This document shows, piece after piece, positions 1 to 64,000 of a DNA stretch of 64,000 nucleotides. Position numbers and translations under genes: made by a program. This DNA comes from Geosiphon pyriformis uo1 (taxonomy: Eukaryota; Fungi; Glomeromycota). Each line of letters opens with the position of its first letter. Position 1 is the first letter of the stretch. The stretch covers positions 65,541 through 129,540 of the forward strand of contig JAAOMT010000772.1 in NCBI GenBank assembly GCA_016748015.1. Reading direction: 5' to 3'. The notes under the pieces were generated by a model that was given only the letters and a program-made list of their open reading frames with translations, had not been told where the DNA came from and did not search any database.

Positions 1-3000
1 AAATCAATTGCAGAATAACCACAATAGAATCAATCCAAATAACCAGTTGGTTCCCTGAAATTCGGGTCAGCAAAGACCCAATCACTATCACACTCAATTC
101 AGTTATCTTACAATACCAGAGGAATCGGATTTTCAACAAATTGCACTTTCTGAAAATGAAGTTGCAGTGCTAAGATCAAATCCTTCCAACCACACCATTC
201 TACCAGCTCAAATTGCCCAAAATGCTAATCTGTCAGATATATTTCCATTTGAATTTGAAGCAAATGAATTACCATTTCTGCTTAGTAATGCAGCAGTCAA
301 TGAACAAAAAGCAATTACTGCTATGTACACAGAAACTATAGTAGAAAGAAAACCCATTCACTTAATCTTAGATAGTGAATCAGCTAGAAGTATCATCACT
401 TACCAGCTGATACAACAATTCAAACCAAACGTAGACAGACCAGCTCAAACAGTTATTGTCACAGCTGATGGTATAAAAAAGACTCCATTAGAAGAAATTG
501 ATGATTTCCCTTTTTCAATTGATGGAATCACCATTCCAGTTAAAATTCTTGTTATGGATGCACCCCAATATCAAGCTCTAGTCAGAAATGATTGGCTTTT
601 CAAGGCCAATGCAAACCTGAACTGGGAAACTTAAGAACTTAAAATCTTATACCAAGGACAATATACCATAGTACCTGCAACCTGTGGTACCTTTAACAAA
701 CGATTAGAAAAAGCTCCAGTATTTGAATTTGAAGAGAAGAAAGAAATGCCACTTATTAAAATCTACATGGCTCTTGGATCAACATCCAATTGGGCTGAAG
801 AAACTGAACAAGAGATTTTTGAAGAATCAAGAGGATAAAAGAAAGTTAGATATTCTACACCAGAACCATGAAAACAATCACCCTATATTCCACTCAAATG
901 CAAAGATTGCAACAAAAAACTTTTATCAATAAGAGCATGTATTTCTTCAGAAGAGGAATATAAAACTTGTACCTATTACTTTTGCAAAACATGCCATAGA
1001 GAACGATTTGGATTTCCAAAAAGAAGTGGAAAATGGGACAACACACCTTGCCTTACATGTGAAGAAATGCTACCAGAAGAATGCAATTGGATTGATGTAG
1101 CAATGAGAAGAGGAGTATGTGATCAAACCTGTCAATATGCTCTATCAATTTCGGAAAAAGTCAGAAAAGGAACACTATTTGATGCAGCATACAACAGTGC
1201 TTTCAATAAACTTTACCACTACCCTCATGATGCTGAAATGATTTTTGACTTAGCAATGGCATTGATCAATAGAGCCACCCAAGAAGATGTCCACCAAATA
1301 AAAGAAACTGAATATATTGAGTATACCATGGAATTAGCTGGATTTGATTATAAAGATGAAGTAGAAACCTACCACCAAATTACAAGCCACACATATCCGA
1401 CCAAAGAAGCTCAAATTCAATGATTAGAGCAAATGAACATTCAATTGTGTGAAGAATGTGTTATGCCTTGTGATGACCAATGGTGTTTAGAATGTTATGC
1501 TCTTAGCATTCCTCTGCCAGATGAGAATGATGAAAATAAAATCGAATTTGGAGTATTTGAACTAGTAGAAGAACTACCAACCACTCCCATCTATCTTCTT
1601 GAAAAGCAACCACCTTTACAACTTAAATATTTTGACAACCATGGCCAAGAAATCAGACCAGAAAAAGCACACGAAATTGATGCTGGATATAACCTAAGAT
1701 ACCCAAGAAAAGATACTTTGATTCTCCAACCAAAGTCTTTGACAAAAATCAATCTCAAAATTGCTCTTGAAATTCCACCAGGAGCAATGGTTCAAATTGC
1801 CTCCAGATCATCATTGGCAAGCAAAGGAATCAATATTAGAGGAGGAGTTATAGATGCAGGATATACTGGAGACATTACCATCATGTTACAGAATGAGACA
1901 AACAAACTATTTAAAATTGAACATGCTGAAAAAATTGCTCAAGCAATTTACTTATCTTTAATCAACATTTCGGGTTTACAATCAGTAAACAACAAAAAAC
2001 AATTGGGAAAAAGTGAAAGAGGAACTCAAGGTTTTGGTTCAACTGGACGATTTACAGTCCCAGTAAACATAGTTCTTAATACACAAAATGAATCTCACCA
2101 GATTCTTCAACTTTCTCAGCCAATTATCATTTCATCTTTTGGAGAACATCACAAAATTTACACTTGCTCAAAACTTACCACTACACAACAAATCTTTGAA
2201 TCCAATGAACAAATCTGTTTGAAGCATGAAATATCAATTCCAAACATTTATATTCCCAAAGAAATGAAAAAATTTCAAGTTACATTCTACAACCCCAATA
2301 ATTATCTTATTGTTTTATTAAACAAATTAGAAATTGGAATCATACACAGCAATATCTTTTAAGATGAAAACCCTCAAATTGTCTCTAATTTCATCGAAAT
2401 TGTAAAGCACACTCTACTCCCAAATCCAAATATCATTCCCACTACTGAAAACTACCACTTGTTGGAAGAAAAACTCTCTTGAATCAATATGGGTTCCTTA
2501 GAACCTCAACAACAAAGACAATTGAAACAATTGATAGCTGAATTTGCAGATATATTTGCAAAAGACAACAATGACTTGGGAAAAACAGACATTGTTCAAC
2601 ATCAGATCCATACAGGAGATGCTCTACCAAAACATTAACAAGCTTATTGAGTGCCACCTGCCAGCCACCAATTCATCAGAAAAGAGGTCCAAAGAATGCT
2701 CAATAACAGATTGATTCAACCATCAAGAAGTTCTTGGGCCTCACCAGTAGTTTTAGTTAAAAAGAAAAACGGAAAAATCAGATTCTGTGTTGATTATAGA
2801 CAACTGAATAGTGTTACAATTGGAGATGCCTACCCTTTTCCAAGAATTAATGACATGCTAGATGCTCTAAGAAAAGCCAAGTTTTTTTCAACTCTAGACC
2901 TGAAAAGTGGATACTGGCAAGTCGAAATGGATCCAAAAGATAGACCCAAAACAGCATTCACCATTCAAGGAGGAAATTATGAGTTTAATGTTATGCCTTT

Positions 3001-3895
3001 TGGACTCTGCAATGCACCAGCAACATTTCAGCGACTCATGGATGTTGTCTATGAAGGGCTCTTGTGGCAATCAGTAGTTGTTTATCTTAATAATACTAAT
3101 GTATACTCACCAAGCTTTGAAGCCCATCTCATTCACTTGCAAGAAGTTTTTTAACGATTACGGAAAGCAGAATTAAAGTTAAATATTAAAAAATGTCACT
3201 TTGGAAAAACAAGCTTGATCTTTCTTGGACACATAGTTAGTAAAGATGGAATCAAACCAAATTCAGAAACAATCAGTGCTGTCAAAAACTTTCAAACTCC
3301 CAGAAATACTACAGAACTAAGAGGATTTGTGGGATTAGCCTCTTACTATCGAAAATTCATAAAAGGATTCTCAGAAATTGCCAAACCACTCAATTATCTT
3401 ACCAACAAAAACGTAACATACAAATGGACTGAAGAACAACAAAAAGCTTTTGAAATTCTCAAAACAAAATTGACAACAGTCCCAGTTCTTGTTTACCCAG
3501 ACTTTAACAAACAATTCCAATTAGCTACTGATGTCTCACACATAGCATTTGGTGCCATCTTATCACAATTGGATGAAAATAGCCAAGAACAAATTATTGC
3601 CTATGCTAGCAGAACACTCAAGCCAACAGAACTCAAATATGGCTCAACTGAATTAAAAGCTGCTGCAGTTATTTGGGCTCTTAAACATTTTCAACAATAT
3701 CTGAAGAATGGAAAAGAATTTAACATAATAACAAACAACATTGGTCTCAAATGGCTCAATAAAAAGAAAACTGAACAAAGTGCCAAACAGTCTCAATGGA
3801 ATGACTTCTTAGCAGACTACAGATATATTGTACACCACAAACCAGGAAAACTATATACCAATGTTAATAGCCTCTCAAAAATGAAACAAGATTAA
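1..3895 (+). pseudogene. gag-pol remnant of copy A (PR, zinc module, dUTPase, RT, RNase H)
   Basis: ORF fragments at 167, 1067, 1433, 2651 and 3215 share one frame and are broken only by nonsense codons. Motifs: dUTPase (IDAGY, SRSSLA, GVIDAGYTG, ERGTQGFGSTG); RT (RFCVDYR, LDLKSGYWQ, MPFGLCNAP, YLDD decayed to YLNN); RNase H (LATDVS, IAYASR). Confidence 0.92.
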
Positions 3896-3944
3896 TACCA
3901 ACAACAATTCCACCACAACTAACCAACAAAATAACCAAACAAAA

Positions 3945-4949
3945 ATGGATTCCAGAAACTACAGCAATCTTAAAAATTATTTGGAGACTTTTACCATGCC
4001 AGAAAACTGGTCTTCAAGTGAAAAACACCACTTACAACACCAATCAAAACAATATTTCATACACCAGAACAAAATTTATTATAAAAATCACAGAAAACCA
4101 AACCAGTCACTCAGATTAGTACAAGAAAATGAAAAAGAAACAATTTTATACAACATGCACACAGATCCATCTTCAGCACACTTGGGAAAAGAGGGAACAA
4201 TTCAAAGAACTCTTGAACATTATTTTTGGCCTCACATGCAAAAAGACATTTGACAATATGTAGAATCTTGTGATAATTGTCAAAAAAAAGGAGGAACTCG
4301 CCTCACAGAACCTTTAAATCCAATCAAAGTTGGACAACCTTTTGACAAAGTTGGAATTGATTTAGTCGGACCATTACCTATCACAACTTAAGGAAATCAT
4401 TATATTGCAGTTGCAGTGGATTATCTTACCAAATGGCCTGAAGCTAGAGCCATCCAAAGAGCAAATGCAAAATCAGTAGCAAATTTCATCTATAAAGACA
4501 TTATCTGTAGACATAGATGCCCAATTAAACTCTTATCTAATCAAGGAACACATTTTGTGAACAACTTAATACAAGAAATTTGTGAACGGTTCAATGTCAA
4601 AAGACCTCTATCATTACCTTATTACCTTCAAACAAATGGACTTGTAGAATGTTTTAACAGAACATTGTGTGAATCTCTAGCCAAAGTCTCAACAGACTTT
4701 GAGCAGGAATGGGATATCTTTATTCCATCAGTGTTACTAGCATACAGAACACTAAAACAAGATACTATGAAACACATACCATTTGATCTTACTTATGGAA
4801 GGACAGCAACATTACCAATTAATTTCACAGTGGAAACATACCCAGTGCAACCAATCAATGAAGAAAACTTTCAAGAGACACTTCAAAGAAGAGCCTACAC
4901 TCTTCTTAGTACACTGGAAAGAAAAAGAAGAATAGCAGCAACTCATATT
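3945..4949 (+). pseudogene. integrase ORF of copy A (HHCC + DDE core), runs into N-gap
   Basis: MHTDPSSAHLG...YFWP...CDNCQ, GIDLVGPLP, DYLTKWPEA, QTNGLVE. Confidence 0.92.
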
Positions 4950-5626
4950 NNNNNNNNNNNNNNNNNNNNNNNNNNNNNNNNNNNNNNNNNNNNNNNNNNN
5001 NNNNNNNNNNNNNNNNNNNNNNNNNNNNNNNNNNNNNNNNNNNNNNNNNNNNNNNNNNNNNNNNNNNNNNNNNNNNNNNNNNNNNNNNNNNNNNNNNNNN
5101 NNNNNNNNNNNNNNNNNNNNNNNNNNNNNNNNNNNNNNNNNNNNNNNNNNNNNNNNNNNNNNNNNNNNNNNNNNNNNNNNNNNNNNNNNNNNNNNNNNNN
5201 NNNNNNNNNNNNNNNNNNNNNNNNNNNNNNNNNNNNNNNNNNNNNNNNNNNNNNNNNNNNNNNNNNNNNNNNNNNNNNNNNNNNNNNNNNNNNNNNNNNN
5301 NNNNNNNNNNNNNNNNNNNNNNNNNNNNNNNNNNNNNNNNNNNNNNNNNNNNNNNNNNNNNNNNNNNNNNNNNNNNNNNNNNNNNNNNNNNNNNNNNNNN
5401 NNNNNNNNNNNNNNNNNNNNNNNNNNNNNNNNNNNNNNNNNNNNNNNNNNNNNNNNNNNNNNNNNNNNNNNNNNNNNNNNNNNNNNNNNNNNNNNNNNNN
5501 NNNNNNNNNNNNNNNNNNNNNNNNNNNNNNNNNNNNNNNNNNNNNNNNNNNNNNNNNNNNNNNNNNNNNNNNNNNNNNNNNNNNNNNNNNNNNNNNNNNN
5601 NNNNNNNNNNNNNNNNNNNNNNNNNN
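4950..5626. other. assembly gap (N)
   Basis: Run of N. The homologous interval in copy C is about 1 kb, so the gap size is approximate. Confidence 0.99.
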
Positions 5627-5869
5627 AAACTTAGAGCAGCTCTTAGACTCTATGACTTGTTTAATACTTGTGAAAATATTCTACAAAATCCAATACTGCA
5701 ACCAATGAAAGTCCAATACATTGGCAAACTCACAGAACTGAAATTTCAACAATTTTCAGACCAAATTACTTCAATTATTTTAGATCACTATCTCAATATT
5801 ACAGATAGTGCTTGGACTTCGATGGAGCTCAGTCTTGAGGAAGAGATTATGTTACTAGTAGAATTTTAG
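5627..5869 (+). pseudogene. 3' part of accessory ORF3 of copy A
   Basis: LYDLFNTCENILQNPILQPMKVQYIGKL...EEEIMLLVEF matches the ORFs at 40133 and 55724. The stop lies inside the LTR. Confidence 0.85.
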
Positions 5870-6825
5870 CTATTAATTAGCATGAAATTACCCTTATAAT
5901 TCCTATAATTTATTAGTATATTAATATTATTTCAAATTATTATTTATTATCTAATCAATTATTACATATTATGATTCAATTAAAATAATCTAATTAGTAT
6001 AACAGAAAGTAGGATAATCAAATTACACAATACCCTGAACTTTGTAACATTTAAAAATTTGCCGAAATTTACAGAAATTTGCCGAAATTATGAATAGATT
6101 ACCCAAATTAATCAATAGTTCAGCGAAATAACTTATAGTTCATCAAAATGTATCTTTAGTTTGCCGAAATTTGAGCAAAGAAAAAAAGTGCAAGTTTATA
6201 GACTAGTACTACAACAAGTTGTATAAAAGAAAAGCTTTTCTCTTCTGGAAAATATATCTTATTTTAGATTTATCTCTTAAAACCGTTCCTATACACACAA
6301 AAAGAAATAAATATCAAATAATTCAAAAAAAAAAAACCAAATTCTTTAATTATTGTACTTGGAAAATTCTCAAAACCCAACTAACATTTTGAAATTGATT
6401 AGCTACCAATTTTAGTAAACTGTTAGTGACTCTAGGCCTGGATAGAAAACGTTTCTCTTGACAAAATTCTATTTCTTTTACATTTCTTTTATTTTTCTTT
6501 TCTTTTCTTATTACAATCATTAGGGTAGCCTACAGACAAGATTCCTGTAAAAGAGTTGACTTTCACAGCAAAGTAACTATACATTTTAGTGAGCTTCTAG
6601 ACAAGCAATTCTTGGGAAAGAGTTGACATTTACTACAATATAACTACATAAAGTAACTGGCAAGAAATTAGCCATTCCACTTATAAGCCCAGCAGTTCAA
6701 ATTATAGGAGATAATTTGAAGATAAATTCAGTTATTGGAGGTTTAACTACTTTCTAAAAATGTGAGTTCACAACAAATTAACATTACCAACATTTAAGAA
6801 AAGAGACCAAAAACCTCTGGTAACA
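5850..6825 (+). repeat. 3' LTR of copy A (family 1)
   Basis: TGTTAC...GGTAACA termini, preceded by purine tract GAGGAAGAGATTA. Homologous to 8098-9051, 31804-32790, 39296-40152, 48040-49033 and 54773-55743. Confidence 0.93.
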
Positions 6826-8097
6826 ATACTTTTTGTACTCTTTGCATACCTAACATTGAAACAAAATACAACTCAGTTTACACCGTTTGAACTAGTTTAT
6901 AGAAGAAAAGCTATATTACCAATTGAACGAGTGATACTGTCATACCCAACAGAATCAATCAATGAAGAGAATTTTGAGGCTACCTTACACCAAAGAATAT
7001 ACCAGCTAATGGAAACATTGGAAAACAATCGAAAAACAGCAGCTGACAATATTAGTTACACTCAAGAATGACAAAAAAAAAAACATGATAAACACCTATC
7101 AGAACAACCAATGGAATTCAAAATTGAAGACCAAGTACTATTACATCGTACAAAAGCTGAGAAACAGTGGAGTGGAAAGTTCGACCCAAAATAGGATGGT
7201 CCATTCCACATACACAAAGCGTTAGAAAATGGAGCTTACAAATTACGATTGGAAGACAAGATTTTAAAGAAAGTAGTGCATGGAAATTGGTTAAAAATTT
7301 ATCATGTAAAACAGGAATCATCATCATCAGTACCTCAACTAGGAACACAAATTTCATTAATCAGACCAGAAGATATACCACGAGATCTGAAACCAATCAT
7401 CATCATCGAAACATAAACAATGGGCAGCAAATTAAATTGGAAAATTCAAATATATATAGCATTCAAAAAGCAGCAAGAAATGATAGAAATTTTAACATAA
7501 ACCTTTCAGATCAAATTTTAAAATTATCTAAACAATTATTTGAAACAATTCAAAAATTGACATCTCAAATAGAAATAACAATTGATAAAAAAGAGATACG
7601 GTACAAAGATAAGAGCAGGAGAAGGGAGGATGAAAGTTCAATTAGAACTAAACATTTCCTTCCCTACCCACCACCCAAAAGGCAATGTTGGAGGAAAAAT
7701 TGCCTTCAGGTGGGAGGTGGAAAAGAAGGAGGCAAAGAACAAGAAAAAGGTTACAAAAAAAGATACTTGGTTCCCGAGCTCAAAGAAATAAAAGAAGCTT
7801 TAGTTCATGGGACCGAACTCCCCGAAACAGGAGAGTGGACATCTGACAATGCCCAGGAATGGAAAGAAAAACTTCCTCCAGCTTATTGGTTCTACAAAAT
7901 TGGAAAACAGTTTGACTTGAAAACATCATACAAAGACCTCAGCCAGAAAACATTTAACAAAGAAGCAATACAACAAATAGAAAAATTCATAGGGAAAAAC
8001 AACCTGACCCTATATTACAAAGCAACATACCGACTATACGCCGCCTTCTAACATTGTCCAAACATACTACTGAATAGATCTATGAAAACCATAATGG

Positions 8098-9051
8098 TGT
8101 TACCGAAGGTTTTTGGTCTCTTTTCTTAAATGTTGTCGATGCTTGTTTGCTGTGAATTCACGTTTTCTGGATGTAGTTGAACCTCCAGTAACTGAATTTA
8201 TCTTCAAATTATCTCCTATAATTTGAACTTGCTGGGCTTATGAGTGGAATGGCCAATTCTGTACCAGTTACTTTGTATAGTTACATTGTAGTAAACGTCA
8301 ACTCTTTCTCAGAAATTGCTTGTCTAGAAGCTCACTAAATTGTGTGTAGTTACTTTGCTGTGAAAGTCAACTCTTCTATAGGAATCTTGTCTGTAGGCTA
8401 CCCTAATGATTATGATAATAAAAGAAAAGAAAATAACAGAAAAGGAAAGAAAAAGAAAAAATGAGGAATTGATTTGTTAAAGTCGTTTTGGATCCAGGCC
8501 TGGAAGTGCTTTAACAGTCTACTGAAATTGGTAGCCAATCAATTTCAAACTGTTAGTTGGGTTTTGAGGATTTTCCAAGTGCAATAATTTAAAGAATTTG
8601 GTTTTTCGAATTATTTGATATTTATTTCTTTTTGTGTGTATAGAAATGGTTCTAAGTGATAAATCTAAAGTAAGATATATTTTCTCGAAAAGAGAAGCTC
8701 TTCTTTTATACAACTTATTGTAACACTATTCTATGAACTTAAACTTTGCTCTTTTCTACAATTTTGCTGAATTAAAGATACATTTCGGTGAACTACAGGT
8801 TATTTCGGCGAATTTTTACAAATTTTGGCAAACTTTTTGAATGTTACATAGTTTGGGGTATTGCATGATTGATCATCGCAATTAGGTTACATTTGTGTTA
8901 TGTACAAATTGGGTTATTAATTAAATGATAATTTCAGATATTTTGCTAATATACTAAGTGATAATTTGAAACGATAATATATGTTAATTAATGATAGGAA
9001 TTATAAAGATAATTTCATGCTAAATAATATCTCTAATTTTGTCTGGTAACA
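8098..9051 (-). repeat. solo LTR, family 1, inserted in ORF3 of copy D
   Basis: TGTTAC...GTAACA termini. Flanks ATGG/ACAG fit a decayed 4-bp TSD ACGG, and removing the LTR restores the ORF3 frame (KTITVNNIG). Confidence 0.9.
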
Positions 9052-9203
9052 ACAGTTAACAACATAGGATGAATAACCAATCAACAATTCAAAGACCTAC
9101 AAAAGGCAATACTCAAGGCAACAATCAAACATTACACGAACAAAGCCATAATAACAGATACATATGGTTTCACAGGAGCTCAATTTTAAAAAGAGAGGGA
9201 TAA

Positions 9204-10287
9204 TATTATCCGAGTAGAAAAACTGATCCAAAGTTATGAAGAAACATGACCAAAACATGACATAACACAGAATAACATGCAATAATGTTGGATAACACAT
9301 TATAACGTAAGATAATTTGTTATAATGCAAGATAACACAGAATAGCATGCAATAATGTAGGATAATGTGTTATAACGCAGGATAACACAAAATAACATGT
9401 AATAATATCAGATAACATGTTATAACATAGGATAACTAATGATAACATAGAAAAACAAAGCAATAACAGAAACAACAAAGCAATAGCTAGCAATAGCGAG
9501 ACAATTGAAAGCAATCCTATAAAACCAAAAAAAATGTATAAAAGCAAGTAGTTGTAAAAGTGAGAAAAAACAGACAGATAGATATAAACCTCTAGACCAG
9601 AAATAAAATATCCATACCTCTTCATCCTTTATTATCTTCCCTATTTCATCTTCTAAAATAAACCAATTATTAAAGAAATCAGAATCACGAATTCATGTTC
9701 TCAAACTTTATGGAATTTACATGAATTAACTCTTCTCTCATACCTCCATTCTAGAACAGATGCTCTTAGCATAACCACCTTGAACCTATTAACAATTTGG
9801 ACCAATTGCTCTTAATCACGGTGATTGACAATACTAATTTATTTTTTCTCTCTTTTCTTTTTTTTTCTTTTTCTTTTTTTTTCTTTTTCTGTCTTATTTT
9901 TGTGGAGCAGCAACATAGTAAAATCGACTGTCTGGGAATAGACTTCATAATAGCCTGGTAAAAGAGGGAAGCTCCCCCTAAGTTTTGGATATTAACATTA
10001 TCTTGTTAGCTTACCAGAAAGGCAAAAAGACAATGCTAGACCCTAACAACTGTGCTTGTTAGCTCGGAGAAGAAAGTTCACATTTACAAAAAACATTGCA
10101 ATCAACAAAAGACAAACTCTGTGCCTTATAATCAAAGAACTCAACAGGTAAAATTTACATCCAGGAATAGACCTTCAGAGACTGATAATTAAGACTAAGC
10201 CAACAGAATTATGTGGAAAACACATCATTAATAATTGAGAACACCAAACGTTATCATTTCCCATACCCACCAAGTTTACCTGTAACA
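9204..10287 (+). repeat. 3' LTR of copy D (family 3) with ATAACA(C/T)-type tandem array at ~9255-9450
   Basis: Starts T(A)TTATC right after the PPT and ends CTGTAACA. Shares internal motifs with family-2 LTRs. Confidence 0.78.
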
Positions 10288-10812
10288 CTGGTCACTATGC
10301 TGAGAAAAAAATTAACAGAATTGCAATTCTGAAAAGTGATGGACAACAAAACACATTAACTTAAGAATTAATACTTGAAATATCACTAAAAGAAAACCAC
10401 ACTTGAATTTTTGTTTATTATACAAAAGACTCCAACCAAAATCTTTAGACAACCAAAATCTTCAGATATTACTGACAAGATCAGCTATTAAGTATTAAGT
10501 TACAGATTTGTTATTTGATTTGAAATTCCAAATAATTACTTGTAATACTGAGAAAAAAATTGATGGAAAAATCTTTTAAGAGACTATAGACACCAAAGCA
10601 CATTAACTTGAAGATTGAGGAAGAAACTCAAAACACCACCAAAGGATATTACTATTAAATCTCTGTCTATTATACAAAAGACTCAACTAAAATCTTTAAA
10701 AACCAAAATCTTCAAATATAAGAATTTTCAGATTTACTAACATTATCAGCTATTGAGCACTAAGTTATAAGTTTGTTATTTATTCCAACTACCCAAATAA
10801 TCATTTGTAATA
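10288..10812 (+). repeat. two stacked 3' halves of family-2 LTRs (10288-10547, 10548-10812)
   Basis: Each ends ...CAAATAAT(T/C)A(C/T)TTGTAATA and matches the last ~250 bp of the LTRs at 22.4, 25.4 and 36.3 kb. Confidence 0.8.
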
Positions 10813-10859
10813 ACATAAAAAAAAGTGGTTTAATTAGTAATAAAAAAGTTTTGTTTAAT

Positions 10860-11160
10860 GTTTTTCATATTTGTTTGGTTTTTTGTTAATTGAAATAGTT
10901 TATTTACTTGGTATTAATAAATTTTTTGCTGTTAGCTTTGGATTATATAAGACTTATTTGTTTTTTTTGGTGTTACCAATAATATAAAAGTTCATGTGAA
11001 TGTGTAAGTATTGTTTTGATTGGTCCGAGTGGTCGGTCACGTGTAATAAATGCATGAGCCACATTTAGTTTGAAACACTTAGTCTGTTTCTATACACTAG
11101 ATAGTGGTAGGACTGTAAACCAAATATAAAAAATTGTTTATTAATTAAAAAACAAATTTA
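10860..11160 (+). mobile_element. short 3' end of a LINE-like element
   Basis: ATTGGTCCGAGTGGTCGGTCACGTGTA...GCATGA...TAGTGGT.GG.CT followed by an A-rich tail. Homologous to 29400-29545. Confidence 0.55.
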
Positions 11161-11544
11161 ATTTTTATAGTCTATTATATATTAATATTTGATAACAAAT
11201 ATAATCATATAATATATAGTTAAAAAATAACTTCATGTCACAATTGGGTGTATTTATTTTGCCTAAAAACGGTGTACTTAGGCTTTTTTTGGAAAAATGG
11301 AATCATTTCTAAAAACGTTGGGATCCTGAGGCCAGGTGAAATTTGGCCCGTAAATCCGGCACTCCTCCCAATTACCGACGGTGTCACTCTCGTTCATCTC
11401 AGGTAAGATTGTTCTCTTACCGCAAAGCCAGGCTTGGGAAATTATCAGATAAGATTTTCCACAACCAAAAAACCAGTTCGCTTTTTTCCTCGTACAACTT
11501 TCTCGCGAAAACGTGTAGAAGAGCCGGAATTTGCTATTTCTGAC

Positions 11545-16872
<5,328 letters not shown>

Positions 16873-18143
16873 CGCATAGTCTATGCTTATGCTAAAATTT
16901 CAACACAGTGATGGAGGAAGCAACCTAATACATTATCGCATCATCATCACCAATTTCCTTCGAGTTTTTAGCGCAAGGGAATAAAAAGACTTTTCAAAGA
17001 GCTTTATCAAAAGCTTTTCAAAAAAATTTGCATTTTTAATTTCCATTTCAAAACTCCTTGCACAAACAATTATATTTAGAAATTATTATGACCCAATTTG
17101 CGATTATAATCAAATTTCTTGGCATTATGTTTACCGCCATTCATTATTCAGCCGCAGCTATCTTTGGTTGCTTCTTTTAAATCCTTTTCTCAATTTTGTC
17201 AAAACAAGACGAACAATCAACAACACTCAGCATGCACACTTCAATCCTATGCTTTTTTCTATCCCTCTTCATCTTAATAGCACTGGAATTATACATTTTT
17301 CATATTTTTGGCGTGATTCGAAAAAGTGGTAACTTACCAAATGGAAAAGTAGGAAGGGTGTTGGATGAGTAGCCATTAGAGAATTCTTTTCCAAGTTATT
17401 ATTTTTCGAAGATGGCATTTGTCAAAAGCCACGAAGGATGTTATATTTATATAAATAGTTTGAATTAGATTTCCCTTATGGGATTTTGGTGGTATTATCA
17501 AAAGGATAATGGATACATCATTTTTTGTTAAATGATTTTAGTATGAAACACTCACTGGACAGGATGTAAAGACTCTCCAGATGAAACGAAGTTGTGAATT
17601 TCTTGATATTTTCTTGTATATTTTGTTTTTTCTTTTTATATATTTTGTCAGTAAATGGGTCAGGAAGCAGCAGATTTTTAAAGTGGGTGTATGTGTAAGA
17701 TATCATGTAAAGATGGTCTGGTTGAGTTGTGCTCCAAAGCGGATAGCATTTAGAGTTAAGACATAAACAGTCTACTGGCTATTTATCATATTTCTTTGCT
17801 TTAAGTCTGAGTTGCAAATGGGGTGTGCTTTTCGATTAATAATATCAGTGTATTTTGATTATGATCTGTTATCTCACGTACAAGGTAAAGGTAAAATCAG
17901 TATTAATAAGCGAGTTTTTTTTTGAAAAATTTCCTGTGTTCTATTAGACTTGATATAGCTTGAATTTGAGATTATCGCGTCTTGTGAAGGGAATATGTAA
18001 TATCCCATCTTATTTATAATCAAATGTCTGACTGAATGAAAAATCCCGAAATTGTTTCTTAAAAGTGTAATTCCTAGACTTGACTTCTTTTACTCATCTC
18101 ATCTAGATATGTCGGTGAAGTAAATTTTTTAATAAAATTTCTT

Positions 18144-19021
18144 TTAATCATTAATGGGAATGTAGCCCGGTTTCTCTTCGATTCTACGCAACCATGCTTT
18201 GACCTTTGGGAAGCTATCAATCGAGAATCCACCTTTAATTAACAGATAAATTAGATATTGATTTTATGGTAAAATCATGTATAGCATGAAATCATTTTTT
18301 GAATAAAATATGAAAGAATAAACTCTTACCTTCCTCAGCACAATGAGTATGCGCATACAATGCAATATCTGCAATGGTAAATCGATCTCCAACAAAAAAT
18401 TGACGTGTTTCCAAATGCCTTTCCATTATGTTTAACGCTTCATAACCATAACGTTGCTTCTCCACAATTTGATCCAAGTATTTTGGGTCTTCAGACCTGT
18501 TCAGAAACAAAATCCACCAACGTAAAGTGGCGATATTCGGCTGGTGGGAATATTGTTCCCAAAACAACCATTGCAATACTTGAGCGTATTCCAAGGGGTT
18601 TGATGGAAGAAGAGGTGTATTAGTTGCGAGATAAATTAGAATAGCGTTGGATTCTGCTAGGGTTGTGCTTTGTATTCCGTTCCCTACTTGCACCTCAATG
18701 GCTGAATCTCCAGAATTCGTAATTCCACTGATTTCTGGAATTCTCTTCATATGTTCATATCCAGCGGGTATGATAATTATGGGTACTTGTCCAGTCAACG
18801 AGACATCAGTTAGGAATTTTTCAGTACGTGATTCATCTTTAAGAATATCGACATCAACGCGGTTATAAGGTACGCGAAGGAGTGAAAGCAAAAGGCGTAC
18901 CTTTTAAAATTTTGCATTAAGAAATCTATAAAATAGATCGATGTAATTTTTAAAAGTATAATTGATTTCTATTTACCTTGTAACAATTGCCAGAAGCACC
19001 AAAATCGTGTAAAGTTAACAT
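18144..19021 (-). CDS. glutathione S-transferase family protein (bacterial-like SGNCYK subtype), 234 aa
   Basis: Exons 19021-18977, 18900-18330 and 18232-18144 (705 nt, GT-AG introns). Motifs: MLTLHDFGASGNCYKVRLLL, GQVP, LAESNAIL, WLFWEQYSHQP, FTIADIALY. Confidence 0.92.
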
Positions 19022-20039
19022 TTGGTAAAAAGAATTTCTTGGGTCCACTATTATGGTAATAATCACAAGTTGGAGCAATTTAAAAATACGTTATTATATT
19101 ACTTTTAATTTCATCCAATATTGTTCAAATGATGAATTTTTTTTTACAAATCTGCTTATTAAATTATAGTATTAAAATTTTGTTTTTTTATTTTATTAAA
19201 AAAAATAATTTATAATATTATTTTTGTTAAAGGTAATTAAAAAATCTCCATAATATAAAGGTATTCAACATTTTTAAATTATATTTGTTATTAATAAAAT
19301 AATTTTTATTTTAAAATTTTGTGTAAGTCAAAAAATAAAAAATTTAAACCCAATTTTATTTAAAAAAAACAATTATAATATTTTATTAATATATTAACTA
19401 AAAACTTAGTTTTAATATAAAGTAATAATAAATAATTTTTTTATTATGTTTTAACAAAGTGTAATTTAATCATTAATTATAACATAAAATTCAAAAATCT
19501 TACAAATAACTATAATTTACATATTTTTTACATATAACTAGTTATTTAAACCAATATTACCAAAGATTTTTCTATTATTTTTTGTTATTAATATCAACTT
19601 ATTATTAATTCTGTTGTTATAAAAGTTATTAAATTTCTGATAAGTTAATTTATTTTCAAAGTATTTTTCTATACTTTGAATTATTTGTGCTATTAATTTA
19701 TAATAAAATAGTCAATTCTGTGTTAATTACTTATGTATAATTATTTTGTAATAAAAATTAATTCTTTTATAAATATTTTTAATTTTAAAATATTAATTAG
19801 AATTTATAAATTTTAAAGTTGTATTAATTATAAAATAAGTTTTTGGTTTTTAAGATAAAAATTTATTTTGTTAATTTGTTTTATAGCAAATTAATTTCTA
19901 AAAAAGATTATTTTAAGTTAAAATATATTTTCTTAAAAAGAAAAGCTTTTTTTTATACAACTTATTATAATATTATTTTGAATTTTAAGAGTTTTTTTTT
20001 GTTATTATTTTAATAAACTGTTAAATATTTTGGCAAATT

Positions 20040-21808
20040 TCTAAAAAATTAATTTACAGATCAGATATCATCTGGTTCAAATGATTGATAAATGATAATC
20101 AAATTTAGCAGTTATACTTATTATAGTTTTTTCTTCATTTTTAAATGTTCTGTTTTTCTTAACATTTGTCATAATATGGCTCAAAGTTAACAATATACTG
20201 TAAATCTTCTTAACAAAGGTCTTATTATTTTTGAAACACATTATAATTTGTTTATTTGGAATTGGTGAATTCAAAAACAATTTGAAAATGAGGTTTTTAC
20301 TATATCTTATTGATTGTATATGCATATTGGTTTAAACTAAACAAACAATAGTTTATAATAACAATAGTAAAACAAACTAATTGTTAGAAATCTGGCTTTA
20401 TTTGTACTAGTGGTTCAGAATTTAGTAATATTGAAAACTTATATTCAATTGCAATCAATACTTTGTATTAAAGTATATTTGGTATCAAGACAGAATACTT
20501 GGGTCTTTCAATTCTTAGTTTCAATAATAAAGCTCTTGTTTAGAAATTAACAAAAGAAATTTCATTTGTATCATTGTTTCTGAAAATTGACAAACATACA
20601 ATTGTTATTAATTCAATTAGATGTTTATCTTTTAAAAATTACTATGGTGCAGGAACAGAATATATCTTAACAATAATAACAAAAATAAGTAGACAAAAAT
20701 GACCTATTGTACAAAAAATTAACAAATCTACTTGTTATTTACATATATATTAAGATAAAACATGTATTAGATCAATTGAAAATAAAACACCCAACAACAT
20801 TTGGAAAAAATTAGGAATTCTTACCAAATACAATGGAGAAACTTTTTTTGGTATCAAACATTTTAATACACAATCTTTATTTCAATCAATGAATTATAAA
20901 AAATCATTTGTATATACACCAAATAAATAGAGTAATAAAAACATACTGAAATGTATTTTTGACAAGCAAATCAAGTCAAGAAAAATTTCTATGCAAATGT
21001 TAAATTGAATGGCTTTGTTTTATGAATAGTATAATCAAAAGAGCAATATTGTTCAATTCTTAAAAATATTGGAAAAAATTTACCTGTCAGATTATACTAT
21101 ATCAAAAAAAGAATTATCTGCTTGATAAGCCATATTTTGAAATTGTGAATGTTATAAAATTACTCCATATAGTAAAAAAATAGCAAACATAGAATTTTGG
21201 ACTAAATTAAACACATCTAATTATAATAAAAATATTTTAAAAGCATTATATAATACTGGTTTTTTATGTATAATACTATTTGAACCAATAATTATTAACA
21301 ATTTAAAAGAAATAGTTACTTTTTGGAAGAGTTTTAGATTAACTTACAAATCTAATATTGATGAAGCATATAGTAAAATTAGAATTTTGTCTATTATTGT
21401 AGAAAAGTTTTCTTATTTAGTATTAAAACAATAGCTTAAGATAAAAAATCAAGATTTTTATAATATGTTATATTCTAATACTTACTATAAAATTAGATCA
21501 AATTAGATACAATAAATGCCATAAAAAAACATGTAAAATTATATGGTTCTGAATTATCTCCTTTTGAGAAACCAAAGTGTACTTGCCAAAAGATGTCCAA
21601 AATCAAAAAATTGCAATTTATTGAATTTTTTCTAGACAAAAATAATGTCACTATGAGTTCTTACAAAGTAGACTCAAAATCAAATTTGTTTGTTTTGTAT
21701 ATAAAAGACCAAAAAAAAGCTTTGTGAGAAAAATTTTCTAAAACTTACTTAAACAGAATAAAAAAAACTTTATTTATAAGATGATTGGCTAATAATATAC
21801 ACATTTGT
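20040..21808 (+). pseudogene. heavily decayed repeat-derived ORF, possibly a DNA-transposon remnant
   Basis: Protein-like stretches with many stops (e.g. FFLDKNNVTMSSYKVDSKSNL.VLYIKDQK), interrupted by the LTR at 21809. Family not determined. Confidence 0.35.
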
Positions 21809-24779
21809 TGTTACTCATAAAAAGGAAAATAGATATAGAAAATAGTAAACCAATAGGAGAGTAGTAGTTAACACATGAGCATATTGCTCAGCAATATAAA
21901 GCAATGTTAGAAATTACAGCATATTGTTCAACAATATAGAACAATATTAAAAAATTAGAGCACATTGCTCAGCAATATGAGCATTGCTTAAGAAATCATA
22001 GCACATTGTTTGGAAATGTGAGTGATCTTATAGAACATTAATTATGTATATATAGCAGTAGCATTAAAAGAAGAAAAGACAGACTTTTTAGTTTAGATTT
22101 GATCTAAGCAACTTTTTATATTACAAATATCAATAAATAATTATTTAATATCTTAAATCCACTCCACACTATTAATACTTTATGTTGATAGTAATTGATA
22201 CTTAACCACACTAGAACAATAGCTTTTGATTATGGCTATTAATGAAATACTAACATTTATTGTCTTGGTTTATTTCTTTATTTTTTATTTTTTTTATTTT
22301 ATTTTGTTTTATTATTTCTTATTATTGATTAATTGATTAAAAAGAAAAAATGCTGAGTTATTGATGTCATGGATAGCCTGGTAAAAGACTCAGAAATAAA
22401 GGTATAAGATTTATAAATTAACAGATAGCTTACCAGAAAAGCACAATTGCCAGAATAAACTGGTCATCACACTAAAAACAGAAATTGGAAAAACAACTTA
22501 AGAAATCCACTAAAACCAACTATAGTGAATCTCTGTCTATTATACAAAGAATTTAACCAAAACTTTCAGATCATGAAAATCTTCAGAAACCAACATCATT
22601 ATATTAACTAAGCACCAAGTTACAGATTTGTTATTTGTTTTAAGACCCCAAATAATCATCTGTAACATTTAGTGCTCTTTGTGAGGTATAATCTTACAGA
22701 AAGCCAATATTAACGACAATTATCTAAAAGTGGCAGAATCAGAAATAATAGGGACAAACCATTTAGGATTTGCTAAATTCTTATTTCAACAGTACAGCCA
22801 ATAATTAGGCTTAACTAACAACTATTATCCAGCGGAATCAACCTTCAACTTTTATGTTAACAAAAAAATTACAGATTTTCTGAGAAGACCAATTGACATT
22901 GAATCAACAAGAAAAAATTTCTATACAGAATTAATCCAACACACTAGTTTATCATGAAATTACAGTTTTGCACCAATTATTAGAGAAATTAATCAAGAAA
23001 TTAAAAGATATACTTAACAACAATTTTTCATTACCTATGCAAATAAAAATAAAGGAAAGTTACAAACCCTAATAATAACTCTAAAAAGAATACAACTACC
23101 AACATAGAAGAAACAAAGAATCAAATCTCTACTATATCCATCATATCATTACACATCTGGAAGTACCATCAATATCACATCAATAGGTGTGTTCATATCA
23201 AATGCAACATTAACATTTGGATGACTCTCATTTTAAAGTAAACAAAAGAAAGCAGAATTATTAGGAACTTATGGCAATTACTTTGAAGAATTTAAATCAC
23301 AATTGCCAACACTATTAGGATTTTAATCACTGCTATCTCTACCAGATTTTGGAACTGCAAGTTCTTGGGAAATAACAGCATCAGAAGAAGAGAAAAAAGA
23401 GGACCAAAAATTTAATTATCAAAATCCAATCATGGAAAATCCGAAAGTTGAAACTCTGAATATTTAAACCCAGCAAACTCCAAATAATCTAAACTTCAAG
23501 TTAATTAATCAGAAAAACTTACCTCTAAAAATTGTCATCAATCAACAACAAATTAATCTGATTGTTGAACAACTTCAACAGTCACTAATATTATCCCAAC
23601 AATTACCTCTTCAATCATCACAACAACCAAACTTAGATCTAATGGCCTACACTCCAATAGCAAAGCTTGAAAAGTTTACAGGCAAAAAAAACGATGCCCA
23701 AGTGTGGCTAAATAATGTGGAAAAAGCCATTGCAGCCAACAGATAGAATGATGCCAAAGCCATGTAAGCCATTCCATATTTCCTCTAGGATACTACTGAC
23801 TTGTGGTATCAAAGCTTGGTTAACAAACTTTAAGATTTCAATGCATTTAAGATTGCATTTCTACAATATTTCAGCAATAATAATAGCATCAACTGACTGG
23901 CCAATACTTTTATTACCATTAAACAAGGAGAAAATGAAGCAGTCATTACCTATTTAGGATGTTTTCATAAGAATTTACACCAAATTTAGGCAATCCAAGC
24001 TGATTATTTTACAGTGCCACAAATTCTAAATCAATTCATTAGAAGTCTGCACAGTAGTATCTTTTAACACATATATTTATTATATCTAGCAGACTTTCAA
24101 GCCACAATTACAAATGCCAGAGATTTTGAAGCAGCTAAACTCAAAGCTAACCACACCTAAGCCATAAATTTAGTGATAAACAGATTATTTGACTTGGATT
24201 CCAAATTGAAGCAATTCAGTGAATCAATCAATCAGAAATTAGAGGGATACTTAGCTAACAACAATTAGACAATTTATTAATCTCTTCAATAACACAATAA
24301 TCAAGAAAACTCTAATTGTGTTCAAAATCAACTGTGTTCAGCATCATCAAGCAATCAACAGTGACAATAGGAAACACATAATTGTCACTATTGTGAGAAA
24401 CAAGAACATTTACAAATCGACTGTTGCTGTCACTTAAATAACTAATAATCTAGAAATCAGTATCGAAATCCTGATTACCAGTTTTAAACTTCGAGTTACC
24501 AACCAAACCCAGAACCATATTATCAGAATTACTTACCAATAATGCAACAACTAATATATTAACCACCAATATATCAGACACCAACACCTGTAATATATCA
24601 ACCATAGTCACAAGTAATATATTAGTCTCCACAAATTCAAACACTACCACAAAACTTATCTCAAAATGGAATTCAAAGACTGAAAATGACACAACAAAGC
24701 TGGAGATCAGCGATAATAATCCATTAATCAATCACCAGTTCTTCAGCTCAACTATTAGGATCTCGACAGTGGAATTTGG
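21809..24779 (+). mobile_element. Ty3/gypsy copy E (family-2-type LTR 21809-22667, PBS, decayed gag), interrupted by copy F
   Basis: TGTTACTCAT...CTGTAACA termini, PBS TTT(A/G)GTGCTC, gag motifs (AKLEKFTG..DAQVWL, CHYC.K..H...C knuckle). Confidence 0.87.
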
Positions 24780-27700
24780 TGTTACTCATAGAATATAGGA
24801 GGTATATTAGCATATAAACTAACCAATCAGAAGTAACTATAGTAAATGTGGAATTCTAAGATTCCTCTCAGAGGAATTACAGGATTCCAGAAATTTCAGG
24901 ATTCTTATACAAAGAATCGCAGAATTCCAGAATTCCAGGATTTCAAGAATTCCAGAATTCCTGGCATGAAAAATTGAAGAATTAAGGAATCTCAATTATG
25001 TATATATAGCAGTAGGATTAGAAGTAAAAAAGACAGATCTCTTAGTTTAAATTTGATCTAAGCAATCTTCTATTTACAAATATCAATAAAATATTATTTT
25101 TTATCTCCAATCTACTCTCTACTATTAACATTTTATGTTGGTAATAATTGATACTTAACCACACTGGAACAATAGCTCTTAATTACAGCTATTGATAGGA
25201 TACTAACTTACAATTACTTTTGTTTAAATTTTTTATTTTCTTTATTTTTTTTTATTTCTTTTGTATTTTTTTTTGGTTGATTAATTGATTAAGGATTAAA
25301 GTACTAAGTTACAGACATCATAGGGACTAGTAAAAGACCTGTGAAACAAGGGTAGAACATTTATAGATTTAAGGATAGCTTACCAGAAGAATTACTGGCC
25401 ACTATGCTGAGAAAAAAATTTGATGGAATCATAATTCTGGGAGGTTACAGAAACAACTATTGAATCTCTGTTTATTATACAAAAAACTCCACAACAAAAC
25501 CTTTAGATACTAATGCCAAAAATATCAATCAAGCACCAAGTTATGGGTTTGTTATTTGCTTTAAGAACCCAAATAATTACTTGTAACATTTGGTGCTCTC
25601 TGTAAGGTATAATTCTACAGAGAACTAGCACCAACTACAACTGTTTCAAAAGTGGCAGAAACAGAAATAGTAGGAACAAACCATTTAGGATTTGCCAAAT
25701 TCTTATTCCAACAGTACAGCCAACAATTAAAATTAAGCAATAATCATTATCCAGCAAAATCAGCCTTCAATTTTTATGTCAATAAAAGAATCAAAGATTT
25801 CTTAGGAGTACCAGTTAACATTGAATCAGCAAGGGAGAATTTCTACACAGAATTAATTTAACATACCAGCTTACCACAAAATCATAGTTTTGTGCCAATT
25901 ATCAAGGAAATTAATCAAACCATTAAAAAATATACACAACAATAATTTCCCATTACCTATGCAGACAAAGATAAAGGAAAATTACAAACATCAGCAGTAA
26001 CACCAAAAAAAATCCAAGTACCAAACTGGAAAAAACAAAGAATTGAATTCCCAACATATCTATCATATTATCACACACCTGGAAGTACAATTAATATTTT
26101 ATTAGCAGGCATGTCCACATCAACCTTTGGATAACTTTTATTTCAAAGTAAACAAAAGAAAGCAGAATTACTAGGAACTTATGGTGATTACTTTGAAAGA
26201 TTTAAATTATGCTTGCCAATGCCATTAAGATTCCAATTACTGCCATCTCAACCAGATTTTGAAATAGCTAATTTGTGAGAGATAACTGAATTAGAAGAGA
26301 AGGAAGATAACAATCAGAAATTCAATTACCAAAACCCAATTGCTAAAAACCCAGAAATTGAAATCCTGAACATTCAAACTCACAAAGACCTGATTGTAGA
26401 AAATCTGGAAATTAAAACTCTGAATTTTTAAACTTCCCAAAATCAGAATGATCTAATCCTTGACATTAATAATCAACAAAACTTATTTTCAGTAATCATT
26501 ATCAACCCACCACCAGTTGACACATTATAACAACTACTGCCACAACCTCTAATTCAATTACCATCACAACAACAACAACAACTGAACTTAGATCCAATGG
26601 CTTACACTCCAGTAGCAAAACTCGAGAAATTCACAGGTGAAGAGAACAACACACAAATGTGGCTGAATGATGTGAAAAAAGTCATCACAGTCAACAGATG
26701 AAACAATACTAAAGCACTCTAAGCTATCTTCTATTTCTTACAGAATACTACTGACTCGTGGTATCAAAGTTTAGTCATTAAACCTCAAACATTCCAAAAA
26801 TTTAAAGTTGCATTCTTGGGATATTTCAGTAATAATAACAGTATTAATTGCCTAGCCAACACATTTACTACTATTAAACAAAAAGAAACTGAAGCAGTTA
26901 CCACTTACTTGGGACATTTCTACAGGAATTTGCACCAAATTCAAGTAATTCAAGCTGATTATTTTACAGTGCCACTGATTCTAAACCAGTTCATCTGTAA
27001 ACTGTACAGTAGCATCCTCCAATGTGTATGCCCAATGCACTCACAAACTTTCCAAGATGCAGTTACTAATGCATGAAACTTCAAAGCCACCAAACTCGAA
27101 ACTAACTATGGTTAAGCTGTTAATTTAGTGATGAATGAATCATCTAAATTGGATTCTAAGCTGAAACAATTCAGTGATTCTATTGATAAAAAATTAGAAG
27201 GGTACTTAGCTAACAATCAGGCAGTTTATTAACCTCCACAATAATGCACTAATCAAGGAAATGCAAATCATTTCCAGAATCAGTTATATTTATCATCTGC
27301 GACCAATCAACAGTGGTAGCAGGAAATGTGTATTTGCCACTACTGTGATAAACAAAAACATTTGAGAATCAACTATAGGTTAAAAATAGAAAACTAATGA
27401 TTGGGAAACCAATATCAAAATCCTGATTACAGGTTTTAAACTCTGAATTATCAATTAAACCCAGAATTATATCAAATAAATTATCTACCTATAATGCAAC
27501 AGCCAATCTATTAACTATTAATTTATCAACCGACAATACCAGTAACTTATTAACTGCAGTTCCAACCCATCTATCAGTTACAGCCCCAAGTAATCTATCA
27601 ACCCCAACAAATTCAAACACCATCATAAAACTTTACTTCAAAACAGAGCCCAAAGACTGAAAATGACACAACAAAGCTAGAGATTGTCAATAATAGTCCA

Positions 27701-28333
27701 TTAACTAATCTCCAGTTTCTCAAACCAGCCATCAGGATCTCAACAATAGAATTTGGACACTGGATACACCCAAAACCTGAATGTTCAACACTATTTAAGT
27801 CTTTTAGTTACCCTAAAAAATGTTTCACCCAACAACCAGGAATCTAACCAGAACAAATCACTTACCAGCAACATACTTCCAGCCACTATAACCAATGATA
27901 AATCACTAGCAGCAATTTTTCCATTTGAATTTGAGGAATCATCACAAATACCATTGTTTAGTAGAGCCACACTTGAGGAAAAACCCATTACTGCTATGTA
28001 TACTGATGTTAAAGTCAATGGTCAGGTCATAAAACTGATCCTAAATAGTGGTTTAGCTGGCAGCATTATCACTAGACAACTCATGGATCAATTAAGTCAC
28101 TGAGTTGACTGTGCTGTCAGTGCAAAAATTATCACCACTAATGGTATCATGAAAACACCTATTGGTGAGATTGACAAGTTTTCATTCAAAATCAACAGTT
28201 TTATTATGTCTATTAAAGTTTTAGTGATAGAAGCCACCCAATATCAAGCTTTAGTTGGTAACAACTGGCTGTTCAAGACCAACATTATACTTAACTGGAC
28301 CACCCAAAAACTACAACTTAGCCAAAATAGTCA
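24780..28333 (+). mobile_element. Ty3/gypsy copy F (LTR 24780-25588, PBS, gag, protease), 3'-truncated
   Basis: TGTTACTCAT...TTGTAACA termini, PBS TTTGGTGCTC at 25589, gag AETEIVGTNHLGF, protease LILNSGLAGS...VLVIEATQYQALVGNNWL. Confidence 0.88.
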
Positions 28334-29545
28334 GGTGTTTTGTTTAGAAAGAATGCAAATTCCAATTTTCACAATAAATGCTAATTGGAAAAAAAGTGTA
28401 TTTACTAAAAAATTGTGTCAAAGAATTTATCAATTAATTGAAATAAAGTCAAAGGTTATTCTGGGATTGCTGGCAATAAGCATGCTAATTTTCTAACTGA
28501 TACTGCCACCATGTTTGATTTATGTTGTTAGTTGGTGTGTTATGCTATTTTCTAGCTATTAAAGACAGACTTGTTTTTGGAAATGCTCATTATTTTATCA
28601 AGTGTCTTTTTAATATTGTTAGCTTTGTTAATTAGGATTTCAAATGTGCAAAAAACTGTGTAAATAGTGCTCTGTATAATGTGTTTAATATAGATAAAAC
28701 CTTTAGTGTATGACATTCTGATAGTAGGTTTTGATTTGGTTTTATTAGTTTTGTTTCTGTAGCACTCTGATTTTACTTTATAAAGACTCTATATTACCAA
28801 TTGTCTGTGGTCAAAAAAAAAACTGTACAATTTGAGCTATTTCAGTATGTTGTATATTTATTGTGAATTGGTTAAAAACTCTGATCCCATGTTTTTTTGT
28901 GTTCATAATATAAATACTAAAAAGGATCTAATCTTAAGAACTGTTGAATCTTAAACTAATTTATTGAATGTTTGTATTGCTAACAGTATAGTAATACAAT
29001 TTCTGTATAAGATTGAGTTTTTAAATTGTTTGTATATGTTATTGGTCAAAGGCTTTATGAAAAAAGAATGGGTAACTAACATGATATGCTTATTGGGTAG
29101 TGGTTCTAATGATGTGTCTTTGATTATTAATTTAGTCTAAAGTTTTATCAAGAGTTACAAATCCATTATGTGGTTGTCAACTGCCAAGCTGAGGATGCAT
29201 TATAAGAAACAGAGTTTCTTGTCATGTAATGAGTTCATAATACCAATTATATTTGGTCTGGCTTTCTTGTGATCTTTTGGTATGATTTTTGATTTCAGCA
29301 TTAAGATTGGTGTTTATGTTTGTTTTGGTTTGCATCCTTGTTTGTCTAGTGTACATTTTGACTTGCATGATTTTTTTGTGGTGAGTAGTTTAGGCGTTTA
29401 GTGTTGCCTTAATTGGCCCAAGTGGCTAGTCACATGTAGAAAGTGCATGAACCATACTTAATATAAGAGCTTGTATGATTCTATAGTCTTAAGTAGTGGT
29501 TGGGCTACACTTGTTAAAACGCTTAATAAAAATAAAAAAAAATAA
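28334..29545 (+). mobile_element. decayed 3' fragment of a non-LTR (LINE) retrotransposon with RNase H and zinc finger
   Basis: KVKGYSGIAGNKHAN matches the RNase H C-terminal motif KGHSG..GNE.AD. A LC.YC...E...H..C-like finger lies near 28850. The 3' UTR is shared with 11.0 kb and ends in an A-rich tail. Confidence 0.68.
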
Positions 29546-29733
29546 TTTATTGGTGTAATAAACTAATTCAATAATATAATAGTTTAATAAAAAATAGAAT
29601 ATATAATTATAAGATTAATTTTATTCAAAATTATTAACTTATTAAAAAAACAAAAAAACAAAATTAAACTTTATTAATTATAATTAAGTAATATAAAAAA
29701 ATAAAAACATTAATATTACAAATTATTATAATA

Positions 29734-30339
29734 CAGAGGGTGTCCAAAAGTTTCCGAACAAGATTTTATTTAACAATAATATTTATTTTTTTATAAAATA
29801 AAACAAAATAAACAACATATTTATAATTTTATAGTAATTTTCTAAATTTTTCCATTAGGTGTTACTAAACGTTTAAGTCGGCGATATTTTTGGTGAGTAA
29901 ATAAACGTGGACGTCCTGAACGAGGTTTTGAATCAATTGAACCAGTTTCTTTAAATCGTTTTATTGTATCCGAAACTGTTGTCAAGCTGCAATTGACTAT
30001 GTTGGCAATATCACGATATTTCTTGCCATGCTGTTGTAATAAGCATATAGTATTACGTTGAGCGATCGTTAATTCTTTTTTTGCTCCCATTTCGTTTTAA
30101 TAAAAACGACGAAAAAATCTTATATGCGCGTTACATTTCATTTTTATAAAAAAACGAGTATGAATAAAATCGATTATGCGCGTCGCGAAAAAACATTATA
30201 CACGCGTGTTTAAAAAATAAAAAACGCGTAATTAAATAATTAACTAACTTAATTTAGTAATAAACTCGTGCTTTTCTAATTATTCAAGCATGTGGAATGT
30301 TACTCCAAAGTTTGTTCAGAAACTTTTGGACACCCTCTG
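29734..30339 (-). mobile_element. non-autonomous Tc1/mariner element, 606 bp
   Basis: 28-bp TIRs CAGAGGGTGTCCAAAAGTTTC(C/T)GAACAA with 1 mismatch, and TA on both sides (29732-33, 30340-41). Confidence 0.95.
29842..30090 (-). CDS. truncated Tc1-type transposase, N-terminal HTH DNA-binding domain only (82 aa)
   Basis: ELT..QR..I...G..YR.IA..V.CS.TTV..TIKRFKETGS...KPRSGRPR; no DDE domain. Confidence 0.85.
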   Translation of the reverse strand: MGAKKELTIAQRNTICLLQQHGKKYRDIANIVNCSLTTVSDTIKRFKETGSIDSKPRSGRPRLFTHQKYRRLKRLVTPNGKI

Positions 30340-31089
30340 TATTACTAATAATATTAATATCAAAAAACTTTAACATTTTTATAAACAAAATATAAAAAAT
30401 AAATTAATAAAATCTTTAAATTTTATAAATATCTTTAAAATACAAAAGTTTTAAAATTTAATATTATATAAAATACCAAAATTATAATAATTAAAAAGAA
30501 GATAATATATAACTTTAATTAAATAATTTTGAAAAAACAATTATTATTAATAATTAAAATATTATAATAATCATATAAAAAATTTTATAATTTTTTTAAA
30601 ATAAATAATATCTTCAAAACAGTATTTTTACAATATTTTAGCAATTTTAATAATATTATTTGTTTATAAAATCAATTTAATATTAAATAAAATAATAAGA
30701 AAGTAATTATTACTTATTAATATATTTTAATTACAATTTTTAACAAATTTAAATAATTAAACTTAATTATTATACAATATTACAAATTCTAAATTAATTT
30801 ATTAAAAGATTTAAAAACAGTGTTTTTTAATAAATATAACTAAAAATTTTTTAAAATTTTTTAAAAAGTTGTTATATTATTTAAAAATTTTAATTAATTA
30901 AACAAAAAGCAATTATAATAAATTATTAACTTAAAAATCAATAAAATATTTTATTTATAATTGATAATCAAGCTATATATTAATTAATTTAACAAAATAA
31001 TAATAATATATATTATTAAAATTCAACTTATTAATAAATTTAATTTCTTTGATAAAACATTATATTACCTATCTTTTTATAATTTAAAA

Positions 31090-31803
31090 ACATTTGAACA
31101 GTTGTAAACAGAAGACAAAATTGCATTATTGATTTTATTTTTAAATACATCTGAAATTCTTAAACAGTTGTTTAAATATTATGTTCTAAAATTGCAGATT
31201 TTAAGATAGACACCTATAAACTCTCTATAGTATTTTGTTAAATTAAAAGTCAATCTTGTGAATAACTTTTTAGCAGATTTAGTAAAAAAATTTTTGAATA
31301 CCAGAATTTTCTTAGCCAACAATTTGTTTAATATGTTTTGGAATTTCAATCACTTTTTAATGTTTAAAATTTTGAAAAATTTTTATTATTTTAAAATAGT
31401 TTGCTTTTTAAAACACTCTGATATTGTCTTTGATAACAGACTGTTGAATAAGTATGGCTTGGTTATGAATTAAAAGATCTTTTACTGCTGAAAAAAATTA
31501 AGCTTTAAGAATCTAGTATTATTGTGGTTTAAAAAAGCTTTAGTTTACATGGCTAATTTTTCTGTTGATTTTAATGAAACTGTTTTTACTTTTAGTTGTA
31601 CAGATTTTTTTGCTTAGATAGTTTTTTAGACATTCAAGAGTATTTATATAGCTTATAAGCAGCTTTTTTTAATGTTTACATGAATAATTCATTAAAGTGT
31701 TTAAAAACAACAGAAGTTATTGGTAAAATGGCAGCTTATTTTTCTAATATTAATATAAGTATAAGCATTAAAGTATATAGATTTTTGTTTTTTATATTGA
31801 CAG
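31090..31803 (+). mobile_element. very decayed LINE fragment (RNase H N-terminal region)
   Basis: VYMNNSLK...MAAYFSNINISISIKV resembles a decayed VYTDGSL...AAAYF RNase H start. Interrupted by the LTR at 31804. Confidence 0.45.
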
Positions 31804-34800
31804 TATTATCAGTAGAATTTTATTTATTAAATTAGCATAAAATTACTCTTATAATTCTTATTATTAATTAATATATATTAATATTGTTTCAATTATTACT
31901 TATTACTTAATTAAATTATGGAATATTATTATTTAATTAATAATCCAATTTGTACAATAAAAATTAGAATAATTAAATTACACAATACCATAAACTATGT
32001 AATATTCAAGAATTTGCAAAAATTTGCAAAAATTTGCCAAAATAATGAATAGTTTACTAAAATAGTTAATAGTTTAATAAAATAACTTGTAATTTGTTAA
32101 AATATATTTTTAATTTATTAAAATCATAACAAAAATAAAATTCAAGTTTATAAACTAGTATTACAATAAACTGTATAAAAAAAGAGCTTTTTTTTCAAAA
32201 AAATGTATCTTATCTTAGCTTTATCAGAATTATTTTACCACAAATATCTTACTTTAGATTTATCTTTGTTAGTACAATTCAAAATAAAAATATACTTTAA
32301 AAACCAATTTTTTTAATAATTACACTTAAAATTTCCTAAAACTCAATTAATGTTTTGAAATTAACTAACTATTAATTTCAGTAATTTGTTAGTAACTAGG
32401 CCTAAATAGAAAATGATTTTTTTAATAAAATTCCATTTTTTTATATTTGTTATATTTTTTTTTATTTTTTTTATTATAATTATTAAGGTAGCCTACAAAT
32501 AAAATTTTTGTAGAAAAATTGACTTTTATAGCAAAGTAATTACACATTTTTAGTAAGCTTTCAGATGAGCAATTTTTGAAAAAAAGTTAATATTTACTAC
32601 AATATAACTATACAATATAATTGGTATAGAATTGGTCATTTTACTTATAAGTCCAACAGTTCAAATTATATAAAACAATTTAAAGATAAATTCAGTTATC
32701 AAAGGTTTATAAGCTTTCAATAAACATAAATTAACAGCAACCAAATATTAAACAACAAGCAAAAAAAAAGACCAAAAATTTTCAGTAATATTTAGTGCTC
32801 TTTCACAAAAATAACATAGTAATAATAACTTTAAATTAGTGATTACAACTAATACAACAACTTTAAAGTATTATTAGTTGATTTAGATTTACTACAAACA
32901 AAGATTTAACATTCAAGACGAAATTAAAATTTTCAACAAAACATTATATTAATATATTAAAAACTGTATTAACAACTATTTTTTTAAAAATTACAATATT
33001 TTAGAAGTTAAAAACACCCTCTATAAAAACTTATTACACTATTCTCACCTAAGAACAGAAGACCTTAATAGTAAAACACTCAACACTTATTTTCAAGAAT
33101 TTAACTTTAATATTATTCAATATTGTAAAAAAAAATATCTAGTACAATTTAAATTTTTTTAAACATAGAATCAGAGCCTGAGAATAATAACAAAAAAAAC
33201 AAAAACAAAATCCAAAAACAATTCATAATACACCAAAAATAACTGCCAAACATTTGCAAACATCTAAACAAAAAACCAGTGTCAAATTACTATTTTCTAT
33301 TATATTATTTCTAATTTTACTTGCTTAATCACAAATACTTAATTTACTTCTTATCTGGTTTTCAAGACCAGAAGATTTCACCTTACCAAAAAGCCTTATT
33401 CAACAGTTAGAAGTCATATTTACTAACACCAATCTTCTTAATTTTTTAACAAAGAACCAAAGTAATTATTTTAATACCAATAAAAATTTTTTTGAGTTTA
33501 CAGAAAAAAATTACTAAAGACAAGAATACAAAAAAAATAGCAACTATTTATATTGCAAAAATTACTGAATTTATTAAAAAAAATACAAACACCAGTACAC
33601 AAGAATGGCTTAACAAAGTCCAAAAAACAAGAGATACAAATAGATAAAATATAGCAAGAATATTAAAAGCAATTTCTTATTTTCTTCAAAAAATTACAGA
33701 TAAATAGTTTAAAAACTTAAACACATTTTTTGGAATTTAACAAGCATTCAAAAATGCTTTTTTAGAACAATTTACTAATAACAACATTTCTATTACTTTC
33801 CAAAACTGATTTTAAAACATCAAACAAAAACTTTTTAAATTTGTTATAATCTATCTTAAAAAGTTCAACAAACTTTTTTAATAAATTTGATAATTAAAAA
33901 CTAACAAATATTATTTTAACACTTAAATTTTGAACCAATTCATAACCAGATTAAAAGATAAATTAATCAAAAAAGTTTGTTTTATGTTTTAGCAAACTTA
34001 ACTACAGTCATTTGACATGCAAAAACTACAAAATAGCAATAAAAAAAGCAAACTATACCAAACTTGTTAATCTTGCAATTAGTGAAACCAGCTCAACAGC
34101 TGAAAAAAAAATTAATTAACTTACAAAGAAAGTTAAAAACTATTTTACTAAATAACAACAATAGCAACAACAAAAACATTAACCACTTCAAAGACACAAT
34201 CAAAATAATTACCCATCATTATTAAACAACCAATTTCAAAACTATTACTATTGTGAAATTTTAAAATACTTAAAACAAAATTGCCAAAAGATACAAAGAA
34301 ATCAACAATTAAGAAATAATCAATGTTATTCTCAATTTTAGCAATTCTATTACCAATTTCTATTACTAACTTATTATTTATCAAGATCTCAATATTAGAA
34401 CAATTCTTATCAACCTATTTCACAATCTATTTAACAACAATATTTACAACTCTTAATTTAGCAATATTAAATACCTGCTTAAAGATTGGTTCAATAAAAC
34501 CAATTTACAACAAATAACAACAGATTTAATTTCAACAATCAATTAGTTTTTCAAAATCAAATTTAACAAAGACCCACATATTATTATACTTAATTCAGCT
34601 ATTTATAATGCCAGAAAAATCGAATTTTTAGCAAACTGTACTTTCTAAAAATGAAGCTGTAACAACAAAACAAAATTCTTTTAGTAATACTATTTTATTA
34701 GCCAAAATTGTCCAAAACATCAATTTGTCTAATATTTTTCTATTTGAATTTAAAGCCAACAAATCATCATTTTTATTCAGCAATGTAGCAATTATTAAAC

Positions 34801-35623
34801 AAAAAGCAATTACAGCTATGTATACTAAAGCTAAAGTTAAAAGAAAGCCAATTCAATTAATTTTAGATAGTAGATTTATTGGAAGTATTATTATCTATCA
34901 GTTGATATAATAACTATAATAAAATGTTAACAAACTTGCCTAAACAGTTATTATTACAACCAATATCATAAAAAAAACTTTAGTAGAAAAAATTGACAAC
35001 TTTCTGTTTACTATTAATGGAATTACCATTTTAATTAAAGTTCTTGTTATAAATATATTCCAATATTAAGCTTTTGTTAAAAACAATTGGTTTTTTAAAG
35101 CCAATACAAATCTAGATTAGGAAACTTAGGAATTAAAAATTTTATATTAAAAACAATATACCAAAGTATCTATTACTTGTAATACTTTCAACAAATAATT
35201 GGAAAAGCTTCTGTGTTTAAATTTAAAAAAGAGAAAAAAATGCCAATTACTGAAACTTATATGACTTTTGGATTAACATCCAATTAGACCAAAGAAACAA
35301 AACAAGAAATTTTTAAAGAAACCAAAGGATAAAACATTGTCTATTATTCCAAATCAAAACTACAAAAATAGCTACTATATATTCTACTTAAATGCAAAGA
35401 TTGCAAGAAAAAACTTTTATTTATAAAAGCTTATATATCTTCAGAAAAGAAATATAAAACACATACTTATTATTACTATAAAGTCTGCCACCAAGAACAA
35501 TTTAGATACTCTAAACAAAGCAGAAAATAGAACAACACTCTTTGTCTTACTTGTGAAAAACTATTATTAAAAAAATGCAATTAGATTAATGTTGTAATAA
35601 AAAAAATATGTGATCAAACCTGC
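31804..35623 (+). mobile_element. Ty3/gypsy copy G (family 1): 5' LTR 31804-32790, PBS, extremely AT-decayed gag-PR-zinc module
   Basis: Colinear with copy B; PBS TTTAGTGCTC at 32791; interrupted by copy H. Confidence 0.87.
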
Positions 35624-38600
35624 TGTTACTCATAGAATATAGAATGTATATTAGCATATAAATTAGCCAATCTGAAATAGCCATAGTAAATGTGAAATTC
35701 TAGGATTCCTCTCAAAGAAATTGCAGAATTCCAGGAATTTCAGGATTTTCATACAAGATATTACAGGATTCTAGAATTCCAGGATTCCTTTCAAAGGAAT
35801 TGTAGGATTTCAGGAATTCCAGAATTCCTGATGTAAAGAATTGAGGAATTGAGGAATCTCAATTATATATATATATTGGTAACATTAAAAGTAGAAAAAA
35901 ACAGACCTCTTAGTTTAGATTTGATCTAAGCAATCTTTCACATTACAAAAATCAAATAAATAATTATTTACTATCTCAAATCTATTTATTATTATCAAAA
36001 CTTTATGTTGATAGTAATTGATACTTAACTACACTAGAACAATAGCTCTTAATCACGGCTATTGACAGGATACTAACTTTTATCACCTTGGTTTATTTCT
36101 TTATTTTCTTTTATTTTCTTTTTTGTTATTGTTTTGTTGTGTACTAATTGATTAAAGCACTGAGTTATTAATGTCAAGAATTGCCTGGTAAAAGACCTCT
36201 GTGAGTGGATAAAGCAGGTAAAGGAATTACAGATTACTTACTAGAGGAGTACTAACCATCAAGCTAAAGAAAAAAATTGACAGAATTGTGATTCTGAAAA
36301 GCTATGGATAAAACAATTATTGAATCTCTGTTTATTATACAAAAGACTTAACCAAAACCTTTAGATACCAATACCTTCAGATCATTATCATTGCGAATAG
36401 CTTCTGAGCACCAAGTTACAGGTTTTGTTATTTGATTTGAGACTTCAAATAATCATTTGTAACATTTGGTGCTCTCTGTGAAGTATAATCCTACAGAGAA
36501 CCAGTACCAACAACAATTATCCAAAAGTGGCAGAATCAGAAATCATAGGAGCAAACCATTTAGGATTTACCAAATTCTTGTTTCAACAGTACAGCCAACA
36601 ATTAGGATTAAACAATAACTATTTTCTAGCAAAATCAGCCTTTAACTTTTATGTCAATAATAAAATCACAGACTGCTTAGGAAGAACAGTTAACATTGAA
36701 TCCACAAGAGAAAATTTCTATACAGAATTGTTTCAACATATTAGCTTACCAAGAAACTACAGTTTTGCACCAATTATTAGGGAAATTAATTAAACTATTG
36801 AAAGATACACTCAACAACAATTTCTCATCACCTATGCAGACAAAGGCAAAAGAAGATTGCAAACACCAGTGGTAACACCCAAAAAGATACAACCACCTAC
36901 TTGGAAGAAAACCAGAGTTGAATCACCAACCAATTCATCATACCATTATACACCAAAAAGTGCCATCAATATCTTTCAGCAAACACATCTACATTAAACA
37001 TGACATCAATCTTTAAACGATTCCTATTTCAAAGTAAACAAAGAAGAGCAGAATTATTAGGACCATATGGCAAATATTTTAAAGGATTTAAATTGCAATC
37101 ACCAATGCCATCAAGATTTTGATCACTGCTACTTCAACCCAATTTCGGAATTGTGAATTCATAGAAAGTAACAGAATTAGAAGAAAAAGAAAGTAAGAAT
37201 CAGGAATTTACTTACCAAAACTCAATTCTAGAAAATCTGGAAGTTGAAATTTTGAACATTCAAACCCAGCAAACTCAAAACAATTCAAACTCCAAAACAA
37301 TTAATCAGCCAAACTTACCTCCAGTAATTGTCATCAATCAGCCACCAATTAAACTGATTATTGAACTAATTTAACAGCAGCCACTTCAGCAACCTATTTA
37401 ACAACTTTAACTACTACCACCATAACAACAACAACAAATGACATATACACCAATCACAAAGCTGAAAAAATTTTCTGGCAAAGAAGATAATGCCCAAGCA
37501 TGGATCAATGATGTCACCAAAGCCATCACCACCAATAACTGAGATGATGTCAAGACAATACAAGTCATCCCATATTTTCTCAAGGATACTGCCAACTTAT
37601 GGTATTATAGCTTAGCCCAAAAACCCCAAAACTTTAATGCATTCAAAATAAAATTCCTAAGATACTTCAGTAATAATAACAGCATCAACTGCCTGACAAG
37701 TACCTTTATCATCATAAAACAAGGGGACACAAAAGCAGTTACTGCTTATCTAGGGTGCTTCTACAGGAATTTGCACCAGATTTAAGCCATTAACACTGAT
37801 TATTTTATAGTAGTACAGATCTTGAACCAGTTTATTTGTGGATTATACAACAGTATCCTACAACATGTATGACCAATGCATCTAATCATCTTATAAGATG
37901 CAGTCACACATCCCAAAAATTTTGAGTTAGCTGAGTTAGAGGCCAATCATGCCCAAGCTGTAAATTTAGTAATAAATGAATCATCTAACCTAGATTTTAA
38001 ACTGAAGCACTTCAACAATTTAATCAATCAGAAAATCAAGATATATTTAGTTAACAATAATTAGGCAATCTATCAACCCTTACAACAATACAATAATCAA
38101 GGAAATATGAACTGTTTCCAAAATCAGCCGTGTTTATTCTCATCATCTAATCAGCCATAGCAGCCAGAGATGCATGTCTGCCACAACTGTGGTAAACAAG
38201 GTTACATAAAAACTAACTGTCATTTTTATAGTAATTCATGATCAGGAAATCAATACTGAAACCCTGATCACAGAGTTCAAACTCCAAATTATTACTTAAA
38301 TCAAGACCAATATCAGCCAACTTATCTGCCAATGATATAGCAGTCAATATATCAACTGTCCATATATTAACCTCTAGTTTATCAATTACAATTACAAGTA
38401 ATATATTAACTGCAGCCACCAGTAATTTATTAATCTCAGCAACTTCAAACATTGTCCTAAAATTCCACCCAGATGACATCAGAAAACTCCAGATCCAAAG
38501 TTATCCAAAACTGAAGATCGGCAATAGTGGTTCACCAACCAATTCTCAGTTCATCAAATCACTCATCAGAATTATGCCAGTAGAATTCGGGAGCTGAGTA

Positions 38601-39947
38601 CACCCAAAACCTGAATTCTTAGAACTATTTAAGTCTCTTGATAACTCCAGAAGACACTCCATCCAACAACCAAGAAACCAATCACACTTCAACACCTACT
38701 AACAATATTCTACCAGCTACTATCACTAAAAACAAATCACTGGATGCCATCTTTTCATTTGAACTTAAGAAACTGTCAGCCATGCTATTATTTAGTGGAG
38801 TCACTTTTGAAGAAAAACCTATTACCACCATGTACATTAATGTTAAAGTTGATGGCCACTCTATTAAACTGATCCTAGACAGTGGATTAGCTGACAGCAT
38901 CATCACAAAACAACTCATAAACCAATTAGATTGCCAAGTTGATCGAACTGCCAGCACACAAATCATCACTGTTAATGGAGTGACAAAACTTTGATCAGCA
39001 AAATTGATGACTTCTCTATAGAGATCAATAGCATTATTGTGCCAATCAAAGTATTAGTTATGGAAGCCACTCAATACCAAGCACTCATTAGTAATGATTG
39101 GCTGTCCAAAACCAATGTGATGCTTGATTGGAATATGCAAGAGCTTCAACTTAGCCAGAACAGTCGACACACATATGTACCAGCCACATGTGGCCATTTC
39201 AAGACCACCAACATGCCAGCACCACTCATCAAGTTCAAAAAAAAAGAGAAGAAACCTATCTGGGAAGCCTATCAAGTGTCATGGACTGAAGATGATGTTA
39301 CTGAAGGTTTTTGGTCTCTTTTTTTGAATGTTGTAATTGTTTGTTGATTGCAAATTTACATTTTCTATAAGTAGTTGAATCTTTAATAACTGAATTTATC
39401 TTCAAATTATCTTCTATAATTTGAACTGCTGGGCTTATAAGTAGAATGGCCAATTTCTTGCCAGTTACTTTATGTAGTTACCTTATAGTAAATGTCAATT
39501 CTTTCCCAAGAATTGCTCATCTGGAAGCTTACTAAAAATGTGTAGTTACTTTGCTGTGAAAGTCAACTCTTCTACAGGAATCTCATCTGTAGGCTACTTT
39601 AATGATTGTAATAAGAAAAGAAAAAAAAAATAAAAGAAATGTAAAAGAAATAAAATTTTATCAAAGGAAACGTTTTCTATCCAGGCCTGGAGTCACTAAC
39701 AGTTTACTGAAATTGGTAGCTAATCAATTTCAAAATGTTAATTGTGTTTTGGAGGTTTTCCAAATGCAATAATTTAAAGAATTTGGTTTTTCAAATTATT
39801 TGATATTTTATTTCTTTTTTTGTGTGTAGGAATGGTTTTAAGTAATAAATCTAAAGTAAGATACATTTTCTTGAAGAAAAAAGCTCTTCTTTTATACAAC
39901 TTGTTGTAGTACTAGTCTATGAACTTGCACTTTTTCTCTTTGCTCAA

Positions 39948-40056
39948 NNNNNNNNNNNNNNNNNNNNNNNNNNNNNNNNNNNNNNNNNNNNNNNNNNNNN
40001 NNNNNNNNNNNNNNNNNNNNNNNNNNNNNNNNNNNNNNNNNNNNNNNNNNNNNNNN
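39948..40056. other. assembly gap (N)
   Basis: Run of N inside the 3' LTR of copy B. Confidence 0.99.
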
Positions 40057-40132
40057 AAATAATAATTTGAAATGATATTAATATACTAATTAATTATAGG
40101 AATTATAAGGGTAATTTTATGCTAATTAATAG

Positions 40133-40840
40133 CTAAAATTCTACTGGTAACATAATTTCCTCCTCAAGACTGAGCTCCATCAAAGTCCAAGCACTATCTG
40201 TAATATTGAGATAGTAATCCAAAATAATTGAAGTAATCTGGTCTGAAAATTGTTGAAATTTCAGTTCTGTAAGTTTGCTAATGTATTGGACTTTCATTGG
40301 TTGCAGTATTGGATTTTGTAGAACATTTTCACAAGTATTAAACAAATCATAGAGTCTAAAAGCTGCTCTAAGTTTGTAGCAAGTGTTTGTTGGTCCAGCT
40401 GCTGTTTTGAATTCATTGTGGATTTGTTTTTGTATAGCTTCAGGAGTGAGATTTGTTGCTTTAAGTTCTAGTTTTTGTTCATAAAGTGTCTTTCCAATGT
40501 GAAAGTATTTATAGATAGGGGTGTGTTCATTGTTTTGTTCATTGAGAAGTAGTAGAAGTTTTTGTTGCATTGTAGCATTTGGTGGAATGTCAATAGGGGC
40601 AATTAAAAGATTTTTTTCTAGTGCTTGCTTCAAAAGTCTTGGTAATCTATTTTCAGAGTGGCTTCTTGTTTTTCTTCTATAGAGGTGATAGTTCTGTGAA
40701 TGATTTGCTATTGGGGCTGTAGTTTCTTTCTAAATATAATTAATTTAACTTCCATTAATTGTTATGGATAAGTCAGGAAGTGTTTTCAAGACTAACATTA
40801 ACTTTTGGGATATTTGTTGAATATTTCGGAGAATAATCAT
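40133..40840 (-). pseudogene. accessory ORF3 of copy B (235 codons, two C>T-type nonsense codons)
   Basis: ATG at 40840 (MIILRNIQQISQKL) is in frame with KQALEK...MLPVEF*. Confidence 0.85.
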
Positions 40841-40985
40841 GATAAAATTGACTAATTATGAAAAAAGAGAATAAAAAAAATTATTTTTTGGATATGGAGT
40901 TTTTATTTGTTTTTAGGTTTAGGTGTTTTTTGTAATTATTTACTATTTTTGTCTTTGTGTTTTTATTAGAAACTTATTGTAAAAT

Positions 40986-42371
40986 TTAAGTGTTCAAGTT
41001 TGGTTGTTGTTCTATTATAATTATTGGTTCTAAATTTCAGAGAATATCTTCAGGATTAATTAAAGGGAAATGTGTACCAATTTGTGGAATTAATGGTTCA
41101 GGATTGTTTCTGGAATGATAGTGTTTCAATCTGTCTCCATGTGCAACTTTTGCTAGTATTTTGTTATCAAGTCTTAACTTATATGATCCATTGTCTAGAA
41201 TTTCGTGAATATAAAATGGTCCATCCCATTGGTTTTCAAATTTCTCATTCCATTGTTTTTTAGCCTTAGTTCTGTGTAAGAGAACTTTATTTCCAACTTT
41301 AAATTCGTTGGTAATAGGTGGTAATTTGTTGTCATGTCTTTCTTTTTGTTGAGCTTAGGAATGTTCAATATAAGTTGCTGCTATTCTTCTTTTTCCTTCC
41401 AGTGTACTAAAAAGAGTGTAGGCTCTTCTTTGGAGTGTTTTTTGAAAGTTTTCTTCATTGATTGGTTGCACTGGGTATGTTTCCATTGTAAAATTAATTG
41501 GTAATGTTGCTGTCCTTCCATAAGTAAGATCAAATGGTGTGTGTTTTGTAGTATCTTGTTTTAGCATTCTGTATGCTAATAACACTGATAGAATAAAGAT
41601 ATCCCATTCCTGCTCAAAGTCTGTTGAGACTTTGGCTAGAGATTTACACAATGTTCTGTTAAAACATTCTACAAGTCTATTTGTTTGAGAGTAATAAGAT
41701 GATGATAAAGGTCTTTTAACATTAAACTGTTCACAAATTTTTTGTATCAAGTTGTTTACAAAATATGTTCCTTGATCAAATAAAAGTTTAATTGGGCATC
41801 CATGTCTACAAATAATGTCTTCATAGATAAAATTTGCTACTGATTTTGCATCTGCTCTTTGGATGGCTCTAGCTTCAGACTATTTGGTAAGATAATCTAC
41901 TGCTATTGCAATATAGCAATTTTTTTGGGTTGTGATAGGTAATGGTCTGACTAAATCAATTCCAATTCTGTCTAAAGGTTGTCCAACTTTGATTGGATTT
42001 AAAGATTCTGTGGTGCAAGTTCTTTTTTTTCTTTGACAACTATCACAAGATTCTACATATTGTCAAATGTCTTTTTGTATGTGAGGCCAAAAATAATGTT
42101 AAAGGGTTCTTTGAATTATTCCATTTCTTTCCAAGTGTGCTGAAGACGAGTTTGTGTGCATATTGTATAAAATTGTTTCTTTTTCATTCTCTTGTTCTAA
42201 TCTGAGTGGTTGGTTTGGGTTTCTGTGATTTTTATAATAGATTTTGTTCTGGTGTATGAAATATTGTTTTGATTGGTGTTGTAAACGATGTTTTTTACTT
42301 GGAAACCAGTTTTTTGGCATACTAAGGGTCTTCAAATAATTTTTAAGATTGCTGTAATTTCTGAAATCCAT
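40986..42371 (-). pseudogene. integrase ORF of copy B
   Basis: Colinear with the intact 461-aa ORF at 56576-57961. Confidence 0.9.
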
Positions 42372-45300
42372 TCTTGTTTGGTTATTTTGTTGGTAGGTTG
42401 GTAAGTTGTGGTGGAATTTGTTGTTGGTATTAATTTTGTCTCATTCTTGAGAGGCTATCAACATTGGTATGTAGTTTTCCTGGTTTGTGGTGTATAATAT
42501 ATCTGTAGTCTGCTAGGAAGTCATTCCATTGAGACTGTTTGGCACTTTGTTCAGTTTTCTTTTTATTGAGCCATTTGAGGCCAATGTTGTCCATTATTAT
42601 GTCAAATTTTTTTCCATTCTTTAGATATTGTTGAAAATGTTTAAGAGTCCAAATAACTGCGGCAGCTTCTAATTCAGTTGAGCCGTATTTTAGTTCTGTT
42701 GGTTTGAGTGTTCTATTAGCATAAGCAATGACTTGTTCTTGCCTATTTTCATCTACTTGTGATAAGATGGTACCAAATGCTATGTGTGAAGCATCAGTGG
42801 CTAGTTGAAATTATTTATTGAAGTCTGAGTAAACAAGAACTGGGGCTGTTATCAGTTTTGTTTTGAGGGTTTCAAATGCTTTTTGTTGTTCTTTAGTCTA
42901 TTTGTATGGCACATTTTTATTGGTAAGATAATTGAGTGGTTTGGCAGTTTCTGAGAATCCTTTGATGAATTTTCGATAATAGGAGGCTAATCTTATAAAT
43001 CTTCATAGTTCTGTGGTATTTCTGAAAGTTTGAAAGTTTTTGACAGCACTGATTGTTTCAAGATTTGGTTTGACTCCATCTTTGCTAACAATGTGTCCAA
43101 GAAAAATTAAGCTTGTTTTTCCAAAGTGACATTTTTTAATGTTTAACTTCAATACTGCTTTCCATAATCATTGAAAAACTTCTTACAGATGGATAAGATG
43201 AGTCTCAAAGCTTGGTGAGTATATATCAGTGTCATTAAGATAGACAACTACTAATTGCCACAAGAGTCTTTCATATACAACATCTATAAGTTGCTGGAAT
43301 GTTGCTGGTGTATTGCAGAATTCAAAAGGAATAATATTGAACTTATAGTTTCCTTTCTGAGTGGTAAATACTGTTTTGGGTCGGTCTTTTGGGTTTATTT
43401 TGACTTGTCAGTATCCACTTTCTAAGTCTAAAGTTGAGAAGAACTTGGCTTTTCCTAGAGCATCTAGCATGTCATCAATTCTTGGAAGAGGGTAAACATC
43501 TCCAATTGTCACACTATTCAATTGGTAATAGTCAACACAAAATCTGATTTTTCCATTTTTTTTTTGACAAGGACTACTGATGAGGCCCAAGAACTTCTTA
43601 ATGGTTGAATCAATCCATTATTAAGCATTCTCTGGACTTCTTCTCTGATGAATTGGTGCCTGACAGGTGGTACTCTGTAAGCTTGTTGACGTTTTGGTGG
43701 AGCATTTCCTATATGGATCTGATGTTGAACCATATCCATTTTTCCCAGGTCATTGTTGTCTTTTGCAAATATATCTGCAAATTCAGCTATCAATTGTTTC
43801 AATTGTCTTTGTTGTTGAGGTTCTAAGAGACTCATGTTAATTTGAGAGAGTTTTTCTTCCAAAAAATGGTAGTTTTTGGTAGTGGGAATGATATTTGGAT
43901 TTGAGAATAAAGTGTGCCTTACAATTTCGATGAAATTAGAGACAATTTGAGAGTTTTCATTTTGAAAAATATTGCTGTGTATGATTCCAATCTCTAGTTT
44001 GTTTAATAAAACAATAGGGTAATTATTGGGGTTGTAGAATATAACTCAAAATTTTTTTATTCCTTTGGGAATATAAACATTTGGAATTGAGATTTCATGC
44101 TTCAAACAGATTTGTTTATTGGATTTAAAGATTTGTTGTGTAGTGGTGGGTTTTGAGCAAGTGTAAATTTTGTGATGTTCTCCAAAAGATGAAATGGTAA
44201 TTGGCTAGGGAAGTTGAAGAATCTGGGGAGATTTATTTTGTGTATTAAGAGCTATGTTTACTGAAACTGTAAATCGTCCAGTTGAACCAAAACCTCGAGT
44301 TCCTTTTTCACTTTTTCCCAATTGTTCTCTGTTGTTTACTGATTGTAAACCCGAAATGTTGATTAAAGATAAGTAAATTGCTTGAGCAATTTTTTCAGCA
44401 TGTTCAATTTTAAATAGTTTGTTTGTCTCATTCTGTAATATGATGGTAATGTCTCCAGTGTATTCTGCATCTATAACTCCTCTTCTAATATTGATTTCTT
44501 TGCTTGCCAATGATGATCTGAAGGCAATTTGAACCATTGCTCCTGGTGGAATTTCAAAAGCAATTTTGAGATTGATTTTTGTCAAAGACTTTGGTTGGAG
44601 AACCAAAGTATCTTTTTCTGGGTATTTTAGGTCATATTCAGCATCAATTTTGTGTGCTTTTTCTGGTCTGATTCCTTGGCCATGGTTGTTAAAATATTTA
44701 AGTTGTAGAGGTGGTTGCTTTTCAAGAAGATAAATAGGGGTGGTTAGTAGTTCTTCTACTAGTTCAGATACTCCAAATTCGATTTCATTTTCATTATTCT
44801 CATCTGGCAGAGGAATGCTAAGAGCATAACATTCTAAACACCATTGGTCATCACAAGGCATAACACATTTTTCACACAATTGAATGTTCATTTGCTCTAA
44901 TCATTGAATTTGAGCTTCTTTGGTCGGATATGTGTGGCTTGCAATTTGGTGGTAGGTTTTTACTTCATCTTCATAATCAAATCTAGCTAATTCCATAGTA
45001 TACTTAATGTATTCAGCTTCTTTCATTTGGCAGACATCTTCTTGGGTGGCTCTATTGATCAATGTCATTGCTAAGTCAAAAATTATTTCAGCATTATGAG
45101 GGTAGTGGTAAAGTTTATTGAGAGCACTGTTGTATGCTGCATCAAATGGTGTTCCTCTTCTGACTTTTTCCGAAATTGATAGACATATTGACAGGTCTGA
45201 TTACATACTCCTCCTTTCATTGCTACATCAATCCAATTGTATTCTTCTGGTAGCTTTTTTTCACAAGTAAGGCAAGAAGTTTTGTCCCATTTTCCACTTT

Positions 45301-48300
45301 TCTTTGGGGATCCAAATCGTTCTTTATGGCATGCCTTGCAGAAGTAACAAGTGCAAGTTTCGTATTCCTCTTCTGGGGAAATACAGGCTCTCATAAATGA
45401 AAGCTTCTTTTTGCAATCTTTGCATTTTAGTGGAATGTATGGTGGTTTTTTTCATGGTTCTGGTGTAAAATATCTAACTTTCTTCCATCCTCTTGATTTT
45501 TCAAAAATCTTTTGTTCTGTTTCCTTAGCCCAACTGAATAGTGATTCAAGAGCCATGTAAGTTTCAGTAAGTGGCATTTCCTTTTTTTCTTCAAATTCAA
45601 ATACTGGAGCTTTTTCTGATCATTTGTTAAAGGTACCACAGATTGCAGGTACTATGGTATATTGTCCTTGGTATAAAATTTTAAGTTCTTGAGTTTTCCA
45701 GTTCAGGTTTGCATTGGCCTTGAGAAGCCAATTATTTCTGACTAGAGCTTGGTATTGGAGTGCATCCATAACAAGAACTTTAACTGGAATGGTGATTTCA
45801 TCAATTGTAAAGGGGAAATTATCAATTTCTCCTACTGGAGTCTTTTTCATACCATCAACTGTGACAATAACTGTTTGAGCAGGTCTGTCTATGTTTTGTT
45901 TAAGTTGTTGTATCAGCTGGTAAGTGATGATACTTCTAGCCAATCCACTATCTAAGATTAAGTGAATAAGTTTTCCTTCTACTGTAGCTTCTGTGTATAT
46001 AGCAGTAATTGCTTTCTGTTCATTGACTGCTGTATTACTAAGCAGAAATGGTGATTCATTTGCTTCAAATTCAAATGGAAATATATTTGACAAATTGGCA
46101 TTTTGGGCAATTTGAGTTGGTGGAATGGTGTGGTTAAAAGGATTTGATCTTGGTACTACAACTTCACTTTCAGAAAGTGCAGTTTGTTGAAAATCCGATT
46201 CCTCTGGTATTGTAAGATAACTGGGTTGAGTGTGATAGTAATTGGGTCTTTGTTGACCAGAATTTCGGGGAACCAACTGGTTATTTGGATTGATTCTGTT
46301 GTTGTTACTCTGTAATTGATTTTGGGGTGTCTAATATGACTGAATTGGTAAAGATTGCTGATATTGTTGTTGCATTGGTTGTGGAGCTAGTGGATAGTAA
46401 CTGTTTTGATTTTGTGGTCTTGGTGAATAATAGATTGGTAGTAGAGATTAGTAATAAGATTGTTGTAGTAAAGAATAATGTTGATTACTCCTGTTTTGTT
46501 GGTCTCTTTGTAATTTCCTACAATCTTGTTTTCAGTGTTCTGGAATTTCACAATAATGACAATTTTGAGGTTGGTTGTTGAATGGTTATCCAAAATTGTT
46601 TTGGTTGCGTCATTGTGGAGGTTGATATCTTTGTGGTTGTTGTTGCTGTTGTTGTTGGTTTGTGAAGTAGCTTTCAACCTTTTTTGTGAGTTGGTCTATC
46701 TTTTTTTCAGCTGCTGAGCTGGTTTCTCTAATTGCAAAATTTACAAGCTTGGTGTGATTTGCTTCTTCTATTGCCATTTCATAGCTTTTTGCATGTCTAA
46801 TAGCAGTTGTTAAGTCTGCTGGAGCATGTGGACAGACTTTCTTAATCAGTTTGTCTTTTAACTCTGCTATAAACTAATTCAGAATTTGAGCATCAGAATA
46901 GTAGTTATTGGTTTACAATTGTTGAATTCATCTGAGAAGTTTGTTAAATCTTCCAAGATAGGTCATAACAGTTTCAGATGTTTCTTGTTTGATATTGTGA
47001 AAGTGGTTTCTAAGAGTAATAGAGGTATTGTTGTCAGTGAATTGTTATAGAAAAACATTTTTGAATGCTTGCCAGTTTTCAAATAGTTCTTCTAAAATTT
47101 CAAACCATTTTTCTGCTGTTCCTTGGAGAAAATAGGGAATTGCTTTAAGCATTCTTGCTGCAATCCAACTATTTGCATCTCCTGCTTTTTGAACTTTGTT
47201 GAGCTATTCTTGAGAACTGATATCATTATCTTCACCTGTGAATTCTGGAATTTTTGCAATATAAGCAGTTGCCATTTTCTTTTTGTTTTCTGTGGTTTCT
47301 TCTTGTTCTGATTCAGTTTCTTCACTTTCCAAATTTTCTGAATGATCACTTTCATTTTCCTGCAAGTATTCAATAATATTGGTGCTTGTTGATATTGGTT
47401 CTTGCTGTTGAGTAGGATTTCTAGGTAACTGAAAATCTTCTGGTCTGGAGAAATGGTTAAATAGTGAATTTGGTGTTTGTAGTCAAGCAAGTGAAATTGG
47501 AAATAGTGTAATAGAAAGTGGTAATTTGACACTGGTTCCTTGTTCAGGTGTTTGCAAGTGTTTGGCAGTTGTCTTTGATAGTATTGGAGTGTTTGGAGTG
47601 GTTTTTGCATGTTGTTTCACTTTTTGTTTGCCTTTGTTGCTTGTTTCTGTTTCTGATTCAAAGTCAAGAGAGTATTTAGATTGTACTGGGTATTTTTCTT
47701 CACAATACTTGATAATGTTGTAATTGAGTTCTTGAAAGTAAGTAGCAAGTGTTTCACTGTTAAGATCTTCAGTTCCCAATCATGAATAGTGTACTAAATT
47801 ATTGTAGAGATTGCTTCTCACTTCTGAAATGTTGTAATTTCTAAGAAAATAATTGTTAATACGGTTTTCAATTTATTGGTAGAGTGTTCTTTCGACAATT
47901 TCAATTCTGTCTGAGATGTTAAATCTCTGCTTGCAATGGATGTAAATTGATTGATAATACTCTAGAGTTGTTGTGTCTGGTGTGATTGCCACTTTGAAGT
48001 TTGTTGTTTGCTGTGTTATTTCCATAAGAAAGCACTAAATGTTACTAAAGGTTTTTGGTCTCTTTTCTTGAATGTTGTAATTGTCTGTTGGTTGCAAATT
48101 CACGTTTTCTAGAAGTAGTTGAATCTTCAATAACTGAATTTATCTTCAAATTATCTCCTATAATTTGAACTGCTGGACTTATAAGTGAAATGGCCAATTC
48201 CTTGCCAGTTATTTTATGTAGTTATATTGTATTAAACATCAACTCTTTCCCAGGAATTGCTCATCTGGAAGCTCACTAAAAATGTGTAGTTACTTTGCTG

Positions 48301-51300
48301 TGAAAGTCAACTCTTCTACAGGAATCTCATCTGTAGGCTATCTTAATGATTGTAATAAAAAAATAAAAGAAAAATAAAAGAAATGTAAAAGAAATAAGAT
48401 TTTATCAAGGGAAACGTTTTCTATTCAGGCCTGGAGTCACTAACAGTTTACTGAAATTGGTAGCTAATCAATTTCAAAATGTTAATTGTGTTTTGGAGGT
48501 TTTCCAAGTGCAATAATTTAAAGAATTTGGTTTTTTGAATTATTTGATATTTTATTTCTTTTTTTGTGTGTAGAAATAGTTCTAAGTGATAAATCTAAAG
48601 TAAGATATATTTTCTTGAAAAGAAAAGCTCTTTTTTTATACAACTTGTTGTAGTACTAGTCTATGAACTTGCACTTTTTCTCTTTGCTCAAATTTTGGCA
48701 AACTAAAAATACATTTTGATGAACTACAAGTTATTTTGCTGAACTATTGATTAATTTGGGTGAACTATTCATAATTTCGGCGAATTTCTTATAAATTTCG
48801 GCGAATTTCTGTAAATTTTGGCGAATTTTAGAATGTTACAAAGTTCAGAGTATTGTGTAATTTGATCATCTTACTTTCTGTTATACTAATTAAATTATTT
48901 TAATTGTATTATGATATGTAATAATTGATTAAATAATAAATGATAATTTGAAATAATATTAATATACTAATTAATTATAGGAATTATAAAGGTAATTTCA
49001 TGCTAATTAATAGTTAAAATTCTACTGGTAACAACGAACACAACAAATTACTACCAATACTCTCTTGGAATAACAATAGAAAAGGAAATCAAAAGGAAAA
49101 ACTTACCTGGAATACCAACCAAGTCTGGGGAACTAACAATAATCTGGACAAATTATCAACTTGGGAGTAAAAAGAAACTGACAAGAAAAAGAGAAAAAAA
49201 AAGGAAAAAGAAACAACACTCACCAATACCACCACTTATAATTTCTACATCTACACTACACCACAACAATCCACTTACCACCAACCAAAGCTCATATGCA
49301 TTGATTGTGACAAGAAATTGTCATCAATGAACACATGCTGTAATAATGATAAGAAATACTACATAGCAACAAGATTCTACTGTCACTCATGCATCATAGA
49401 ATGCTTTGAATGACTGAAATGGCAAGAAAAATAGAACAACAAACCATGTCTTACATGTGGAACTATTTTGCCTGATGAAAGAATGTGGAATGACATTCCT
49501 GGGCATAGAGAAATATGTGATAAAACATGCCAGTATACAATCTTAATTAATGATTGAATATGCAAAGGAACACCAATTGATGATATCTAAAAATAAGTGT
49601 TGTAACAATTGGAAGAATATCTCTATGACAAACATGAAATATAGAGAATGACAAGTGTGAAAATAGAAGGTGTGACAACCAACAAACTACTGAAAATTAA
49701 AAACAATCTCTTATCACTTCCAGAATCCAAATACATCTTAACTTTCAATGTTTTTAACAACATTGAAAATGATCCTAAGCAATTTTATGAGCACTACCAA
49801 AACTTAGCACCAATCAGAGAAGAGCAAGAACAGTGTTTAGCCCAATTAAACACTCAACTATGTGACTATTGTTTAATTCCATGTGACTTTCAATATTGTA
49901 ATGAGTGTGATCTTATTTACAATCCACCACCATGTATGATCTACATAATTCCAGAGAAAAAAAAACCAATCAACAGCTGCGCATTAGAATTGGAATCAAT
50001 TTTTAATCCCAATTCAAACTCCAACAATAATGATGACGAAAACAATGGTTCCAATTCTGCTCAAAATGGCAATGAAAATAACAATGATTTAGACTCCGAT
50101 TCAAACTCTGAAACATTTATTGTACTTTCTGATCTTACAAAAAATCAGAAACTTAAATAGTTTAGCAATAATAATAAAAATATTATGCCAGAATGTGTGC
50201 ATAATACCAATGTTGGATTTGACTTGAGATATTTAGGAAAAAATACCATCAAATTGGAACTATATTTGCACACATGCATTAATCTCAAAATAGCATTAGA
50301 AATCTCAACAACAACAATAGTTCAACTAACATCTAGGAGTAGTTTAGCAAAAAAGAAAATCAACATCAGAAAAGAAATAATTGATACAGGATATATAGGA
50401 AACATTATTGCAATACTACAGAATGACTTTGAAAAGACCTATATTATAGAGCCAAATGAAAAGATACCACAGGCAATATTCCTATCTCTAGTGAAAATAG
50501 CTCAGTTAGTGTCAATAAGAAATAGAAAAAAATTAGGGATTACAGCAAAAAAAATACAGGGATTTGAATTAATGGGTAGAATAGATGTACCAGTTAATAT
50601 GGTAAAGAAAGAAGTTATTGATAAGAAAAAAATTATTTCCATCTGTTAATTAATTTCCATTCTACCATATAACTAATACATATTAGTCATAAAGAGAAAA
50701 GTAAAGGATCAGATACAGATTTTTGAGGCAGAAGCAACACTTTGTGAATCAGAAAAGATTAGATTAGTCAATCTACATATATCAGCCAAGCACTATAAGC
50801 ACATCAAAATTCCTATTTACAACAACATAGGAGATATTATTGAGATACTAGAAGGAACCATTATTGAATACTTAAGCATTGAAGTTGAAGATCAATTATC
50901 AAGCACTATTTCAGACTTTCCACAACTTTGTAAATATGAAGATATTATATTACAAACAATATATGAACAAAATAAATGTTATTTGTTCCAACCAGAACAA
51001 TTGGAACAAATAAACATGGGAAACTTAGATTCACTATAACATATACAGCTTAAGATATTGCTTAACAATTTCAATGACATCTTTACCAGTAAAAACAAAT
51101 TTGGCAGAACTGACATCATCCAACATCAAATCAAGACTGGAGATGCAATGCCAATTAAACAAAGAGCATATAAAGTACCACCAACCAGTCATAAGATCAT
51201 TTATCAAGAAATTAATTAGATGCTTAACAACAGGCTAATTTAGCCATCAATAAGCTCATGGTCATTACTGGTGGTACTAGTTTATAAGAAGAATAGAAAA

Positions 51301-54300
51301 ATACACTTTTGTGTGGATTACCAGAAATTAAATGGAGTAACAAAAGGAGATAGCTGTCCAACTCCAAAGATCCAAAAACTTTTCAATGCTTTTAAAGGAA
51401 AAAAGTGGTTCTCAACTTTAGACTTAGACAGTGGTTACTGACAAGTAGCTATGAAACCAGAAGATAAAAAAAAAACAGTGTTTACAACATAAGAAGAAAA
51501 TTTTAAATTCGAAGTCATGCCATTTGGCTTGATAAATGCTCCAGTTACTTTTCAGTGGCTCATAAAAATTGTTTATACTGGACTACTATGAAAATCAGTA
51601 GTCGTATACTTGAATAACACCAATGTGTTCTCAAAAACATTTGATGATCATTTGCATTATCTCCAACAAGTGTTTGAAAGACTAAAAAGAGCCGAATTAA
51701 AGCTAATTGCAACCAAATATTTCTTTGGAAAAACTGAACTCAAGTTTTTGGGACATGTTGTGAGCAAAAATGGTATCAAAACATATCCAAACAAGATTGA
51801 AATAGTCAAAAACTTTTCAGTACCAACCAACTTAACAGAACTAAAAGCATTCTTGGGATTTGCTGGATACTATTATCACTTTATCAAAGATTTTTTCAAA
51901 TTGGCTCAGTCATTACACCAGCTTTAATCAAAAAACACCAAGTATGAATGGACAGAAAACCAGTAAGAAGTGTTCAACATATTAAAAAGAAAGCTTATTT
52001 AAGCTCTAGTGTTAATATATCCAGATTACAGCAAACCATTCATCATTACTACTGATACATCAGATCAAGCACTGAGAGCAGTACTATTACAGAAAAGACC
52101 AAATAAAAAAGAACATCCAGTAGCATACACCAGCCGAAGTTTGAGTTTAGCCAAAAAAAACTATGGAATGCCAGCATTAGAACATTTAGCAATCTATTGG
52201 GCAGTCATGAAATGCAAGGAATGTTTAAACCAAAAGTTTGAGATATATACTAATTATAAAAGATTGATTTTAATTCAAAGGCAAGAATTTGGAAATGATT
52301 ACCATGTTAGATAAAAAATAGAACTCTCACTATTTAATTATACAGTACATTACAAAAAAGAAAAGAAAAATGGAAATGCTGATGGCTTGTCACAAATAAA
52401 ACAAATCTAAAAACATTTCAACCCAAAAATATAACAAAAAATAAATATACAAAAAATACCAACAACTCCAACATTATATAAATACCTAATTGTTCAAGAA
52501 GAAATTATCTTAAAAAGAACAAAACAACATAAAACAACAATCAAAATATTTTATCAACCATTAAAATATACTTTACTAGAAAAACAAAAGAAATTTAGAT
52601 CAACCAATCAGAATAATTACAGAACCAGAGAAAGAAACAATATTGTTCAACATGCACTCAGATCCAACAGCAGGATATTTTCATAAAAAAATAACAATAG
52701 AAAGAACCAGAAAAAAATACTATTGGCCATCTATGTACTCAGACATCATCCAATATGTTCAAAAATTATAATGCTTGTCAGAGAAGAGAAGGAACAAAAC
52801 CCAGTAAACTGTTAAGACCAATCAAAGTGAAACAATCATTTGATTACATTGGAATTGATTTAGTCGGACTATTAACAATAACTAGCAAAGGCAACAAATA
52901 TATTGCAGTAGCCATAGACTATCTCACTAAATAGCCAGAAGCAAAAGCCATTCAAAAAGCAGATGCAAAATCCATTGTGAAATTCATTTATCAAGATTTG
53001 ATCTGTCAACATGGATGTCCAAAAAAACTACTATCAGATTAAGGAATTCACTTTGTGAATAGAACATTGGCAAAATTAAGTCAAAAATTTAGAATAAAAA
53101 GACCATTGTTATCACCATACTATTCACAAACAAATGGATTAGTTGAAAAGTTTAACAGAACATTGTGTAAAGCCATTGCCAAAATCAGCCAAAAAAACCA
53201 GGACAAATAGGATTTGATTATATTATCAGTATTATTTGCTTATTGGACAATGAAGCAAGACACTATATAAACAACACCATTCAAATTAGTATACAGTAGA
53301 ACAGCAATATTACCAGTTGAGATAGAAGTTAAAACATATTCAACAGCACCAATAACAAAAGAAAATTTTCAAAGAACATTGTTAACAAGAACATATAACT
53401 TAATAGAAACACTAGAAAACACATGGCAAAGAGCAGCTGATAACATCCAAAAGTCACAAGAAAAACAAAAAGAAAGACACAATAACCAACTACTAGAGAA
53501 ACCAGTTGAATTCAAGATTAGAAACAAAGTACTTCTACATTGTACTAAAGCAGAAAAACAATGAAGTGGAAAATTTAACCTCAAATGGGATAGACCATTT
53601 CACATAGAAGAAATTCTTGGAAATAGAGCTTATAAATTAAGGTTGAACAACAAAATTTTAACCAAAGCAGTACATAGTAATTAACTGAAACAATACCATC
53701 ATATAATATCATCATCTATCAGTAATATTCTACAATTAGGAGTACAGAGAATACTAGTCAAACCAGAAGAGATTTCACGAGATCTAGAACCAATTATAAT
53801 TATTAAACCAAATATGTAAAATTGTACAACCAAAAAAGTATATAAAAACATAGTATATGTAACAAAAGACAACAGAAAAATGGAGATTATTGACAGCATT
53901 CACTTACTAGCACAACAACTTTTTCAATTAATCCAACAACAAGAGATGAAAATTACAATCAATCAACAAACTATCAAATACATAATCACCAGAAAAGAAC
54001 CATAAAATAAAATATGGAGAAAAACAGAAAACACTGTAAACAAAATAATTACAAAAGTGAAATTGGCAATAAAAACACAACCAAAAGTTACTTAATATCA
54101 AGAGTTGACTATAGAAACTTGGAATTAATGAATACAACAATTTTCAAAAAACTTTTGTTACTTTTATTTGGGACAACACTTGAACATTTAGGGCTTGTAT
54201 ATGGATAAAACAAAATGATTATTTGACACAACAATACTGTAACAACTGGAACAATTTGTGGAGAAGAACAATTTGACCACATAAGCAAGAGCAATTTATT

Positions 54301-55723
54301 GGCTACACACCAGGTTTTAAGATTGATCAAAAATCTTACTCAATCCAGAAATAAACTCTATTACCATTAACCAAATGGGAAAATTAATTAATGCTCAATT
54401 TAAAGAATTACAGAACAAGATAGCACAAGTAATTCTTGAAAAAGAAGTTCAAGAAATACTCAAAGACGGAGAATTAGAATTAAAAAATTTCAACAAAGCT
54501 TAATATTAAAGAGAAGGGAATAATATTACTTATAGAATATAAAACGTATATTAGCATATAAATTAGCCAATCAGAAATAGCCATAGTAAATATGAAATTC
54601 CAGAATTTCTCTCAAAAGAATTGCAGAATTCCAAGAATTTCAGAATTCTCATACAAGGAATTGCAGAATTTCAGAATTTCAGGATTCCTTTTAAAAAAAT
54701 TGCAGGATTCCAGAAATCCCAGAATTTCTGATGTAAAGAATTGAGAAATTAAGAAATTTCAATTATGTATATTGTTACTGGAGGTTTTTGGTCTCTTTTC
54801 TTGAATGTTGTAAATGTCGATTGGTTGCAAATTCACGTTTTCTAGAAGTAGTTGAATCTCCAATAACTGAATTTATTTTCAAATTATCTCCTATAATTTG
54901 AACTGCTGGGCTTATAAGTGGAATGGCCAATTCCTTGTCAATTACTTTATGTAGTTATGTTGTAGTAAACATCAACTCTTTTCCAAGAATTGCTCGTCTA
55001 GAAGCTCACTAAAAATGTGTAGTTACTTTGCTGTAAAAATCAACTCTTCTACAGGAATCTCGTCTGTAGGCTACCTTAATGATTATAATAAGAAAAAAAA
55101 AGAAAAATAAGAGAAATATAAAAAAAATAGAATTCTGTTAAGGGAAACGTTTTCTATCCAGGTCTGGAGTCACTAACAGTTTACTGAAATTGGTAGCTAA
55201 TCAATTTCAAAACATTAGTTGGGTTTTGGGGATTTTCCAAGTGCAATAATTAAAGAATTTGGTTTTTCAAATTATTTGATATTTATTTCTTTTTGTGTGT
55301 ATAAGAATGGTTCTAAGAGAAAAATCTAAAATAAGATACATTTTCTTGAAAAGAAAAGCTTTTCTTTTATACAACTTGTTGTAATACTAGTCTATAAACT
55401 TGCACTTTTTCTCTTTGCTCAAATTTTGGCAAACTAAAGATACATTTTGATGAACTACAAGTTATTTTGCTGAACTATTGATTAATTTGGGTGAACTATT
55501 CATAATTTCGGCAAATTTCTGTAAATTTCGGCAAATTTTAGAATGTTACAAAGTTCAGAGTATTGTGTAATTTGATCATTCTACTTTCTGTTATACTAAT
55601 TAGATTATTTTAATTGAATCGTGATATGTGATAATTGATTAAATAATAAATGATAATTTGAAATGATATTAATATACTAATTAATTATAGGAATTATAAG
55701 GGTAATTTCATGCTAATTAATAG

Positions 55724-56430
55724 CTAAAATTCTACTGGTAACATAATCTTTTCCTCAAGACTGAGCTCTGTCAAAGTCCAAGCACTATCTGTAATATTGA
55801 GATAGTGATCCAAAATAATTGAAGTAATCTGGTCTGAAAATTGTTGAAATTTTTGTTCTGTAAATTTGCCAATGTATTGGACTTTTATTGGTTGCAGTAT
55901 TGGATTTTGTAGAACATTTTCACAAGTATTAAACAAATCATAGAGTCTGAAAGCTGCTCTAAGTTTGTAGCAAGTGTTTGTTGGTCCAGCTGCTGTTTTG
56001 AATTCATTGTGGATTTGTTTTTGTATAGCTTCAGGAGTGAGATTTGTTGCTTCAAGTTCCAGTTTTTGTTCATAAAGTGTCTTTCCAATGTGAAAGTATT
56101 TATAGATAGGGGTGTGTTTATTGTTCTGTTCATTGAGAAGTAGTAGAAGTTTTTGTTGCATTGTAGCATTTGGTGGAATGTCAATAGGAGCAATTAAAAA
56201 AATTTTTTCTAGTGCTTGTTTCAAAAGTCTTGGTAACCTATTTTCAGAGTGACTTCTTGTTTTTTTCTATAGGGGTGATAGCTCTGTGAATGATTTGCTA
56301 CTGGGGCTGTGGTTTCTTTCTGAATGGAATTGATTTGACTTCTATTAATCGTTATGGATAAGTTAGGAAGTGTTTTCAAGATTAATATTAACTTTTGGGA
56401 TATTTGTTGAATATTTCGGGGAATAATCAT
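55724..56430 (-). pseudogene. accessory ORF3 of copy C (one 1-nt deletion in an A-run)
   Basis: 707 nt versus 708 nt in copy B. ORFs 56221-56430 and 55724-56224 join once the deletion is repaired. Confidence 0.85.
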
Positions 56431-56575
56431 AATAAAATTGACTAATTATGAAAAGAAATAATAAAGAAAATTATTTTTGGGATATGGGGTTTTTATTTGT
56501 TTTTGGGTTTGGGTGTTTTTGTAATTTATTTACTATTTTTGTCTTTGTGTTTTTATTGGAGAATTATTGTAAAAT

Positions 56576-57961
56576 TTAAGTGTTCAAGTTTGGTTGTTGT
56601 TCTATTATAATTATTGGTTCTAAATTTTGGGAAATATCTTCAAGATTAATTAAAGTGGAATGTGTATCAATTTGTGGAATTAATGGTTCAGGATTGTTTC
56701 TGGAATGATAGTGTTTCAATCTGTCTCCATGTGCAACTTTTGCTAGTATTTTGTCATCAAGTCTTAACTTGTATAATCCATTGCCTAGAATTTTGTGAAT
56801 ATAAAATAATCCATTCCATTTGTTTTCAAATTTCCCATTCCATTGTTTTTTAGTCTTAGTTCTGTGTAAGAGAACTTTATTTCCAACTTTAAATTCGTTG
56901 GTAATAGGTGGTAATTTGTTATCATGCCTTTCTTTTTGTTGAGCTTGAGAATGTTCAATATGAATTGCTGCTATTTTTTTTTTTCCTTCCAGTGTATTAA
57001 GAAAAGTGTAGGCTCTTCTTTGGAGTGTTTCTTGAAAGTTTTCTTCATTGATTGGTTGTACTGGGTATGTTTCCACTATGAAATTAATTGGTAATGTTGC
57101 TGTCCTTCCATAAGTAAAATCAAATGGTATGTGTTTCATAGTATCTTGTTTTAGCATTCTGTATGCTAGTAACACTGATGGAATAAAGATATCCCATTCC
57201 TGCTCAAAGTCTGTTGAGACTTTGGCTAGAGATTCACACAATGTTTTGTTAAAATGTTCTATAAGTTCATTTGTTTGAAAGTAATAAGGTAATGATAGAG
57301 GTCTTTTGACATTGAACTGTTTACAAATTTTTTGTATCAAGTTGTTCACAAAATGTGTTCCTTGATCAAATAGGAGTTCAATTGGGCATCCATGTCTACA
57401 GATAATGTTTTCATAGATGAATTTTGCTACTGATTTTGCATCTGCTCTTTGGATGGCTCTAGCTTCAGGCCATTTGGTAAGATAATCCACTGCAACTGCA
57501 ATATAACAATTTCCTTGGGTTGTGATAGGTAATGGTCCAACTAAATCAATTCCAACTCTGTCAAAAGATTGTTCAATTTTGATTGGATTTAAAGATTCTG
57601 TGGGGCGAGTTCCTTCTCTTCTTTGACAACTATTACAAGATTTTACATATTGGTGAATGTCTTTTTGCATGTGAGGCCAAAAATAATGTTCAAGAGTTCT
57701 TTGAATTGTTTCATCTCTTCCCAAGTGTGCTGAAAAAGGATCTGTGTGCATGTTGTATAGAATTGTTTCTTTTTCATTTTCCTGTACTAATCTGGGTGGT
57801 TGGTCTGAATTTTTATGATTTTTGTAATATATTTTGTTATGGTGTATAAAATATTGTTTGGATTGGTGTTGTAATCGATGTTTTTCACTTGAAAACCAAT
57901 TTTCCAGCATAGTGAGAGTTTCCAAATGGTTTTTGATGTTGTTGTAGTTTTCTGGATCCAT
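56576..57961 (-). CDS. retrotransposon integrase, open 461-aa stand-alone ORF
   Basis: Own ATG (MDPENY), HHCC, GIDLVGPLP, DQG, TNxLIE, GPY/F-like tail; no chromodomain seen. Confidence 0.9.
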   Translation of the reverse strand: MDPENYNNIKNHLETLTMLENWFSSEKHRLQHQSKQYFIHHNKIYYKNHKNSDQPPRLVQENEKETILYNMHTDPFSAHLGRDETIQRTLEHYFWPHMQKDIHQYVKSCNSCQRREGTRPTESLNPIKIEQSFDRVGIDLVGPLPITTQGNCYIAVAVDYLTKWPEARAIQRADAKSVAKFIYENIICRHGCPIELLFDQGTHFVNNLIQKICKQFNVKRPLSLPYYFQTNELIEHFNKTLCESLAKVSTDFEQEWDIFIPSVLLAYRMLKQDTMKHIPFDFTYGRTATLPINFIVETYPVQPINEENFQETLQRRAYTFLNTLEGKKKIAAIHIEHSQAQQKERHDNKLPPITNEFKVGNKVLLHRTKTKKQWNGKFENKWNGLFYIHKILGNGLYKLRLDDKILAKVAHGDRLKHYHSRNNPEPLIPQIDTHSTLINLEDISQNLEPIIIIEQQPNLNT

Positions 57962-60900
57962 TGTTGTTGATCTTGTTGTTTGTTCTGCTGTTAAGTTTGT
58001 TGGTGTTTTGTTGGTATTAATGTTGGTATTAATATTGTCTCATTCTTGAGAGGCTATCAACATTGGTGTGTAGTTTTCCTGGTTTGTGATGTACAATATA
58101 TCTGTAGTCTGCTAGAAAGTTATTCTATTGAGACTATTTGGCACTTTGTTCAGTTTTCTTTTTATTAAGCCATTTGAGGCCAATATTGTCAGTTATTATA
58201 TCAAATTCTTTTCCATTCTTTAGGTATTGTTGAAAGTGTTTGAAAGTCCAGATGACTGCAGTGGCTTCTAATTCAGTTGAGCCATATTTGAGTTCTGTTG
58301 GCTTGAGTGTTCTGCTGGCATAAGCAATAACTTTTTCCTGGCCATTTTCATCCAATTGTGATAAGATGGTACCAAATGCTATGTGTGAAGCATCAGTGGC
58401 TAATTGGAATCATTTGTTGAAGTCTGAGTAAGCAAGAACTGGAGCTGTTGTCAATTTTGTTTTGAGAGTTTCAAAAGCTTTTTGTTGTTCTTCAGTCCAT
58501 TTGTATGGTACATTTTTGTTGGTAAGATAATTAAGTGGTTTGACAATTTCTGAGAATTTTTTTATGAATTTTCAATAGTAAAAAGCTAATCCTACAAATC
58601 CTCTTAGTTCTGTAGTATTTTTGGGGGTTTGAAAGTTTTTGACAGCACTGATTGTTCTTGGATTTGGTTTGACTTTATCTTTACTAACTATGTGTCCAAG
58701 AAAGATCAAGTTTGTTTTTCCAAAGTGACATTTCTTAATATTTAATTTTAATCTTGCTTTCCATAATCATTGAAAAACTTCTCGCAAGTGAATGAGATGA
58801 GTCTCAAAGCTTGGTGAGTATACATTAGTATCATCACGATAGACAACTACTGATTGCCACAAGAGTTCTTTATATACAACATCCATGAGTCGCTGGAATG
58901 TTGCTGGTGCATTGCAGAGTCCAAAAGGCATAACATTGAACTCATAGTTTCCTTTCTGGGTGGTAAATGCTGTTTTGGGTTGGTTTTTTGGGTCCATTTC
59001 GACTTGCCAGTATCCACTTTCCAAGTCTAAAGTTGAGAAGAACTTGGCTTTTCCTAGAGCATCTAGCATGTCATTAATTCTTGGAAGAGGGTAGGCATCT
59101 CTAATTGTAACATTATTCAGTTGTCTATAATTAACACAGAATCTGATTTTTCCGTTTTTCTTTTTAACTAAAACTACTGGTGAGGCCCAAGGACTTCTTG
59201 ATGGTTGAATCAATCCGTTATTGAGCATTCTTTGGACCTCTTCTCTGATGAATTGGACTTAATAAGCTTGTTGACATTTTGGTGGAGCATCTCCTGTATG
59301 GATCTGATGTTGAACAATGTCCGTTTTTTCTAAGTCATTGTTGTCTTTTGCAAATATATCTGCAAATTCAGCTATCAATTGTTTCAATTGTCTTTATTGT
59401 TGAGGTTCTAAGGGACTCATGTTGATTCGAGAGAGTTTTTCTTCCAAAAAATGGTAGTTTTTGGTAGTGGGAATAATATTTGGATTTGGAAGTAGAGTGT
59501 GCCTTACAATTTCGATGAAATTAGAGACAATTTGAGGGTTTTCATTTTGAAAAATATTGCTGTGTATGATTCCAATCTCTAGTTTGTTTAATAAGACAAT
59601 AGGGTAATTATTGGGATTGTAGAATGTAACTCAAAATTTTTTTATTCTTTTGGGAATATAAACATTTGGAATTGAGATTTCATGCTTTAAACAGATTTGT
59701 TTATTGGATTCAAAGATTTGTTGTGTAGTGGTGGGTTTTGAGCAAGTGTAAATTTCGTGATGTTCTTCAAAAGATGAAATGGTAATTGGCTGAAGAAGTT
59801 GAAGAATCTGGGGAAATTCATTTTGTGTATTAAGAGCTATGTTTACTGGAACTGTAAATTGTCTAGTTGAACCAAAACCTTGAGTTTCTCTTTCACTTTT
59901 TCCCAATTGTTCTCTGTTGTTTACTGATTGTAAACCCGAAATGTTGATTAAAGGTAAGTAAATTGCTTGAGCAATTTTTTCAGCATGTTCAATTTTAAAT
60001 GGTTTGTTTGTCTCATTCTGTAATATGATGGTAATGTCTCCAGTGTATTCTGCATCTATAACTCCTCTTCTAATATTGATTTTTTTGTTTGCCAATGATG
60101 ATTTGGAGGCAATTTGAACCATTGCTCCTGGTGGAATTTCAAGAGCAATTTTGAGATTGATTTTTGTCAAGAACTTTGGTTGGAGAACCAAAGTATCTTT
60201 TTCTGGATATCTTAAGTCATATCCAGCATCAATTTCGTGTGCTTTTTCTGGTCTGATTCCTTGGCCATGGTTGTCAAAATATTTAAGTTGTAAAGATGGT
60301 TGCTTTTCAAGAAGATAGATGGGAGTGGTTGGTAGTTTTTTAACTAATTCAGATACTCCAAATTCGATTTCATTTTCATCATTCTCATCTGGCAGAAGAA
60401 TGCTAAGAGCATAACATTCTAAACACCATTGATCATCACAAGGCATAACACATTCTTCACACAATTGAATGTTCATTTGCTCTAATTGTTGAATTTGAGC
60501 TTCTTTGGTCGGATATGTGTGGCTTGCAATTTGGTGGTAGGTTTCTACTTTATCTTCATAATCAAATCTAGCTAATTCCATGGTATACTTAATGTATTCA
60601 GCTTTTTTCATTTGGCAGACATCTTTTTGGGTGGCTCTATTGATCAATGCCATTGCTAAGTCAAAAATCATTTCAGCATTATGAGGGTAGTGGTAAAGTT
60701 TATTGAGAGCACTGTTGTATACTGCATCAAATGGTGTTCCTTTTCTGACTTTTTCCGTAATTGATAGAACATATTGACAGGTTTGATCACATACTCCTCC
60801 TCTTATTGCAACATCAATCCAGTTGCATTCTTCTGATAGCATATCTCCACATGTAAGGCAAGGTGTGTTGTCCCATTTTCCACTTCTTTTTGGAGATCCA

Positions 60901-63507
60901 AATCGTTCTCTATGGTATGCTTTGCAAAAGTAACAGGTACAAGTTTCATATTCCTTTTCTGGAGAAATACATGCTTTCATTGATGAAAGTTTCTTGTTGC
61001 AATCTTTGCATTTGAGTGGAATGTAGAGTGGTTGTTTCTATGGTTTTGGTGTAGAATATCTAACTTTCTTCTATTCTCTTAATTCTTCAAAAATCTTCTG
61101 TTCTGTTTCTTCAGCCCAATTGGATGTTGATCCAAGAGCCATGTAGGTTTCAGTAAGTAGCATTTTTTTTTCCTCTTTAAATTCAAATACTGGGGCTTTT
61201 TCTAATTGTTTGTTAAAAGTACCACAAGTAGCAGATACTATGGTGTATTTTTGGTATGAGATTTTTAATTCTTGAGTTTCCCAGTCCAAGTTTGCATTGG
61301 CCTTAAGAAGCCAATCATTTCCAACTAGAGCTTGGTATTGGGATGCATCCATGACTTGAACTTTGACTGGAATGGTGATTCCATCAATTGTAAAGAGAAA
61401 ATCATCAATTTCTCCTACTGGAGTTTTCTTCATACTATTAGCTGTGACAATAACTGTTTGAGCTGGTCTGTCTAGATTTCATTTGAGTTGTTACATCAGC
61501 TGGTAAGTGATGATACTTCCAGCTGATCCACTATCTAAGATTAAGCAAATAGGTTTTCCTTCTACTGTAGCTTCTGTATACATAGCAGTGATAGCTTTTT
61601 GTTCATTAGCTGCTGCATTACTAAGCAAGAATGGTGATTCATTTGCTTCAAATTCGAATGGAAATATATTTGAGAGATTGGCATTTTGAGCAATTTGAAC
61701 TGGTAGAATAGTATGGTTGGAAGAGTTTGTTTTTGATACTGCAGCTTCACTTTCAAAAAGTGCAGTATGTTGAAAATTCAATTCTTCAGTTATTGTTAAA
61801 TAACTGGGTTGAGTGTGAAAGTAATTTGGTCTTTGCTGACCAGAATTTCGGAAAACTAATTGGTTATTTAAGTTGATCCTATTGTTATTATTCTGAAATT
61901 GATTTTGAGGTGTGAATTGATTATGTTGAACCAATCTTCTGGCTTGTACTTGATATTATTGAGGGGGTTGTATCTGATATTGCTGGGTTGGTAAAGATTG
62001 CTAATATTGTTGCTGCATTGGTTGTGGAGCTGGTGGATAGTAACTGTTTTGGTTTTGTGGTCTTGGTAAATAATAGGTTGGTGGTGGAGATTGGTAATAA
62101 GATTGTTGTGGTGAAGAGTAATGTTGATTACTCCTATTTTGTTGGTCTCTTTGTAATTTTTTACAATCTTGTTTCCAGTGTCCTGAAATTCCACAATAAT
62201 AACAATTTTGAGATTGGTTGTTGAAAGATGATCCAAAACTGTTTTGGTTGTGTTGTTGTGGAGGTTGATATCTTTGTGGTTGTTGTTGCTGTTGTTGTTG
62301 GTTTGTGAAGTAGCTTTCAACCTTCTTTGTGAGTTGGTCTATCTTTTCTTCAGCTGCTAAACTGGTTTCTCCAATAACTATGTTGACAAGTTTGGTGTGG
62401 TTTGCTTTTTCCATAGCCATTTCATAGTTTTTTGCATGTCTGATGGCAGTTGCTAAGTCTGCTGGAGCATGTGGGCAGACTTTCTTTATCAGTTTGTTTT
62501 TTAATCCTGCTATAAACTGGTCCAGTATCTGAGCATCAGAATAATAATCATTGGTCTCCAATTGTCAAATCTGTCAAAGAAGTTTGTTGAATCTTCCAAG
62601 ATAAGTTATGACAGTTTCAGATGTTTCTTGTTTAATATTGTGAAAGCGATTGCAGAGAGTAATAGAGATGTTATTGTCAGTGAATTGTTATAAGAAAGCA
62701 TCTTTAAATGCTTGCCAGTTTTCAAATGGTTCTTCTAAGTTTTCAAACTATTCTCCTGCAGTTCCTTGGAAAAAATATGGGATCACTTTGAGCATTCTTG
62801 CTGCAATCCAACCATTTGCATCTCCTGCTTTTTGAACTTTGTCAAGCCATTCTTGAAGACTGGTATTATTATCTTCACCAGTAAATTCTGGAATTTTTGC
62901 AATGTAAGCAGTTGCCATTTCTTCTTTGTTTTCTGTAGTTTTTTTTTGTTCTGATTCAGTTTCTTTACTTTCCAGACTCTTTGAATAATTACTTTCGTTT
63001 TTTTGTAAGTAATCAATAATATTGGCACTTGTTGATATTGGTTCCTGCTGTTGAGTAGAATTTCTAGGTGGCTGATAATCTTCTGGTCTGAAGAAACATT
63101 TAAGTAGTGAACTTGGTGTTTGTGGTTGAACAAGTGAAATTGAAAATGGTGTAATAGAAAGTGGTAATTTGACACTGGTTCTTTGTTCAGGTGTTTGCAA
63201 GTGTTTGGCAGTTGTTTTTGGTAGTATTGGAGTATTTGGGGTGGTTCTTGAGTATTGCTTCAGTTTTTGTTTGCCTTTGTTGTTTGTTTCTGTCTCTGGT
63301 TCAAAATCAATAGTGTATTGAGACTGCACTGGATATGTTTCTTCACAGTACTAGATAATGTTAAAATTAAGTTCTTGAAAGTAAGTAGCAAGTGTTTCAC
63401 TATTAAGGTCTTCAGTTCCCAACTGTGAATAATGCACTAAATTATTGTAAAGGTTGTTTCTAACTTCTGAGATGTTGTAATTTCCAAAAAGATAATTGTT
63501 AATGTGG

Positions 63508-64000
63508 TGTTACAGGTAATTATTTCTGCTGTTAAATTAAATAACAAACCTGTAACTTGGTGCTCAAAAGCTACTTCCGTTGATGATGTCCTATAAGTGT
63601 TATATCTGAAGATTTTGTATCTGAAGGCATTATATCTAAAGGTTTTGATGGAGTCCTTTGTATAATAGACAGAGATTCAATAGTGTCAATAGTAGATGTA
63701 TCTTTCTAAAAGTTTTCCCAATTTCTTTCTTAGCGTAGTGGCTGGATTTAGTCTGGCAGTTGTGCCTTTCTGGTAAGCTATCCGATAATATATAAAATCC
63801 TACTCTTATTTCTGGGTCTTTTATCAGGCTATCCTTGATGTTAATAACTCAGTGCTTAATCTCTTAATCAATTAGTATACAACAACAAAATCAAAGAAAG
63901 AAAAAAAATAAAATAAAGAAAATAAATAAGAAAATAGAAAAAATAAGCCAAGGCAATTTGGTACGTTAGTATCTCGTCAATAGCCATGATCAAGAGCTAT
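63508..64000 (-). repeat. 3' portion of a family-2 LTR inserted in gag of copy C
   Basis: Reverse complement ends ...GAGCACCAAGTTACAGG...ACCTGTAACA and contains the family-2 internal motifs. Confidence 0.88.

What the first reader, a model, noticed from the sequence alone, without database searches (positions are those of the whole stretch)
40133..40840. Non-env accessory ORF3 conserved across three divergent LTR families
Seen: a sense-strand ORF of ~235 aa lies between integrase and the 3' LTR in family 1 (A, B, C), with homologues in family 3 (D, ~7420-9190) and family 2 (H, ~53820-54520). Shared blocks: IQQISQKL..L.ITI / ILKLSKQLF..IEITI / IHLLAQQLF..MKITI; YKYFHIGK / YWFYKIGK / YFYLGQ; AAFRLYDLF / ATYRLYAAF; IGKLTELKFQQF / IG.ITNQQFKDL / MGKLINAQFKEL. 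No signal peptide or transmembrane segment is evident, so it is not env-like. In family 1 it reads through the PPT and stops inside the LTR. Inference: an ancient, selected accessory protein of unknown function (anti-silencing, nucleic-acid binding or targeting).
Basis: partly seen in the sequence, partly recalled or inferred. Interest (0 to 1): 0.8.

Follow-up and report, generated by a model that had tools for sequence, protein, structure and literature searches.

The report
Extra helical gene in fungal retrotransposons
Several families of jumping genes in a soil fungus carry the same unnamed third gene after their integrase; its predicted helical protein is not an envelope and likely binds DNA to keep the element's own copies switched on.

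Summary
A sense third gene (ORF3, about 220-245 codons) lies between integrase and the 3' LTR in three Ty3/gypsy families (PR-dUTPase-RT-RH-IN, no chromodomain hit). All five window copies are broken or partly in an N gap; full-length gene models exist in Geosiphon pyriformis. Families share 23-27% protein identity and no alignable DNA, yet profiles align (f1-f3 E 3.6e-8, f2-f3 1.2e-20, f1-f2 1.4e-4). Two more Geosiphon families and five unnamed metagenome lineages carry it. There is no transmembrane segment and no significant Pfam, PHROG, PDB or fold match. The core folds confidently (pLDDT 91) into seven helices with an invariant Asn before a basic helix; only sub-threshold hints (DUF1016_N, ParB-type Spo0J/KorB) point to a helix-turn-helix. 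dN/dS was uninformative; selection rests on protein-level conservation. Best reading: a separately expressed, likely DNA-binding regulator of the element's own LTR (about 0.35). Extra ORFs at this position are a known kind; I found no description of this family. The scan noted post-integrase ORFs in other genomes (no sequence match found) and this genome's CpG-centred target sites before.

The parts
40133..40840 (-). ORF3, family 1 copy B; 235 codons, two premature stops (codons 32, 37); ends inside the 3' LTR
40205..40651 (-). Conserved seven-helix core of ORF3; invariant Asn (N152 in P0010 numbering) precedes the basic R-L-Y-x-x-F helix
40841..40985 (-). 145-nt AT-rich spacer between the integrase stop and the ORF3 ATG; pyrimidine tract plus TAG 11 nt before the ATG (candidate splice acceptor, untested)
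40153..40165 (-). Polypurine tract of copy B, read through by ORF3
39296..40152 (-). 3' LTR of element B (contains N gap 39948-40056)
40986..47868 (-). Decayed gag-pol of element B (protease Pfam hit in B; zinc knuckle, dUTPase, RT, RNase H and integrase assigned from the homologous copies A and C)
48040..49033 (-). 5' LTR of element B
55724..56430 (-). ORF3, family 1 copy C; frameshift near codon 55
5627..5869 (+). ORF3, family 1 copy A; last 80 codons, rest hidden by N gap
7497..8097 (+). ORF3, family 3 copy D, first part (start codon decayed, one stop)
8098..9051 (-). Lone family-1-type LTR inserted into ORF3 of D; flanks ATGG / ACAG
9052..9189 (+). ORF3, family 3 copy D, last part, ending just before the purine tract
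53880..54509 (+). ORF3, family 2 copy H; 10 premature stops in the first 207 codons
53823..53825 (+). Position of the family-2 integrase stop (a stop in about 99% of laid contig depth, mutated in copy H); separates integrase from ORF3, which is in the same frame
53839..53846 (+). TATATAAA in the family-2 spacer; a similar TATATATA lies at 7451-7458 in family 3 (candidate internal promoter or 3'-end signal, weak)

Best explanation
ORF3 is a conserved third gene of these fungal Ty3/gypsy elements, separated from integrase by a stop, whose soluble helical product likely binds DNA through a predicted helix-turn-helix-like core and would act on the element's own LTR to keep cognate copies transcribed despite host methylation. 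Shown: position, homology across families, separation from integrase, absence of a transmembrane segment. Predicted: the seven-helix fold. Inferred: expression from a spliced or internally started RNA; DNA binding by the Asn-capped basic helix; a family-specific activator or anti-silencing role, with ORF3 diverging alongside the LTR it would recognise.
For: Gene status: homologous start Met and 219-244 aa length in full-length members of lineages only 13-43% identical between families; no DNA alignment in 3 of 3 family pairs, while 10 of 10 profile pairs beat their reversed controls. Differences fixed between subfamilies 1a and 1b (n=43; 42 and 41 database models of 200-246 aa) are more conservative than rare ones (n=343): mean BLOSUM 0.26 vs -0.53, p 0.0009; they are densest in the linker, 0.48 per residue vs 0.08-0.10 in the core. 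6 of 10 stops in copy H are read as sense in about two thirds or more of the contig depth among the 40 rows shown, 71 rows hidden. Separate cistron: the frame relative to integrase differs among the three families and family 2 has a stop between them. DNA binding: core model pLDDT 90.7, pTM 0.85; N152 in 12 of 12 lineage representatives, basic residue at 162 in 10 of 12, aromatic at 113 in 12 of 12; these motifs align colinearly with DUF1016_N (P 0.0044; 0 of 60 block shuffles reach the score); ParB-type domains appear among weak fold hits spanning the whole core: Spo0J 1vz0 Z 4.0, rmsd 4.9-5.2, 94-95 aligned; KorB 1r71 Z 3.4, rmsd 4.7, 95 aligned. Family specificity: ORF3 is 23-27% identical between families where integrase is 51-58%, and both place family 3 nearer family 2. 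Host pressure: CpG observed/expected is 0.29 in the window.
Against: No function was tested. The helix-turn-helix hints are below significance: DUF1016_N probability is 7.8%, and it was picked after a Pfam scan of 24,736 models (best E 0.028, 3 of 45 members); the Z values of 3.4-4.0 rank below designed helical proteins and within the tool's background. DUF1016_N is itself described only as an unknown, mainly helical domain (PMC1189080, passages). Overall charge is not uniformly basic: pI 5.4-9.7 in 10 proteins. dN/dS gives no support: B vs C corrected omega 0.70, p 0.24; between-family values 0.35-1.05 at near-saturated synonymous sites. The fixed-versus-rare test uses gene models selected by similarity and one pair of subfamilies. 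No binding motif in the LTR was sought or found. For the most distant lineage (P0243), the upstream ORF in L001 is not recognisably integrase, so its place in an LTR element is unproven.
Confidence: 0.35

Rival explanations
1. ORF3 is an integration-targeting cofactor that would tether the integration complex to methylated, transposon-rich chromatin, in place of the chromodomain these elements lack.
For: No chromodomain hit on the integrase ORF, which ends after an SH3-like region. The window is a stack of nested insertions. 9 of 9 junction flanks have a central pyrimidine-purine step and 7 of 9 have TG, CA or CG (chance 1.7e-6 and 3e-5); both complete duplications differ as a decayed central CpG would.
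Against: The target preference is shared by families whose ORF3s are only about 24% identical. Central-step preference in 4-bp duplications is usually set by integrase itself (recalled). ORF3 is not fused to integrase.
Confidence: 0.2
2. ORF3 binds the element's RNA or a host protein (RNA export, particle assembly, or blocking small-RNA or methylation machinery), like retroviral accessory proteins, and the helix-turn-helix resemblance is incidental.
For: Fast divergence with a conserved hydrophobic core fits a protein-protein arms race. Accessory roles of this type are proposed for plant additional ORFs (PMC7264820 section 7).
Against: The best-conserved non-hydrophobic residues (Asn152, Arg/Lys162) cluster on one helix in a pattern that resembles a recognition helix.
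Confidence: 0.3
3. ORF3 is a captured host gene or passenger with no role in transposition.
For: All five window copies are broken or partly hidden; dN/dS is not below 1 with significance; the context of the P0243 lineage is unproven.
Against: It is kept at the same position in three families with 51-58% identical integrases, and its protein pattern survives after DNA similarity is gone. No host-gene family was hit in Pfam.
Confidence: 0.07
4. ORF3 is an env-like or cell-to-cell movement protein.
For: It occupies the env position; the best ESM Atlas feature hit for P0243 was a closterovirus coat protein (score 0.92, 150 shared features).
Against: No hydrophobic segment in 10 of 10 proteins; few cysteines; the Atlas hit lies in the range that shuffled proteins reach 4-10 times in 100 and below the 170-feature mark.
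Confidence: 0.05

Closest known systems
Sense additional ORFs between pol and the 3' LTR (aORF-3S) of LTR retrotransposons (PMC7264820; read part 1 of the text and section 7)
   Same: Same position and orientation; present in most families and copies; unknown function.
   Different: The reviewed sense examples are from plants and insects and are often env-like with transmembrane segments; the fungal example named there (Boty) is antisense. This one is fungal, sense, soluble, and traceable across at least ten lineages.
Non-env ORF3s of bdelloid rotifer LTR retrotransposons (PMC5408684; abstract and passages)
   Same: dUTPase-bearing LTR elements with a separate third ORF, some of 210-230 aa; ORF3s are typically expressed from spliced messages.
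   Different: Those are GDSL esterases, DEDDy exonucleases, coiled-coil or transmembrane proteins; none of these families was hit here.
VANC proteins of Arabidopsis VANDAL DNA transposons (PMC6719617; passages)
   Same: Functional model only: a fast-diverging accessory protein giving family-specific anti-silencing.
   Different: DNA transposons of plants; no sequence or fold link was found; VANC depends on short repeated motifs, which I did not look for here.
DUF1016_N / YhcG N-terminal domain (PF17761) and ParB-type helix-turn-helix domains (Spo0J 1vz0, KorB 1r71)
   Same: Colinear Y-x-IG..N-L..R-x-Y-x-x-F pattern over 58 columns; weak whole-core structural overlap.
   Different: Scores are below significance; bacterial; no nuclease or ParB nucleotide-binding domain attached; ORF3 adds a conserved N-terminal helix plus two strands.
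Foamy-virus Tas/Bel and lentiviral Nef (recalled, no call)
   Same: Accessory ORFs next to or running into the 3' LTR; Tas is a DNA-binding activator made from an internal promoter.
   Different: Retroviral; homology was not tested and nothing in the searches suggested it.

Membership tests
Ty3/gypsy LTR retrotransposon (host element) | Domain order PR-RT-RH-IN between LTRs, with primer site and purine tract | tested here: met
   Pfam hits on copies A, B and C; LTR pair, TG..CA ends, purine tract and shared primer-site sequence
Chromovirus | Chromodomain at the integrase C-terminus | tested here: not met
   The 486-aa integrase ORF of C has zinc-binding, core and SH3-like hits, then about 40 residues and a stop; no chromodomain at E up to 1
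Sense additional ORF (aORF-3S) | Conserved sense ORF between pol and the 3' LTR in most copies of a family | tested here: met
   5 of 5 element 3' ends visible in the window carry it; 197 database proteins at E up to 0.001 for family 1
Sense additional ORF (aORF-3S) | Expressed from its own spliced or subgenomic RNA | not testable with these tools
   Only DNA contigs could be laid; candidate signals in the spacers are weak
Env-like ORF3 | Transmembrane segment | tested here: not met
   Maximum 19-residue hydropathy 0.44-1.29 in 10 of 10 proteins
Env-like ORF3 | Signal peptide | tested here: inconclusive
   No predictor available; the N-terminus models as an amphipathic helix plus two strands and has no hydrophobic run
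DUF1016_N (PF17761) | Pfam score at the curated cut-off | tested here: not met
   Best E 0.028, 3 of 45 members
DUF1016_N (PF17761) | Remote profile-profile homology | tested here: inconclusive
   Probability 7.8%, P 0.0044, 58 columns, against an 11-sequence profile; 0 of 60 block shuffles as high
ParB-type helix-turn-helix domain | Structural match to Spo0J/KorB DNA-binding domains | tested here: inconclusive
   Z 4.0 (rmsd 4.9-5.2, 94-95 aligned) and Z 3.4 (rmsd 4.7, 95 aligned), within background
VANC-like anti-silencing factor | Induces family-specific demethylation through motifs in its own element | not testable with these tools
   Needs expression and methylation assays

The most novel reading that the evidence does not exclude
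ORF3 is an undescribed eukaryotic DNA-binding family, distantly derived from bacterial ParB/DUF1016-type helix-turn-helix domains, that an old clade of fungal retrotransposons uses as a family-specific anti-silencing or methyl-CpG-sensing factor, and that helped LTR elements take over about 40% of the Geosiphon genome.
Probability: 0.15. Interest if true: 0.8.

Novelty: new variant of a known kind. Interest (0 to 1): 0.48.

Why it matters
LTR elements cover 41.2% of the G. pyriformis genome (PMC11952901, passage), so the many 'hypothetical proteins' matching ORF3 (197 hits for family 1) are one transposon gene, not host genes. The function of non-env third ORFs in LTR retrotransposons is an open question. 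This one is small, soluble, confidently modelled and has an obvious residue pair to mutate, so it is directly testable. If it is a family-specific anti-silencer, it would be a retrotransposon counterpart of VANC in a fungus from a group where CG methylation and small RNAs target transposons (shown for Rhizophagus, bioRxiv 10.1101/2021.03.30.436303, passages).

Tried and rejected
No whole genome is held, so copy numbers and a copy tree were not possible. Pfam, PHROGs and PDB sequence searches gave no significant family for the ORF3 alignments' ORF3 part; best PHROG E 0.0012 in 1 of 12 members. Foldseek on PDB and viral models gave 0 matches at E up to 0.001. VIA searches gave best Z 5.2 on the long C-terminal helix for the whole model and 4.6-5.0 for the core; this does not show that the fold is new. 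The ESM Atlas answered only for P0243, with no convincing hit. Homodimer prediction gave no answer: score 0.17 against a mark of 0.32, alignment not used. No RNA holder listed. Uncorrected dN/dS of 0.25-0.37 among family-1 copies was rejected: correcting for the transition-rich LTR spectrum gives 0.70, p 0.24, and gag, dUTPase and the integrase tail give 1.1-1.3, so decay after insertion dominates. An integrase-ORF3 fusion in family 2 was rejected. No relatives in viral contigs by pattern or protein. The ORF upstream of ORF3 in L001 matched neither integrase, ORF3 nor Pfam. No tRNA gene in the window to identify the primer. Sequence look-ups in earlier scan findings returned nothing. Literature searches listed no description of this ORF; the Geosiphon genome papers did not appear in them, and no supplements or repeat libraries were read, so an annotation there cannot be excluded.

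Full report
What is there. The window is AT-rich (GC 0.31, CpG observed/expected 0.29) and is a stack of nested LTR elements. Pfam finds zinc knuckle, aspartyl protease, dUTPase, RT, RNase H and integrase in Ty3/gypsy order, with no chromodomain. All 120 listed homologues of the copy-B protein are hypothetical proteins of Geosiphon pyriformis, up to 93% identical, so the host is that fungus or a close relative (inference).

The ORF. Copy B is a 235-codon frame from 40840 to 40133 with two premature stops. C is frameshifted, A is mostly in an N gap, D is split by a family-1 LTR, and H has 10 stops in 207 codons. A profile scan of all six frames finds these five places and nothing else below E 0.1. 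Full-length database models exist for family 1 (235 and 239 aa) and family 3 (244 aa). In contigs of run X1, 6 of H's 10 stops are read as sense by most depth among the 40 rows shown (71 hidden), so they are damage after insertion. Family 1 reads through the purine tract into the LTR; families 2 and 3 end just before it.

Homology and range. Pairwise and profile tests link the three families; f1-f2 is the weakest direct link (probability 53%, E 1.4e-4), but both match the metagenome group P0205/P0199 at E 1.9e-20 and 6.4e-11. A full HMMER search returned 99 proteins at E up to 0.001. 21 were already named Geosiphon. Of 78 new ones I looked up 16: 11 were Geosiphon and 5 unnamed ENA/JGI proteins. 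The other 62 are at least 43% identical locally to Geosiphon family representatives. This adds two Geosiphon families (P0174, P0195) and five outside lineages (P0199, P0205, P0243, P0232/P0260, P0237). P0199 and P0205 end in the same EE/K-I-M-L-P tail that family 1 gets from reading through the purine tract, which suggests the same layout. P0243 stands for 21 near-identical proteins. Its two loci show a purine-rich tract and a TGTTAT start downstream, but the upstream ORF is not recognisably integrase. No protein from another named fungus was seen, but only one round of the full search was possible.

Selection. ORF3 is 23-27% identical between families where integrase is 51-58%, and no DNA alignment remains in 3 of 3 pairs. 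Second codon positions are the most conserved in every between-family comparison (0.49-0.63 vs 0.10-0.44 at third positions). dN/dS itself failed: it is near saturation between families and not significant within family 1 after correcting for the mutation spectrum (0.70, p 0.24). Differences fixed between subfamilies 1a and 1b are more conservative than rare ones (p 0.0009) and concentrate in the linker. The case for selection therefore rests on protein-level conservation.

Expression. Spacers of 145, 81 and 54 nt separate the integrase stop from the ORF3 start in families 1, 3 and 2, and the relative frame differs. Family 2 is in frame with integrase, but about 99% of laid depth has a stop at 53823-53825, so it is not a fusion. 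Family 1 has a pyrimidine tract and TAG 11 nt before the ATG. Families 2 and 3 have TATA-like octamers about 33-39 nt before it; the family-2 octamer shows no listed variant and recurs in a diverged spacer. Both are weak leads in AT-rich DNA.

Structure. The full-length model of P0205 (45 sequences, pLDDT 79.5) has an N-terminal helix plus two strands, a loose linker and a helical core. The core of copy B folds at pLDDT 90.7, pTM 0.85, into seven helices. No fold search gave a clear match. Spo0J (Z 4.0) and KorB (Z 3.4) span the whole core but lie in the background range. DUF1016_N recurs weakly in Pfam scans and aligns motif to motif at P 0.0044, probability 7.8%. The invariant Asn152 and a basic residue at 162 frame the helix that would be the recognition helix. 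These hints agree with each other, but none is significant.

Mechanism. I put about 0.95 on a real, once-functional accessory gene and about 0.5 on a DNA-binding helix-turn-helix-like core. The full best explanation, a family-specific regulator of the element's own LTR, gets 0.35. Rivals are RNA or protein binding (0.3), integration targeting (0.2), passenger (0.07) and env-like (0.05). The CpG-centred target sites (9 of 9 flanks with a central YR step, 7 of 9 TG/CA/CG) are real but are shared across families and more simply assigned to integrase. I noted them before seeing the earlier scan note on them.

Comparison and novelty. Sense additional ORFs at this position are a known kind (PMC7264820, part 1 of the text and section 7; PMC5408684, abstract and passages). 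dUTPase in fungal gypsy elements is known (PMC2864245, passages). Five paper searches listed no description of this protein family; most subscription papers and all supplements were unseen. Verdict: a new variant of a known kind, interest 0.48.

Noticed in passing
window 39292-39295/49034-49037, 8094-8097/9052-9055, and flanks at 6826, 21805, 24776, 31800, 35620, 54769, 63504: 4-bp target sites are centred on a present or decayed CpG: 9 of 9 have a central YR step, 7 of 9 TG/CA/CG (chance 1.7e-6 and 3e-5). Also noted by earlier finding e1-10582392.
   Followed up: partly
window 35624-39295 and 49034-54772: These appear to be one family-2 element split by insertion of element B; element C sits in its 3' LTR, and a family-2-type LTR end at 63508 interrupts C, so families 1 and 2 inserted into each other.
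   Followed up: partly
window 40166-40176, 5828-5838 and 9175-9185 (approximate): The DNA motif GAGCTCA(G/A)T(C/T)TT just before the purine tract is shared by families 1 and 3 but read in different ORF3 frames (ELSL vs GAQF), suggesting a cis-acting signal rather than a protein motif.
   Followed up: no
window 36465-36476, 22668-22679, 48028-48039 (approximate): Families 1 and 2 share the primer-site sequence TTT(G/A)GTGCT(C/T)T; the priming tRNA was not identified.
   Followed up: no
window 42099-42810 vs the matching part of copy C: B and C differ far more here (10-20%) and mostly at synonymous sites (omega 0.13 in 42430-42810) than in ORF3 or dUTPase (5-6%), suggesting recombination between subfamilies or local misalignment.
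   Followed up: no
window 7161-7496: In family 3 the ORF3 frame stays open for about 110 codons upstream, overlapping the integrase tail in another frame; no slippery site was sought.
   Followed up: no
L001 3-557; L002 900-1030 and 1568-1577: An unidentified Asn-rich ORF precedes the P0243-type gene; a CACAAC-type repeat follows it; L002 ends in ACGT then TGTTAC, like a nested insertion at a CpG site.
   Followed up: partly
window 11407-16735 and 18292-18903: Likely host genes between the elements: long ORFs ending in a protein-kinase start (13886-15163) and a glutathione S-transferase.
   Followed up: no
window 29700-31050: A region with internal direct and inverted repeats, not assigned to any element.
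   Followed up: no
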